DNA of 64,000 bases. It comes from Bacilli bacterium. GTDB lineage: Bacteria > Bacillota_I > Bacilli_A > ML615J-28 > CAG-698. Positions 1 to 64,000 of this stretch are shown in pieces. A model generated the notes under the pieces. That model was not told the origin of the DNA and ran no database searches. It saw only the letters and a program-made list of their open reading frames with translations. The position numbers were made by a program, and so were the translations under genes. The stretch covers positions 96,001-160,000 of the forward strand of contig JBMNLZ010000003.1 of NCBI GenBank assembly GCA_050953065.1. Reading direction: 5' to 3'. The stretch's first letter is position 1. Every line of letters begins with the position of its first letter.

Positions 1-1324
1 CAACTTTTAAAAAGTTATCTAATTCTTCTTTAGTTTTAGTATAAGTTACACAAAGAAGCAAATGATTTTTTAATTCATTTGAAACCTTAGAAAGATTTAG
101 TCCACCTAAGATATCATTTTTTAATAATTCGCTATTTAATTTTTCAATATCACCATCATAATAAATAACAAACTCATTAAAGAATTCATGATTAGTTACC
201 TTTTTAAATCCTTTTATCTTTAGTAATTCATTATATAAATAATGTGCTTTAGATAAAGATTCTAAATTAGAATTTACTAAGCCATTTTTTCCCATTAACA
301 TCGCATATAATAAAACTTGTAAAGCCATCAAAGATTGATTAGAACAAATATTAGAACTAGCTTTTTCTCTCCTAATATGTTGCTCACGAGCCTGCAATGT
401 TAAAACAAAGGCACGATGTCCTTCGATGTCATTTGTTAGGCCTACAATACGTCCAGGTAGTTTTCTTACTAGGTAAGATTTACATGCTAAATACCCCAAA
501 TATGGCCCTCCAAAAGCAAGTGACAGTCCCATACTTTGAGCCTCTCCGCAGGCAATATCAGCCTTCATTTCACCTGGAGATTTTAGAATACTTAAACTAT
601 TTAGAGGCGAGTTAACAATAAACAAACTTTTATATTGATCTAATAATTCTCTTACTTCAACATCTTCTAAAAGACCAAAAAAGTTAGGAGTTTGAAGCAC
701 AAAAGCGGCTACATCACTATCTAACTTTTCTTTTAAATCATTTAAGCATACTAAAAAGTTATTGTTTTTAACTAAAACAATCTCAATGTTTCTATATTTT
801 AAATAAGTCCTAATAACCTCTAATGTATTAGGATTAATAGTATCTGCAATTAAAACTTTATTTCTTTTAGTGTGAACAACAGCCATAAAAATAGCTTCAA
901 CTGTAGCAGTTGCTCCATCATACATTGAAGCATTACTTGCATCCATTTCAGTTAACTCACAAACTAAAGATTGAAACTCAAAGATATATTGTAAAGTTCC
1001 TTGTGAGATTTCTGCTTGATAAGGTGTATAAGATGTTAAAAACTCTTGACGTGAAGCAATAGTTTTTACTGCTGCAGGAGTATATGCCTCATATGCACCC
1101 GCACCTAAAAATGAAACTAATTTTTTATTTAAATTAGAATCATTTTCTATTCTTTTATATAATTCTCTTTCACTTAATGCAGATGGTAAGTCAAGTTCAC
1201 CTTTAATTAATTTGTCTTTTGGGATAGTTTTAAATAAATCTTCAACTTTTTCTTTACCAATTAAAGATAACATTTCCTCAATATCTTTTTTAGTATGCGG
1301 AAAATACCTATGGTTTACTTGCAT
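1..1324 (-). CDS. gcvPA: Glycine dehydrogenase (decarboxylating) subunit 1, 3' end runs off the window
   Basis: Manual translation from ATG at 1324 (overlaps gcvH end): MQVNHRYFPHTKKDIEEML...SPGEMKADIACGEAQSMGLSLAFGGPYLG...LQAREQHIRREKASSNICSNQ. The segments checked are in frame through position 1; follows gcvT-gcvH. Confidence 0.95.
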   Translation of the reverse strand, partial: MQVNHRYFPHTKKDIEEMLSLIGKEKVEDLFKTIPKDKLIKGELDLPSALSERELYKRIENDSNLNKKLVSFLGAGAYEAYTPAAVKTIASRQEFLTSYTPYQAEISQGTLQYIFEFQSLVCELTEMDASNASMYDGATATVEAIFMAVVHTKRNKVLIADTINPNTLEVIRTYLKYRNIEIVLVKNNNFLVCLNDLKEKLDSDVAAFVLQTPNFFGLLEDVEVRELLDQYKSLFIVNSPLNSLSILKSPGEMKADIACGEAQSMGLSLAFGGPYLGYLACKSYLVRKLPGRIVGLTNDIEGHRAFVLTLQAREQHIRREKASSNICSNQSLMALQVLLYAMLMGKNGLVNSNLESLSKAHYLYNELLKIKGFKKVTNHEFFNEFVIYYDGDIEKLNSELLKNDILGGLNLSKVSNELKNHLLLCVTYTKTKEELDNFLKV

Positions 1325-1692
1325 AATAAAAGATATTCCTCTGAATCTAATAGTTCATCTAAAGTAGCCTCATCAGTAATTTCTACTTTAATTAACCACG
1401 CACTATAAGCATCTTCATTAATAGCCTCAGGTGCATCAACTAAAGCATCATTTACTTCTACTACAACTCCAGTTACAGGAGAATTAATATCAGAAGCTGC
1501 TTTTACTGATTCGATTGCTGCAAAACTTTCTTTATAAGTTACCTTATCTCCAACTTGGTTTAATTCTAAATAAACAATGTCTCCAAGACTGTCTTGTGCA
1601 TAATCAGTAATGCCGATTGTTGCAATGCTACCATCAATTTTTACCCATTCATGTGAATCTAAATACTTTAATTCTTTTTTAACTTTACTCAT
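1315..1692 (-). CDS. gcvH: Glycine cleavage system H protein
   Basis: SHEWV, GITDYAQDSLGDIVY and lipoyl-lysine motif IESVKAASD; gcv operon context. Confidence 0.97.
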   Translation of the reverse strand: MSKVKKELKYLDSHEWVKIDGSIATIGITDYAQDSLGDIVYLELNQVGDKVTYKESFAAIESVKAASDINSPVTGVVVEVNDALVDAPEAINEDAYSAWLIKVEITDEATLDELLDSEEYLLLCK

Positions 1693-1719
1693 TTTTTAAA
1701 ATTACCTTTCTTTTATCTA

Positions 1720-2796
1720 TTATTTCTTTTTATTTAAAAATCTCTTATCTCTAATTAATGCTCTTACAAACGAATTTCTAATTTTAACTAATACTTCACT
1801 TCCAACAATAGCATGTTCAGACTTAATAAATGCTTGAGCATAAACTTTATTTGAATTTGGAATCATATAACCAGTTGTTATAACACCTATTTCTTTATCT
1901 TTTAAATATATAGGATAAGAATGTCTTGCAATTCCTCTTTCAAGAAGCTCTAATCCAACTAACTTTCTACTTACTCCTACTTCTCTTAATTCTAACAAAG
2001 CCTTTTTACCAATAAAGTCTTTGTTATAGCCAATTGCATAATTAAGACCAGCTTCAAGCGGAGAGATATCTTCTCCTAATTCGTTTCCATAAAGCGGCAT
2101 TCCCGCCTCAAAGCGCAAAGTATCTCTTGAACCTAAACCACACATTGTAACATTTTTATCTTTACTTAATTTTAAAAACAAAGCATAAATATCATCGTTT
2201 TTACCATAAATTTCAAAACCATCTTCTCCAGTATAACCACTCCTTGAAACTAAAAATTTTTTATCAATAATAGTCATACTATCAAAACGAAAGAATTTTA
2301 AATTGTCTAATTCATAATCAGTATACTTTTCTAAAACTATACTTGCATTAGGGCCTTGCAAAGCAAGCAAGCCTATCTCATTAGACCTATCAATGACGCT
2401 ACAATTAAAATTACCAACTTGACTTAAAATCCATTCATAATCTTTATCTTTATTTGAAGCATTTACTACTAATAAAATATTATCATTAGCTAACTTATAA
2501 ACCATTAAATCATCAATCACACAACCTCTTTCATTTAAAAGTAATCCGTAAAGCATTTTAGAGTCTTCAACACTTTCTACATCACTTGAAATTATGTAGT
2601 TAGCAAACTTTAAAGCATTCGCTCCTTTAATATAGATCTCTCCCATATGACAAACATCAAACAATCCACATTCTTCTCTTACAGCTTTATGTTCTATAGA
2701 AATTGATGAGTATTCTAAAGGCATCAAAAAGCCTCCAAATTCTACCATTTTAGCATTTAATTTTAAATGTTCTTCGTATAAAATAGTTTTTTTCAT
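1720..2796 (-). CDS. gcvT: Glycine cleavage system aminomethyltransferase T
   Basis: Motifs FGGFLMPLEY, GLFDVCHMGE, SRSGYTGEDGFE, GLGSRDTLRFEAGMPLYG. Confidence 0.97.
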   Translation of the reverse strand: MKKTILYEEHLKLNAKMVEFGGFLMPLEYSSISIEHKAVREECGLFDVCHMGEIYIKGANALKFANYIISSDVESVEDSKMLYGLLLNERGCVIDDLMVYKLANDNILLVVNASNKDKDYEWILSQVGNFNCSVIDRSNEIGLLALQGPNASIVLEKYTDYELDNLKFFRFDSMTIIDKKFLVSRSGYTGEDGFEIYGKNDDIYALFLKLSKDKNVTMCGLGSRDTLRFEAGMPLYGNELGEDISPLEAGLNYAIGYNKDFIGKKALLELREVGVSRKLVGLELLERGIARHSYPIYLKDKEIGVITTGYMIPNSNKVYAQAFIKSEHAIVGSEVLVKIRNSFVRALIRDKRFLNKKK

Positions 2797-2807
2797 ATTT
2801 CCCTTCC

Positions 2808-3767
2808 TTAAAATAATAATTTAATAAAATCTTCATTTTTGGCTTCTATGATATAGAAAGAGATATCAATCTCTTTTAATTTTTTTAAAAAAGCATCTTT
2901 ACTAAAATCAAGACCTTTAAAATAATTTAAAAATTCATTTAGTTCTAAAAGAGTAAAAAAATCACCTTTTAAATCAATTGTTTTTACTTTTCCTTTATAT
3001 ACATCAACAAACACTTCTAATGTGCCATAACTAAAGGTTATCTTATTTCTATATATAAAGGGTGGTTCTTTTTCTAAAAGCCAATCTTTACTTAAAAAAT
3101 TTTTTTCAATTTTTAAAATTTCTTTTAAATCTTTTTTTGTTAAGATTTGTTTTTCTTTAGCAATAAAATTATTCAAATGATTCATAACTTCTTGTTTGGA
3201 AAGGTTAAGATATTCTTTTAAATTAATAACTCTTTCTTTAACACTTTTAATTCCTTTAGAAATTAACTTTTCATTATTAGGAGTAATTGATTTTACTAAA
3301 GCTTCTATATTAGTATCATAAAGAAACGTCCCATGTAAAATAGAACCTTCGCTAGTTTGATAATAAGAATTTCCTGAAAATTTCTTTTCTTTATATAATA
3401 AATCATTTCTTCCAGAAAAATAAACATCCAATCCTATATCTTTTAATGCTAAAGCAATTAACTCTAATCTTTTAAAAACTCTTTTCTTGTTTTTGATTCT
3501 ACTTAAGAAAGTAAACATAAAGCAACCATCATCAGCATAAATTGCACCACCTCCTGATGGTCTTCTGTAAACAAACAAATTATTTTTCTTAACATAGTCC
3601 ATATTAACTTCTGCTTCCATTAGTTGGTGTTTTCCAATTACAATTGATGCATCAATATCCCATAAAAAGAAAAACTCTTCTTTTGAACTAATTAATAAAT
3701 ATTCTTCTAATGCTAAATAAAAAGAAACTCTTTGTTTGCCTAAACTACTTAAATCAATTACTTTCAT
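2808..3767 (-). CDS. lplA: Lipoate-protein ligase A
   Basis: LALEEY, RRPSGGGAIYAD, GRND, KFSGN, HGTFL motifs; adjacent to the gcv genes. Confidence 0.93.
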   Translation of the reverse strand: MKVIDLSSLGKQRVSFYLALEEYLLISSKEEFFFLWDIDASIVIGKHQLMEAEVNMDYVKKNNLFVYRRPSGGGAIYADDGCFMFTFLSRIKNKKRVFKRLELIALALKDIGLDVYFSGRNDLLYKEKKFSGNSYYQTSEGSILHGTFLYDTNIEALVKSITPNNEKLISKGIKSVKERVINLKEYLNLSKQEVMNHLNNFIAKEKQILTKKDLKEILKIEKNFLSKDWLLEKEPPFIYRNKITFSYGTLEVFVDVYKGKVKTIDLKGDFFTLLELNEFLNYFKGLDFSKDAFLKKLKEIDISFYIIEAKNEDFIKLLF

Positions 3768-3914
3768 TTCATTTCCTCAAATATCTATTATATAATAACA
3801 TAATTCAGATATTTTTTAAAGATAAAAAAATGATTATATAATTAAGTTTATGCTTTAAATATGATTAAACTTAAAAACTTTTTCCCTTTTAATTTTTTCT
3901 TAAACGCATTCATT

Positions 3915-3951
3915 AAAAACACTTCCTACCGATTGGTAGAAAGTGTTTTTT
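3915..3951 (-). terminator. Intrinsic terminator at the end of the surface-protein cluster
   Basis: Inverted repeat AAAAACACTT-CCTACC/GGTAGA-AAGTGTTTTT with A/T tracts on both sides, ~55 nt downstream of the 2364-aa gene. Confidence 0.75.
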
Positions 3952-4006
3952 AAATAATAATATTAGAAAAAGTCAATATTACTATCAATTAAAATTTGAA
4001 AAAACT

Positions 4007-7000
4007 TTAGTACGAAGCTGTAACTGCTATAGACTTGCCTATGTTAATTGATGCACCAGTATTTACAGCAGTCAGTGTAGCACTTCCAGAGCCTCCAGAA
4101 GTTACACTTATACCAACCTCATAGCTACCATTACTTACAATTTGAATTGGTGGATCACCACTTGTAGTCAAACTTGCCCAAGCTGGATTTGCATAAATTC
4201 CCATATTCATAGCAGTACCTGCCAAATTATAAACTTGAATTCTAAACATTCTAGCACTAGAACTTGTTCTTCTAGCTGAATATTCACCTGTTATTGTTGC
4301 TTGACTAGTAGATGCAACAGTATCTTGAGCACCAGAAATATAATTCCACAATGCTATTCTAAATAACACTTCAGGTACAACATGCATACAAATTCTAACC
4401 TTTATACCATCCCATCCAGCTTGATTTTTAAATGCTATTGTAATCCAACTCCAACCAGCACCAGTAGGATCTAATATATTAGCACTTCCACCTCTTAATA
4501 CAATTGCACTTGTATTAGATGATGTAATATTTGTATTATTTCCAAATGTAAATCCACTAAACGGAATAGTAGAAACTTGAAGTGAAATACGGTCAACGTT
4601 ATGTAAATTTCTAATTTTCCATTTTGTAGCAGCATTAGCTGTATATGTAATCAAAGGAGCTGCTGGTGCATTAATTCTTTGGTCATATAAATAACTTACA
4701 AAATTAGTTGCATTTGTACTGCCGTTATGGAATGTAGTACCTAAAGGTGCTTTCATTTTAGCATAGAATGTTTTATTACCAGTTTGACCTGCTGGAATAG
4801 AAGTTACTGCAGAGCCAGAGAAAGCATATGTATCATAATTTGGAGCATCTGCATACCATCCTTCATGATCCCAAGTAGAGCCACTCCATGCAGCAGGTAG
4901 TGAAGTCGCACTTGCTACAGTATATGTACTTGGAGTAAGAGCTCTTGTATTATATGCAAATAGTTGAGTTGAAGAATTATAAGCATCAACAGAACGATAA
5001 GTTATACTATAAGTTATAACAGTCCATTGAGCATAAAGTGTAGTATCAGCTGAAACATTATAAACAGTTGTTTCTGTATAAGTTGTACCACTTCCGTTTA
5101 CAGCAGTATTCCAGCCATTAAATGTATAACCTGTTCTAGATGTGGTTGCTAAAGTACCTACTGCAGCACCAACTGTTACTTGTTTACTAGTTGGGCTAGG
5201 AGTTGAACCACCATTACCATCAAAATACAGTGTATAAGCATCGCCAACCCAAGAAGCATATAAAGTAATACTTTCAAATTTATCCCAATTTCTAGCACTT
5301 GTCATCGAAGCAGTATAGTATTGCGTTCCGCTACCATTTGTACCTGTCCAATAGCCATTAAATGTCCACCCTGTTCTTGTAGGAGCAGTTGCTGCTGGCA
5401 TTGGTTGGCCATAAGTAGCTTGAACGCTATCGCTTCCACCAGTTCCACTTTGTTTATTAAAAGTAATATTAAATTGAGTCGCAAAAGTTCCATTATAAGT
5501 AGAGACTTGAGTCCATAATGCATAATATTTTTCAGCAGGAACAACTCCAGCAGCAACGCTAGTTATAGCACCACCTGTAAAGCTTGGGTTATTATACCAA
5601 CCACCAAACAAATATCCTTCTCTATATGGTGCTCTTAATGGAGCCACAGTTCCATCGCGATAAGATGTAATTTGATAAGTTACAGTTTGTTGAGCTCTTG
5701 ACGATCCACTTACGTAATATCTTAAAGTTGGAGTAGGAATTGAACCACGCAATTGTGTAAACAAAGTATCATTAAGTGTTCCAGTTACTCCTTGAGTTCC
5801 ATAGAAATATCCATCTAAAATAAAGCCAAATCCAGCAATTCCATATCCATCTGTTGAGTTCATCGATTCAATCACAGGATATTGATTTCTCTTTAATTGA
5901 TATAATTCATAAACAAGTTCAAATACATTAGCATATTTACTCTTATAAGGTTCTGTTCCTAAAAATCCACCTGATACGTTTTTACCTGAAATCGAACTCC
6001 AGAAGAATTGCGAATATCCATCATTACTAAAAAATGATACAGAACCCAAACCGCCATATCTATCAGAGGTATGGTTATACCACGCTCTTGGGTCAACAGC
6101 ATCGGCACTAAAAGCTGCCCAAGTTGTTTTTCTAAATTCAGCTCTTACCAAACTAGAACTTAACAAGTTATTATCATATAAATAATGATAAAAATCTTGC
6201 ATAAACATTTCTGGTAAATTCGATACGCTATCTATTCCATTGGCAGGATTGCTTACAGTACCTGTTGTCCAAGTCCATGAACCACCATTTAATTCATATG
6301 TAAGATTGAAATTCCAGATAGCATAAAGCGTTATATTATTAGCAACTTGATATACAGTTGTAGCTGTATATGCTTGACCACTTCCGTTTGCAGCAGTATT
6401 CCATTCTACAAAAGTAGCTCTTGTTCTACTAGTAGTTGCTAAAGCACCTACTTGAGCATCATAAGTTACTTGTTTTGTTGCAGGATTTGGATCTGTTGCA
6501 TCTGAACAGTTTTTATTGAAAGTAATAGTATATACATTAGGAGTCCATTTTGACCAATATTGAATATCTTTTGTTACTGTAATATTCATAGCATCTTGAG
6601 CTTTATTAATCAAACCTGGTTCAGTATACCAGCCACCAAAAGAATAACCCGTTTTTGTATAACCTGGAGTTATAACAGCGTTATATTGATAAATGCCAAA
6701 AACCTTATTTTCTCCTTGATCTGTTAAACTTACTAAGTATAGATCTTGTACCCAAACAGCGTAAAGCGTATAAACTCCACCTACTCCTGCTGCTTCAATC
6801 TCTAATAATTCTTCATTAGTAATCACTTGCTTATCAAAGAATTTAATATATAATCCATTTGAATTAAGTGACCAACCTCTAAATGTATGTCCTGCTTTTG
6901 TTAGAGTATTAGTTGACAAAGCAACAGTTGATAAATATGTTTGGTTTTGATTAGGCATTGAGCCTGCCCCACCATTACTATTAAAAGCAATTGAATATGT

Positions 7001-10000
7001 AGTTACTCCCCATTGAGCATAAAGTACTATACTTGCTCCATGAGTTAATGAAATTGGATTAGCTGAACTTATTAAAGCTTGATTACTATAACTTGTACCA
7101 GTGCCATTGGCTTGAGTATTCCAGCCTAAGAATGAATACCCAGCTTTTACAAAAGTATTTGCACATAAATTTTCACTAACATTATATACAAAATCTTGAT
7201 ACGCTGGATTCATTATTCCAGATCCACCATTGGCATCAAAAACTACAGTATATTCTATTGGTATCCAGACAGCTTTTAATAAAGCATCGTGCGGTAAATA
7301 TGCTTGATAAGTATAAGGTACTCCACATTCAAATGTTTCATTAGCTGAGATTTCATATTCCCAACCAACTAATCTATATCCTGTTTTCTTAATTGTTGCA
7401 TCAACCATTCTAACAGTTGATAATTCACCAAAATAGACATCATCTGTTGCATCGGCTGTTACTCCTTCAATAGAGTAACTTATTGTATCTTTAAACCATG
7501 CAACTAAAACCGTACTTTCATTAATTGCAGTTGAAAAATTAAATGCTGCACCTGCTTTTGTCACTGAAGATCCAACATATAAGTATCCATTATGTGAAGG
7601 AATTAAGTTTCCTCCACTGTATTTATTCCAACCCATAAATGTCCAACCTGACATTGTTGGATTTGCTGGTGCAGTAACTGTAGCACCTTGATTTACAACT
7701 GCAACACTATTAACCTTTAATACTAAATCGCTTGTTATGCTATTAGTTGTATTTCCATCTGCCCAATACATAAAGATTACTTGACGTTTATTAGTAGTCC
7801 AAGTACCACTTGAAGCCGTATATACAATATCTAAAACTCTTTCTCCACCTATTACAAACTCACTAATTGGATTCCCTGCAACACTCCAAGGCCTAACTCC
7901 TTCTTCTATTATTACAGAGTTATCAATAGTTAAAATAGAACCATTTGTTCCAGCTAAAATATATGCTTTTGAACCTTTTAGACTACCAGTTGAAACAGTA
8001 AAATTAGCATTTATTGTTAAATAATAAATTCCTAAGTCTATATTTATATTTTGATTGATTGTTTTAGCTGAATCTAGACTTGTATTCATTAAAAGTGTCA
8101 CAGTAGACCCAACAGAAAGTAAAGCTCTATCAATTGCTGATTCTATACTATTATAATAAATTTCTGACTTATCTGGTAAAGTTACTTTAGCAACACCAGG
8201 TGTCCACTTAGCATAAATCGTAGCAGTTGTTCCAGCACCAACTAATGTTAGTAATTCTGCTCTAGTAATGCTTGCACCAAGTGCTTGAGTAAGTGCCTCA
8301 TCTTTATACCAACCAGCAAAAATGTATCCATAAGCTGCTCCACCAACCATATACGTTCCACGCTTGAAAGGAGTTGGTAACGTATAAGGAAATGATGTTG
8401 TATCAGTTTGTGCAAAAGATTTATTAGCAATTCTATATGGATATGATGAGAAAAAGATATAATCTAAACCATTAGAAACATTTGAGTAATCCATCGTAAT
8501 AGGCCATGTTGTACGTTGTCTATCCGCTAAAAATGCCCAAATTTCATTCTTAACAATATTATGTCCATCACCTGTTTGACCTAAAGTACCATCAAGTAAA
8601 TTTTCAAAATATGTGTTATCTAATCCAGCAGCTTCTCTAATGGACATAATATATTCTATCATCCATAACCAACTAGCTCTTATTGTATTATCATCGAAAA
8701 AAGCAGTTGGTGTACAATTAAATACATCCATTCTTGCAATTAACGCAGTAGCTTCATTATAACCTAAATCACCACTAATCTTCAAATCAACATTACTTGC
8801 AAGAGCTTCTCTTGAGCCACCATCATCATTTCTATGAATATTATAATATTCAGTATAATCAGTTAAAAATTCATTAACCATATCTGTTTTAGTTTCATAA
8901 CTATCTATGACACCTGCATCAAGATTAAATTGTAATAAATAATCCACTGATATCATTTTTTCTTCTAAAACTAAATCTTTTGTTACGGCTTGGTTTCTAA
9001 CAAATTCATTTTCACCTTCATACCAACCATCAAAAATAACATACGCAGTAGTTTCAGGCTCAAAATCATATACACCACCTACACCATTATCTGCAAAGAA
9101 ACTTGCAATAGTACCGTATTTTAATACTTTCAAAACCTTTCCGCCTGTTGTATCAAACTTAACCCAATAATAAGGTTTTGAAATAGAATCATTTGTAAAG
9201 GTAGTTGAACCTGTAATTGAGAATTTATTAATTGTATTTACTTCAGTAACCACATTATTAAATACTTTAATATATTCTGTAATACTACTTACACTACTAA
9301 TTAAAACATCCATATCCATTGATATTTCTAGATAAGTATTATTTGTATTTGCTAGAGTTGGTACTTTTATTTGATTAGTTGATGCAGTACTTACTCCATC
9401 AAAATAAATATCAATCATATATTTTGATGGACTTGCTACTACTGAAACATTTGTTAGATCAATATAACCAACTGTTCCTAAGTTAACCACCTGAACAGTA
9501 CTTACCTTATTAGTTCCATCAGCAGCTTCTGCTGTAATAGTTCCTACAACACTTTTTTCAGAAATAAAGATTCTTGATTTATTGCCTTCTGAAGGCTGTT
9601 TTGAAATAAGAATACTAGCAGCCGTAGATGCACCTTTTTTCGTTTTTAAATCATAAAAACTCAAGCCACTACTTGAATTTAATCTTTGTTCGTCAGCCTC
9701 ATCATATGAAACATTTGCTTTTATATTTCCAGTAACTGATAATTGATCAGCACTAGTATCACCAAATAAAGCAACACTTAGGTTAGGAGCATTTATATTC
9801 AAATCATTTGAAACAACAGTTTTCCCCCCATCTCCCATATCAATATAAATTCTACCAGTAGCATTTGTTGTTATATTTAAATTAACAACATTAAGATTAC
9901 TTCCACTTGGAATATGTAAAAAAACACTATTACTAGCAACTGGTGCTTGGTAACTAAGGTTTCCTGAAATTGTTAAATTAAAACCATTTAAGTCTAAAGT

Positions 10001-11101
10001 TATTCCCTTATAAACTGTTAAATTTTGACTAGTTGAAATATTAGCTGTTAATCTAATAGTATGTTTATTACTAGCTCCCGTTGTTTCATTTAAAGCAGCT
10101 AATAATTCAGTCTCATTACTAACAAGCCAAATTGGACCTTCTTTTTCATTAACTGTATAAACTTGACCAAAAGTAATATGTGATCTTGGCTTTAAATATA
10201 AACTATTACTTGAACCAACATTTTGAGAAGTAACAGTTCCAGTAATAATATTATATTCAAATCTCCAAAATGTAAATCCACCATCTTTATAACCAGGACC
10301 TGTTATTCCATCTAAAAAACACCCTCTATTAGGATTTGCTAAATCACCAATTAAAAGATTTGCTAAATCAGATAAGTCACCTGAAGAAACTAATGCTTCT
10401 GTTCCAAATCTAACTTCCTCATTTAAATATAAGTCAAGTGGAGTTGCCAAATCATCGTATGCAATAACTTCCCACTCATTATTAATATATTGATACATCA
10501 CATAATAACTAGGAGATTTATATAAATAAATTACTCCAGCTGAACCAGTCCCACTTGGTTTTGAAGTTGTATAAGTTTTTGTTATAGGACTTCCCCAACC
10601 AGAGGAAGTTTTTTTATATAAATCATTATTAACAGTATTAACATAATAATTAGAAATTACTCCTAACTCAGAACTAGGAGCACCACTTCCTTTTAAAATC
10701 CTATCCATTCTTAAATTATCTAAAGTATATATCTCATAAATACTATAAGAAAATCTATTTAAATAAAAATCATAACTTAAATCATATGTATCAAAAGATA
10801 ACATTCCATATAAACTAGCAACACCTTTATTTTCCATTGAAAGATATCTAGTACAAGTTTCATCATATTTTTCAATGTAGTCTACAGTATTTTTAGGAAT
10901 TACTTTTCCTGTTTCATCATACCACTGAACATCCATTTGGAAATCATTAACAACTTTAATAGATGCTCCTTGCTCTTTTGAATCATATTTAATTGAATAC
11001 CAAGCATGAGTATTTGAAAGGTAAGCGAATGCTATAAATAACGTCAAAACAACAATCACAATTGATTGTATTCTATAAACTCTCGTTTTCATAGCATTCA
11101 C
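4007..11101 (-). CDS. Giant secreted surface protein (2364 aa) with SipW-class signal peptide and multiple InlB B/Flg_new (Listeria-Bacteroides) repeats
   Basis: N-terminal hydrophobic helix ending THA|WYS; repeats of type F..NGG...P...GY.F.GW.......LYA.W; no LPXTG or C-terminal TM. Start may be ATG at 11092. Confidence 0.8.
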   Translation of the reverse strand: MNAMKTRVYRIQSIVIVVLTLFIAFAYLSNTHAWYSIKYDSKEQGASIKVVNDFQMDVQWYDETGKVIPKNTVDYIEKYDETCTRYLSMENKGVASLYGMLSFDTYDLSYDFYLNRFSYSIYEIYTLDNLRMDRILKGSGAPSSELGVISNYYVNTVNNDLYKKTSSGWGSPITKTYTTSKPSGTGSAGVIYLYKSPSYYVMYQYINNEWEVIAYDDLATPLDLYLNEEVRFGTEALVSSGDLSDLANLLIGDLANPNRGCFLDGITGPGYKDGGFTFWRFEYNIITGTVTSQNVGSSNSLYLKPRSHITFGQVYTVNEKEGPIWLVSNETELLAALNETTGASNKHTIRLTANISTSQNLTVYKGITLDLNGFNLTISGNLSYQAPVASNSVFLHIPSGSNLNVVNLNITTNATGRIYIDMGDGGKTVVSNDLNINAPNLSVALFGDTSADQLSVTGNIKANVSYDEADEQRLNSSSGLSFYDLKTKKGASTAASILISKQPSEGNKSRIFISEKSVVGTITAEAADGTNKVSTVQVVNLGTVGYIDLTNVSVVASPSKYMIDIYFDGVSTASTNQIKVPTLANTNNTYLEISMDMDVLISSVSSITEYIKVFNNVVTEVNTINKFSITGSTTFTNDSISKPYYWVKFDTTGGKVLKVLKYGTIASFFADNGVGGVYDFEPETTAYVIFDGWYEGENEFVRNQAVTKDLVLEEKMISVDYLLQFNLDAGVIDSYETKTDMVNEFLTDYTEYYNIHRNDDGGSREALASNVDLKISGDLGYNEATALIARMDVFNCTPTAFFDDNTIRASWLWMIEYIMSIREAAGLDNTYFENLLDGTLGQTGDGHNIVKNEIWAFLADRQRTTWPITMDYSNVSNGLDYIFFSSYPYRIANKSFAQTDTTSFPYTLPTPFKRGTYMVGGAAYGYIFAGWYKDEALTQALGASITRAELLTLVGAGTTATIYAKWTPGVAKVTLPDKSEIYYNSIESAIDRALLSVGSTVTLLMNTSLDSAKTINQNINIDLGIYYLTINANFTVSTGSLKGSKAYILAGTNGSILTIDNSVIIEEGVRPWSVAGNPISEFVIGGERVLDIVYTASSGTWTTNKRQVIFMYWADGNTTNSITSDLVLKVNSVAVVNQGATVTAPANPTMSGWTFMGWNKYSGGNLIPSHNGYLYVGSSVTKAGAAFNFSTAINESTVLVAWFKDTISYSIEGVTADATDDVYFGELSTVRMVDATIKKTGYRLVGWEYEISANETFECGVPYTYQAYLPHDALLKAVWIPIEYTVVFDANGGSGIMNPAYQDFVYNVSENLCANTFVKAGYSFLGWNTQANGTGTSYSNQALISSANPISLTHGASIVLYAQWGVTTYSIAFNSNGGAGSMPNQNQTYLSTVALSTNTLTKAGHTFRGWSLNSNGLYIKFFDKQVITNEELLEIEAAGVGGVYTLYAVWVQDLYLVSLTDQGENKVFGIYQYNAVITPGYTKTGYSFGGWYTEPGLINKAQDAMNITVTKDIQYWSKWTPNVYTITFNKNCSDATDPNPATKQVTYDAQVGALATTSRTRATFVEWNTAANGSGQAYTATTVYQVANNITLYAIWNFNLTYELNGGSWTWTTGTVSNPANGIDSVSNLPEMFMQDFYHYLYDNNLLSSSLVRAEFRKTTWAAFSADAVDPRAWYNHTSDRYGGLGSVSFFSNDGYSQFFWSSISGKNVSGGFLGTEPYKSKYANVFELVYELYQLKRNQYPVIESMNSTDGYGIAGFGFILDGYFYGTQGVTGTLNDTLFTQLRGSIPTPTLRYYVSGSSRAQQTVTYQITSYRDGTVAPLRAPYREGYLFGGWYNNPSFTGGAITSVAAGVVPAEKYYALWTQVSTYNGTFATQFNITFNKQSGTGGSDSVQATYGQPMPAATAPTRTGWTFNGYWTGTNGSGTQYYTASMTSARNWDKFESITLYASWVGDAYTLYFDGNGGSTPSPTSKQVTVGAAVGTLATTSRTGYTFNGWNTAVNGSGTTYTETTVYNVSADTTLYAQWTVITYSITYRSVDAYNSSTQLFAYNTRALTPSTYTVASATSLPAAWSGSTWDHEGWYADAPNYDTYAFSGSAVTSIPAGQTGNKTFYAKMKAPLGTTFHNGSTNATNFVSYLYDQRINAPAAPLITYTANAATKWKIRNLHNVDRISLQVSTIPFSGFTFGNNTNITSSNTSAIVLRGGSANILDPTGAGWSWITIAFKNQAGWDGIKVRICMHVVPEVLFRIALWNYISGAQDTVASTSQATITGEYSARRTSSSARMFRIQVYNLAGTAMNMGIYANPAWASLTTSGDPPIQIVSNGSYEVGISVTSGGSGSATLTAVNTGASINIGKSIAVTASY
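6750..8230. repeat. Near-identical duplicated segment; second copy at ~14320-15800 (offset ~7.57 kb)
   Basis: For example 7203-7500 and 14775-15072 read almost base-for-base identical; further shared blocks at ~9060-9500/16610-17050. Boundaries approximate. Confidence 0.9.
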
Positions 11102-11143
11102 CCCCTTTTATTTAAATTTTTAATTAAAAATTACAAACTATCT

Positions 11144-14100
11144 TTAAGCAACACTCATAGGCAAAAATAACCAATAACTATATCTAGCAACTATTCCAGT
11201 ATAATCACTTGAAAAACCAGAGTAGTTTCCATACCCTCTCAAAAACGCCCAAGACTCTCTATTAGCAGATGCTCCAGGATCCGCTGTACTACCATTCATA
11301 ATATTTAATAAACTCGTTACTGATTGATTATTTTTAACTTTAACAGCCATCCAATAATTTAATATCCAGCGCCATTTAGGACCATATGTTGAATGATTTA
11401 AAAATTTTGATAAATACGCATTAGCATTTCCAAGACGTCCAATATAAGCAGTTGAAGCATTGTAAGGTGGAGTTCCATCTGGAACATGCGAAAGCAAGGT
11501 TAACTCTGCCAAAGAAGCACCGTTAACAGCATTATAAAACAGCCTATAATCATTAACAAAATAATAAACTATACCATAAGTAGTATCATATGTATACCCA
11601 TCTCCATCAACACCTGCTCCATATCTTCTTTTAAGATTAGATACTGGATAAAGTGTAACAGTTGCACCATTAACAGTAGTGATATTGGCAGTAGATTCTT
11701 GAGAAAAATCATTTCCTGTTAGTGTTGGATCAAAATTCCAATATGAGAACAAAGCATAATTGTTACTAGTATCAGGATAATCAACTCTCATTAGGGCTTG
11801 CCCATCATCATATGTCCTATTAAACGTAAATTCTCTATATATATAATAATCTTTTGAAGCATATCCTGTACCGTATGTAGAAGTAAAATCAGCACTTGTA
11901 TAACTACCATATTGATAAGTTATGCCATTTAAAAACGCATGTATATTAAGTCTATAATATGTTTGATTTGGATTAGTAGTTAAATATTGTAAATCAGGAT
12001 AATTTTGTGCAGTTGCAACTTCAATTATATACCTCAACATCCAGCCCCATTTAATATTACCTCTAGAACTATTAAACATAGTAACTATCATAGCTGAATG
12101 AGTATAAGAAGTCGTAAAGAAAGTAGATGGTGTTGTAGGAGGACTAGTTCTACTAGCATAAGTGTTAAAATCATCACAAAAATCTTGAGCCAACAAAGTC
12201 TTATTATAATATACATATCCCGCAGAATTCATTCTTAATTTTAAAGTATAAGTAATTGGAGTCCACTTAGCATAGAAATCTTTATTACCATAATCTAGTG
12301 TTCCTATTGCTGTATAAGGGCTTCCACTAAAGCTTGAGTTATCATACCAACCATCAAAAATATAACCAGTTCTTGTAATATTACTTGATGTAGGTAAAGT
12401 TAATCCTGTAAAGCAAGTATATTCTGTATAAGATCCAGATAACGTACCACCATTTAAAGTAAGAGTAACAGTATATGTTTTTGGTTTCCATTTAGCATAG
12501 AACGTTTTATCTCCAGTTGTACCAGCAGAAATAGCAGATACTTTAGCACCAGAATGATCAGGTGCATTATACCATCCTTCTAATTCTAGATAATTTGGAT
12601 GATTACTAATTGCTTGATTTACATTTGGTAAAGAGAATGTATCTTCAATTGTGTATGTAGTACGAGTGTAGCCACTTAAAGAACCATTAAGTGATTGATA
12701 TCCAGTTGGATATGAATTATTAGTATAATCAAAATCCCAAGTCAAATTATAATTAATCGGTATCCAATAAGCATATAAAGTTGCAGGTCCAAAAATATTC
12801 CAATTTGTAGCACTGCTTAAATTAGCATTATAATATTTTGTTCCAGCACCACCAGTTTGAGAGTAATATCCAGCAAATGTGTAACCTGTTTTTGTTGGTG
12901 GAGTTGAAGGATTAGGAAGTGGCATCGCCTGACCATATGTTGCTACAACTGAATCAGCACCACCAGTTCCGCCTTGCTTATTAAATGTGATATTTGAATT
13001 CATAGAAAAACTACCACTATAAGTAGAAACATCCCCCCACAATGCATCATATACATCAGCTGGAATTACACCTGCTGGTATAGAACCCACCGCAACTGTA
13101 GTTGATGTAGCAACATCATACCAACCACCAAAAAGATATCCATCTCTAAACGGCTCTTTTAAATACGCAATAGTTCCATCACGATAAGATGTAACTTGAT
13201 AAGGTGTTGTAGAACTATATTTTGTTGAGCCACTTACATAATATCTTGTAGTTGGAGTTGGAATTGTTGAACGCAAATCAGTCCACAAAGTATTATTAGT
13301 TGTACCTGTAAGTCCTTGTGTACCATAGAAATATCCGTCCAAAATGAAACCAAATCCCGCAATTCCATATCCATTTGTTGAATCATGAGATGTAATAGGT
13401 GGGTATATTGGAACAGATGGTGTCGCAGTTTTTAGTTGATATAATTCATAAACTAAATCATATACATTAGAATATTTACTCTTATAAGGTTCAGTTCCAA
13501 AGAATCCTCCAACTGGTTTATAAATATTAAGGTTATTATCAAATGTAAGCGAATTCCAGAAAAATTGTGAATATCCATCATTAGAAAAATATGATACATA
13601 ACCTATATTACCATATCTATCAGATGTCCAGTTATACCACGCTCTTGGGTCATTAGCATCGGCACTAAAAGTTGCCCAAGTTGTTTTTCTAAACTCTGCT
13701 CTTACTAAACTAGAATTTAGCAAAGTTTCATCATATAAATATTTATAAAAGTCTTGCATAAATATTTCTGGTAATGTAGAGGCACTATCAATTCCATTGG
13801 CTGGAGTAACAGTACCAGTTGACCAACTCCATGCACCACCATTTAAACTATAATTAATATTAAAATCCCATATCGCATAAAGTGTTAAATCTCCAGCAAC
13901 TTGATATACAGTTGTAGATGTATAAGTTGTACCACTTCCGTTTGCAGCAGTATTCCATTCAACAAGAGTTGAATTTCTTCTTGTAATTGAAGAACCTGAT
14001 AAAGCTGGTGGTAAAGGACCTACTGCACTATCATATGTTACTATTTTACTTGTAGGAGAAACTAACGCCTCAGATCCATTAGCATTAAAATACAAAGTAT

Positions 14101-17100
14101 ATGTATTTGCAACAAACTGGCCAAAATAATTCATATCTCTATCCATAGAAAACGACCCAGCATATGAAACTGGTGAACCTAGCATTGCAGCATTATCATA
14201 CCAACCACTAAAAGTATAACCTGTTTTAGTAATATTAATAGTTACAGAGTCTTGATGTAAATAAATTCCTGATCTTACTAAAGTTCCATCAATTGTCCAA
14301 CGAGCAACATAAATATCTTGGACCCAAACAGCGTAAAGTGTATAAACTCCACCTACTCCTGCATTAAAAATTTCTAGCAATTCTTCATTAGTAATAACTT
14401 GTTTATCAAAGAATTTAATATATTGAGCACTTGAATTAAGTGACCAACCTCTAAATGTATGACCTGCTTTTGTAAAAGCATTAGTCGGTAAAGCAACTGT
14501 TGATAAATATGTTTGGTTTTGATTAGGCATTGAACCTGCTCCACCACTACTATTAAATGTAATTGAATATGTTGCCACACCCCATTGAGCATAAAGCACG
14601 ATACTTGCTCCGTGAGTTAAAGAAATTGGATTGACTGAATTTACTAATGCTTGATTACTATAATTTGTTCCAGTACCATCAGCCTTTGTATTCCATCTTA
14701 AGAATGAATACCCAGCCTTTACAAAAGTATTAGCATATAAATTACTTGGAACATTATATACAAAATTTTGATAAGCTGGATTCATTATTCCAGATCCGCC
14801 ATTAGCATCAAAAACTACAGTATATTCTATTGGTATCCAGACAGCTTTTAATAAAGCATCGTGCGGTAAATATGCTTGATAAGTATAAGGTACTCCACAT
14901 TCAAATGTTTCATTAGCTGAGATTTCATATTCCCAACCAACTAGTCTATATCCTGTTTTCTTAATTGTTGCATCAACCATTCTAACAGTTGATAATTCAC
15001 CAAAATAGACATCATCTGTTGCATCAGCTGTTACTCCTTCAATAGAGTAACTTATTGTATCTTTAAACCATGCAACTAAAACCGTACTTTCAGTAATTGC
15101 AGTTGAGAAATTAAATGCTGCATTAGCTTTTGTCACTGAAGGTCCAACATATAAGTATCCATTATGTGAAGGAATTAAGTTTCCTCCACTATATTTATTC
15201 CACCCTGCAAATGTCCAACCTGACATTGTTGGAGCAGTTGGAGCAGTAACTGTTGCACCTTGATTTACAACTGCAACACTATATACCTTTAGTACTAAGT
15301 CACTTGTTACATTATTAGTTATATCTCCATCAGCCCAATACATAAAGATTACTTGACGTTTATTTGTTGTCCAAGATCCATTTGAAGCCGTATATACAAT
15401 GTCTAAAACTCTTTCCCCACCTATTACAAACTCACTAATTGGGTTACCTACTACACTCCAAGGTCTAACCCCTGCCTCAATTGGTACTAAGTTATCAATA
15501 GTTAAAATAGAGCCATTTGTTCCTGCTAAAAGATAAGCACTAGAACCTTTTAGGCTACCGTTTGAAATAGTAAAATTAGCATTTATTGTTAAATAATAAA
15601 TTCCTAAATCTAAGGTAATATTTTGGTTAATTGTTCTAGCAGAGTCTAGGCTTGTATTCATTAAAAGAGTTATAGTAGAACCTACATCAAGAAGCGAAGC
15701 ATCAATTGCAGCTTCTATACTATTATAATAAGTTTCTGATTTATCAGTAAAAGTCACCTTAGCAACACCTGGTACCCATTTAGCATAAATGGTAGCAGTT
15801 GTACTGCCTGAAGGTATTAAAGATACTAGCGTTGCATAATCAATAGTAGGTCCACTAATAAGTTGAGTATATGCAGCATCTTTATACCAACCACCAAAAA
15901 TGTATCCATAAGTTGCACCACCAACAATATGAGAACCTCTTCTTTGAGGAGTTGGAAGTGTATATACAAAACTAGTTCCACCTTGTGCAAAAGGTACACT
16001 TGAAAGTCTATAAGGATATGATGGGAAGAATATATAATCATATCCATTACCAAAATTTGTATAATCAGATGTTGTAACACCACTCACATCATATTTTTTA
16101 TCCGATAAAAAAGCCCAAATTTCATACTTTAATAATAATCTCGCTCCTGCAGTTTCTTCTTCATTGTCTAAAAGTCCAAAGAACGCAGTAGTTGGAAGCC
16201 CTTTAGCTTCCCTAATTAAAATCATATATTCTATCATCCATAACCAACGTGCTCTTACAATATCATCATTAAAAAACGCAGTTGGCGTACAACCTACCTC
16301 ATCCATCAAAGCAACTAGTGCAGTATCAGCATTGTATCCTGCATCTCCTGGAACAAGCAAATTAACACCAGTTAAACTTGTACCATTAACAGTGTTATAA
16401 AAGTATGTATAGTCATCTAAAAAGTCATCAACCATATCACTTTTAGTATCATAATCATCTATAACACCAGAATCAAGTTCAAGTTGTAATAAATAGTCAA
16501 CTGTTAACATTCTTTCAGTTAACACAACATCTTTTGTTACTGCTTGGTTTCTAACAAACTCAAGCCCGTTTTCATACCAACCATCAAAATAAATATATTC
16601 ATCACTAACAGGCTCAAAGTCATAAACTCCACCAGTACCATTATCTTCAAAGAAACTTGCAATAGTACCATATTTTAAAACTTGTAAAACTTTTCCGCCA
16701 GTTGTATCAAACTTAACCCAATAATAAGGTTTTGAAATAGAATCATTTGTAAAAGTAGTTGAACCTGTAATTGAGAATTTATTAAGTGTATTTACTTCAG
16801 TAATTTCATTATTAAATACTCGTATATAACTTGTAATAGTACTGACACTACTAATCAATACATCCATATTCATTGATATTTCTAGATAAGTATTATCAGT
16901 GTTTGCTAGAGCTGGTACTTTTATTTGATTAGTTGAAGCAGTACTCACTCCATCAAAATAAATGTCAACCATATATTTTGAAGGACTTGCTGCTACTGCT
17001 ACATTACTTAGATCAATATAACCAACTGTTCCTAAGTTTACAAGTTGAACAGTATTAACTTCACTTGAAGCATCAGCAGCTTCAGCTGTAACAGTACCTA

Positions 17101-18631
17101 TCAAACTATTATCAGAAATAAAGATTCTTGATTTGTTTCCTGCTTCTTGTTTAGTAACAAGCAAGTTAGCAGTATTTGTCTTTAAATCATAAAAACTCAA
17201 GCCATTACTTGAATTTAATCTTTGCTCATCAGCCTCATCATATGAGACATTTACATTTATTAGTCCTGTTACTTTTAATTGATCAACACTAGTATCTCCA
17301 AATATTGCTACACTTAAGTTCGGTGAATTTAAATTTAAATTATTAGAAACAACAGTCTTACCGCCGCCTCCCATATCAATATAGATTCTACCAGTAGCAT
17401 TAGTATTTATATTTAGATTAACAACACTCAAGTCACTTCCACTTGGAATATTTAAAAATACACTATTACTAGCAATTGGTGCTTGATAATTAAGATTTCC
17501 TGCTACTGTCAAATCATAACCATTTAAATCTAAAGTTATACCTTTATATATTGTAAGGTTTTGACTAGTTGAAATATTAGCCTTTAATCTAACAGTATGT
17601 TTATTAGCAGCACCCGTTTCTTCATTTAAAGCAGCTAGTAACTGTGTTTCATTTTCAACAAGCCATACTGGTCCTTCAATTGGATCGATTTCGTAAACAT
17701 CACCAAAAGAAATATGTAATCTTGGTTTAAGATATAAAATATTTTCAGTAGCTTGGTTAGGCGAAGTGATTGATGAAGAAATTATAGTGTATTCAATTTT
17801 CCAAAAGAAAGTTCCACCATCCTCATATCCAGAACCACTTGTTCCTGCTAAATAACGACCAATATTAGGATGATTAGAATCCCCCAATAACAGTTTAGCT
17901 AAATCCGCTAAATCACCACTTGATACAACAGTCTCTTCTCCTAAAGAAATACCTTCCACTAAATATAAATCAAGCGGAGTTGCTAAAGCATCAAATGCAA
18001 CAACATTCCAAGATGTAGTTGCAGTTGAATATTGATAAAGCACAGCATAAGATGCTGAAGTATAAAGATAAAAATCATCATTACTTCCAGGGCTACTTGG
18101 TTTAGAAGTTGATTTTGTGACTCCTGTAAATTCAAACCAACCACTTGATGTTTTTTTGTAAAATTTATCATTTGTAGTATCTAGATAGTAGCTTCCATTC
18201 TTACCTAAATCTCCAGATGGCACTCCACTACCTTTAAAAATCTTAGCTTTTCCTGCATTATTAATCGCTTTAATCTCTGATACAGTATAAGTAAATCGAT
18301 TCAAATAAAATTCATAACTTATATCCATAGTATCAAAAGATACAAAACTATATACTTCGATACCACCTTTATTTTCTAAAGATATATATTTTGTTTGAAC
18401 TTGGTCATAACAATCTATATATTCAACTTCTCCTTCAATTACCTTACCATCCTCATCATACCATTCAATATCTACTTCATAATCATTAATCAGTTCTACT
18501 TGAGCATGATCAACTGATGCTTGAGGAAAAACATCAAACCAACTATACGCAACCGAAATAAAGGCGAATATAACTAATAAGTATAAAATCGCCAGCATTA
18601 CAGTTTGGACGCTTTTTCTTCTCATTAACAC
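11144..18631 (-). CDS. Giant secreted surface protein (2495 aa), paralogue of the 2364-aa protein, with SipW-class signal and Flg_new repeats
   Basis: GTG start after GGAAGGAGG SD; signal ends AYS|WFD; long near-identical stretches shared with 4007..11101; many Flg_new-type repeats. Confidence 0.8.
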   Translation of the reverse strand: MLMRRKSVQTVMLAILYLLVIFAFISVAYSWFDVFPQASVDHAQVELINDYEVDIEWYDEDGKVIEGEVEYIDCYDQVQTKYISLENKGGIEVYSFVSFDTMDISYEFYLNRFTYTVSEIKAINNAGKAKIFKGSGVPSGDLGKNGSYYLDTTNDKFYKKTSSGWFEFTGVTKSTSKPSSPGSNDDFYLYTSASYAVLYQYSTATTSWNVVAFDALATPLDLYLVEGISLGEETVVSSGDLADLAKLLLGDSNHPNIGRYLAGTSGSGYEDGGTFFWKIEYTIISSSITSPNQATENILYLKPRLHISFGDVYEIDPIEGPVWLVENETQLLAALNEETGAANKHTVRLKANISTSQNLTIYKGITLDLNGYDLTVAGNLNYQAPIASNSVFLNIPSGSDLSVVNLNINTNATGRIYIDMGGGGKTVVSNNLNLNSPNLSVAIFGDTSVDQLKVTGLINVNVSYDEADEQRLNSSNGLSFYDLKTNTANLLVTKQEAGNKSRIFISDNSLIGTVTAEAADASSEVNTVQLVNLGTVGYIDLSNVAVAASPSKYMVDIYFDGVSTASTNQIKVPALANTDNTYLEISMNMDVLISSVSTITSYIRVFNNEITEVNTLNKFSITGSTTFTNDSISKPYYWVKFDTTGGKVLQVLKYGTIASFFEDNGTGGVYDFEPVSDEYIYFDGWYENGLEFVRNQAVTKDVVLTERMLTVDYLLQLELDSGVIDDYDTKSDMVDDFLDDYTYFYNTVNGTSLTGVNLLVPGDAGYNADTALVALMDEVGCTPTAFFNDDIVRARWLWMIEYMILIREAKGLPTTAFFGLLDNEEETAGARLLLKYEIWAFLSDKKYDVSGVTTSDYTNFGNGYDYIFFPSYPYRLSSVPFAQGGTSFVYTLPTPQRRGSHIVGGATYGYIFGGWYKDAAYTQLISGPTIDYATLVSLIPSGSTTATIYAKWVPGVAKVTFTDKSETYYNSIEAAIDASLLDVGSTITLLMNTSLDSARTINQNITLDLGIYYLTINANFTISNGSLKGSSAYLLAGTNGSILTIDNLVPIEAGVRPWSVVGNPISEFVIGGERVLDIVYTASNGSWTTNKRQVIFMYWADGDITNNVTSDLVLKVYSVAVVNQGATVTAPTAPTMSGWTFAGWNKYSGGNLIPSHNGYLYVGPSVTKANAAFNFSTAITESTVLVAWFKDTISYSIEGVTADATDDVYFGELSTVRMVDATIKKTGYRLVGWEYEISANETFECGVPYTYQAYLPHDALLKAVWIPIEYTVVFDANGGSGIMNPAYQNFVYNVPSNLYANTFVKAGYSFLRWNTKADGTGTNYSNQALVNSVNPISLTHGASIVLYAQWGVATYSITFNSSGGAGSMPNQNQTYLSTVALPTNAFTKAGHTFRGWSLNSSAQYIKFFDKQVITNEELLEIFNAGVGGVYTLYAVWVQDIYVARWTIDGTLVRSGIYLHQDSVTINITKTGYTFSGWYDNAAMLGSPVSYAGSFSMDRDMNYFGQFVANTYTLYFNANGSEALVSPTSKIVTYDSAVGPLPPALSGSSITRRNSTLVEWNTAANGSGTTYTSTTVYQVAGDLTLYAIWDFNINYSLNGGAWSWSTGTVTPANGIDSASTLPEIFMQDFYKYLYDETLLNSSLVRAEFRKTTWATFSADANDPRAWYNWTSDRYGNIGYVSYFSNDGYSQFFWNSLTFDNNLNIYKPVGGFFGTEPYKSKYSNVYDLVYELYQLKTATPSVPIYPPITSHDSTNGYGIAGFGFILDGYFYGTQGLTGTTNNTLWTDLRSTIPTPTTRYYVSGSTKYSSTTPYQVTSYRDGTIAYLKEPFRDGYLFGGWYDVATSTTVAVGSIPAGVIPADVYDALWGDVSTYSGSFSMNSNITFNKQGGTGGADSVVATYGQAMPLPNPSTPPTKTGYTFAGYYSQTGGAGTKYYNANLSSATNWNIFGPATLYAYWIPINYNLTWDFDYTNNSYPTGYQSLNGSLSGYTRTTYTIEDTFSLPNVNQAISNHPNYLELEGWYNAPDHSGAKVSAISAGTTGDKTFYAKWKPKTYTVTLTLNGGTLSGSYTEYTCFTGLTLPTSSNITRTGYIFDGWYDNSSFSGSPYTAIGTLDYGNKDFYAKWTPITYTLKLRMNSAGYVYYNKTLLAQDFCDDFNTYASRTSPPTTPSTFFTTSYTHSAMIVTMFNSSRGNIKWGWMLRYIIEVATAQNYPDLQYLTTNPNQTYYRLNIHAFLNGITYQYGSYTSADFTSTYGTGYASKDYYIYREFTFNRTYDDGQALMRVDYPDTSNNYALFSYWNFDPTLTGNDFSQESTANITTVNGATVTLYPVSNLKRRYGAGVDGDGYTYDTTYGIVYYFVNDYRLFYNAVNGASLAELTLLSHVPDGTPPYNASTAYIGRLGNANAYLSKFLNHSTYGPKWRWILNYWMAVKVKNNQSVTSLLNIMNGSTADPGASANRESWAFLRGYGNYSGFSSDYTGIVARYSYWLFLPMSVA

Positions 18632-18681
18632 GTTATATTCGCCTCCTTCCTTTAATTTTTAGGTTTTAAAATTTTTCTCCT

Positions 18682-21600
18682 TTATCTTTCCCAAATTTTT
18701 TCACCAACACGCGATGATAATTTATATATAGGATATAAATCATCATCAGCAGTAATTGTTTCAGGGAAATTACCATTAACATATCCATCACAAACTGAAC
18801 AAAGTTTACCAGGGTCAGATGCATGTCTTGGAACATTTGAGAAAGAATACCCAGAAACTGGAGCAACTGTACTCCACCCAATAAATGAATATAGTGTATT
18901 TCCACCAGCACTAGTTTTAATTGGCGTTGCATTATTTACAGTGCTACTATAACCAGTAATTAAATCATACATAAACGCTGCAGAATTTGTATGATATCCT
19001 AGGGTTTTTACTCCAGGTCCTCCTCTTTGAGTATAGTCTCCTGTAGGATAAACACTAGAGAAAACTTGATTAATCGTCCAACCAGTAGTTTCATTACCAG
19101 TAAATGTATACTCAACATTTGTATTTGGAATAGTTCTTCTAATATCTCTAATCAATTTAGTTCTATTATAAACATTAGTTGTTTGTTCTCCATTTATATT
19201 ATCCAGTGTTTGAAGTCCAAAGAAGTAAGCCTCTATGTTCCAAGCAAAAATTCTTCTAATCCGTTTGTTTACAAGAGGGTCTGTTCCATTATTTGTAGCA
19301 TTTACCCACTTACCTAGGCCGTAAGTTCCGTTACGATACTTTGCCCAATAAAGGGCTACCATCAAATCAACTAAACCTTTATATTTAGTTTTATATGGTT
19401 CAGTTCCTAAAAATCCACCAGATATAGTATATTCCATTGTATTAACATTCGTAGAAACAATATTTTGGAATAAAAAGTTTCCATAACCATCAGTTGCAGA
19501 TGTAGTTGATGTAGCAGCCCATTGAGTATGATATACTTCGCTATCTAGTACTGACCATGGAATTATGGTACCATTAGATTCTCTTCTTGAGAAAATAGCA
19601 CCAAATGCTGTTTGAATATCTTTATCACTTATATAAGCACCACTTTCCCTATAAAGCAATCCTTTACGACCATCAGCAGGATTACCATGAATATGACCAG
19701 TTAGTAATTTTTGAATCCTAAAATCATAATAATCTCTACCTGAAACTTGTGTTTTATAAAGGTCAAATTCAGGATATCTTTGATTATCAAGATAATGATA
19801 AAAGTCTGCTGCAAAAATTTCAGGTAAATCTGTAGCTGAGTCAATACTGTATCCAGGTTTCCCTTGATAAACTCCAATCGCAGCTGTTCCTACTTCCCAT
19901 TGCCACTTTCCACCAAATTCAGGATCACTAATTCTATAGGTAACCTCAGGATACCTAACAAGAGCTGTCCAAGTTCCTTGAACTGAAGATTGTCCATTTA
20001 TTGAAATTGCTGCACTAGTTTGTGGGTCTATTAAATTATATGTTACAGTAACTATACCAATTCCTTCTGTAGTATCACTTACAAGAGAAAGACGCTTTGT
20101 TGTAGCATTGAAATCTGAATTTGACTTCCATGCATTTCCACCTAAAGTTGCACTAAAGACTGTATTTTGAATATTAAGTGGAGCGTCAGCAGCTGCAATC
20201 GTAAAATCAACAGTGTTTTTTAAAACCATTGTTTCAGTTTTTGTTGTTCCGTTTGAAGTTCCGTTTAAACTAATTGCAGCCATTGCATTAACTTTGAAAT
20301 ATAAGTCCATATCTCTTGTCAAATACGACAATCTTTCAGGTGGTACTCTATTACCTAAATTATCTTGCCATTCACTAAAGATAGTAGCAAGTGGTACCCA
20401 ACAAGTAGCTCCACCTGTTTCATAAACTGCTAAATTACTTGTAATTGAAGCACTATAATATGTTGAAAAAGTAGCTTCAGGTAAATCTGTAGGAGATTGA
20501 ACTAACCATGGTTTATATAAATTAATAGTAAAATATTCGCACCATGAAATATCAACATTTGCTGAAGGATCTATATCCTTAGCAATATATTTAGTTGTTT
20601 CAGTTCTATAGAATGATTGTTTTTCAATACCATTAATATAAGAACCAATCTTAGATGCATCAGCTGCAGCATAAATTTCAATAGTTGTATTTTCATAACT
20701 TGTTGTAAAACAATCATCGTTTCCTAAAACATAACCTTGTTTAACAATTAAATCTACTCCAGATCCTAGTGCTAATTGATATGCTCCTAAATCAAAAGTA
20801 ATATTTTTATCGATTGTAAAATCTGCTAATAAGTGATAGTCATTTAATAACTCTATTCTATCTCCTGCTTGTGCAGCGTTGTAAGGTTCAGCAAATGTAT
20901 TATAACTACCAATAATTTCATCATTTCTAATAAGCCTAATTACATAAGGATCCCAATAAGAATAAAGTGATAAAGCATAAGTACCAGTTCTAGAATCCCA
21001 ACTACCATGTGATAAAATATCAGATGTAGATACAAAATAACCTTGTTTTGTATTATCATATGGTATGAAATTTGAAGGATTATAAGCTAAATTACTAGCA
21101 AATGCCCAACCTTCAAATCTATAGTTTTCTTTAGAAGGTTCTGCAAAAGAAATTCCGTCAAATCCAGCATAAACATCCCCTGCATCAAAATAAATCTGAT
21201 TATTACTAGAAAAGTTTGGAGCACTAAAGCTAAATCCCGCTTTATCCTTATCAGCTAATTCATAATTAATAGTAAAAGCGATTATTTCATATAAATAAAT
21301 ATCAGATGATATTACAAACGTATTTAAATCAACTAATCCATCAAGTGGAGTTGAGATATAAGATGAAGATGCACTATCCCAAGTTCTCGAATACCATGTA
21401 GCACCTTCTTTTGGAATATAAGTTGGGTTGATTCGTTCAGCATAGTTTACAACAGCAGTTGAAGTTTGTTCTACACCAAATTCATCCCAATAAATAAAGT
21501 GAACTGTACTATAAATTTGTAAGACATGTTGTGTTTGAAATGATGTATCTGCTATTGATTCATTATCAACTAATATTTTTCTAGCGTAGAATTCAACACC

Positions 21601-23085
21601 TTTTCTATAATTTGTTCTATATAGATTGGAATTTAAACCAACTTCCATATAAGTATTACCTTGAGTTAATACTTCACGATTAGCATCAAAAGTTGAATAA
21701 GTTGCAGTATTTGGTATTGTAACGTGATACTTAGTTTCATCACCTGTTGTGTATCTACCAAAAATTTCACCATCATTATAAATTTCAATTAAATGATCTG
21801 CAAAAGCATAATTTAAATTTACTTGTTTAAAATCAATATAACCTATTTGTCCATAATTTATAACTTCAACATTTGAAACATATGAGATTGGAGTTCCTCC
21901 ATGAAACATTTGTTTTTCAGAAGCAACAAGCCCTACAAATGATGACTTATCAATAAACACTCTTGATCCAGCTCCACTAGACCCCCCTGCAATAATTAAA
22001 TCAGCTCCTAAATATTCAGCTTCTTTTTGTAAACTAATCATATGAATATTTTTTACATAAAGTCCTGCTGCTGAATGTTTTAAATTATATGCTAAATTTG
22101 AAACTGGTTTAGCAACATCTACATAAATCTTGCCATTTACCTTTAATTGAGCATATGAAGATGTTAAATAATTTCCTTCAAGCCTAAACTTAGCGTATGG
22201 CATTTTAATAATCAAATCTCCATTAACAGTTAAAATACCTCCACCTGTTAAATCAAGGAAACTATCTGTAGCCCCACCATATTCAAAAATTAAATCTCCA
22301 TCAACAGTTAAGTTATAATTATTTAATTTAACAGCTGTGTTATTAGCAAAATCCGTAACAAACAATGTTTTTGGATATGAAATATCGGCAGTTAAATTTA
22401 GTGTGCTTCCGTTCTTTTTAGCTGTTAAGTAATTATCAATATTAGCAACTGTTCCAACATTTACAACTCCCCCACCAGTTGCTAAAGTGGCTTCATTTTC
22501 ATAAAAGGCAGCAATTCTTGGATTTAAAACCATCTGAGAACCAACTGCATTTTCACCTATACCTGTAACTGAATAAGCTAAAGTATACCTATATTCAATT
22601 CTTTCAGTTTCATCAACAGTATATCTTGGCAAAACTGTCAAATCAGAAATATAACTTTCTAAATATGTAAAGTCTTTATTAGAAAATAATGTTTCTACTG
22701 CCCCAGTTGGAATAGTGTCTACTTCTTTTTGACGTGTCAAAGTAGCACTAAATGTAACATTATCTTTAATACTTACATAATTATCTTCAAATTGAAAACC
22801 AACAGTATATGCAATATTGTCTGGTCCAATACTATGATAATGACCAACTAAAAATTTAAATTCTTTATTTGTAATATTATTAGTATTTAAAATTGAAATC
22901 GTTTGATCTCCACTCTTAGCTACAGCTACACCATTTTCTGGGAACCTTACATCTAGTGGTTCATAGATATATGTAATACTACCAAACCAACCAAATACAT
23001 TACCAATTAAAAAGGTGCTAAAAAATATAACAAAAAATACTAGCAACAAGAATCTACTCTTGTTTTGCATCGCCATTTTCGTCAT
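18682..23085 (-). CDS. Large secreted surface protein (1467 aa) with SipW-class signal, beta-rich N-region and degenerate Flg_new repeats
   Basis: AGGAGGTG SD; signal ends NVFG|WFG; shares the SIDSATDLPEIFAADFY...GGFLGTEPYKTKY module with the two giant proteins; start overlaps the sipW end. Confidence 0.75.
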   Translation of the reverse strand: MTKMAMQNKSRFLLLVFFVIFFSTFLIGNVFGWFGSITYIYEPLDVRFPENGVAVAKSGDQTISILNTNNITNKEFKFLVGHYHSIGPDNIAYTVGFQFEDNYVSIKDNVTFSATLTRQKEVDTIPTGAVETLFSNKDFTYLESYISDLTVLPRYTVDETERIEYRYTLAYSVTGIGENAVGSQMVLNPRIAAFYENEATLATGGGVVNVGTVANIDNYLTAKKNGSTLNLTADISYPKTLFVTDFANNTAVKLNNYNLTVDGDLIFEYGGATDSFLDLTGGGILTVNGDLIIKMPYAKFRLEGNYLTSSYAQLKVNGKIYVDVAKPVSNLAYNLKHSAAGLYVKNIHMISLQKEAEYLGADLIIAGGSSGAGSRVFIDKSSFVGLVASEKQMFHGGTPISYVSNVEVINYGQIGYIDFKQVNLNYAFADHLIEIYNDGEIFGRYTTGDETKYHVTIPNTATYSTFDANREVLTQGNTYMEVGLNSNLYRTNYRKGVEFYARKILVDNESIADTSFQTQHVLQIYSTVHFIYWDEFGVEQTSTAVVNYAERINPTYIPKEGATWYSRTWDSASSSYISTPLDGLVDLNTFVISSDIYLYEIIAFTINYELADKDKAGFSFSAPNFSSNNQIYFDAGDVYAGFDGISFAEPSKENYRFEGWAFASNLAYNPSNFIPYDNTKQGYFVSTSDILSHGSWDSRTGTYALSLYSYWDPYVIRLIRNDEIIGSYNTFAEPYNAAQAGDRIELLNDYHLLADFTIDKNITFDLGAYQLALGSGVDLIVKQGYVLGNDDCFTTSYENTTIEIYAAADASKIGSYINGIEKQSFYRTETTKYIAKDIDPSANVDISWCEYFTINLYKPWLVQSPTDLPEATFSTYYSASITSNLAVYETGGATCWVPLATIFSEWQDNLGNRVPPERLSYLTRDMDLYFKVNAMAAISLNGTSNGTTKTETMVLKNTVDFTIAAADAPLNIQNTVFSATLGGNAWKSNSDFNATTKRLSLVSDTTEGIGIVTVTYNLIDPQTSAAISINGQSSVQGTWTALVRYPEVTYRISDPEFGGKWQWEVGTAAIGVYQGKPGYSIDSATDLPEIFAADFYHYLDNQRYPEFDLYKTQVSGRDYYDFRIQKLLTGHIHGNPADGRKGLLYRESGAYISDKDIQTAFGAIFSRRESNGTIIPWSVLDSEVYHTQWAATSTTSATDGYGNFLFQNIVSTNVNTMEYTISGGFLGTEPYKTKYKGLVDLMVALYWAKYRNGTYGLGKWVNATNNGTDPLVNKRIRRIFAWNIEAYFFGLQTLDNINGEQTTNVYNRTKLIRDIRRTIPNTNVEYTFTGNETTGWTINQVFSSVYPTGDYTQRGGPGVKTLGYHTNSAAFMYDLITGYSSTVNNATPIKTSAGGNTLYSFIGWSTVAPVSGYSFSNVPRHASDPGKLCSVCDGYVNGNFPETITADDDLYPIYKLSSRVGEKIWER

Positions 23086-23611
23086 TTTTTCTCACCTCCT
23101 TTACAATGCAATATACTTGGTAATATATTACAAGCACTAAAGGAACAAGTACCAATGCTAAAAAGATATACTTGTTCGATATAAAAGAATAAATAACAGT
23201 AATAAATGATAATTTTTTTATAATTTTACCCTTAATTTGACTTCCATTTACTAATGGATCAAGTTCAACATTTTTATCTCCCTTAAGAGTAAAGATATAA
23301 TCACCATTATTTTCTTCTATATTTACGATTCTGTGCGTAACTATCTTACCATTGTAAGTGCCAACTTCACCTAAATAAGCAACAACATCATCTACTTCTA
23401 AAGTATCTAAAGACACTTTTTTACTAACAATGATATCTCCAACATCATAAGTACCACTCATACTATCAGTAACAACTACATACATTTGGTACCCAAAAAC
23501 TTGTGGAGTTTCACCTTTTACAGTTTGAACAAACGAAAAGCCTAGGATTATAAATAAGAATATAAACACTACATATACTATTATCATCATAAAGGCCTTG
23601 AATCTTTTCAT
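23054..23611 (-). CDS. sipW: Signal peptidase I, SipW/ER-type (S26B)
   Basis: N-terminal TM; VVTDSM (catalytic Ser), VGD, VTHRI (His), LKGDKN; C-terminal TM. Confidence 0.88.
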   Translation of the reverse strand: MKRFKAFMMIIVYVVFIFLFIILGFSFVQTVKGETPQVFGYQMYVVVTDSMSGTYDVGDIIVSKKVSLDTLEVDDVVAYLGEVGTYNGKIVTHRIVNIEENNGDYIFTLKGDKNVELDPLVNGSQIKGKIIKKLSFITVIYSFISNKYIFLALVLVPLVLVIYYQVYCIVKEVRKNDENGDAKQE

Positions 23612-23636
23612 TTTATTCTCACTTTTTATTTATAAA

Positions 23637-24878
23637 TTATTTCTCTTGTAATGATTCTCTCTTCTTTTCTAGTTTTTCTTGTTGCTTAATAATCTTTCTA
23701 ATAGTTTCTTGTTTTTCTCTAATTTTCTTTTCAATTTCTAATTCTTTTTCATAACTCTTCAAAACTCTATCAATTGAGGCTAAAACATCTTTTTCATTAA
23801 CCTTTTTAATTCTACCACTTACAAGATTAGTAGAACCTACCTTTTCTAATTCTAAGACATTTTCATCTTCTACATATCTATTAACAAAAGATTTAACAAA
23901 AGTAGGTCTAAGTTTAGTTACTCTATCGTTTTGTTTGACAACTAAATCTTTATCAACATATTCTTTGAATAGCAAGAAGTTAGAAAACATTGAATAACCC
24001 AATTGATCGACAAACTTTTGATCTACCTTACCTAATGATTCATTTACCTCAACTGAAAAACCAATCTTATCGTATGTTTCAATAAACTGCCATAATTTTA
24101 AAGCTTTCTTAAAGTCAGGGTTTTTTAAGATAACATTCGTTCTAACAATAGGAGGTCTAACCATCGCAGAACCTGCCATTTGTTTTGAAAATGGACTGTG
24201 ATATAATCCGTCAATTATCTTAGCAAGTCTTGCAACACGCTGAATCCCGCTCATACCTTGAGGATTTTGTTGCATTAAATCATCAAGAGTTGATTCTGAT
24301 TCAATTTTAAGCTCATATCTAAATCTCTTTCCTTCAACTTTAAAGTTTGATTTTATTGAAACTTCATTTAAATCACCTTCAGCTAAAGCTCCCTTAATAA
24401 TCTGCAGACGTTTTTCAATAAATATTCTTAAGTTAAAGATTAAAGTATAGATAAATCTGTTTTCATAAATCTCATAACTTTCTTCTTTATAAACATTTAA
24501 GATTCGATCAGGAATAACCTCATCCCCTCTAACCTCACTAATAAGGTTAGTGTTTTGAGCAAGATGTCTAATAGATTCTTGTGTAACTTTCTTGGCTAAA
24601 GAAACTGGGATAATATCTTCTTCTTGAACGATAAACTTTCTTGGATTTCTTACAATCGTATCAAGCGAAGGAGTCGCTTCTTCAATTGCTTCTAACCAGT
24701 CTTCATCAACATTTTTAATTTTCATTCTAGTATAGAGATTCATTTCATTTTCGCCATTTGCGACCATCTCTATAAAGTCTTTATAAAAATTATCGTTACC
24801 TATAGTAGCCATTACATTTTTAACTGTATTTAGATAACTTTTATCTGGAGTTTTATCATCTTTTGCCATAACGGCCAC
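23637..24878 (-). CDS. DUF2357 (McrC-N-like) domain protein with C-terminal coiled coil; no evident nuclease domain
   Basis: YEIYENRFI motif and N.ILKNPDFKKALKLW resemble DUF2357; directly downstream of the McrB-like AAA gene; C-terminus is K/E-rich. Start may be ATG at 24869. Confidence 0.7.
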   Translation of the reverse strand: MAVMAKDDKTPDKSYLNTVKNVMATIGNDNFYKDFIEMVANGENEMNLYTRMKIKNVDEDWLEAIEEATPSLDTIVRNPRKFIVQEEDIIPVSLAKKVTQESIRHLAQNTNLISEVRGDEVIPDRILNVYKEESYEIYENRFIYTLIFNLRIFIEKRLQIIKGALAEGDLNEVSIKSNFKVEGKRFRYELKIESESTLDDLMQQNPQGMSGIQRVARLAKIIDGLYHSPFSKQMAGSAMVRPPIVRTNVILKNPDFKKALKLWQFIETYDKIGFSVEVNESLGKVDQKFVDQLGYSMFSNFLLFKEYVDKDLVVKQNDRVTKLRPTFVKSFVNRYVEDENVLELEKVGSTNLVSGRIKKVNEKDVLASIDRVLKSYEKELEIEKKIREKQETIRKIIKQQEKLEKKRESLQEK

Positions 24879-24897
24879 CTTTCTTTTTTCTTAATTA

Positions 24898-26415
24898 TTA
24901 GAATAGTTTCTTTAATCTCTTTAGATAATCTTTACATTCTTCCATGTTTTGAGAACCAAATAATTTATCCAAGTAAGCAATTAAACCATCAATTTCATCT
25001 CTGATATAAGATAAGTTCAAACTTTCAAACTTTCTTAAGATTTTGTTTGCTAAAACATAATCAAGTCCATCTAATTCAGTTCCACCTGTAGCAATATATG
25101 TTGGAATAAATTCAGTTAATTGTTTTAAAATACGGTTACCAAACGCTAACCTAAAGTGTTTAATAACATAGTCATCTAGTAATTCTAATTTATCTAAAAC
25201 TTCTTGACTTACCTTATGATTTTCCTTAGCTTCTTTATATAAATTCTCTAAATGATCAAATCCAATTTTTACTGGATCTGTATCTGGTGCTGGGAAAAAC
25301 TTACCTTTTTGGTTAATATTAATTGGCATACCACGGTCATAAACTTTATCCGAAATCGCGAAAGTCGAGTCGTCCATGTTAACAGTACCAACATAGTACA
25401 TATTTTGAGGAAGTTTAAATCTACCCTTTACAATATGTTTAGGGTCATTTGGCCAACCACTGGCAACTAAGTCAACAATCCATAAGTCCCTAATCGGCAT
25501 TTCTAGGATTGATAACATCTCAGCGAAGTAGTACTCAACTCTGGCGATGTTCATTTCATCCAGGATAATAACTGAAACTTCGTTAGTATAAGTTGCTTCA
25601 TATAAAGCTTTTAAAACTTCTGTTTCATTAAATCTTTTTGTAAATTCGTTAAAGTAACCAAATAACTCAGTTCTATCACGCCATGATGGTTGAACTGAAG
25701 CTAGTGTTACTGGGTTTTGTAAGAACTTACCGAAGGCATACGGTAAGGAAGTCTTACCAGTACCAGAAATACCTTGTAAGATAACAAGTCTAGCACTTGA
25801 AAAAGCTGAAATAAATAATCTAATTGTTTTGATATCATAGAATAACTTTAATCTTGAACAAGCAAAGTTTCTAAATCTTTCACATAGATCATCTAATCTA
25901 ATAGTATTATCATATTCAGGTGCTACATAGTTTTCATATTTTTGGTCAATTTCAGTTAACTTATAGAAACGACTATTACTAGTATCAACTTTCTTCTCTC
26001 CTACTGCTCCCTCTTCTGCTCCAGTTCCATCCGCAGCAAAAGCAGGGCCTCCAATTTGAGAAACCTTTAAAGCTAGAATTCTATCTTTTTCTTGGTTAAC
26101 TCTCATAACCTCTCTTTTTAGAGAAGTTATTTCATCAATCAAGTCCTCAGAGCTTACCTTACTTCTTCTAATTCTGATATATCTTCTTAAGAAATATAAG
26201 AATAACCAAAGAATCGCTCCAACAACAGCAATAACGCACAGTAAAAGTAGGATACCTACTACCCATTGCCACCAAACAAATCCTCCTGAATGTCCTTCAA
26301 ATACTTTATAGTATTCAAAGACGTTTAGCATTTCATAAATGCTAATCCAAATGCCTGAGAATCCCTTCCAAAATACTAGTAGAAAATCTTTCAAAAAATT
26401 AATTATAGTTTCCAT
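24898..26415 (-). CDS. Membrane-anchored McrB-like AAA+ NTPase
   Basis: Walker A GISGTGKT; VQPSWRDRTELFGYFN; Walker B ILDEMNIARVEYYF; GTVNMDDST (McrB-type NxxD); SDKVYDR. N-terminal TM helix plus coiled coil. Confidence 0.82.
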   Translation of the reverse strand: METIINFLKDFLLVFWKGFSGIWISIYEMLNVFEYYKVFEGHSGGFVWWQWVVGILLLLCVIAVVGAILWLFLYFLRRYIRIRRSKVSSEDLIDEITSLKREVMRVNQEKDRILALKVSQIGGPAFAADGTGAEEGAVGEKKVDTSNSRFYKLTEIDQKYENYVAPEYDNTIRLDDLCERFRNFACSRLKLFYDIKTIRLFISAFSSARLVILQGISGTGKTSLPYAFGKFLQNPVTLASVQPSWRDRTELFGYFNEFTKRFNETEVLKALYEATYTNEVSVIILDEMNIARVEYYFAEMLSILEMPIRDLWIVDLVASGWPNDPKHIVKGRFKLPQNMYYVGTVNMDDSTFAISDKVYDRGMPININQKGKFFPAPDTDPVKIGFDHLENLYKEAKENHKVSQEVLDKLELLDDYVIKHFRLAFGNRILKQLTEFIPTYIATGGTELDGLDYVLANKILRKFESLNLSYIRDEIDGLIAYLDKLFGSQNMEECKDYLKRLKKLF

Positions 26416-26459
26416 ATTTTCATGCCTTTCTTATTTTTTAGGTTTTCTAAAAACACAAC

Positions 26460-26533
26460 AATTTTAAACTAATTATTAATAAAATAATTAGTTTAAAATT
26501 ATCGTCCGTCTTTTTTAAGAAGACGATAATTTT
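26460..26533 (-). terminator. Overlapping double hairpin (terminator, attenuator or RNA-stability element)
   Basis: Perfect IR AATTTTAAACTAATTATT/AATAATTAGTTTAAAATT (26460-26500) overlapping IR AAAATTATCGTC/GACGATAATTTT (26495-26533). Confidence 0.6.
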
Positions 26534-26537
26534 TAGT

Positions 26538-27338
26538 TTATTCTTTCTTTTCTTCTTTTGAACTTTCTTTTTCTTCCTCTTTAGCTTTTTCTTTAGCCGC
26601 TAATTCTTCTTTTTGTTTCTTTAAGAATTCTTGAATTGCTAGCTCTTTTAATTCATCCGATAACTCACCGGTTTCAGCTGCTTTAGCAAGTTCAGTCTTT
26701 CTCTTTAAATCAACAAAGAATTTAATAAAAGCAAATAAGTTCCAAACAAACAAACCAAGCATTGGTAAGAAGACAGCAACTAAGAAGACAGTTGGATCTT
26801 TAATCCAATCTAGGACTTTTCCAAGCCCACCAATTTTTCCGCGATATACCGCCACAATATCATTTGTTAAAAAGGGATCGTCTTCTAAAAACTCATTATC
26901 ACCTTTTGTAGTACACCAAACTAAAGGTTTCCCAGTCTCAGAATCAATTAAATGAGGATCTTCACGCATTTCAACAAGTCTATGAATTCGTAAATACTTA
27001 TCTCTTCCTGCTCCAACCCAAATAGCTACAATATCACCTGGTGTATCAGAGTCTTTATAACCAGCTACTAACTCTTTTGATTCATCATATGCACCCATAA
27101 TAGTTAAGTCACCAACTTTAATAGTCGGTTCCATTGAATCAGTTTGAATAGCCAAAAATGATACATCAATCACAGGAAGTCTACTTACTCCTCCTGTTTT
27201 ATTACTAATAGAAGCAATAATAACAAAAAAAGCAAAAACTATTAATATTATTTCTAAAATATTTATAATATTAGAAATAATTTCTTTTTTTCCTAATTTC
27301 TTTTTTTCTTTTGTTTGAGTATTAGTTTCTTTTTCCAC
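26538..27338 (-). CDS. sipW: Second SipW-type signal peptidase I (S26B) with charged C-terminal tail
   Basis: IQTDSMEPTIKVGD, RIHRL, TKGDN; N- and C-terminal TMs; GTG start after AGGAG. Confidence 0.85.
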   Translation of the reverse strand: MEKETNTQTKEKKKLGKKEIISNIINILEIILIVFAFFVIIASISNKTGGVSRLPVIDVSFLAIQTDSMEPTIKVGDLTIMGAYDESKELVAGYKDSDTPGDIVAIWVGAGRDKYLRIHRLVEMREDPHLIDSETGKPLVWCTTKGDNEFLEDDPFLTNDIVAVYRGKIGGLGKVLDWIKDPTVFLVAVFLPMLGLFVWNLFAFIKFFVDLKRKTELAKAAETGELSDELKELAIQEFLKKQKEELAAKEKAKEEEKESSKEEKKE

Positions 27339-27347
27339 TATTGTCTC

Positions 27348-28202
27348 CTATCCTAATTCTTCTTCACTTGCATTTCTTACCGCAAAAACTAAGTTTATCT
27401 CTACGTTTTGACCTAAATATGCATCCACACAATTTTCATCAGTTCCTTCAAACCAAACAACTAAAGTTACAACATCTTTTCCTTCTTCATCAAATTTACT
27501 AGCATCTATAAGAAAAAGTGGTGTAGCCATCGCTGCATATCCAGCTTTTATTAATAAAACTTCATTTTCCCCCTCTGGATTTTCTTTAATTCTTCCACTT
27601 GTAGCACCACCTATTGGATTATCAAAGTCTGCACTAGTAACAAAAGTCAATTCATCACTTATAGCATTTGGAGCCCAAATACCAATTAACTTATTATCTT
27701 TTATAAAAGCAACTCTTGTAGCTCTTGATATTTCTTGGTCTGCAGTTAAATTAGCATCCCCAGTTAAATAAACTATCTTATCAGTATCCTCTGGTTCATC
27801 TTCATCCATATTGTACGCAGAAAACCAAAAACTAATTACTAAAGCATCTCCATAACCATTAACTTTTTTATAATTGGTTGGACTTGCTTCATTTATTGCA
27901 TAGAAACTAAGTCCATTCCCTGACTGATCGCCCATTAAATGATCAATTACACTTGTAGAGTAAAATGGGTCAAATTCATCATCAAAGAATATTTCTCTAC
28001 GATAATTTTCAAAAATCCTTGGATAAGTTTCGCTATCAGCAGTATTAGCATAAATTCTTAATTTTCCCGAAGTACTTGCTTGAATAAGAGAGCTTTGATA
28101 AGAAGCACGCTTTGAAAGAGATATCCAAGCATAAGCGGCAGATGTTGCTACTAAAAGCGAAACTATGAGCATTAAAAATAATAGCACAAATCTTCTTCTC
28201 AT
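27348..28202 (-). CDS. SipW-class secreted protein, WxEGxD family (putative fibre subunit)
   Basis: Signal ends AAYA|WIS; DQSGNG, RVAF, GIWAP, VVWFEGTDENCVD. Confidence 0.7.
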   Translation of the reverse strand: MRRRFVLLFLMLIVSLLVATSAAYAWISLSKRASYQSSLIQASTSGKLRIYANTADSETYPRIFENYRREIFFDDEFDPFYSTSVIDHLMGDQSGNGLSFYAINEASPTNYKKVNGYGDALVISFWFSAYNMDEDEPEDTDKIVYLTGDANLTADQEISRATRVAFIKDNKLIGIWAPNAISDELTFVTSADFDNPIGGATSGRIKENPEGENEVLLIKAGYAAMATPLFLIDASKFDEEGKDVVTLVVWFEGTDENCVDAYLGQNVEINLVFAVRNASEEELG

Positions 28203-28236
28203 AAGCTTTCCTTTCCTTTAAAATTTATTTATTTCC

Positions 28237-29418
28237 TTAGTCCCATCTAGCATAAAGATTGAAAGTATTATTCGGATTAGCAGTGCCAAGTCTTAATTCC
28301 CATTTATTAGTTCCACCATCATTATAGATTGGTAAAACATCTGTATAAAAAGCATCTCTATACCAACCAGCAAAAGTAAAACCAGCTTTTGTTGGAGCAG
28401 TTAACAAATAGGCATCTGAATTGGCACCTTTATTAAACTCAGTAACATCTATAATTTTAGGGTTTGAATTTACTCCACCATTTAAATTATAAATTGGTGA
28501 ATATTTATTTGCAGGCATTCTTCCTGAAAATATCATACTAATATTAACACTTTGACCTATTAAAGCATCTGTTGTATTAGGGTCACTTCCCTCAAACCAA
28601 ATTACAACCTTTACCAAAGGACCTGTGATTTGAGATGCATCAACTTGAGCAATTGATGTCCCTGCATAAATTCTTCTAACAACAGTAGCACTATATGAAG
28701 CAGGGTTTATATAATAATTATTAGGTATAGACTCACTATAAACAGTGCCTTCAAAATCTTGGAAATTTGTAGTCCCAAAACTAGTACTTGGAATAATTGA
28801 CCCACTCAAATTACCATCCCCTGGCCTACCATTACCATCATTATAATCTGCATTAGTAACAAACCTATTATCAGCAGTATTAGAATATACTCCAAAAACA
28901 TTGTCATTGACATCTAAAAACGCGATACGAACAGAATATGCTAAATCTTTTAAATGTGGTCCGGCAGCTGCATTTTCTACCACGATACTTTCTAAATAAA
29001 TATCTCTCATATCAGTTTCAGTACTACCAGTATATGATGTAAAATACAAATCATAAGCTAATGCAACTCCTGTACCACTTATAGCACCATATTTATAATT
29101 ACTACTATCAGGTACTGCTTCATAAAACCGGCTACCATTTCCTGATTGGTCTTTCATAATATGATTTGCATAGCCTGGATTATAAAAATCATCTTCAGGA
29201 TCACTAAAATCAATATAAGTTGTATAGTTAGAAAATATATTAGGAATATCATTTTGATTATGTGTCCATACTTTTAAATAACCTTTTGTTTCAGCTTTAA
29301 CGTTAACACCTCTTACTTCTGCTTCTTTTGAAGCTGTAAACCAAGCATAACCAGCTAAAGTAACTAAAAATACAGAAACTAGTAATAAAAATATTAGTAA
29401 AATTAAATTTTTTCTCAT
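28237..29418 (-). CDS. SipW-class secreted protein, WxEGxD family, with C-terminal Flg_new repeat
   Basis: Signal ends AGYA|WFT; DQSGNG, RIAFL, VIWFEGSDPN; C-terminal YNLNGG...PTKAGFTFAGWY...LYARW. Confidence 0.72.
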   Translation of the reverse strand: MRKNLILLIFLLLVSVFLVTLAGYAWFTASKEAEVRGVNVKAETKGYLKVWTHNQNDIPNIFSNYTTYIDFSDPEDDFYNPGYANHIMKDQSGNGSRFYEAVPDSSNYKYGAISGTGVALAYDLYFTSYTGSTETDMRDIYLESIVVENAAAGPHLKDLAYSVRIAFLDVNDNVFGVYSNTADNRFVTNADYNDGNGRPGDGNLSGSIIPSTSFGTTNFQDFEGTVYSESIPNNYYINPASYSATVVRRIYAGTSIAQVDASQITGPLVKVVIWFEGSDPNTTDALIGQSVNISMIFSGRMPANKYSPIYNLNGGVNSNPKIIDVTEFNKGANSDAYLLTAPTKAGFTFAGWYRDAFYTDVLPIYNDGGTNKWELRLGTANPNNTFNLYARWD

Positions 29419-29442
29419 ATTTTTTCTCCATTACCATAAAAC

Positions 29443-29520
29443 AATTTTTAATCAACTTTTATATTTTAAAGTTGATTAAAAATTATTCTCTATTCTTATC
29501 TTAAGAATAGAAGATAATTT
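29443..29520 (-). terminator. Overlapping double hairpin with the same architecture as 26460-26533
   Basis: IR AATTTTTAATCAACTTT/AAAGTTGATTAAAAATT (29443-29484) overlapping IR AAATTAT..CTATTCTTA/TAAGAATAG..ATAATTT (29480-29520). Confidence 0.6.
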
Positions 29521-29537
29521 AAAATTGATGGAACTTA

Positions 29538-29575
29538 AGAAGGAGATACTTGGAAATGATGATATCTCCTTCTTT
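29538..29575 (-). other. Stem-loop downstream of the 406-aa gene
   Basis: IR AAGAAGGAGATA...TATCTCCTTCTT. Confidence 0.55.
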
Positions 29576-29624
29576 ATTTTAAGTTCTTTTATTTTTTAAA
29601 ATCTATAAACTGTTTTAGATATTA

Positions 29625-30845
29625 TTAAGACCATTTTGCATAAATCTTAATAGTTCTATCAGCAGCAAAGTCGCTTGGTCTTAGATACCACGTAGTTCCA
29701 GCATCATTTGTCATGATTGCATCACCTTCATTCATTCCAGGATCATCAAACCAACCACCAAATGTAAATCCAGGTTTAGTTGGAACGCCTATTGTACGCA
29801 AGTCTGTATATGATTGTCCGCCAATAGTTTCTGATTCATTAAATTGAGCTGCTGTAAATGTTGGTGCGTTTGCTGCGTTGTTAGCACCACCATTAGTATA
29901 ATAAGTAATAGCATATGTGTCAGCAGGCATTCTAGATTGGAATATCATATCAATTGATACTTGATGGCTTAATCTTGAGTCATCAGTATTTGGATCTGAT
30001 CCTTCAATCCATACAACTACTTTAATAGTTGGGTTAAGAGCCTTAATAACAGATGAATCGATTTGACAAATACTAGTTCCTGAAGAAGCAGTACCAGTAG
30101 CTGAAGGAATAATTCTACGAACTACTGAAGCAGCAGGTCCAGCTGGTTTAACATACTTAAGTTCAGATGTAGATTCAGTAATTGATCCCGCTTCAAAATC
30201 TGTATAGTTAGTAGTATCAAAAGCTGTACTTGAAACAACACTGCCGTCTAAGTCAGCTGCAGCTGTAGAAACTGGATCACCAGCTTGACTTTGAAGTGCG
30301 TATTTTGGTTGCCCTGAAGAATGCGCCCAAATACCATAAATATTATTATTGCTGTCTAGGAAACCAATTCTTACAGATGGTAATAAAGTACCAGAAGCGT
30401 TTGTAACAGTTAAACTACTTAAGAAAATATCTCTCATTTGGCTAGTAGCATTACCTGTATAAGCACTGAAATATAGGTTGTAAACTAAAGCTACACCAAA
30501 ACCAGATGCTACACCATAGTTTGCGCTTGCCCCAGCAGCTACAGCTTCAACAAATTGAGAACCATTTCCAGATTGGTCTTTCATGGCATAATCTGTATAA
30601 GCTATATTGTAGAATGGGTCAGTAGGCTCAGCAAAATTAATTGCAGTAGTATAATTTTCATAATCATTAGTAACGCCATTTGCGTTTTCTGTCCAAACTT
30701 TTAATACACCTTGAGTTTCGGCTTTGATTTGTGTTCCTTCAATTTCAGCTTGAGCTGAAGCAGTAAACCATGCATAACCGGCAGCAGTAACAACTAAAGC
30801 CGACAATAACAACATCATAAATAACATTAAAAATCTTTTTTTCAT
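29625..30845 (-). CDS. SipW-class secreted protein, WxEGxD family, with C-terminal Flg_new repeat (paralogue of 28237..29418)
   Basis: Signal ends AGYA|WFT; MKDQSGNG, RIGFL, GIWA, VVWIEGSDPN; PTKPGFTFGGWF...IYAKW. Confidence 0.72.
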   Translation of the reverse strand: MKKRFLMLFMMLLLSALVVTAAGYAWFTASAQAEIEGTQIKAETQGVLKVWTENANGVTNDYENYTTAINFAEPTDPFYNIAYTDYAMKDQSGNGSQFVEAVAAGASANYGVASGFGVALVYNLYFSAYTGNATSQMRDIFLSSLTVTNASGTLLPSVRIGFLDSNNNIYGIWAHSSGQPKYALQSQAGDPVSTAAADLDGSVVSSTAFDTTNYTDFEAGSITESTSELKYVKPAGPAASVVRRIIPSATGTASSGTSICQIDSSVIKALNPTIKVVVWIEGSDPNTDDSRLSHQVSIDMIFQSRMPADTYAITYYTNGGANNAANAPTFTAAQFNESETIGGQSYTDLRTIGVPTKPGFTFGGWFDDPGMNEGDAIMTNDAGTTWYLRPSDFAADRTIKIYAKWS

Positions 30846-30974
30846 AATTGTTTGTTTCTTTCTCCTTTTTTCATATTTTTTTAAAAATTTATCCTTTTAA
30901 TATGTTGATGAATTCCATTTTTTAAATTTCTAACAAATTAGTAGAAAGATTTTAAAAATCTTCAAGAATTAGAT

Positions 30975-31766
30975 TTATCCTAAATCTTCTTCTTCTAAAC
31001 TAATAATATTAAAAACCATTTCCAATTTTAAAGTTCCATCAATACGTTCATCAACACATTCGGGATCAGTTCCTTCAAGCCATAAGACTATAACATATCT
31101 ATCGGCTTGTCCTACCTCTAAAGAATTTCTCACTTCTTTAGTTACTAAAGTATCACTTAAGAAAACTAGTGCATCATCTTCTTCTTCAATGCCATAATTT
31201 AAATCTTCATAAGCAATCTTTTCAGGAACGGTAGTAGTTCCCTCTCTTGCTTTCGCAAAAACTTTACGACTCGTCTCATTATTTTCGCTATCAAATGTTA
31301 ATAGCATTACCCTCACAGCGCTGTTTAAATCTTTTGTAACAACGGGAAAAGAAATCATATACTCATAATCTAGTACCTCAATACCAGAATTCTTAATGTA
31401 AAATGAATAGGCAACATAGTTAAAGCCATTGCTTGACCCTTCCATGTTATGATATTCTCTATATTTAACATCTTTATAAGAACAATCCGTTAATTTTAAA
31501 ATTCCATCTCCACTAATCGCAGATTTTGCTTTTTCAAAACTTGACTCTTCTGATAAGACAATTGATTTACCAACCATCTTAGTATCATCAACTTTAACTG
31601 TTATCATTCCATCAGTTGTCATTCCTACCATTAAAATAATATATAAAAGTGCTAACAATAATGGAATTGCAATAATAACAGCAATAGCAACTTTCTTAGC
31701 GAAACTTCGCCTAAACCTACCTCTGACTCTTTTACTAATACTTACATTAGTCATCCGAAGTTTCAC
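30975..31766 (-). CDS. Membrane-anchored WxEGxD-family protein (no SipW cleavage motif)
   Basis: Basic N-tail plus TM helix without A|WF; AVRVML and IVLWLEGTDPECVD. Likely start ATG at 31754 behind GGAGGTG; overlaps the HD-GYP gene end. Confidence 0.68.
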   Translation of the reverse strand: MKLRMTNVSISKRVRGRFRRSFAKKVAIAVIIAIPLLLALLYIILMVGMTTDGMITVKVDDTKMVGKSIVLSEESSFEKAKSAISGDGILKLTDCSYKDVKYREYHNMEGSSNGFNYVAYSFYIKNSGIEVLDYEYMISFPVVTKDLNSAVRVMLLTFDSENNETSRKVFAKAREGTTTVPEKIAYEDLNYGIEEEDDALVFLSDTLVTKEVRNSLEVGQADRYVIVLWLEGTDPECVDERIDGTLKLEMVFNIISLEEEDLG

Positions 31767-33213
31767 CTCCTATCTTTCTTGTAATCTTGAAAGTACGAGA
31801 TGCTAACTTAACATGCGGTTTACATATGAAGTTTCCTTCAAGTCTAGTCATCCCTAACTCTTGGAAGAACATAGCTTCTTTTCTATTATTAACATGAGTA
31901 ATAATTAATCTTCCTCTACAAGATCTAATATATTCATCAAGTTTTTTTAACATGTTTTGTTTTCTTTCATCCTCAAATAAACCAATAAAGTAGTTATGGT
32001 TTAATTGATAATAATCAAAAGGTAGTGCACTTACAACATTAAATGCATTATAAACATCATCTCCAAAAATCCCCATAGTCTTACAGCCACAATGTTTTAC
32101 TAGTTCAATATCATGTGGAGTAATCTCACTATCATCATGAAATGAAAAACATAAATTATAACTCATTACTTCTACTTCTTCAAATCTAGCAAGTAATTCT
32201 TTAAAGTTTTTCATATTTCTTATCATTTTAGGAGAATATTTAATGACAATCATTTCTTTAGTCATTTTATATTTAATCTTAGCAATATCATCAATTAAAA
32301 TATTTAAAGCAATATCAAGAAGTTGTGTTAACTTTGGAGTCTTAGCAGCAACTGTAAAATAATCATCACTTGTCATAACACCCTTAATTGGATCAAATAA
32401 TAAGAACTCTGTATCAACAAGTCTTACTTCTTGGTCTTGAATATGAAGAATTGGTTGATATCTAAATTCAAAAGGATAAATCGGGATATATTCAATATCA
32501 TCTAAGCTTAATCCTTTTTTCTCTTTTTTAATTTGTTTTTCTTTTTTTATTTCTTTAAATTCTTTAGTAACAGCTATTTTTTCAAAATTAGCTTTTAAAA
32601 TATTTAAGAATTCTTTTTCAACACTTAAAAAGAAATCAACAATTTCTCCGTCAAATTTAGCAGACTTTTCAGATACAAGTTTCTTCATTGCATATTCATG
32701 TGCATCTTGATAGTTTAAGCCATCAGCTAACTTTTCTAGTGTTATGTTATCATATGAATTACTTACCGCACAAAGTCTTGCATAAAGTGGAATGTCCTCA
32801 TCAGCCAACCCTCTAGGGTACCCCGACCCATCCCAAGCCTCATGATGGGCTTGCATTACAGAAACCAGCGCTACAACAAAAGGACTTGGTCTTTCTCCAG
32901 CTAAGTTTTCCATTTCAACTGATGTATGATTTATTAATTGTTTTTCTTCAAACGGTGTTAATTCATCTTTTTCTAAGATATCTACATCAATTCCAATCTT
33001 CCCTAAATCATGGAATTTCATAATATCATAGACATCTTTTTCACTTAATAGTTTATCTTCACTATAAGAATCTGAATTAATCATTTGTTTATAGATATGT
33101 TTAGAATAATCAGCCACTCGTTGAGAGTGGTCTTTGACATTTTTAGGTAGCGTATCTAATAAGGGTGCAATCTCAGCAACAGTTGAGTTATATTTGATTT
33201 TTAATTCTTTCAT
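31747..33213 (-). CDS. HD-GYP phosphodiesterase domain fused to a degenerate EAL domain
   Basis: HSQRVA, FHDLGKIG, HHEAWDGSGYPRGL intact; C-terminal half has YQPI..TEFLL, lacks DDFG (GIFG instead), and has LEG in place of QG. Confidence 0.85.
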   Translation of the reverse strand: MKELKIKYNSTVAEIAPLLDTLPKNVKDHSQRVADYSKHIYKQMINSDSYSEDKLLSEKDVYDIMKFHDLGKIGIDVDILEKDELTPFEEKQLINHTSVEMENLAGERPSPFVVALVSVMQAHHEAWDGSGYPRGLADEDIPLYARLCAVSNSYDNITLEKLADGLNYQDAHEYAMKKLVSEKSAKFDGEIVDFFLSVEKEFLNILKANFEKIAVTKEFKEIKKEKQIKKEKKGLSLDDIEYIPIYPFEFRYQPILHIQDQEVRLVDTEFLLFDPIKGVMTSDDYFTVAAKTPKLTQLLDIALNILIDDIAKIKYKMTKEMIVIKYSPKMIRNMKNFKELLARFEEVEVMSYNLCFSFHDDSEITPHDIELVKHCGCKTMGIFGDDVYNAFNVVSALPFDYYQLNHNYFIGLFEDERKQNMLKKLDEYIRSCRGRLIITHVNNRKEAMFFQELGMTRLEGNFICKPHVKLASRTFKITRKIGGETSDD

Positions 33214-33330
33214 TAAGCAAACTGGGCAAAACTGTTACTTAAGAACTAGTTTTGCACTCTCCTTTCTAAGAATGAATTGCTTACCTTTTAATATACAATT
33301 AAGGGGTAAAACAGGGTGCAGAATTCCTTA
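33214..33330 (-). promoter_or_regulatory. Structured 5' leader of the HD-GYP/EAL gene (candidate cis-regulatory RNA)
   Basis: Several complementary segments: GCAAAACT/AGTTTTGC, TAAGCAA/TTGCTTA, TTACC/GGTAA, TGCAC/GTGCA; the only SD-like AAGGAG lies ~45 nt upstream of the ATG. Confidence 0.4.
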
Positions 33331-33334
33331 TCTT

Positions 33335-33363
33335 ATTTTATCATTTTTTTTTTAAAATGTAAA
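33335..33363 (-). promoter_or_regulatory. Putative sigma-70/A promoter TTTACA-17-TAAAAT (extended -10) with an A10 tract in the spacer
   Basis: Minus strand TTTACA ttttAAAAAAAAAAtga TAAAAT. Confidence 0.55.
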
Positions 33364-33466
33364 GTATTTAGACCTTTTATTCTATGTTTTTTTGCTTATT
33401 TTTATGTTGTTTTCAAGTCTTTTTTAATAAAAAAAAGAAAGTTTTAAAAAAATATAAAATATGGAC

Positions 33467-33501
33467 AAAAAACTCCTAGAAATTTTATTTTCTAGGAGTT
33501 T
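33467..33501 (-). terminator. Intrinsic terminator after the 288-aa gene
   Basis: IR AAACTCCTAGAAA/TTTCTAGGAGTTT followed by a U-tract on the minus strand. Confidence 0.8.
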
Positions 33502-33524
33502 GGATATCTTAAACTATAAAGTTT

Positions 33525-34391
33525 TTAAGTCCATTTATCAGCATCATCCATTGCAAAATCAAGTGATAACATAACTGTTTGTCCTAAGTTAGCATCAATT
33601 GCTTCAGCATCTGTTCCTTCTATCCACATTACAACTGATACTTTTTGAGCAGCTGCTTTAGCTGTACCAGTATTAACTTCTAAAATTTTTGTAGCTGAAG
33701 TAGAAGTATTATGTGCTATAATTCTTTTAATTTGTCCTGCTGTTGGAGTAGTAGCAATCTCACCTTTAGGTTCATTCGTTGTCGCAGCCGCTCCAGCCGA
33801 TGTAACAAATGGAATAGGTTCAGTTGCATCAGTATAAGGTGCCCAAATACCAACGATATTATTATTACTATCTAGGAAGGCAACTCTAACAGCCTTTCTT
33901 ATTGTAACATCATTTATTACAGATCCACCCGTTAAATAAACTCCTTTGTCAACACCTGCTCCAGCAACACCAGAAAATCCTGTGAAATACAAATCAAAAG
34001 TTATATACTTATGCAATTCTCCACTAATCGCAGAAAATTCAACTGGAGTTTCTTTAGTTAAATAAAAGAAAGCTTTACCATTTCCTGAAATATTTGATTT
34101 TTCTTGTTCTACAAGACCAGAAATTTTAAAAGGAGAAGATCTAAAGTCAACATTATTAACAAAATCACCATATTGTAAAGATGCAAAAGCAATAGGAGTA
34201 TTATCTCCAGGCTCTATAAGACTAGCATCTACAGCAGGATAAATTTTTAAAACACCTTTACTAGTAGCAACAATAGATGCACCTTGACCTTTAGAAGTTT
34301 CACTTAAACTAAACCACGCAAATACACCAACTACTAATAATACCATCATAACCGCAAGGAACGTATAACTAAAAATTAATTTCTTTTTCAT
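33525..34391 (-). CDS. SipW-class secreted protein, WxEGxD family (putative fibre subunit)
   Basis: Signal ends GVFA|WFS; NISGNG, LYFTG, RVAFL, GIWAP, VMWIEGTDAEAIDANL. Confidence 0.72.
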   Translation of the reverse strand: MKKKLIFSYTFLAVMMVLLVVGVFAWFSLSETSKGQGASIVATSKGVLKIYPAVDASLIEPGDNTPIAFASLQYGDFVNNVDFRSSPFKISGLVEQEKSNISGNGKAFFYLTKETPVEFSAISGELHKYITFDLYFTGFSGVAGAGVDKGVYLTGGSVINDVTIRKAVRVAFLDSNNNIVGIWAPYTDATEPIPFVTSAGAAATTNEPKGEIATTPTAGQIKRIIAHNTSTSATKILEVNTGTAKAAAQKVSVVMWIEGTDAEAIDANLGQTVMLSLDFAMDDADKWT

Positions 34392-34512
34392 TTTTTTAAA
34401 TACCTTTCTATATTTTTTTAAACATTTAATCGTTCACACCAATATAATAACATATTCTTATTTATTTTACTAGTATAATTTTATTTTTTATTTTTTAAGC
34501 AATAACAATTAA

Positions 34513-34543
34513 TAGAAAACCACTGAAAAACAGTAGTTTTCTA
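34513..34543 (-). terminator. Hairpin/terminator after the 300-aa gene
   Basis: IR TAGAAAAC.ACTG/CAGT.GTTTTCTA. Confidence 0.55.
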
Positions 34544-34568
34544 AAAAATCTTTCCAACTTAAATATTT

Positions 34569-35471
34569 CTAAGCTTGTGGTTGTTCCGCAAATTCAGTTA
34601 GCGTAGCAACACCAAAATTCATCTTAATGTTTGAAAGCGCTCTAAGGTTAGCATCCACAGTAGCTGCATCAGCTCCCTCAATCCAAATTCTTACAACCAT
34701 AGCTTGGCTCGTACTATGAGCAGTACCTAATACTACTGGTAATAAAGGCGTTGCTTGAATTTTACCACCATCTAAATCTCCATTTATTACTCTTAAAGTC
34801 TCATAAAGAGGAGTATCACCACTCTTTGTATAACCTAAAATTCCACTAGCACTTGGGTATGTATCAGTTGATTTAACATAATTAAGGTTACCAGCATGTG
34901 TTGCTCCAGAAACTACTGTTGCATGAGGTGCCCATATTCCAATTGTTGAAGTACCTGCTGCATTCAAAAATGCAACACGTATACCAGCAATAATTGAAGG
35001 ATCACTTGCTTCTCCAACTTTTGTAATTGCTGAGTTTCCTGTTAAATAAACTTGTTTTACAGTAGTATCAGTTTGGTCCCCATTATAACCAGTAAAATAA
35101 AGTTTAAACTGAACATAATCGTGAATTCCATCTACTCCCGCTGAATATGATGGTGAATCTCCACCAATCAATCTAAAAAACGAAGTTCCATTTCCAGAAA
35201 TATTAGTACGTTTTGCATTAGCAATCGCTGCATCAGCGAATTGTCCTGATGAGAAGTTAACATTATATTTATAATCACCAAAACCAGTAGGCTCTACAGT
35301 TTGGTTTGGTGAAACAGAGTAAACCCTCAATGTTCCTTCAGTAATAGCTTGGATTTGAGCGTTTTCAACTGTTGAAGTTGCTGTTACCGTAAACCATGCA
35401 AATGCACCCACTGCAAACAATAACAATGAAATCCCTAACATTGCATAAAGCATAACAAATTTTCTTTTCAT
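34569..35471 (-). CDS. SipW-class secreted protein, WxEGxD family (first gene of the cluster; candidate major subunit)
   Basis: AAGGAG SD; signal ends GAFA|WFT; NISGNG, LYFTG, RVAFL, GIWAP, RIWIEGADAATVDANL. Confidence 0.72.
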   Translation of the reverse strand: MKRKFVMLYAMLGISLLLFAVGAFAWFTVTATSTVENAQIQAITEGTLRVYSVSPNQTVEPTGFGDYKYNVNFSSGQFADAAIANAKRTNISGNGTSFFRLIGGDSPSYSAGVDGIHDYVQFKLYFTGYNGDQTDTTVKQVYLTGNSAITKVGEASDPSIIAGIRVAFLNAAGTSTIGIWAPHATVVSGATHAGNLNYVKSTDTYPSASGILGYTKSGDTPLYETLRVINGDLDGGKIQATPLLPVVLGTAHSTSQAMVVRIWIEGADAATVDANLRALSNIKMNFGVATLTEFAEQPQA

Positions 35472-35635
35472 ATTTTTTCTCCTTTTTATAGATAGTTTTC
35501 TTTAAAAATAAAACTAAATTTCTTCAACCTTAGAAAAAAAATAATTAGTTTTTAAACAAAACTATTTGGTTAACTTCCTTTGTTTTCATTAAATTTCCTA
35601 TCTAACGAGAGCAAACGAGAGTTTTCCTTAACTAA

Positions 35636-35664
35636 ATTGTATCATTTATATTTTGTTATTGCAA
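35636..35664 (-). promoter_or_regulatory. Putative promoter of the SipW cluster, TTGCAA-17-TACAAT (extended -10)
   Basis: Minus strand TTGCAA taacaaaatataaatga TACAAT, giving a ~155-nt leader. Confidence 0.6.
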
Positions 35665-35707
35665 GTATTTTACATAAAAATGATTTTATTTTTATTTTTT
35701 AATAAAC

Positions 35708-35756
35708 AAAAAACACCATTTTGTTTAGTATCTTCTAAATAAAATGGTGTTTTTTT
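35708..35756 (-). terminator. Intrinsic terminator at the end of the polysaccharide operon
   Basis: IR AAAAAACACCATTTT...AAAATGGTGTTTTTT immediately after the last epimerase gene. Confidence 0.8.
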
Positions 35757-35775
35757 ATGAAATTTTTTTAATAAA

Positions 35776-36762
35776 TCATAAATTCTTCTTATACCATTCA
35801 ATTGCCTCAATTATTCCATCTTTAAAACTCCAACTAGGGTTATAACCTAACAATTTTTTTGCTTTAGAAATATCTGCATTGCTGTGTTTAATATCTCCTA
35901 CTCTTGCTTCTTTAAATATAGGTTTAATATCCTTACCTAATACTTCACATAATAAATCATAAATATCAATTAAATATTCTCTTCCGCCATAAGCGATATT
36001 AAAAGCTTCACCCGAAGTACCTTCAAAAGCATTACATGCTTTTAAATTAGCTTCAATGACATTTTCAATATAAGTAAAATCTCTACTTTGTTTGCCATCA
36101 CCATAAATTGTTGGAATTTCTCCATTTAATAATTGTTTAATGAATTTAGGAATAACTGCAGCATAATCACCATATGGATTTTGTCTTTTTCCAAAAACAT
36201 TAAAGTATCTTAACCCAATTGTTTCTAAGCCATATAACTTATAATAAAGTTTTGCATATTCTTCATTTGTTTTTTTAGTTAAAGCATAAGGAGATAAAAT
36301 ATTGCCTTCACTTCCTTCTTTTTTAGGTAAAGAGATACTATCTCCATAAACAGAAGAACTTGATGCATAAACAAACTTTTTTACTTTGTTTATTCTAGAT
36401 GCTTCTAACATATTCAATGTCCCTCTAATATTTATATCTTCATAAAGCAAGGGCATCTCAACATTTCTTGGAACGCTTCCCCAAGCAGCCTGATGCAAAA
36501 CATAATCTGCTCCTTTACAAGCATTAATACAATCTTCTAAATTTCTAATATCTTTTTCTAAAAATTCAAATTTTTTATTTTTTAAAAATGGTTTGATGTT
36601 ATTAATATTACCAGTTGATAAATCATCTAAACATCTAACATAATAACCCATTTCTAAAATTTTTTCGCATAAATTAGAACCAATAAATCCAGCTCCGCCA
36701 GTAATCAAAAAAACTGTATTCTTTGGAAAACTAATATTACTATATCCCATTAAAGTCTCCAA
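35776..36762 (-). CDS. UDP-GlcNAc/GlcNAcA 4-epimerase (TviC/WbpP-like SDR)
   Basis: [39 protein letters not shown]; follows the TviB-like gene. Confidence 0.85.
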
Positions 36763-38078
36763 TACTTATAATTATTTGTTTCAAAAGTATTTCTATTAAA
36801 TATACCCTTTACATCAATTAAAACTTTATTTGTTTTTCTATTATACATTTTATCTAAAGCATCAATAGATAATGCTTTAAATTCATTATGACTAACAGCA
36901 ATAACAATTGCATCCACATCTTTTATTTCTTCTTTTTCATTAAAAGAAAAACCATATTCACGTTTTGCTTCTTCTTTGTCCGCTACAGGGTCTACAATTA
37001 ATGGAGTTATACCATACTCTTTTAATTCATTAACAATATCAATCACTCTTGTATTTCTTGTATCAGGACAATTTTCTTTAAAGGTAAACCCTAGAATCGC
37101 AACTTTAGCATTTTTTACAGAAACATTAGCTTTGATTAATACTTTAATCAAATTCTCAACAATATACCTTCCCATATTATCATTTATTCTTCTACCTGAT
37201 AATATAATTTGAGAATGATAACCAACTTGTTCTGCTTTGTAAGTTAAATAATATGGGTCAACACCAATGCAGTGACCTCCAACTAAACCTGGTGAAAACT
37301 TTAAAAAATTCCACTTAGTCCCAGCCGCTTCTAACACTGCTTTTGTATCAATATTTAATCTATTAAAAATAATTGATAATTCATTCATGAAAGCAATATT
37401 AATATCTCTTTGAGAATTTTCAATTACTTTGGCAGCTTCAGCTACTTTAATAGATTCTGCCTTGTAAACTCCAGCCTCTACTACTAATTCATAAACTTTA
37501 GCAACTACATCTAGAGTTTCTAAATCCATTCCTGAAACTATTTTTATAATAGTTTCTAAACGGTGCACTTTATCTCCTGGATTTATTCTTTCAGGAGAAT
37601 ATCCCACTTTAAAATCAACCCCGCATTTTAAACCTGATTCTTTTTCAAGAATCGGAACACATACTTCTTCTGTTACACTAGGATAGACTGTTGATTCATA
37701 AACTACAATTGAACCTTTCACAAGATTTCTTCCTAAAGTTTTAGAAGCACTTTCAACTGGTCTTAAGTCAGGTGTGCGATCTTTATTAACAGGCGTAGGG
37801 ACAGCGACTATATGGAATTTAGCTTCTTTAAGCTTTTTTTCATCAGTTGTAAAATCTACTGTAGTAGATTTTATAACATCATTACCAACTTCTTTAGTTG
37901 GATCAATTCCTTTTTTATATAAAGCTATTTTTTCTTCACTAATATCAAAACCAATAACTTTTATCTTTTTACTAAAAGCAACAGCAATAGGCATACCAAC
38001 ATAACCTAAACCGATTAGCGACATGCTTTCTTTTTTTTCTATAAGTTTTTCATATAATTTATTCATAAATCTCTCCAT
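36750..38078 (-). CDS. UDP-N-acetylhexosamine 6-dehydrogenase (TviB/WbpO-like)
   Basis: [47 protein letters not shown]. Confidence 0.9.
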
Positions 38079-38088
38079 TTAAATTTGC

Positions 38089-39102
38089 TTATTTATAATG
38101 TTTTGCCATAAATCTTAAATATTCGCCACTTTCAATATTTTTAAGCCATTTTTGATTATCTATGTTCCATTTAATAGTTTGTTTAATCCCAGAATCAAAA
38201 TTATATTTAGGCTTCCAGCCTAAAGAGTTTTCAATTTTAGTAGCATCAATTGCATATCTTAAATCATGCCCTGGTCTATCAGTAACAAACCGAATTAAAC
38301 TTTCAGGCTTATTTAATTCTTTTAAAATTATTTTTACAACCTCAATATTGGTTTTCTCATTATGTCCACCAATATTATAAACTTCCCCTATCGCACCTTT
38401 ATGGATGATTAAATCAATTGCTGTACAATGATCATATACATGTAACCAATCTCTAACGTTTTCTCCCTTACCATAAACTGGTAAGAATTTATCTTCTAAA
38501 GCATTTTTAATCATTAAAGGAATTAACTTTTCAGGGAATTGATAAGGCCCATAATTATTAGAACATCTTGAAATAGTAATAGGCAAGCCAAAAGTTCTAT
38601 TATAAGCATGGACTAATAAATCAGCCGATGCTTTAGATGCCGAATATGGGCTTGAAGTTTGAAGTGGCGTTTTTTCAGTAAATAATAAATCTTTTCTATC
38701 AAGAGGTAAATCTCCATATACCTCATCAGTTGATACCTGATGGAATCTTTTAACGCTATACTTTAAAGAAGCATCCATCAAAACTTGCGTTCCAATGATA
38801 TTTGTCTTTAAGAAAATTTCCGGATTTTCTATTGATCTATCAACATGTGATTCAGCTGCAAAATTAATTACAACATCAAATTTTTCTTTTTCAAATAACT
38901 CAAAAACCAATTTTCTATCCGTAATATCTCCTTTAACAAATTTAAAATTAGGCTTTCCCATTATGGGTTCTAAGGTTTCTAAATTACCTGCATAAGTTAG
39001 AGCATCTAATACCAAAATGTTATAGGTAGGATATTTATCAACCATATAATGGCAAAAATTTCCGCCAATAAATCCAGCACCACCAGTTATTAATATTTTC
39101 AT
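38089..39102 (-). CDS. rfbB: dTDP-glucose 4,6-dehydratase
   Basis: [47 protein letters not shown]. Confidence 0.96.
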
Positions 39103-39983
39103 TTTAAACCCCTCTTTTTAAAATCAGTCAACGAAAGAATATATTGACCATATTCAGTCATCTTTAAACTTTTACCAATATTATAAAGTTGTTCTTCAGT
39201 TATAAATCCCCTTCTCCAAGCAATCTCTTCAATACAAGAAATATAGAAACCTTGTCTTGATTGAATAGCCTCAACATATTGAGAAGCATTTAACAAGCCA
39301 GTTGGTGTTCCTGTATCAAGCCAAGCCATTCCTCTACCTAACAAAACGACATTTAATTTATTCATTTTTAAGTATTCATTATTAACGCTAGTAATCTCAA
39401 GCTCTCCTCTTGCAGAAGGCTTAATATTTTTAACTATCTCAACAACTTTATTATCATAAAAATACAAACCAGGTACAGCATAATTAGATTTTGGATTGGC
39501 AGGTTTTTCTTCTATAGAAATCACCTTATTCGATTCATCAAATTCTACTACTCCAAATGAAGATGCATCCTTTACAGGATAGCCAAAAATAACCGCCCCA
39601 TCTTTTATTTCTTTAGCTTGATTTAATACTTTTGTTAAATCTTGTCCATAAAAAAGATTATCTCCAAGAATCAAACAAACACTATCATCCCCAATAAATG
39701 ATCTTCCTATTATGAAAGCATCAGCTAAACCTCTTGGTGTTTCTTGAATTTTATAATTAATATTTAATCCTAAAGAACTCCCATCATTAAATAGTTTTTC
39801 ATATAATGGTGTATCCTCTGGAGTTGAAATTATTAAGATATCTTTAATTCCTGCTAACATCAAAACAGAAAGCGGATAATATATTAAAGGTTTATCATAA
39901 ATAGGTAACAATTGTTTTGAAATAACTTTAGTCATTGGGTAAAGTCTTGAACCTTTACCTCCCGCTAATATAATTCCTTTCAT
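39099..39983 (-). CDS. rfbA: Glucose-1-phosphate thymidylyltransferase
   Basis: [37 protein letters not shown]. Confidence 0.97.
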
Positions 39984-39986
39984 AAT

Positions 39987-41096
39987 TTATCTCCCTTCTT
40001 TTATTATCTTGCAAACCCTATCAACATTATCTAACTCTAAATCAGCATACATCGGAAGGCATAAGATATTATTTGTTATTTTAGATGCTACTAAAGTATC
40101 AGAGATTTTAAAACCTATTTTATATGCATTAAAATCACTTGTTAGAGGATAAAAATATTTTCTAGCATATATTTCGTTTTCTTTTAATAAATTAAAAACT
40201 TGATCTCTAGTCAATTTATAACTATCAAATAATACAGGAAAATAAGCATAGTTTTGAATTACATCTTCTTGTTTGAAATTTAGTCTTATTCCTTTTATTC
40301 CTCTTAAATTTTTTTCATATCTTTCAAAAACTTTTTTACGTTTTTTTATTTCATCACTTACTATTTCAAGATTGCATAACCCCATCGCTGCTCTAAACTC
40401 ATCTACTTTAGCATTTCCACCAATGTAATCTACTTCTTCTTGCGATACAATACCAAAATTTTTTAAAGATTCTAACCTTGTCTTTAACGAAGAATCATTA
40501 TAAGTTAAAGCTCCGCCCTCACCCGTATGAAACACTTTTGTAGCATGAAAACTAAACATCGAAATATCGCCATAAGTTGCAATACCTTTGTTTTTATATT
40601 TTACCCCAAAAGCATGGGCTGCATCATAAATCACTTTTAAATTATATTTTTTAGCAATTCTTTCAATTTCTTCCACATTGCAAACATTACCATAAACATG
40701 CACCGGCAATATCGCTATAGTTTTATCAGTTATTAAACTCTCAATTTTAGTCTCATCAATCGTATAGTCTGTTTCTTTAATATCACAAAAAATAGGAATA
40801 TTACCAGTTCTAACAATCGCATTAGTTGTAGAAACAAACGTAAAAGGCGTAGTAATAACTTCACCTTTTTTCCCCAAAACTTCTAAAGCATATTCTAACG
40901 CTATATGTCCATTAGAATAAAGCGATATAAAAGGCGTTTCAAGATATTCCTTTAATCCCTTTTCTAATTCCATATGAAAGGTGCCCATATTAGTTAAATG
41001 TTTAGTACTCCATAAAGTTTTGATTTTTTCTATATATTTTTCATAACTTGGTAAAGATGATTGTGTTACATTAATTCTTTTCATTTTTCTTCTCAC
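39987..41096 (-). CDS. DegT/DnrJ aminotransferase, VioA-like (dTDP-4-amino-4,6-dideoxyglucose)
   Basis: TPFTF, PVHVYG, YDAAHAFG, SFHATKVF..GEGG, RKYFYP. Likely start ATG at 41084. Confidence 0.85.
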   Translation of the reverse strand: MRRKMKRINVTQSSLPSYEKYIEKIKTLWSTKHLTNMGTFHMELEKGLKEYLETPFISLYSNGHIALEYALEVLGKKGEVITTPFTFVSTTNAIVRTGNIPIFCDIKETDYTIDETKIESLITDKTIAILPVHVYGNVCNVEEIERIAKKYNLKVIYDAAHAFGVKYKNKGIATYGDISMFSFHATKVFHTGEGGALTYNDSSLKTRLESLKNFGIVSQEEVDYIGGNAKVDEFRAAMGLCNLEIVSDEIKKRKKVFERYEKNLRGIKGIRLNFKQEDVIQNYAYFPVLFDSYKLTRDQVFNLLKENEIYARKYFYPLTSDFNAYKIGFKISDTLVASKITNNILCLPMYADLELDNVDRVCKIIKEGR

Positions 41097-41655
41097 TTAA
41101 ATATTTTTCTTCTAATAATAATAATTTTTTACTTCTTTCTTTCAAAACCCTTGCTGGTTGACCAATATTTACAGTCCAAGGAAGAGATGACTTATTAATA
41201 AAACTCATAGCACCAAAAGAACTTCCCTCTTCTAACACTACACCTGGTAAAACAACTGAACTAGCACCTATTAAAACATGTTTTTTTATGATTACTTCTT
41301 TAGAAATAATATTTTTATATTTGCTAGGAATGGTAGAATTAGTTAGATAATCTCCTAAATAGTCATCTGTAATAGCATAAACTGTAACTCTAGAAGATAA
41401 GCATGAAAAATCCTCCATTACTATTCCAGCATCGCCTGCAAACATCGCAGCATAAGCTGCAATATGAATGTTATTCCCTAAGTTGATTTTTCCACTTAAT
41501 AAGCAAAAATCATCTATTCTAACATTTGAACCAATCGATATTTTATCAGCTGAATAAATTCTAGCAAATCTACTTATTAATACATTTTCACCATATGATT
41601 TTAATCCTAGCGATTTTAATTCTTCTTTGCTTAAAAAACTATTCATCCATCTCAC
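41071..41655 (-). CDS. Hexapeptide-repeat acetyltransferase, VioB-like
   Basis: NVRIDDFC.LSG, DDYLGDYLTN, VLPGV; paired with the VioA-like gene. Confidence 0.8.
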   Translation of the reverse strand: MRWMNSFLSKEELKSLGLKSYGENVLISRFARIYSADKISIGSNVRIDDFCLLSGKINLGNNIHIAAYAAMFAGDAGIVMEDFSCLSSRVTVYAITDDYLGDYLTNSTIPSKYKNIISKEVIIKKHVLIGASSVVLPGVVLEEGSSFGAMSFINKSSLPWTVNIGQPARVLKERSKKLLLLEEKYLSEKKNEKN

Positions 41656-41680
41656 CTTTTCTAAAAAAATTTTCTAATAA

Positions 41681-42739
41681 TTACTTTCTTCTAATTTTAT
41701 TAACTAATCCTTGAAGCTTAAGAATGAATATTAACAATAATACTCTTTTTTTAGCCATTAAACGTCTAACTATTTTATATCTAATTATTTTTATATCAAT
41801 ATTGTTTACTATTTTTATAGTTATTTCATGATTTAAAATATCGCGAATTCGTTTTTTTATAATTTTTGTTTTTTCATAAGATAGGTACAATAAATAATCC
41901 ACAATCATTTTAAAATGAGCATAATTTATACTTCGACTATATTTATCGCATAAATTCCAACATTCCAACAAATCGTTAACTTTATCTTCAATATAAACTA
42001 TAGAATTAAAATAATTATCTAGTGCTTTTGAATATTTATAATCTTTTTTCTTTTTTACTTTTTTTCGTTTATTATTTAAACGAATATTGTAAAATGTATT
42101 AGCAATGATTTCTGCATTGTTAATGTGTTTAATATATTCTAAATTAAATAAAATATCTTGAGAGATTCTAAAATCTGGAAAAACCAACTGGTTTTCTTTA
42201 ATAATTGATGTTTTATAAAGTTTACTTATCGGACCATATAAAGAACCTTCTATATACATCTCAATAAGATGTTGATGTAGCAATTCTATATCATCAATGT
42301 TTTTTTTATGTATTGCTTCTTCTTTAACAAATTTTAAGTTGTTGAAATCATCGCCAACAATTTGAAATAATCTCATCCCACAAAAAACCATATCAGCTTT
42401 AGTATTATCAGCTTTTTGTATTAAAGCACTAACATAATTATTATCTATCCAATCATCTGCATCTATAAATAAAATATAATCACTTTTCGCTAGTTTTAAT
42501 CCTGTATTTCTAGCAATTGCAGTTCCCGAATTTTTTTGACTAATAACATTGATTCTTTTATCTTTTTTTTGATATTCTTCAAGTATTGGTAAAGTATTAT
42601 CTACAGATCCATCATTAACAACAATTACTTCAAAATTAGGTTCATCTTGATTTAAAATACTATCTAAACAAATTGAAATTGTTTCTTGATCATTAAATGT
42701 AGGAATTATGATGCTTACCTTCGTTAACTTTTCTTCCAT
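41681..42739 (-). CDS. Glycosyltransferase family 2
   Basis: SIIIPTFN, VNDGSVD, ARNTG, FIDADD. Confidence 0.92.
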   Translation of the reverse strand: MEEKLTKVSIIIPTFNDQETISICLDSILNQDEPNFEVIVVNDGSVDNTLPILEEYQKKDKRINVISQKNSGTAIARNTGLKLAKSDYILFIDADDWIDNNYVSALIQKADNTKADMVFCGMRLFQIVGDDFNNLKFVKEEAIHKKNIDDIELLHQHLIEMYIEGSLYGPISKLYKTSIIKENQLVFPDFRISQDILFNLEYIKHINNAEIIANTFYNIRLNNKRKKVKKKKDYKYSKALDNYFNSIVYIEDKVNDLLECWNLCDKYSRSINYAHFKMIVDYLLYLSYEKTKIIKKRIRDILNHEITIKIVNNIDIKIIRYKIVRRLMAKKRVLLLIFILKLQGLVNKIRRK

Positions 42740-44295
42740 AAATCGCTCCTTTTAAATTTCAAAATTCTAATTTTCTCTTCCTTTGTTAAAACAAAAATAA
42801 AACTTAATGCTACGTAAACTATACTGACAAGCATAATTTTAATTATCAAATTTTTAATCGAATATTCTTCAATTAGTTGTTTTATATATATACCAAAAAC
42901 TAACGTAACAGCCATTGGAATTACTGACCTCAAATGAACCTTTTTATAAAAATCAATCATATTAAAACCAATTATTTTATGATAAAAAATATTCATAATT
43001 ATCACTTGACCAATAAAATTTCCTCCAAAAATTGCAATTGATGCACCTAATGCCCCGTAATGAGGAATTAAAAAAACTGCTGAAGTTAGTGTTATCACTA
43101 ATGAAATTATTAGTGATAATGCATAATATTTTACTTTTTTTACCACCAACAAATAAGTATAAGCAATTCCATATGTATATGTAAAAAGTCCTGTAACTAC
43201 TAAAAAGAAACCAACTAAAGCCGCAGGCTCTAAGTCTTCACCAACCCATAAATTTACGAACTCTGGTCCTAACAAATAAAAGCCTAAGATTATTAGCCCC
43301 ATAAAGAATAGTTGGAACCTTCCAACCGCAATCATTGTTTGATTTATCTCTTCAGTCTTGCCATCAATATTTAATTTAGTAATTTTTGGCAAAAAAAGTC
43401 CATTCAGAGCATTAGAAAATGTCCAAATATACCCCTCTATAGATAGAGCTATTGTAAAAAGTGCAATTTCAGCGGTCCCAGAAAAAAAACCTAATAACGA
43501 AGGAACTATGTTATAAGTTAATCTCTGAGTCAAAAGTGCAACCATATTCCAACCTGAGAATATAATAATTGATTTATACATTTTTCTACTAACACGAACA
43601 AACTTAAATTCAAACAATTTATTTTTTAATATATAGATAAATTTTAACACTATGACTAAAGTCCCAGCAGCAATATATGCAAAAATTAAACCATATACAT
43701 CAAAATTAAAAACCAAAGCAATAGTTGTTATTATAATAATTGTTAATTTATTAATTAATTCAACAATTTTAATAAAAATAAATCTGCCATTTCCAATCAA
43801 AATACCATTAAACGGACTAAATAATATGTGATATGAACAAAACAATGCTGAAAAAACAAAAACTTTTTTAAATTTAACTAATTCTTCATAAGTCAATTCA
43901 GCATATATTTTATCTATATTAAAATATATAACCATTAAACTTAAAAAAATAAATATCGCAATCGCTAAAAATATTTTTGTTATGGCATTAAATAACTCTC
44001 TTAATTTTTCATCATTATTCTCAAGTCTGTATTTTGAAACATATCTAGATATAGTTTCACCTAATCCAAAATCAATTGAAAAAAAACTAATGATTGAAAG
44101 AGTTAAAGTATAGATAGCATAACTTGATTTTCCCACATTTGAAATAATCCATGGTAAATAAAAAACACCAAAAAGGATATTTAAAATAATTAAAAAATAT
44201 GAGAAAACAGCTGCTGCTTTTATTTTATTATTAGATTCTATATTACTAGATTCTATACTAGATTTAACTTTTGTATCCCTAATTGGTTCATCCAT
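42724..44295 (-). CDS. wzx: Polysaccharide flippase (Wzx/MOP family)
   Basis: Many TM helices, DFGLG, LIPHYGALGASIA; located in the polysaccharide locus. Confidence 0.85.
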   Translation of the reverse strand: MDEPIRDTKVKSSIESSNIESNNKIKAAAVFSYFLIILNILFGVFYLPWIISNVGKSSYAIYTLTLSIISFFSIDFGLGETISRYVSKYRLENNDEKLRELFNAITKIFLAIAIFIFLSLMVIYFNIDKIYAELTYEELVKFKKVFVFSALFCSYHILFSPFNGILIGNGRFIFIKIVELINKLTIIIITTIALVFNFDVYGLIFAYIAAGTLVIVLKFIYILKNKLFEFKFVRVSRKMYKSIIIFSGWNMVALLTQRLTYNIVPSLLGFFSGTAEIALFTIALSIEGYIWTFSNALNGLFLPKITKLNIDGKTEEINQTMIAVGRFQLFFMGLIILGFYLLGPEFVNLWVGEDLEPAALVGFFLVVTGLFTYTYGIAYTYLLVVKKVKYYALSLIISLVITLTSAVFLIPHYGALGASIAIFGGNFIGQVIIMNIFYHKIIGFNMIDFYKKVHLRSVIPMAVTLVFGIYIKQLIEEYSIKNLIIKIMLVSIVYVALSFIFVLTKEEKIRILKFKRSDLWKKS

Positions 44296-44300
44296 TTATT

Positions 44301-45311
44301 TCACGTCTCTTTTTTGTTTCTTTTTTTCTTTTTCAATTTACGCTTCAACCCTTTGAAGCCTTCATATCTTAATAATTTAAAAACTGTAATAACTTTTCGT
44401 CTAAAACTTATAAAAGGATGCCCAACACCAGTTATTTTTCTAGCTTTTTTCCCGTAACATTCATCTTCAATAACATATTCATTATGCTTTAAAGGAAACT
44501 CTAATTCATATGTTTTCATATAGTACATTCTTTGTACTTCTTTAGGCATAGTAATATAAGTATTTTCATGTTGCGATTCGTTAACACAACCAATATTTGA
44601 AATCATATTATATTTTGGAACAACCGAAACTCTATTATTTATAAATTTATCTAAACCAAAATAATATTCAAAGCCTGCTACATGGCCATCACTTACACTA
44701 TGCTTTACATAATTTATAACTCTTTTAAAGTTAGAACGAGGCATATTTTTCTTTAAACGTTTTAATAAATATTCGTTCTTACCATAACTATGCTCACGAT
44801 CAAAACTTAGATAAGTTCTTCTCCACAAGCCAAACCCCCAAATTGAAGTTTCTTTTGAGTAAAAATAGCTATCACTCAAATTCTTAGGATATATATCTAA
44901 AAAATTCATTCCAGATATTTGTTGGATTCTTTCATCATCTTTAAATTTTTCAAGAAGATCTTCCATAAAATAGAAAAATGATACACTAGGAACAACATCA
45001 TCTTCTAAAAAAATACATCTATCATATTCTTTAAAGACCTTATCCATTGAAGACCATAGCATCGTATATAAGCCTTGATTGGTTGTTTCATATATTTTAA
45101 TGACTCTGCATTCCCAATCAATTTCAGAAACAACCTTTCTACTTTCCATTACTTTGTCTTTTTCACCTTGCACAAAATCTCTTGGTGCATCTGAAACCAA
45201 AAACAAAACTTTAGGTTTAACCTTTTTCAAAACATCAAAAACTTTTTTTAAAGTATCTGGTCTTGAAAAAACAAATAATACTACTGGTACATTTAAGTTA
45301 TCTCTCTTCAA
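44301..45311 (-). CDS. GT-A fold glycosyltransferase (nucleotide-diphospho-sugar transferase)
   Basis: PVVLFVFSRP, SDAPR, IFLEDD, IWGFGLWRR, NMISNIG. Confidence 0.8.
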   Translation of the reverse strand: MKRDNLNVPVVLFVFSRPDTLKKVFDVLKKVKPKVLFLVSDAPRDFVQGEKDKVMESRKVVSEIDWECRVIKIYETTNQGLYTMLWSSMDKVFKEYDRCIFLEDDVVPSVSFFYFMEDLLEKFKDDERIQQISGMNFLDIYPKNLSDSYFYSKETSIWGFGLWRRTYLSFDREHSYGKNEYLLKRLKKNMPRSNFKRVINYVKHSVSDGHVAGFEYYFGLDKFINNRVSVVPKYNMISNIGCVNESQHENTYITMPKEVQRMYYMKTYELEFPLKHNEYVIEDECYGKKARKITGVGHPFISFRRKVITVFKLLRYEGFKGLKRKLKKKKRNKKET

Positions 45312-46491
45312 GACACACCTCTTTTTCTTCTAAAACTATATCATTATTAATAATTATATCTTTTGAGCTCATCATAAAAAACACAAAGCCAAAAACAATA
45401 ACCCAAACATTTCTATAAAAAATATCTTCAAAAGAACCATGCAAGAAAAGTAAAGCAAAAGCAACAAGCGCAACTCTATTAATTTGTTTGTTTTTTTGAC
45501 CCACTTTTTTATAAACTATAGTTAAAAAATAGCTCATAAAAATAAAGAATGCAAAGATTCCATACCCCCAAGCAAAACTTAAATATATATTGTGTGCACC
45601 TTGAGAAATATATAGAAAATTATCCATATCCAAATAGTGACTATTTAAAAATAAAGATATTTTGCTAGGTACCTGAATCCAAATATGTTCTCGATTTGTA
45701 AAAACTGTTCTTCCTAAAATAGTCACATTTGAAGAACCTAAAATTTTCCAAAGTGCTATATAAATAAGAGGTAAGAGAATCGGAAATAACATTCCTGTAA
45801 ATATTGTAGCTTGGCAAGCAAATTTATTTGTTTTTTTCTTTAGCAACATAAACAAAACTGATAGTCCAAAAATTATGGCTATGATAAACGATGTTCTTGA
45901 ACCTGTAAAATATAGAAAAATCATAGATAAAGCCAGTGAAATTAAGCCAATTATTTTAAATATAATTTTCTTTTCTGAAAGTAAGCATAAAACATTATTC
46001 ATAAGAACTAATAACATATATAAAGCAAAACTATTTTGATTTTCAAAACCAAACCTTAATTCGTTATTGCCAATTAAAGAAAAATTAGTAAGTAATTTAA
46101 TCAATAATATATATGGTAAAAAATAATATAATTTACTTAAATATCTCATTTCGGATATATTAATATCAGAGCGATAAGCTATATAAATCATTATAATCAA
46201 CGATATTATTGCTCCATACTCTGCAAAGTTGCCTCTAAGCATATCTAAATTAAAGCCTATTAATGCACCTATAAAAAAAATTAAGATAAAGATAAAGATT
46301 AGCAAAATTCTATCTTCATAAAGATTCTTATATGCAGTAATTATAAACCATATTACTAGCAGGATAAAGAGAATATCTAAAAATAGACTATAATAACTGT
46401 ATAAAGCAAAAGTATAAAATAAAAACATCAAAAATAATACGCAAAAGATAACTGAAAAGTAAATCTTAGAATTTAAAAATTTTTTATTCAT
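45298..46491 (-). CDS. Wzy polymerase / O-antigen ligase-like (Wzy_C) membrane protein
   Basis: Multiple TMs; N.NS, TGSRT, R..IW and AHN.YL motifs. Confidence 0.75.
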   Translation of the reverse strand: MNKKFLNSKIYFSVIFCVLFLMFLFYTFALYSYYSLFLDILFILLVIWFIITAYKNLYEDRILLIFIFILIFFIGALIGFNLDMLRGNFAEYGAIISLIIMIYIAYRSDINISEMRYLSKLYYFLPYILLIKLLTNFSLIGNNELRFGFENQNSFALYMLLVLMNNVLCLLSEKKIIFKIIGLISLALSMIFLYFTGSRTSFIIAIIFGLSVLFMLLKKKTNKFACQATIFTGMLFPILLPLIYIALWKILGSSNVTILGRTVFTNREHIWIQVPSKISLFLNSHYLDMDNFLYISQGAHNIYLSFAWGYGIFAFFIFMSYFLTIVYKKVGQKNKQINRVALVAFALLFLHGSFEDIFYRNVWVIVFGFVFFMMSSKDIIINNDIVLEEKEVCLEER

Positions 46492-46493
46492 AA

Positions 46494-47606
46494 TTAAGCC
46501 CTTTCCACAACCAGAGAATCATAATAATTTTGCAGTTCTTTAGATTGTTTGCTTATAGAGTAACCAGATTCTTCTACTTTTAATAAATCAACTAATCTAT
46601 CATACTTACGTGTTTCTAAAATTTTATCAACCCATAAGTCTAATTTAGCATTACTGATAAAATCAACTTTATCTAAAATGTTAACTTCAGAGGGAATATT
46701 ATTTGAAGCAATGCATTTTAAACCATTCACTTGGGCTTCAACTAATACAATCCCTAATCCTTCAAAATGAGAAGGTAAACAAAAAATATCAAAAATATTA
46801 TAATAATCATAAATATTCTTAACACCATCAATAAATAACACGTTGTTTTCAACATTTATTTTTTTAGAATACAGTTTTATTTTATTTTTTAAATGACCAT
46901 CTCCAATCATTATCAATAATGTATTATTATTTTTATTGCTAATTTTTTTTATAAGTTCAATTAAAAATTTATGATTTTTTTGATAATCAAACCTTCCTAT
47001 ATGGCCAATTACAAACTCATCTTCTATATTATATTTTTCTCTTATTTCTTTTCTTTTATCTTCATTAAAGACAAACTTCTCATAATCAATTGCGTTTGGG
47101 AAAATTTTAACTTCACCTTTTTTTATTTTCCTTTTTCCAAACATCCATTTACCTGCTGGCGAAGAACATGCCACATAATCAGTAGCATAAAATCTAATTA
47201 AAAATCTTGCAATTTCATTTAAAAACCATTTTAAGATATTATTGGTTAAATGTCTTGTATTATGGCTATGTGCAATTCGCACTTTAACTTTATGTTTTTT
47301 AGCAATTCTAAGTGCTATTACACCCATAGCATCCAAATGAGAGTGAACAATGTCATAATTACCTTTGGCAATTATTGTACTAATTTGTTTGTAATTACTG
47401 ATTGGATGCCTTCCTCTTGTGGGTACATTAAATATTTTCATGCCTTTTTTTATAATTTCTTGATCATACACTCCAGTTTCAAAGCCATCAATAACAAAAT
47501 CAATTTTAAATTTATTAGTATCAAAAAGTCTTATATTATTCATTATGAAGGATTCAATTCCGCCCAAGCTCATAGGGCCACCTACTAAATATAAAATTTT
47601 TATCAT
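46494..47606 (-). CDS. Glycosyltransferase family 4 (EpsF-like)
   Basis: GGIES, RIAHSHN, GHIGRF..QKNH, PSHFEGLGIVLVEAQ. Confidence 0.9.
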   Translation of the reverse strand: MIKILYLVGGPMSLGGIESFIMNNIRLFDTNKFKIDFVIDGFETGVYDQEIIKKGMKIFNVPTRGRHPISNYKQISTIIAKGNYDIVHSHLDAMGVIALRIAKKHKVKVRIAHSHNTRHLTNNILKWFLNEIARFLIRFYATDYVACSSPAGKWMFGKRKIKKGEVKIFPNAIDYEKFVFNEDKRKEIREKYNIEDEFVIGHIGRFDYQKNHKFLIELIKKISNKNNNTLLIMIGDGHLKNKIKLYSKKINVENNVLFIDGVKNIYDYYNIFDIFCLPSHFEGLGIVLVEAQVNGLKCIASNNIPSEVNILDKVDFISNAKLDLWVDKILETRKYDRLVDLLKVEESGYSISKQSKELQNYYDSLVVERA

Positions 47607-47671
47607 ATTTTTCTCCTAATTATTAAACTTTTTATAATACTAACAAATTTATCTTAATATTTTAATATTCA

Positions 47672-48664
47672 TTATTTATAATTTTTTTCAAAATTCCAAG
47701 CATCTCTTACCATGTCTTCAATTGTAAGTTCCGCTTTCCAACCTAATTCTTTAAAAGCTTTTGAAACATCAGCAAAACTTGTTGCAACATCCCCTTTTCT
47801 TCTTTCAACTATTTCATAAGGGATTTTAATATCATTTATTTTTTCAAAAGTATTAATTAATTCTAATACTGAAGTTCCTTTTCCAGTTCCAAGATTATAA
47901 ATACTAACTCCAGGCTTAATATTTTCTAAAGCTTTAATATGACCTTTAGCTAAATCCATTACATGTATATAATCTCTTACTCCAGTTCCATCAACCGTAT
48001 CATAGTCATTTCCAAACACTTTTAATAATTTTTGTTTTTTGCTAGCAACTTGTGTAATAAAAGGCATTAAATTATTTGGAACCCCGTTAGGAACCTCTCC
48101 AATCAATCCCGATGGATGTGCTCCCACTGGATTAAAATATCTAAGTAATGAAACACCTAATTTTGGGTATGCATATACTGCATCCATTAAGATTTTCTCA
48201 TTAATTGCTTTTGTTTCTCCATAAGGATTAGTCGTTTTACCAGTTTGCATATTTTCTTTTAAAGGACTTTTATTTTCACCATAAACTGTTGCGGATGAAG
48301 AAAAAACAAATTTTAAAACTTTATATTCTAAAGCACATTTAATTAAACAAATTGTACTAACAACATTGTTATAATAATATTCAAGTGGTTTAGAAATAGA
48401 TTCACCGACCGCCTTAAAACCAGCAAAATGAATTATTCCATCAAAATTATTTCTAGCAAAAATTTCCTTCATTTTAGCATCATCAGTAACATCTGCTTTA
48501 TAAAATTTAAAATCATCATTACTGATCTTTTTAAGTTTTTGTAAAACATCTAATTTAGAATTAGATAAATTATCAACTATTACAACCTCATGCCCTGCCT
48601 CTTTTAAAAGTAAGGCAGTATGAGAGCCAATATATCCCAACCCTCCAGTAACAAGTATTTGCAT
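47672..48664 (-). CDS. galE: UDP-glucose 4-epimerase
   Basis: TGGLGYIGSH, HFAGFKAVGES, NPYGETK, LRYFNPVGAH, DGTGVRDYIHV. Confidence 0.96.
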   Translation of the reverse strand: MQILVTGGLGYIGSHTALLLKEAGHEVVIVDNLSNSKLDVLQKLKKISNDDFKFYKADVTDDAKMKEIFARNNFDGIIHFAGFKAVGESISKPLEYYYNNVVSTICLIKCALEYKVLKFVFSSSATVYGENKSPLKENMQTGKTTNPYGETKAINEKILMDAVYAYPKLGVSLLRYFNPVGAHPSGLIGEVPNGVPNNLMPFITQVASKKQKLLKVFGNDYDTVDGTGVRDYIHVMDLAKGHIKALENIKPGVSIYNLGTGKGTSVLELINTFEKINDIKIPYEIVERRKGDVATSFADVSKAFKELGWKAELTIEDMVRDAWNFEKNYK

Positions 48665-48681
48665 AAACTACTTCTCCCTTA

Positions 48682-49878
48682 TTAGTTTTTATAAAGTTTA
48701 AAATATTCTTTAAACATCTTTTCTTTTGAATAGAGTGTTTTACCTAATAGTACACACTCATCTTTTTCTTTAAATATCTTTTCTTGTTTTTCTTTTAAAA
48801 TCAATTCTTTTATCTTTTTTATATCTCCATAAGGAACAAACTCTCCACATCCTTTTGGTGCTGTTTCTTTTGCACCACCTACATCATATCCAATAACAGG
48901 AGTCCCACATGCGATAGATTCTATACAAGTTGTTGGAAAATTTTCCTTTTCACTTAACATTACAAAAACATTAGCTAAAGAATAATACTTAGCAAGTTCT
49001 ATTTGATTAGCAGTTCTAGGTAAGGCAATAACATTATCTAGATTAACTTTTTCAGGTTCATCTAGGCCAATCATTATAAATTTAATATCTTTTTCTTTCA
49101 AACTTTCAGCTAATTTTAAAACTTCAGGTCCACCTTTTTCTTTACTCATCAAATTAGGTGCTACCGCCAAAACAATAAATTCATCTTTTAAATTGTGTTT
49201 TTCTTTTATTTCTTTCGTATCATATTCTTTAAAGATATTAACATCAATTCCATTATTAATTACTAACATCTTTTTATCTTTTAAAAAAGATGTTTTTACT
49301 CTTTCTAAAAGCCATTTAGAAGGAGTAACTATTGTTAAGTTGTCAAAACCTTCATACATCTTTATTTTTTGTTTATACATACGTTTAGTAAAATCAAAAA
49401 ATAAAGATTTAGGATATTCTTTTAATCTTGGACATTTAAAACATAATGCTTTAAATTTCTCGCATTCATATGCATGTCCGCACTTTCCTGTATACATAAA
49501 CTCACAATGAAAAGTATGAATTACTTTAATATTTTTTTTCTTTAAATACTTAATTAAAGGTTTTAAATTAACAAAATATGCATGTAGTTCATGAATATGA
49601 ACTACATCTGGTTTAATCCTTTTTATATATCTAATTAATCTAAAAGTAGAAAAAGGTGAATATATTCCAGTTAAACCCGTAAGCCTAGTCATTATCATAT
49701 GGAAAATAGTTTCTAAATCAAGACCAAATTTATAAATATTTTTTTCTTTAATTTTTGGTCCTCTTCCATAGGCAATGTGTGCTTCTATATTATTTTTATT
49801 TAATTCTTGATATAAATCATAAACAATTTTTCCAGTACTACTTCTTTTACAATTTACATCAATTAATAATACTTTCAT
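48682..49878 (-). CDS. Glycosyltransferase family 4 (WcaC-like)
   Basis: STGKI, HIHELH, TPSKWL, ENFPTTCIESIACGTPV. Confidence 0.88.
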   Translation of the reverse strand: MKVLLIDVNCKRSSTGKIVYDLYQELNKNNIEAHIAYGRGPKIKEKNIYKFGLDLETIFHMIMTRLTGLTGIYSPFSTFRLIRYIKRIKPDVVHIHELHAYFVNLKPLIKYLKKKNIKVIHTFHCEFMYTGKCGHAYECEKFKALCFKCPRLKEYPKSLFFDFTKRMYKQKIKMYEGFDNLTIVTPSKWLLERVKTSFLKDKKMLVINNGIDVNIFKEYDTKEIKEKHNLKDEFIVLAVAPNLMSKEKGGPEVLKLAESLKEKDIKFIMIGLDEPEKVNLDNVIALPRTANQIELAKYYSLANVFVMLSEKENFPTTCIESIACGTPVIGYDVGGAKETAPKGCGEFVPYGDIKKIKELILKEKQEKIFKEKDECVLLGKTLYSKEKMFKEYFKLYKN

Positions 49879-49891
49879 AATTTATTCCTTT

Positions 49892-51028
49892 TTATCTATA
49901 CTGTCTTTTTTCAATTCCTAAAAGCCTAGCTATCTTAACTGCCAAAGCAATTCTTTTAGCACTTGAAGCATAATCTTTATATGATTTGTTTTCGCCGTTC
50001 ATTAAAGTAATAAATTCATCTTTTGAAATGCCAAGTTTTAAAGCAATATATTCTAAATCTTTTAAAGCTTGCTCTTCACTATATGGAGGTTTTTTTAAGA
50101 TTTCTAAAGCATCACTTCTTTGAAGTTGATTTGTAAGAATCAAACTTGAAAAATGAGCTCTTCTTTTATCAAATCCAAATTTCTTAATTAACCAATAACC
50201 TTCATAAAATCTTGTAAAAATACTTTCATAATGTTTATTAGCATAAGGTTCCCAATTAAACTTTTCTTTTAAAGTTTTTATGGCATCCTCTTTTGTATAA
50301 GGAATTAAATCAAGCGGACGAAATACTTTCATTCCTTTAAAGAAACGATAATAAATCTTATATTTAAACATACTACATAAAGGTAGTTTTTTTAATTTTT
50401 TAGTTCCAAACCTTTTATGAATATCTTTGATTTGTTTTAAATCGTTTTGATAAACCCATTCGATAGGCTCTCTTACACACTCTGTAGAATAATTTCCACC
50501 AGTTAAAACATACTTAATTTTATGTTTAACAGCATAATTATAAAGTGATGCAAAAATTACATGATCTTGAGGAATGTCTTGATAAGGAACTTGTGATTTA
50601 AAAAAAGCAAGCTGTAAATCCTTCATTTCTTCAAAATCAACAGTTTCATGACAAATTTCTAATCCTAAGCCTTTGGCAATTTTTTCTACATTACTAATAG
50701 CTACATCTAAATTCCAACCCGTATCAACTGAATAAAGTAAGACTCTTAAGCCTAAAACTTCTTTAGCATAATATGCTAAATAAGAACTATCCACCCCACC
50801 ACTTATTCCTATAATACAATCATATTTTTTATGTCTTGTTTTTTTCTTTATTAAAGCAACTTGCTTTTCTAGTTTTGCTTTACCTACATCATCTGTACGC
50901 CAAGAAGGTAGGATATTTTCATAATAATTATGACAATGATCACACAGCCCTTTCTCATCAAATTTAATTTGTGAGTCAGTTGTATCCATTACACAATTAC
51001 TACAAACCTGATATTTTCTTTTTTCCAT
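49892..51028 (-). CDS. N-acetyl sugar amidotransferase (WbuX/WbpG-like)
   Basis: N-terminal CxxCVMDTTD...CxxC; PP-loop YDCIIGISGGVDSS; KHYES; GFDKRRAH. Confidence 0.88.
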   Translation of the reverse strand: MEKRKYQVCSNCVMDTTDSQIKFDEKGLCDHCHNYYENILPSWRTDDVGKAKLEKQVALIKKKTRHKKYDCIIGISGGVDSSYLAYYAKEVLGLRVLLYSVDTGWNLDVAISNVEKIAKGLGLEICHETVDFEEMKDLQLAFFKSQVPYQDIPQDHVIFASLYNYAVKHKIKYVLTGGNYSTECVREPIEWVYQNDLKQIKDIHKRFGTKKLKKLPLCSMFKYKIYYRFFKGMKVFRPLDLIPYTKEDAIKTLKEKFNWEPYANKHYESIFTRFYEGYWLIKKFGFDKRRAHFSSLILTNQLQRSDALEILKKPPYSEEQALKDLEYIALKLGISKDEFITLMNGENKSYKDYASSAKRIALAVKIARLLGIEKRQYR

Positions 51029-52152
51029 TACTTACTCCATACAACTCTATTTACATAATCAATATAAGAAGTTATAATTCTTAATACTTTATCAGAAACA
51101 TTTGGATAACTATAATCTCTTACTGGACACAATGTATCTTTTTCTTGAGTTTCTAAAATTTCTAAACCTTGTAAAATTCGGTCTTTTTTAAGACCTACCA
51201 TCATTACACTAGCTTCTTCCATCGCTTCAGGTCTTTCATGAGCTTCTCTAATATTTAAAGCTTTAAAACCTAAGATACTAGACTCCTCACTTATAGTACC
51301 ACTATCGCTTAAAACAGCTTTAGCATTAAGTTGAAGTTTATTATAATCATTAAAACCAAGTGGTTTTAATGTTTGAATTAAAGGATTAAATCTAACATTC
51401 TTAGCTTCAATCATTTTTCTAGTTCTAGGATGTGTACTTACAATAATCGGTAATTTATAAATTTCAGCTATTTCATTTAAACTTTCAATTAAATCAATGA
51501 AATTTTTAACTGCATTAATATTTTCTTCTCTGTGAGCTGATACTACGAAATACTTATTTGGTTTTAAATTAAGACGTGTTAAAACATCACTTGCTTCAAT
51601 ATCTTTAATTCTAGAATTTAAAACTTCAAACATCGGACTACCAGTTTTGATTACTCTATCAGCAGGTAAGCCTTCACGAAGTAAATACTCTCTTGCAATA
51701 TCACTATAAGTAAGGTTAATATCAGCAATATGATCTACTATTTTACGGTTAGTTTCTTCTGGTACTCTTTGGTCAAAGCATCTATTACCTGCTTCCATAT
51801 GAAAAATTGGAATTTTTCTTCTTTTAGCAGCAATTGCACATAAACAACTATTAGTATCACCTAAGACTAAAAATGCATCTGGTTTTTCTTTTTCTATAAT
51901 TGGATCTATTTTCACTAAAATATTTCCGATTGTTTCTACAGCTGTTGTTACTGCAGCATCAAGAAAATAATCGGGTTTTTTTAATTTAAAATCCTGAAAA
52001 AAGATTTCATTTAATTCATAATCATAGTTTTGACCTGTATGAACTAAAATATGTTCAACAGCATTTGAAGATTCTAACTTTTGGATCACACAAGAAAGCC
52101 TAATTATTTCTGGGCGTGTTCCAACTACAGTCATTATTTTTATTTTTTTCAC
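51028..52152 (-). CDS. fnlC: UDP-2-acetamido-2,6-dideoxy-L-talose 2-epimerase (FnlC/Cap5G)
   Basis: GTRPEIIRLS, HTGQNYD, HMEAGNRCFD, SDSGTISEE; GTG start at 52152 after GGAGGT (the ORF track extends to 52197). Confidence 0.9.
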   Translation of the reverse strand: MKKIKIMTVVGTRPEIIRLSCVIQKLESSNAVEHILVHTGQNYDYELNEIFFQDFKLKKPDYFLDAAVTTAVETIGNILVKIDPIIEKEKPDAFLVLGDTNSCLCAIAAKRRKIPIFHMEAGNRCFDQRVPEETNRKIVDHIADINLTYSDIAREYLLREGLPADRVIKTGSPMFEVLNSRIKDIEASDVLTRLNLKPNKYFVVSAHREENINAVKNFIDLIESLNEIAEIYKLPIIVSTHPRTRKMIEAKNVRFNPLIQTLKPLGFNDYNKLQLNAKAVLSDSGTISEESSILGFKALNIREAHERPEAMEEASVMMVGLKKDRILQGLEILETQEKDTLCPVRDYSYPNVSDKVLRIITSYIDYVNRVVWSK

Positions 52153-52156
52153 TTTC

Positions 52157-53266
52157 TTATACCTCCAAAAAATAAGTGTCTGGATTATTAGGGTCAAAAG
52201 CTTCGCTTGCCCACATGATAGTGACTAAATCAGTCTCACCTATATTTTCAATATTATGAGTATATCCTGGCATAATATTAACAACTTCTAAAATATCTCC
52301 ACTCACATAAACTTCAATTACTTCAGTAGAATGAACTTCTCTAAACCTAATCACACCTTTACCAAAAACTACTAAAAACTTTTCACATTTAGTATGATGC
52401 CAATGGTTTCCTTTTACAATTCCAGGTTTTGAAATATTTACTGAAACCTGACCTTTATCGTCTGTTTTTAAAAACTCAGTAAAAGAACCTCTATGATCAA
52501 CATTCATTTTTAAATTATAACTAAAGCTTTCAATTGGTATAAAACTTAAGTAAGTAGCATAAAGTTTTCTAACAAAATCATTTTTCATATCAGGAACAAA
52601 TAAATCAAACTTTTCAGCTTTAAAAGAATAAATTGTTTTAGTTAGTTCTTCTAAAGTAACTTTATAAGATGTCTTTACTTTACAAAATTCATTATCTTTT
52701 GTAGGATTCCCCTCTAATGCACTAATTAATTCTTTTACAACATCATCAATATAAACTAAATTAACTACTGCATTAGGATCACTTACCATAATCTCTAAGC
52801 CTCTTGAAATATTATAACAAAATGTCGCAACAGCACTATTGTAATTTGGTCTTGACCATTTTCCAAAAATATTTTGGAATCTATACACTAAAACTTCCAC
52901 CTTGTTTTCTCTACCATATTCAAATACTAAATCCTCACCTGCTTTTTTACTTTTTCCATAAGGATTATCAAGAGCAGCTTGGATTGATGAAGATATCATC
53001 AATGGGGCTTTATTATTATATTTTTTAAGTAAGTTAAGTAAAGTATTAGTAAATCCAAAATTACCTTCCATAAATTCGCTTTGTTCTTTTGGACGATTTA
53101 CTCCTGCAAGATGAAAAATAAAGCCAGCTTCTTTACACGCTTTTTCTAAATCTTCTATTTTAGAATCAATATCATATTCAAAAATATCTTCATATTTTCT
53201 AGCTCTTAATTCAGCAATTAAATTTTTACCGACAAAGCCTTTTGCTCCTGTTACTAAAATCTTCAT
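52157..53266 (-). CDS. fnlB: FnlB/Cap5F reductase-epimerase (SDR plus cupin)
   Basis: TGAKGFVG, HLAGVNRP, PNYNSAVATFC, DHRGSFTE, GNHWHHTK. Confidence 0.92.
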   Translation of the reverse strand: MKILVTGAKGFVGKNLIAELRARKYEDIFEYDIDSKIEDLEKACKEAGFIFHLAGVNRPKEQSEFMEGNFGFTNTLLNLLKKYNNKAPLMISSSIQAALDNPYGKSKKAGEDLVFEYGRENKVEVLVYRFQNIFGKWSRPNYNSAVATFCYNISRGLEIMVSDPNAVVNLVYIDDVVKELISALEGNPTKDNEFCKVKTSYKVTLEELTKTIYSFKAEKFDLFVPDMKNDFVRKLYATYLSFIPIESFSYNLKMNVDHRGSFTEFLKTDDKGQVSVNISKPGIVKGNHWHHTKCEKFLVVFGKGVIRFREVHSTEVIEVYVSGDILEVVNIMPGYTHNIENIGETDLVTIMWASEAFDPNNPDTYFLEV

Positions 53267-54273
53267 TCTTTTTTTCCTAATTCTTCTTTTATATAATCTA
53301 ATTTCAATAATTTTTCTTTTATTTCTTCAATATTTAATATCTTTGTATTATGCGAATTATATTCATCCCCCTCAGATAACTCGCTACATCCTTCAACAAA
53401 ATATTTATCATAGTTTAAATCTCTTTTATCAGCTGGTACTCTATAGTAATCTCCTAAATCAAGGGCTACAACTTTTTCTTCTTTAGTAAGCAGTGTTTCA
53501 TAAAGTTTTTCACCATGTCTTGTACCAATGATTTTTATCTTAGAGTTAGAATTAAACAATTCCTTAACAGCTTGTGCTAAATCACCAATTGTTGAAGCTG
53601 GTGATTTTTGAACCATAATATCACCTGCTTGAGCATTTTTAAAAGCAAAAATAACCAATTCTACTGCTTCATCTAAACTCATAAGAAATCTTGTCATATT
53701 GGGGTTTGTTACTGTTAAAGGGGCTTTATTTCTAATTTGGTCAACAAATAAAGGAATTACAGAACCGCGTGAAGCCATAACGTTACCATATCTTGTTCCA
53801 CAAATTACAGTATCAGTCACTGTTTTTGATTTAGCAACAAAAACTTTTTCCATCATTGCTTTTGAAATTCCCATTGCATTAATCGGATAAGCTGCTTTAT
53901 CAGTAGACAAACAGATAACTTTCTTAACTTTAGCATCAATTGCTGCTGTTAAAACATTATCAGTTCCTATTACATTAGTTTTTACAGCTTCTAGTGGAAA
54001 AAACTCGCAAGATGGTACCTGTTTTAAAGCTGCAGCATGAAAAACATAATCAACATTATACATTGCATTTTTAATACTTGAAAGATCTCTAACATCACCT
54101 ATATAGAATTTAAGTTTATCTGATTTATAAAACTTTCTCATATCATCTTGTTTTTTCTCATCACGAGAAAAAATCCTAATCTCTTTGATATCAGTATTTA
54201 AAAATCTTTTCATGACTGCATTTCCAAAAGAACCAGTTCCACCTGTAATTAATAATATCTTATCTTTAAACAT
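53263..54273 (-). CDS. fnlA: UDP-GlcNAc 4,6-dehydratase/5-epimerase (FnlA/Cap5E)
   Basis: TGGTGSFG, SRDEKKQDDMR, AALKQVPSCEF, STDKA, RYGNVMASRGSV. Confidence 0.94.
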   Translation of the reverse strand: MFKDKILLITGGTGSFGNAVMKRFLNTDIKEIRIFSRDEKKQDDMRKFYKSDKLKFYIGDVRDLSSIKNAMYNVDYVFHAAALKQVPSCEFFPLEAVKTNVIGTDNVLTAAIDAKVKKVICLSTDKAAYPINAMGISKAMMEKVFVAKSKTVTDTVICGTRYGNVMASRGSVIPLFVDQIRNKAPLTVTNPNMTRFLMSLDEAVELVIFAFKNAQAGDIMVQKSPASTIGDLAQAVKELFNSNSKIKIIGTRHGEKLYETLLTKEEKVVALDLGDYYRVPADKRDLNYDKYFVEGCSELSEGDEYNSHNTKILNIEEIKEKLLKLDYIKEELGKKE

Positions 54274-54306
54274 ATCTGTCTTCCTTTCAATTTAACCAAG
54301 ATTGTT

Positions 54307-55611
54307 TTATTCTTCATCAATTTTTTTTATTCTTTGTTTTGCAACAATTGCGACCTTTTCTTTTACTTCAGGTTTTCCTAAAGTCCCTTTTTCTAAGCCA
54401 TCAAATATCTTATCCATTCTATCTAATAATTTAATTTTATCAAATTTTTCTTTTCCGTAATTTAAAGCATTATTCTTTATAACCACTCTTTGGGCAGGGT
54501 ATAATTGGACAAATTCTTCAATTGCATCAGCTAATTCTAAAACATTCCCTGGAGCCCCACAAAAACCAATTTGGCCTTCATCAATAATCTTTTTAACTTC
54601 ACCCTTAGCACTAGCAATAACAGGTAATCCACAGGCAAGATATGATTGAAGTTTTGCAGGAATTGTTTTTTCTAAAATCGGACTATCATTAAAAGTAATT
54701 AATCCAGCATCACAATATGCAAAATAATATGGGATTTCAGTTGCTGGTATTGGATCGATAAAGTTAAAGTATGGTTCTACGATAAAATCTTGAACCTTTT
54801 TAACTAAGTTTGCTTTTTCTTTACCATCTCCAATTATATTAAATCTTACTTTAATTCTTCTTCTTTCTAATTCAATCGCACAACGTGGTAAAACCTCTAA
54901 CCCTTGAGCCTTACCAATATTTCCAGCAAACACAAGATTTACTCTTGAGTCTTGAGGAATAACAGTAATTGCTTTAGCAGATTTTTCTAAAGGTTTATAA
55001 AACTCCTCAGCATATTGTGGCCAAAACTCTAACTTAATTTCAGGAACTTTAAACTTCTTAATTATTGAATCAATAAAAGATTTCGAAGAAGTTAAAATAT
55101 AATCAGTATTTTTATAAATCTTTTTAACAGTTCTTGTAACACTTCTAATAATACATTTATTATTAATATTTCCAGCCGCAATTAAATTATCTGGCCATAA
55201 ATCCATTACATATAAAACGCTTGGAATCTTTCTTCTTTTGGCATACCAAATACCAATTTTAGCTTGATAGATTGGTGAAACTTCATAAGTAAAAACATAA
55301 TCTGCTTTTAATTTAGTAAACTTAGCAAAAAACCAGCCGAAGAAAACAAAAGATTTATAGTTTAAATATAAACTAAAGGGATTTTTTCTTCTTGCAAAAA
55401 GAGGAATTCTAATAACATTAACTCCGTTAATGTTTTCTTTTCTTTTTCTAAACCAGCCATATCCTTTATAAAATTTCCCTTCAGGATAATTTGGAATTCC
55501 AGTAACAACAGTTACTTTATATCCCTTTTTTACCCACTCCTCACAAATATCATTAATTCTAAATTGTTCAGGATAATAATATTGTGAAACAACTAAAATA
55601 TGTTTACTCAT
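54307..55611 (-). CDS. Glycosyltransferase family 4 (WbuB/Cap5L-like L-FucNAc transferase)
   Basis: SQYYYPE, PNYPEG, DLWPD, FAGNIGKAQ, PAKLQSYLACG; next to fnlABC. Confidence 0.85.
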   Translation of the reverse strand: MSKHILVVSQYYYPEQFRINDICEEWVKKGYKVTVVTGIPNYPEGKFYKGYGWFRKRKENINGVNVIRIPLFARRKNPFSLYLNYKSFVFFGWFFAKFTKLKADYVFTYEVSPIYQAKIGIWYAKRRKIPSVLYVMDLWPDNLIAAGNINNKCIIRSVTRTVKKIYKNTDYILTSSKSFIDSIIKKFKVPEIKLEFWPQYAEEFYKPLEKSAKAITVIPQDSRVNLVFAGNIGKAQGLEVLPRCAIELERRRIKVRFNIIGDGKEKANLVKKVQDFIVEPYFNFIDPIPATEIPYYFAYCDAGLITFNDSPILEKTIPAKLQSYLACGLPVIASAKGEVKKIIDEGQIGFCGAPGNVLELADAIEEFVQLYPAQRVVIKNNALNYGKEKFDKIKLLDRMDKIFDGLEKGTLGKPEVKEKVAIVAKQRIKKIDEE

Positions 55612-55623
55612 GATTTTTCCCCC

Positions 55624-56484
55624 TTAAAGTGATTTTTTAATTGAATCTTCAAAGCTAATTACATTGTATTTAAAATCAAAATGATTCGAAACATTTAAAT
55701 CATATGTCTTATTTCCAAAAACTTGATTTATTATAGGTAAGATATAAGAACCTATTACTAACATCCAATTAAAGATTTTTGTTTCTCTATATTTTTTATC
55801 GTTTTCTTTTCTAACAAGTCTTACTAAATCTTTAATAGCAACATAATTCTTATTTTGCGGATAAAAAACTCCACTAGATTCATTATCAATTAATAGTTTT
55901 ACAAACTCACATAAATTATCAATATGAATCATACTTTTTTGATTTTTAATATTCAAGAAAAAAGGAAACTTTAAAGCAAATTTTACCAATCTTGGGAAAT
56001 TCCCCTTACACCCCTTACCATAAACTACAGGAGTTCTAATAATATTTACTTTGAAATTATCACTTTCTAATTTTTGAATTTCAAGATCAGCTTCTAATTT
56101 TGACTTCCCATATGCATTAAGTGGAGCATATTTTTCTACATCAATATGATTGTATTTTCTAACTTTATTATCTTTTCCATAAATTATCATACTACTCATA
56201 AAAATGAATTGCTTGACATTTTCATCCTTAGCTTTTTTAGCAACCTCAATTGCTAAATCTCTATTCACCTTAAAATATAACGGTGCCATCTTTTTTTTGC
56301 TTGAAACATGAGCAATTCCTGCAACATGATAAACTACATCATAGCCAGAAAAACTATAATTTTTCCATGTTTCATCCATCATATCTAAAGTATTGATTAT
56401 ATATTTATCTTCATTTTTTTTAAGCCATGATTCCACATGAGTACCAATAAAACTCCCCTTACCCGTGATTAATATTTTCTTCAT
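55624..56484 (-). CDS. NAD-dependent sugar epimerase/reductase (Cap5N-like)
   Basis: TGKGSFIG, HVAGIAH, YGKSKLEA, VYGKGCKGNF. Confidence 0.82.
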   Translation of the reverse strand: MKKILITGKGSFIGTHVESWLKKNEDKYIINTLDMMDETWKNYSFSGYDVVYHVAGIAHVSSKKKMAPLYFKVNRDLAIEVAKKAKDENVKQFIFMSSMIIYGKDNKVRKYNHIDVEKYAPLNAYGKSKLEADLEIQKLESDNFKVNIIRTPVVYGKGCKGNFPRLVKFALKFPFFLNIKNQKSMIHIDNLCEFVKLLIDNESSGVFYPQNKNYVAIKDLVRLVRKENDKKYRETKIFNWMLVIGSYILPIINQVFGNKTYDLNVSNHFDFKYNVISFEDSIKKSL

Positions 56485-56485
56485 G

Positions 56486-57079
56486 CTATTTTCCCTCTTT
56501 TACTCCATCACTTTTTAAAACACTAAAAATAGTTTTAAAAAATATTTTTATATCAAAGAAAAGACTTTGACGCCTAACATACTCACCATCTAAAGCCGCT
56601 TTTTCTGGAATTGGCAATTCATCACGACCATTTATTTGAGCCCAACCAGTTAAACCTGGTCTTAAGCTATTAACACCATATTTATCTCGTTCTTCAACTA
56701 AATCATCTTGATTCCAAAGAGCAGGACGTGGTCCTACTATACTCATCTTTCCAAACAAGATATTAAAAATTTGAGGAAGTTCATCAAGCGATGTTTTTCT
56801 TAAAAATTTTCCAATTTTAGTAATATATTGTTCAGGATTTTCTAACATATGAGTTGGCGTATCGTGTGGTGTGTCAATTCTCATAGTTCTAAATTTATAT
56901 ATTTTAAAAATCTTTTTATTTTTTCCAATTCGTTTTTGTTTAAAAAGAATTGGCCCCCTTGATGTTAGTTTAATAATTAACCCCAAAATTATAAAAACTG
57001 GTAATAAAATTATAAGTCCAATTAAAGATATAAAAAAATCTAAAACATATTTTATAAATCTATACATTTTCCCCTTCAC
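56486..57079 (-). CDS. Priming phosphoglycosyl transferase (Bac_transf family)
   Basis: KFRTM, LRKTSLDELPQ, MSIVGPRP, PGLTGWAQINGRD. Confidence 0.93.
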   Translation of the reverse strand: MKGKMYRFIKYVLDFFISLIGLIILLPVFIILGLIIKLTSRGPILFKQKRIGKNKKIFKIYKFRTMRIDTPHDTPTHMLENPEQYITKIGKFLRKTSLDELPQIFNILFGKMSIVGPRPALWNQDDLVEERDKYGVNSLRPGLTGWAQINGRDELPIPEKAALDGEYVRRQSLFFDIKIFFKTIFSVLKSDGVKEGK

Positions 57080-57088
57080 CCTATCTTT

Positions 57089-57709
57089 TTATTCAAAAAA
57101 TTTTACTATTTTTTCAGAATTATAACCAATCCCTTTTAAAGAATTGATTATTTTTTCACGATGAACATAACTTGAAACAACAATTGCATCATGATTATAC
57201 TTTTTTAGTTCATCTTTACTAATGATTGGAACATTAACCATAACCCTACCTTGTTTTTCCTTGTCATCATCAATAACACCAACAACTTTTAAAGGCACGT
57301 TATTATCACTAACAATTACTTGAAGCATAATCTCAGCTACTTCTCCTGCTCCGTAAAATAAGACTTTAGTAATTCCTTTTTCTATAATTTGGTTTAAAAA
57401 GTTCGTTACATCTTCTTTTGCTTTTTTAAAAATATTTAAAGTATCTTTTAAAAACCAAATATTTAAAAGACGTTTTCTTTCAACACCTTTTTTGGTTAAA
57501 ACATAATTAACATTTTTTAAATTGTAATATTCCCTTATAACAAAACCATACTTTTCACATTCTTCTAAGTATTGATTTACCATTGATACAGAAATATCTA
57601 AGTCCTCACTAATCATTCTTTGAGTGATTGACTCGTTTTGTGAAATCATTTCTAGAATCCTGTATTCTTTATAGATTGGTGTTGGTTTAAAAAAGTTAAT
57701 TTCTGCCAT
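57089..57709 (-). CDS. EPS-associated winged-helix (MarR-like) regulator with C-terminal Rossmann-like domain
   Basis: ITQRMISEDLDISVSMVNQYL HTH, Y.LTKKG wing; YGAGEVA, GVIDDD; first gene of the polysaccharide operon. Confidence 0.8.
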   Translation of the reverse strand: MAEINFFKPTPIYKEYRILEMISQNESITQRMISEDLDISVSMVNQYLEECEKYGFVIREYYNLKNVNYVLTKKGVERKRLLNIWFLKDTLNIFKKAKEDVTNFLNQIIEKGITKVLFYGAGEVAEIMLQVIVSDNNVPLKVVGVIDDDKEKQGRVMVNVPIISKDELKKYNHDAIVVSSYVHREKIINSLKGIGYNSEKIVKFFE

Positions 57710-57719
57710 TTTTACTCCT

Positions 57720-57742
57720 AATTGTTCGATAACCGAACAATT
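57720..57742. promoter_or_regulatory. Palindromic operator candidate AATTGTTCG-N5-CGAACAATT
   Basis: Perfect 9-bp IR between a putative promoter (TTGCTT-17-AATAAT, 57745-57773) and the AGGAG SD of the regulator. Confidence 0.6.
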
Positions 57743-57770
57743 ATATTATTGCATAATATATAAAAAAAAG

Positions 57771-57799
57771 CAAGCATAAAAATGTAATTTTTATGCTTG
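57771..57799 (-). terminator. Terminator after the AAA_14/DUF4143 gene
   Basis: IR CAAGCATAAAAA/TTTTTATGCTTG followed by a U-rich run on the minus strand. Confidence 0.65.
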
Positions 57800-57871
57800 T
57801 ATTAAGTAACTTCAAAACTATATTAATTCGGTTTAAAAAATAATAACATTAACAGTATTTATCTTTTTTCT

Positions 57872-59161
57872 TTAGTATTTCAAACATCCAATTGGTATAA
57901 CAAAAACACCATCAGGTCTTGCATAGCCGTATTTCCCACCAGTTAATATAATCTTTAAATCTGGTAATCTTAACGATGACTCTTTTCTTTTTTTATTATG
58001 TTCTATAATTAGTTTTTCCAATTCTAATAAATGAGATGCTGCTTTTTCAATTTCATGTGAACCTAATTTACATTCAATTAACGCATATCTACCATCATTT
58101 AAATGTAAAACAACATCAGTTTCAAGACCATATCTATCATGATAATAAGATAATTCACCATGCATATGACTTGAATAAACACGCAAATCTCTTATGCATA
58201 GTGTTTCAAAAATAAAGCCAAATGTTTTTAAATCCAATTTAAAATAATCTGATGAAACACCCAAAGCAGCAACTGCTATAGAAGGATCAATAAATTCCCT
58301 TTTTTTACCACTTCTTATAGCAGTAGCAGATCTTATGGCAGGACTCCAAGCATTTAAATCTTCCACTATATGAAGTCTTTCCAAAATATCTAAATAATCA
58401 TTTAAAGTATTTATACTAAGCGAATTTGTTATATTAACATCTTCTAAAATGTTTTTTGTTTTTACAAGTGTTGAGATATTTCTTGCATAAGACCTTAAAA
58501 TATCTCTCATTAAAATACTATTCCTTTTTACCTCATCCACACAATACATATCTTTTTCATAAATTTGTTGGAAATAGTCTCTAGCAACCTCTAATTTAGC
58601 CATATCAGTTTTTTTTCTTAAACTACCAGGCCAGCCACCTCTGCAAGCTGAAAAAATTAAATCTTCAATTGTAAGCTCTGATATTGCGCCATTTTCAAGT
58701 TTATTTTTATTATCAAATAAATCTAACAAAGAAACTTGCCCATTAGACTCTAAAGATTCATATAAACTCATTGGATACATTTTCATAGTACTTATTCTAC
58801 CAGTTCCTGTATGTTGAGTTTTAACCTTTTTAGAAGTAGATCCAGTTAAAACAAACAAACCTTCTTCCCTTCTTTCATCAACTGCATTTCTAACAGCATC
58901 CCATATTTCAGGAGCATCTTGCCACTCATCTATAAGCCTTGGGTTTTCACCTATTAATAAAAAAGCAGGATTAATCTTAGCAGTTTCTATTAGTTCATCT
59001 TTATTTGGATCTTTTTGTAATCTTATTGCACTTTTACATACTTGCTCAGCCGTAGTAGTTTTACCACACCATTTTGGGCCAATTATATTTACAGCTCCAA
59101 AAGCATCTAACTTAAATTTCAAAATATCATCAGCAACTCTCTTTAAATATTCTTTATTCAT
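57872..59161 (-). CDS. AAA_14 ATPase with DUF4143 domain
   Basis: GPKWCGKTT, LIDEWQ, LTGS, HTGTGRI, GGWP, DPSIA, GFIFET, Y.DRYGLETD...LIECKLG. Confidence 0.88.
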   Translation of the reverse strand: MNKEYLKRVADDILKFKLDAFGAVNIIGPKWCGKTTTAEQVCKSAIRLQKDPNKDELIETAKINPAFLLIGENPRLIDEWQDAPEIWDAVRNAVDERREEGLFVLTGSTSKKVKTQHTGTGRISTMKMYPMSLYESLESNGQVSLLDLFDNKNKLENGAISELTIEDLIFSACRGGWPGSLRKKTDMAKLEVARDYFQQIYEKDMYCVDEVKRNSILMRDILRSYARNISTLVKTKNILEDVNITNSLSINTLNDYLDILERLHIVEDLNAWSPAIRSATAIRSGKKREFIDPSIAVAALGVSSDYFKLDLKTFGFIFETLCIRDLRVYSSHMHGELSYYHDRYGLETDVVLHLNDGRYALIECKLGSHEIEKAASHLLELEKLIIEHNKKRKESSLRLPDLKIILTGGKYGYARPDGVFVIPIGCLKY

Positions 59162-59181
59162 ATCTCGTACCTCTTAATAAT

Positions 59182-59210
59182 ATTATATACTTAAATTAAT
59201 AAAAAAGCAA
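59182..59210 (-). promoter_or_regulatory. Promoter TTGCTT-17-TATAAT for the DUF4143 ATPase
   Basis: Consensus -10 and exact 17-nt spacing, ~20 nt upstream of the ATG. Confidence 0.65.
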
Positions 59211-59214
59211 TAGT

Positions 59215-59283
59215 ATTGATACTTTTTGCGGCATTTCATTGACATTTTTTGTGGCATTTCATTTATACTTTTTGTGGTAAATC
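59215..59283. repeat. Three tandem imperfect 23-bp direct repeats
   Basis: ATTGATACTTTTTGCGGCATTTC / ATTGACATTTTTTGTGGCATTTC / ATTTATACTTTTTGTGGTAAATC. Confidence 0.9.
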
Positions 59284-59290
59284 ACAAATA

Positions 59291-59318
59291 AAAAAAGCCA
59301 AAGTTTCCTTTGACCTTC
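59291..59318 (-). terminator. groEL terminator
   Basis: Minus strand GGTCAAAG-GAAA-CTTTGGCT followed by a T-tract. Confidence 0.7.
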
Positions 59319-59330
59319 TATTACTAATTT

Positions 59331-60947
<1,617 letters not shown>

Positions 60948-60956
60948 TTAACTCCC

Positions 60957-61241
60957 TTACTCTATAATTGCTAGAATATCTTTTTCAGAAACAATTAGAT
61001 ATTCTTTATCTTTAAATTTGAATTCAGTTGTTGCATACTTTTTATAAACAACACGATCATTAATCTTAACTTTTACTGGCTGTAAGATGCCTTTATCATC
61101 CACTAAGCCTTCACCAACTGCTACAACCTTACCAATACTAGGTGTTTCTTTTGTAGCATCACTTAAAATAATTCCACTCGCAGTTTTTTTCTCAACTTCT
61201 GCTTTTTCTAAAATCACATTGTTGTGTAACGGTTTCAACAT
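60957..61241 (-). CDS. groES: Co-chaperonin GroES
   Basis: MLKPLHNNV, KTASGIIL, VVAVGEG, EKDILA. Confidence 0.98.
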   Translation of the reverse strand: MLKPLHNNVILEKAEVEKKTASGIILSDATKETPSIGKVVAVGEGLVDDKGILQPVKVKINDRVVYKKYATTEFKFKDKEYLIVSEKDILAIIE

Positions 61242-61261
61242 CTTAAATTAAATCCTCCATT

Positions 61262-61687
61262 TTACTTAATTTCAATTTCTTTTTTTGTTTCTTTTTTTAG
61301 ACTAACCTTTGGAATAACAATCTTTAAAGTTCCATTAACATACTCTGCCTTAATATCCTTTTCAGTAACATCTCCAACATAAAACGATCTAGAAGCCTCA
61401 CCATAATTACGCTCTCTTCTAATGTATGTTTCGCCTTCTTTTTCTTCTTTCGTTTCTTCTTTAGAAGCTCTAATAGTTAGATATCCATTATCTAAACTTA
61501 AACTAATGTCTTTTTTATCATATCCTGGAATATCAATATCCATTAGATAATTTTCTTCTGTCTCCTTAACATCAGTCTTCATTAGATTAGCAATATCTCC
61601 TCTTCTTACTGGTAAATTAAAGAACCCATCAAAAAAGTCATCATTAAAGAAACTTGAAATTTGATTTCTTCTTGGTAATAATTTCAT
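61262..61687 (-). CDS. Small heat shock protein (Hsp20/alpha-crystallin)
   Basis: MKTDVKE, DIPGYDKKDI, RRERNYG..SRSF, AEYVNGTLKIVIPK. Confidence 0.95.
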   Translation of the reverse strand: MKLLPRRNQISSFFNDDFFDGFFNLPVRRGDIANLMKTDVKETEENYLMDIDIPGYDKKDISLSLDNGYLTIRASKEETKEEKEGETYIRRERNYGEASRSFYVGDVTEKDIKAEYVNGTLKIVIPKVSLKKETKKEIEIK

Positions 61688-61713
61688 AATATTCCTCCTT
61701 TATATTTTTATTA

Positions 61714-61740
61714 TTAGCACTCTAACACCACGAGTGCTAA
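61714..61740. promoter_or_regulatory. CIRCE element (HrcA operator)
   Basis: Perfect consensus TTAGCACTC-N9-GAGTGCTAA. Confidence 0.97.
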
Positions 61741-61744
61741 TTCT

Positions 61745-61772
61745 ATTATACTCTATTTTTAGAATTTGTCAA
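61745..61772 (-). promoter_or_regulatory. Sigma-A promoter TTGACA-16-TATAAT for hsp20-groES-groEL
   Basis: Consensus hexamers immediately upstream of CIRCE. Confidence 0.8.
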
Positions 61773-61820
61773 GGGTTTAACACAAAATTTTTCATTTTTT
61801 TAAATTTATTACATAAAAAT

Positions 61821-61852
61821 AAAAAAATCTCACCATAAAAATACAGTGAGAT
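61821..61852 (-). terminator. Terminator after the GH10-like gene
   Basis: Minus strand ATCTCACTGT...ATGGTGAGAT followed by a T-tract. Confidence 0.7.
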
Positions 61853-61861
61853 ATAAATTTT

Positions 61862-64000
61862 TTATTTTCTACGTTTTATAAAGATAACACCAAAGCCAAC
61901 AAATAAGAAAAACATATTCGTTAAAGCAAGAACACAACCATTTTCTGTAGAGTTAGTTGGTGGTTTTGATGCACTCGCTGTTTTAATACAATATGTAAAA
62001 TCATCATAAAGCAGTCTTCCACCACTATCTTCTATTTGTAAGGTTACTACGTTTTCTCCAACTATTAAGCTTTCTGTTACATCATATTCACTAATTGCTT
62101 CGGTTAAGACTTCTACTTCTATATCATTAACTAAAATAGTAATTTGTTTAATCATTTCTAAAGGACAACCAATGTCCCACTTAAGTAAATAAGTATCTTG
62201 ATTTTCTACTATCTCAACATCACTTATAGCGATATGATTTAACTCTTCAATTTCATAAACTATAGTTTTATCATAAACCAAAGTACTACCTTTATAAGCT
62301 TTTAATGTAATATTATTTCTGCCTTGTTTTAAATAATAATTTAATGTAAATTCAGAAACAATTTGTTCTAGCAAAAATGTATATTTGTTATTTATATTTA
62401 TTACTTGCATATCCATTTCATAAGGTAAGTTATTCCCCCAAAGCAATTTGTAATCACCATCCACTATATTAACATGCAAATTACTAATCACAGGAACTGC
62501 TTGGTCTTCAACATAATGTGTTAGGTTTTGACTAAATATTTGAACATCACTTGTATCAAAAACTTTTAAGGTAACTGTGTTGTTTCCAACTGTTAGATAA
62601 TCTGTAATTTCGCATTGATTAACCACAGTATTAAAAGTCCTTACTACTTCTCCATCCACATAAACTTCCATTTTTTTAATTAATGCAACTGGATACTCAA
62701 CATTCCATTTTAAGATATGGGCATATTTAGTTGATTCTACTCTTAAATTACTAATTGAATTTAAAACTCCTTCAATAGCATAAGTTAATTCACCTTCAGT
62801 ATTGGTTCTTGAAATTGCAGCAATTGCATAAGTATAGTTTGTATTTGGTTCAGCTGAATTATCAATAAACGTTTTAGTTTTATTTCCAACAACAGCAATT
62901 AATTCATCAATAGTTTGATTAATAGTTGAAGACTTACTTCTATAAATCGCATATTTAATCGCATCATCCATTAAACTCCACTGTAAAGTTTTTCCACTTA
63001 CTACTAAATCAGAAACTTCACCTAAACTAACCGGAGCCATCGTTCTAATCTCAGGAGTTAGTGCTTGATAATTCCACAAAGGCAAGATGTTTCTTGCATT
63101 TTTAGCTTGCGGAGTAGTAGCTCCACTTAATCCTGCTGTTAAATTCTTATAACTAAAAATACAATGTCCTTGAACTAAAGGATGTTTTGTAACATACCTG
63201 ATTTGTCTATCTGCTTCATATTCTTCTGCCCATGATTCAGATGTCCTATAAATCCCCATACCAGAATATAAATTAACTTTTTTCTTTGCAACTGCTTTTG
63301 CCCACCAATCAACAACATCAGCAAAACCAGCTACCGAATGAGAAAATCCCCAATAAGATTGCGGAATAATATAATCTATCCATTCGTTATCTACCCATTT
63401 TTTAGTGTCTGCAAACAAATATGATGCATAATGTTCTTGAGCAGATGTATTAGAACCATAACTTGAATAATCACCACTTGCATTATATGTTCCATTCATC
63501 GCTTGATTATATGAACTAACATTTCTATAAACTCCAGTTGGAGCAATCCCAAGTTGAACATGTTTATTATTGTTTCCATTGTATTCCCTTATTGAATTAC
63601 TTAAATCTAGGATAAAAGCATTGATATCTTCTCTTTTTTCATCACTTGTCCTTGACATAGTAATTCCATCAGTATAGAAATAATCATCAAAGTGGATTGC
63701 ATCAATATCATAGTTTTCAACAACTTCCATGCATGTATCTACTAAAAAATCTCTAACTAATTGAAGCGATGGATTTAGAATAGTAGTGTTTCCGTATAAT
63801 AAATTAGCAGATCTTGAAGCAGGATTTGCTTCAGGATAAACATAACTAGTGCCAACTCGATAAGGATTCATCCAAGCATGAAATTCAATTGCTTCTTCAT
63901 GGCATCTTTCAACCAACCATTCAAGCGGATCAAATTCTTCAAAATTTATATTGCTAACATAACTTGCTTTAGGATTATATTGTGATGGATAAAGCGCATC
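61862..64000 (-). CDS. GH10-like (DUF187/GHL10, YddW-like) glycoside hydrolase with FN3/Ig-like domains and C-terminal membrane anchor; 5' end outside the window
   Basis: Frame stays open to the window edge (DALYPSQY..FDPL); EFHAWMNPYR, YDIDAIHFDDYFY, IDYIIPQSYW; C-terminal GC-hydrophobic-KRRK. Confidence 0.85.
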   Translation of the reverse strand, partial: DALYPSQYNPKASYVSNINFEEFDPLEWLVERCHEEAIEFHAWMNPYRVGTSYVYPEANPASRSANLLYGNTTILNPSLQLVRDFLVDTCMEVVENYDIDAIHFDDYFYTDGITMSRTSDEKREDINAFILDLSNSIREYNGNNNKHVQLGIAPTGVYRNVSSYNQAMNGTYNASGDYSSYGSNTSAQEHYASYLFADTKKWVDNEWIDYIIPQSYWGFSHSVAGFADVVDWWAKAVAKKKVNLYSGMGIYRTSESWAEEYEADRQIRYVTKHPLVQGHCIFSYKNLTAGLSGATTPQAKNARNILPLWNYQALTPEIRTMAPVSLGEVSDLVVSGKTLQWSLMDDAIKYAIYRSKSSTINQTIDELIAVVGNKTKTFIDNSAEPNTNYTYAIAAISRTNTEGELTYAIEGVLNSISNLRVESTKYAHILKWNVEYPVALIKKMEVYVDGEVVRTFNTVVNQCEITDYLTVGNNTVTLKVFDTSDVQIFSQNLTHYVEDQAVPVISNLHVNIVDGDYKLLWGNNLPYEMDMQVININNKYTFLLEQIVSEFTLNYYLKQGRNNITLKAYKGSTLVYDKTIVYEIEELNHIAISDVEIVENQDTYLLKWDIGCPLEMIKQITILVNDIEVEVLTEAISEYDVTESLIVGENVVTLQIEDSGGRLLYDDFTYCIKTASASKPPTNSTENGCVLALTNMFFLFVGFGVIFIKRRK

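Follow-up and report, generated by a model that had tools for sequence, protein, structure and literature searches.

A membrane-tethered McrB-like NTPase and its nuclease-free McrC-like partner in a SipW/TasA-like fibre operon of a Bacilli bacterium

Introduction

McrBC is the textbook modification-dependent restriction motor, and the presence of a McrBC-like gene pair amid genes for secreted surface proteins raises the question of what such a motor could be doing there. We address this question in a window (i.e. the whole stretch of DNA that was analysed) of 64,000 nt from a Bacilli bacterium (CAG-698; assembly GCA_050953065.1, contig JBMNLZ010000003.1, positions 96,001–160,000). Coordinates are those of the window, and all genes located below lie on its minus strand. 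The original prediction for the pair was that a restriction-derived motor had been exapted for a non-defence role at the cell envelope. The analyses reported here support that prediction on the basis of genomic context; the specific role described below is proposed.

Results

The pair consists of a McrB-like AAA+ NTPase of the NxD clade (505 aa; 24898..26415) and a McrC-like partner (413 aa; 23637..24878). It had been placed exactly between two sipW genes, and this was borne out: SipW-type signal peptidases are encoded upstream at 26538..27338 (266 aa) and downstream at 23054..23611 (185 aa), and a whole-genome search found these flanking copies to be the only two membrane SipW of the genome. 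A third sigpep_I_arch match in the genome, a 149 aa protein without a transmembrane (TM) segment encoded beside radical-SAM-like genes, was rejected as a SipW. The flanking regions code for surface polysaccharide synthesis and giant adhesins, and the host is probably wall-less. As a separate observation, six metatranscriptome runs contained 10–32% of the sampled words of 23000–27400, which is word matching only and carries no claim of expression.

The N-terminus of the AAA+ protein, first described as a TM helix plus coiled coil rather than a DNA-recognition domain, matches that description: a segment of residues 1–46 is followed by a single strong hydrophobic segment (∼47–76; Kyte-Doolittle maximum 3.17), the basic patch RRYIRIRRSK (net +4) directly after it, a short heptad-like coil (∼86–122), and a linker leading to the AAA+ core and lid (186–505). 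The single TM helix followed by the +4 patch places the AAA+ domain in the cytoplasm. The N-terminal 192 aa gave no FtsB or DivIC match in Pfam at E ≤ 10, and nothing under E 0.03.

The McrB-family motifs read originally from the translation are present (GISGTGKT, SWRDRTELFGYFN, LDEMNIARVEYYF and GTVNMDDST), and a phmmer search of PDB sequences matched residues 191–361 to E. coli McrB (6hz4_A, E 1.2e-4). The protein scored slightly under the cut-off of Pfam AAA_5 and far below that of the NCBIfam McrB equivalog NF008457 (E 1.5e-4; 20.7 bits against a cut-off of 637), and because of the latter score it is regarded as a distant McrB relative, not the restriction subunit itself. Walker A (GISGTGKT, with K221/T222) and Walker B (ILDEMN, with D286/E287) align with the motifs of E. 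coli McrB, and R361 (DKVYDR), which follows the signature motif and corresponds to the trans-acting arginine, is aligned with RR in the E. coli protein. The signature Nx(x)D occurs in its NxD form, as NMDD in the window and NNDD in 72 of 73 homologues; a paralogue in the same genome (33% identical) has NLDE at the ungapped position of NMDD, so that the conserved Asp of the signature is the third residue. Residues K221, T222, D286, E287, N346, D348 and R361 were invariant (36/36 aligned homologues) and mean column identity across the AAA core was 85% (73 sequences), which together point to purifying selection on an active enzyme. A second, related pair (895 aa and 528 aa) is encoded elsewhere in the genome.

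The partner has a DUF2357-type core (∼55–275) and a helical C-terminus, and a hydropathy scan found no hydrophobic segment in it. Its predicted DUF2357-type motifs were confirmed in the translation (YENRF and NPDFKKALKLW), and Pfam DUF2357 was matched over residues 69–161 (E 3.6e-9; 36.7 bits, cut-off 23.3). When the AlphaFold2 model (pLDDT 81) was compared with 48,161 chains, the two best were those of McrC, 6ut5_G (Z 9.4; rmsd 4.0 over 136 aligned) and 6hz4_M (Z 8.7; rmsd 4.3 over 141 aligned), which matched model residues 55–272. Foldseek returned no PDB match to the model at E ≤ 0.001, with McrC chains at ranks 23–27 (probability 0.66–0.80). In the model, residues 274–413 form one beta-hairpin and helices, and the K/E-rich coil noted earlier in this region appears as a 51-residue K/E-rich helix (362–412); an Atlas search with residues 270–413 gave no usable match.

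The original prediction also held that the partner has no recognisable PD-(D/E)xK motif, and no cryptic nuclease was found in the window protein or its family. In the partner, a nuclease domain was found neither by Pfam nor through a PDB sequence match, there was no nuclease fold among the structural matches listed, and no D...(D/E)xK triad was conserved among the 22 invariant columns of 46 partner homologues. Three loose regular-expression matches to PD-(D/E)xK were rejected as chance, none of them lying on conserved columns. Among the best 120 of 1233 partner homologues (227–723 aa), DUF2357 was the only precomputed Pfam family and there were no McrC-SipW fusions; the family tails after the conserved core are only variable coiled-coil or low-complexity sequence.

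The upstream SipW-type peptidase has two TM segments and a charged cytoplasmic tail with a conserved helix (...ELAIQEFLKK...). It matched TIGR02228 below the cut-off of 51.85 (E 7.6e-10, 38.9 bits), and its S68 and H119 were invariant in 40 aligned sequences. The downstream enzyme, which has a short tail and whose gene overlaps the start of that for a 1467-aa protein, scored above the same cut-off (E 1.9e-19, 70.1 bits). The strict tail motif was found in 55 of 107 SipW ORFs, corresponding to 51 of 72 loci, and in 1 of 1133 other ORFs; among 15 fetched related loci (same-family and sister-family) only 2 had it, and same-family SipW copies have a helix of different appearance in the tail. The effect of B. 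subtilis SipW on matrix expression reportedly needs its C-terminal tail. Prediction of a complex of AAA residues 79–505 and McrC-like residues 1–330 with SipW tail residues 209–266 as partner scored 0.00, which is no answer and counts neither way.

A leader is common to eight proteins of the locus. It ends in ...(A/G)YAW(F/I)... in three secreted paralogues of 284, 393 and 406 aa (27348..30845), for which an Atlas search gave a lead to Peptidase_M73 at 0.86 only. Two more leader-bearing paralogues (288 and 300 aa; 33525..35471) have a strong terminator-like hairpin between them (34543–34513). Three giant surface proteins of 1467, 2495 and 2364 aa (4007..23085) have a leader of the same type and are candidate fibre-borne adhesins; Listeria-Bacteroides repeats occur in the two largest. 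A conserved, membrane-anchored TasA-like subunit (263 aa; 30975..31766) has a basic N-terminus, an uncleaved-looking TM helix, and a beta-sandwich with a W-EG-D motif. This motif is C-terminal in the 284-aa paralogue and further in for those of 393 and 406 aa, where it precedes a C-terminal Listeria-Bacteroides repeat. The model of the anchor subunit (pLDDT 88) had the TasA fibre 8aur_A as its best match in both structure searches, with modest scores (Foldseek E 4e-4, TM-score 0.34–0.37; VIA Z 7.2, rmsd 3.8 over 141 aligned), and Pfam gave no match to Peptidase_M73. The locus further encodes an HD-GYP and EAL-fold protein (488 aa; 31747..33213; HD_5 E 2.9e-13, EAL E 1.2e-13). No polytopic platform protein was seen at the locus.

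Conservation of this arrangement was assessed at 80 loci sampled from other species. A McrC-like gene lay downstream of the AAA gene in all 70 related loci for which 1.5 kb or more of flanking sequence was available, and SipW was present in 45 of the 46 whose flanks reached 3 kb or more in each direction, the single miss (L038) having a SipW-like ORF by blastp. A homologue of the anchor subunit was labelled at 45/80 loci, and gene order was kept in 12 of 14 fetched same-family loci. Across 24 same-family genomes, 15 had both the AAA and anchor genes, 3 the AAA gene only, and none the anchor gene only, while neither was found in 6. The original prediction had treated occurrence of the homologues mainly in defence islands as evidence against it; they were found in the SipW/fibre cassette, not in defence islands, and 0 of 26 neighbouring window ORFs matched PADLOC at E ≤ 1e-5. 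The pair belongs to the fibre operon, with which it is co-inherited, rather than to a defence island, and it is probably not a restriction enzyme.

Copies of the AAA protein were found in at least 576 species of one collection. Their distribution in a sample of the phylum was patchy (78/399 genomes; 42/172 genera), with 2–3 copies in some genomes. In a tree, the window copy grouped with those of metagenome-assembled genomes labelled Clostridia or Christensenellaceae, apart from 12 same-family copies (support 0.994), a topology that suggests lateral spread. Defence genes, too, typically spread laterally and vary in copy number.

Discussion

The pair is most likely a cytoplasmic nucleotide-driven motor or switch of the SipW/TasA-like fibre machine. 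More specifically, we think it probable that a CoCoPALM NTPase (an architecture compared below) and a nuclease-free McrC-like subunit have been built into the fibre operon and act there as a motor or gate driven by nucleotides. Judged from its homology to McrBC, the 505-aa protein would form a hexameric ring, which the TM helices and coils at the N-termini would hold at the cytoplasmic face of the membrane; the 413-aa protein would insert its DUF2357 core into this ring, presumably as a 6:1 complex, and stimulate hydrolysis, possibly of GTP. The operon would produce TasA-like fibre subunits processed by SipW, together with giant adhesins and a base subunit anchored in the membrane. The motor or gate may act on fibre assembly by linking events in the cytoplasm to the cleavage of signal peptides and the transfer of subunits at the membrane, and if it contacts SipW, the most plausible coupling point would be the conserved helix in the cytoplasmic tail of the adjacent copy. 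Against this reading stands the ancestry of the pair, McrBC being a defence enzyme, together with a strong match of the AAA core to the candidate defence model PDC-M26A of PADLOC (E 1.7e-34). The patchy distribution, the tree and the multiple copies also weigh against it, as do the scarcity of the strict SipW tail motif among the fetched related loci and the modest TasA scores of the anchor subunit. Bacillus TasA fibres are not known to need a cytoplasmic NTPase; fibres of this type can therefore, in general, do without a motor.

The pair could still serve defence or conflict, either as a membrane-bound sensor that responds to phage attack at the fibre or envelope by triggering an effector, or as a guard of the fibre genes. 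Besides its ancestry and the PDC-M26A match, this would fit the patchy distribution, the several copies in some genomes, the suggested lateral spread, and the nearest named relatives, the CoCoNuTs, which are predicted defence systems according to Bell et al. 2024 (PMC11090510). We nonetheless consider it quite unlikely, because no nuclease or other effector domain was found in the pair or in the partner homologues inspected (best 120 of 1233), only the AAA core of the pair matched PADLOC while the partner did not, and none of the 26 neighbours matched defence models. The position within the fibre operon is fixed, and 85% column conservation of the AAA core would be unusual for fast-evolving defence genes. 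Nor did collections of 72,556 plasmids and 50,697 phage records contain a full-length AAA copy; they held only AAA-core matches (27–41% identity, none covering 80% of the protein). Scarcely credible is a decaying, functionless McrBC remnant that lies in the operon by chance. It would account for the short partner, 413 aa against a family median of ∼750 aa, the K/E-rich coil being much longer in most relatives; however, short partners of 387–450 aa recur elsewhere with ∼50% core identity, the nearest same-family copy also has a short one (428 aa), all catalytic residues are invariant, and both frames are intact and closely packed in the cassette, with gaps of 19 and 25 nt.

A rather unlikely but closer alternative is that the pair is a regulatory switch instead of an assembly motor, reading a cytoplasmic signal (nucleotide state, or c-di-GMP via the HD-GYP/EAL protein) and switching SipW activity or signalling from SipW to gene expression. 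Hydrolysis by McrB is slow and partner-stimulated, as would suit a switch, and the SipW tail helix is conserved. The HD-GYP/EAL gene lies in the operon, its end sharing 20 nt with the start of the anchor gene, but homologues were found upstream at only a minority of loci (13/80). According to PMC13082335, which cites Terra et al. 2012, SipW of B. subtilis is a bifunctional protein that also influences the expression of matrix genes. On the other side, no DNA-binding or output domain was found in the AAA protein or its partner, and six membrane-anchored AAA+ subunits in a ring would be a costly way to build a mere switch. No Rfam family was found anywhere in the window, which thus contains no c-di-GMP riboswitch.

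If the motor or gate reading is true, a large, nuclease-less, well-conserved McrBC branch wired into a fibre operon would be a clear recruitment of a defence motor to cell-envelope biogenesis, and some TasA-like fibres, unlike those of Bacillus, would depend on energy or control from the cytoplasm. Bacteria carrying the system are uncultured and abundant in gut, rumen and digesters, and the fibres may therefore matter for adhesion and aggregation in these habitats. The locus offers experimental handles in its minimal 413-aa partner, in a candidate docking site formed by the conserved helix of the SipW tail, and in a compact host genome with both SipW copies within the cassette.

With respect to known systems, the pair is a CoCoPALM, a kind already known and named in 2024. 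Bell et al. (eLife 2024; PMC11090510) named the architecture in one paragraph, predicted its link to pilus assembly and deferred its study; that paragraph gives neither a mechanism nor a list of substrates, and no follow-up or experimental data on CoCoPALM were found in the literature. As described there, CoCoPALM joins an NxD-type McrB NTPase to a TM helix and coil at its N-terminus (‘FtsB-like’), carries a coiled coil on the McrC homologue as well (here the 51-residue helix) and is associated with signal-peptidase family genes (here the two flanking SipW). There is no defining difference from that description, the window pair being set apart by its 413-aa partner, its probably wall-less host and the HD-GYP/EAL protein in its operon. 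Nuclease loss and the membrane tether characterize the family as a whole and are not specific to the window locus; new here are the conserved cytoplasmic SipW-tail helix, the unusually short McrC-like partner and, probably, the wall-less host. CoCoNuTs belong to the same NxD branch of McrB-like NTPases and share its coiled-coil fusions but, as characterized in Bell et al. 2024, have nucleases or RNA-binding domains, neither of which the window pair has, and no signal peptidases.

With the McrBC of E. coli and Thermococcus gammatolerans (6hz4, 6ut5, 6ut6) the pair shares Walker A/B, the Asn/Asp signature, the Arg finger and the McrC N-terminal fold. Unlike these enzymes, it has a TM helix in place of the DNA-binding N-domain, no PD-(D/E)xK nuclease, an NxD rather than NxxD signature, sequence similarity of only E ∼1e-4, and a setting in a surface-fibre operon. 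In the Bacillus tapA-sipW-tasA and sipW-tasA-calY operons, too, a dedicated SipW-type peptidase is encoded beside the proteins that it processes, and the anchor subunit here best matches the TasA fibre; those operons lack a cytoplasmic NTPase, whereas the window has two peptidases, eight leader proteins, giant adhesins and a base subunit with a TM anchor. Type IV pili and archaella offer a functional comparison only: there is no homology, the AAA+ clade differs, SipW cleaves on the outer face, the subunits here are beta-sandwiches rather than alpha-helical pilins, and no platform protein was seen. What they have in common with the window system is a cytoplasmic NTPase at the membrane (hexameric there, and putatively so here), a peptidase dedicated to leader cleavage, and subunits that stay in the membrane through a hydrophobic segment at their N-terminus. 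It is a tentative possibility, to which we give only a small chance, that CoCoPALM is a third, independently evolved NTPase-driven fibre assembly machine. In such a machine, a membrane-tethered ring of McrB type, with the McrC-like protein as its central shaft, would dock on the cytoplasmic tail of SipW. Nucleotide hydrolysis would set the timing of, or supply the energy for, the passage of TasA-like subunits and giant adhesins from the membrane into a fibre whose root is the TM-anchored base subunit, here in a host apparently without a cell wall.

Organization of the locus

The genes for the 505-aa McrB-like NTPase (24898-26415, minus strand) and its 413-aa DUF2357/McrC-like partner (23637-24878, minus strand) are 19 nt apart and are bracketed by two SipW-type signal peptidase genes, one 122 nt upstream of the AAA gene (26538-27338) and one 25 nt downstream of the partner gene (23054-23611), where it overlaps the next gene. 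These coordinates bear out the original observation that the pair sits between two sipW genes, and all of the sequence motifs quoted there are present in the translations. Both membrane SipW copies of the genome are members of this cassette. A single strong terminator-like hairpin was seen in the locus (34513-34543, minus strand; 13-bp stem). It lies between the genes for the 300-aa and 288-aa leader-bearing proteins discussed below, so that the first of these paralogues may be transcribed separately. Directly upstream of the fibre locus is a surface-polysaccharide gene cluster (35776-47606, minus strand) encoding epimerases/dehydratases, a UDP-glucose dehydrogenase, a nucleotidyl transferase, an aminotransferase, glycosyltransferases and a flippase-like protein.

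A membrane-tethered McrB relative and its nuclease-free partner

By sequence, the 505-aa protein is a distant yet clear relative of McrB. Its sole PDB match by phmmer was E. coli McrB (6hz4_A; E 1.2e-4, residues 191-361), with Walker A, Walker B, the signature Asn/Asp motif and the subsequent arginine all matched in the alignment. NCBIfam McrB was hit at E 1.5e-4, far under the equivalog cut-off, Pfam AAA_5 scored slightly under its cut-off, and the PADLOC candidate model PDC-M26A matched the core at E 1.7e-34. As judged from the alignment of homologues, the NTPase core is intact and strongly constrained, with catalytic residues invariant in 36/36 homologues and a mean column identity of 85%. 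The hydropathy scan revealed one strong hydrophobic segment (∼residues 47-76, maximum 3.17), followed by a basic patch, RRYIRIRRSK, and a heptad-like stretch (∼86-122). Both the McrB-family identity and the N-terminal TM helix plus coil that had been claimed for this protein are thus upheld. The first 46 residues are aromatic-rich and moderately conserved; their net charge of -2, against +4 for the basic patch, predicts by the positive-inside rule an AAA+ domain on the cytoplasmic side. A Pfam profile search of the N-terminal region detected no FtsB homology.

The signature reads NMDD in the window and NNDD in 72/73 relatives. A 33%-identical paralogue in the window genome has NLDE at the same ungapped position, which makes the conserved Asp the third signature residue. 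This 895-aa paralogue, whose N-terminal part is hydrophobic, belongs to a second NxD-type McrB-like pair (locus L082:8098-12358, minus strand; G000:C3, about 465-469 kb) adjoining ftsH, hpt and tilS. Its 528-aa partner carries an IS1595-type zinc ribbon; the pair looks CoCoNuT-like, and the same type occurs in a same-genus genome (L101).

Pfam DUF2357, the McrC N-terminal domain, matched the 413-aa partner above cut-off (E 3.6e-9, residues 69-161). A fold search of 48,161 representative chains with its AlphaFold2 model (46 homologues, pLDDT 81) put two McrC subunits at the top, each matching model residues 55-272: 6ut5_G of T. gammatolerans, with Z 9.4 and an rmsd of 4.0 over 136 aligned residues, and 6hz4_M of E. 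coli, with Z 8.7 and an rmsd of 4.3 over 141. These Z scores are middling for a partly helical model, yet top-ranked and consistent with Pfam. Foldseek with the same model gave no match at E <= 0.001, and the hydropathy scan found no hydrophobic segment in the partner. In the model, residues 274-413 form a single beta-hairpin, three helices predicted with low or medium confidence and a K/E-rich helix of 51 residues, leaving no space for a PD-(D/E)xK alpha/beta core. Nuclease-like matches were absent from the Pfam, PDB sequence, fold and Atlas searches, and the 22 invariant family columns (including Y138-E139-N140-R141, R214, P243, T247, N248 and K252) contain no acidic-acidic-lysine triad. The DUF2357-type identity, the K/E-rich coil and the missing PD-(D/E)xK motif proposed earlier therefore all stand, the modelled C-terminal ∼140 aa showing a hairpin and helices and no nuclease fold, and the observation of a membrane-tethered, nuclease-free McrBC-like pair is confirmed. 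At 413 aa the partner is short for its family, whose median is about 750 aa and whose longest members reach 1245 aa; similar short forms (387-450 aa) occur elsewhere in the family, and the nearest same-family copy has a partner of 428 aa.

Conservation of the cassette

More than 8000 database relatives of the AAA protein were found; most of the top 120 are full length, with identities of 56-94% and lengths that nearly all fall near 500-520 aa. With one genome per species, an AAA relative was present in at least 576 of the 600 candidate stretches listed. Neighbouring genes were labelled by tblastn with window proteins in the best 80 loci, which were selected by similarity to the window, so that the synteny counts are biased towards its clade: an McrC-like gene lay downstream on the same strand within 2.5 kb of the AAA gene in 75/80 loci, and downstream in all 70 loci whose downstream flank was 1.5 kb or longer. 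SipW genes were present in 72/80 loci and in 45 of the 46 loci with 3 kb or more on each side; the lone exception (L038) has a SipW-like ORF by blastp. The peptidase gene was directly upstream of the AAA gene in 52/64 loci with sufficient flank, and is sited between the AAA and McrC-like genes in Christensenellaceae-labelled loci. Genes for homologues of the 263-aa protein, for leader-bearing proteins and for giant proteins are also found repeatedly near the pair.

Window gene order was kept in 12/14 loci fetched from same-family genomes. The sister family (loci L095-L099) has a second, larger cassette subtype, again after a SipW gene (SipW 332-340 aa, AAA 600-617 aa, partner about 420 aa). 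This ∼420-aa partner is barely recognisable as McrC-like, and conserved ∼250-, 530- and ∼815-aa proteins are encoded downstream of it.

Putative fibre proteins and SipW tails

Eight proteins of the locus, five of 284-406 aa and three of 1467-2495 aa, have a common leader, a hydrophobic segment ending (A/G/S/V/H/N)-(Y/F/H)-(A/S/G)-W-(F/I/Y). The small ones share a W-x-EG-x-D motif with a ninth protein of 263 aa (30975-31766, minus strand); it is C-terminal in the 263-, 284-, 288- and 300-aa proteins. The 263-aa protein is the most conserved of these proteins (labelled in 45/80 loci); its N-terminus is basic, and its TM helix lacks the leader motif. Its model (pLDDT 88) combines a long helix with a beta-sandwich, for which the TasA fibre 8aur_A was the top match both in Foldseek (E 4e-4, probability 1.00) and in a second fold search (Z 7.2, rmsd 3.8, 141 aligned), with other donor-strand pilins ranked lower (FimA, archaeal bundling pili, Sulfolobus 0406 filament). 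The scores are modest, and a TasA-like fold is a reasonable reading of them. We infer that this protein is a membrane-anchored base subunit, that the small leader-bearing proteins are fibre subunits and that the giant proteins are fibre-borne adhesins.

The end of a gene for a 488-aa protein (31747-33213, minus strand) overlaps the start of the anchor-subunit gene. In its product the HD-GYP motif (HHEAWDGSGYPRGL) looks intact and the signature of the EAL-fold domain reads EFL, and homologues lie upstream of the cassette in 13/80 loci; such a protein in the operon suggests c-di-GMP control.

Conserved cytoplasmic features of the cassette are limited to the NTPase pair, the HD-GYP/EAL protein (in some loci) and the tails of the SipW proteins. 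These peptidases have two TM segments and a charged tail at the C-terminus. In SipW of B. subtilis, the tail plays a part in the protein's regulatory role. The AAA-adjacent SipW has a tail helix with the consensus L(S/T)(D/E)E(E/Q)K..AI.EYLA (window ELAIQEFLKK, residues ∼225-245 of the product of 26538-27338, minus strand). The strict pattern occurred in 55/107 SipW ORFs (51/72 loci) versus 1/1133 other ORFs, mostly in the upstream class (47/64 versus 6/43, counting the last 120 residues). It was rare in the same-family and sister-family loci fetched (2/15); most same-family tails have a related-looking, similarly placed helix, (K/R)(I/L/M)R.EI(L/M).E(I/L/M)K. Invariance of tail residues in SipW alignment A2 is circular, its rows having been chosen by motif. 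The helix is the best candidate docking site for the NTPase pair. Elsewhere in the genome, a 149-aa S24/S26-like protein without TM segments (L103:2687-3136, minus strand; G000:C1), unrelated to the pair, is encoded beside radical-SAM/SPASM-like and HPr-kinase-like genes, possibly a peptide-maturation cluster.

Distribution and probable lateral movement

Searches of 24 same-family genomes turned up the AAA gene in 18 of them and the gene for the 263-aa anchor in 15. Both were present in 15, neither in six (five of them 94-98% complete, one 89%), the AAA gene without the anchor in three and the anchor without the AAA gene in none; kin genomes being non-independent, these counts describe a pattern and are not a test. 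Of the three AAA-only genomes, one has only a match of the other paralogue type, one a contig ending just upstream of the cassette and one a partial 40% match. In the phylum sample, AAA copies (E <= 1e-80) were detected in 78/399 genomes and 42/172 genera; some families were nearly full (23/30 and 6/7), and the three largest small-genome families had none (0/54, 0/89, 0/48). Several genomes had 2-3 copies. Two copies ∼15 kb apart on one contig (e.g. G223:C45, G104:C22, G081:C2, G295:C1) suggest tandemly duplicated cassettes.

A tree was built from the last 340 residues of 97 AAA copies (FastTree, LG+gamma): 75 came from the top-80 loci, 20 from related genomes and one from the window, and the window genome's own paralogue served as outgroup. 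With support 0.994, the window copy and one same-family copy group with copies from MAGs labelled Clostridia, Christensenellaceae or Ruminococcus, separate from 12 other same-family copies. Identities were consistent with the tree (55-63% to these MAGs versus 41-54% within the family). Transfer of the cassette between distant lineages is thus probable, a behaviour shared with defence genes.

Probable role of the pair

Tethered at the inner face of the membrane, the NTPase has a McrC-type partner that lacks a nuclease; both are encoded within a peptidase/fibre operon and are gained and lost together with it. We consider it fairly probable that the pair is an integral, non-defence component of a fibre machine. 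By analogy with McrBC structures, a hexameric AAA ring would receive the DUF2357 domain as an activating plug. From its context, the ring would act on or through SipW, gating or powering the cleavage of leaders and the transfer of membrane-held subunits to the growing fibre, with the partner's variable coiled-coil tail as spacer or output arm. Docking at the SipW tail, as a detail of this fibre machine, is doubtful. The host offers a setting that fits a membrane-rooted fibre: neither PBP transpeptidase (PF00905) nor FtsW/RodA (PF01098) was matched in its 1.55 Mb genome (94% complete), and a single Mur-ligase-type (Mur_ligase_M) hit was found, so that the host is probably a wall-less, Mollicutes-like bacterium. 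Sequencing-run labels for the DNA are anaerobic digester and sludge.

Probable lateral movement, a trait of defence genes too, would also suit a fibre-linked defence sensor, which we regard as decidedly improbable. In the loci compared, the homologues lie in the same SipW/fibre cassette and not in defence islands. Around the window pair, PADLOC matched none of 26 neighbouring ORFs (E <= 1e-5), nor the 413-aa partner; the neighbours are SipW and fibre genes, along with three giant proteins (two with Listeria-Bacteroides repeats), the surface-polysaccharide cluster and glycine-cleavage genes. No AAA copy covering 80% of the protein was found on 72,556 plasmid or 50,697 phage records, which gave only AAA-core matches (27-41% identity). 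Fixed fibre-operon synteny, joint gain and loss and the lack of defence neighbours support the non-defence envelope role originally proposed. To our knowledge, Bacillus TasA fibres form without an NTPase motor of this kind, a difference from the window cassette that counts against a fibre motor. The main rival, which we judge unlikely, is a purely regulatory switch, tied either to c-di-GMP via the HD-GYP/EAL protein or to the second, regulatory role reported for SipW of B. subtilis (PMC13082335).

Relation to known McrBC systems

The census of McrBC systems by Bell et al. (eLife 2024; PMC11090510) describes a large clade with an NxD NTPase signature in place of NxxD, an FtsB-like TM-plus-coiled-coil domain fused to the NTPase, coiled coils usually on both subunits and an association with genes of the signal-peptidase family, for which a link to pilus assembly is predicted; it names the clade CoCoPALM and defers its study to a later paper. 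A full-text literature search found the name only in that article and its preprint. Our interpretation of the pair in a fibre-linked, non-defence role is supported by context, yet already published as a prediction. Each of these CoCoPALM features is present in the window pair, the FtsB-like domain in the form of a TM helix followed by a heptad-like stretch, and the locus is a further member of this known, uncharacterised system type.
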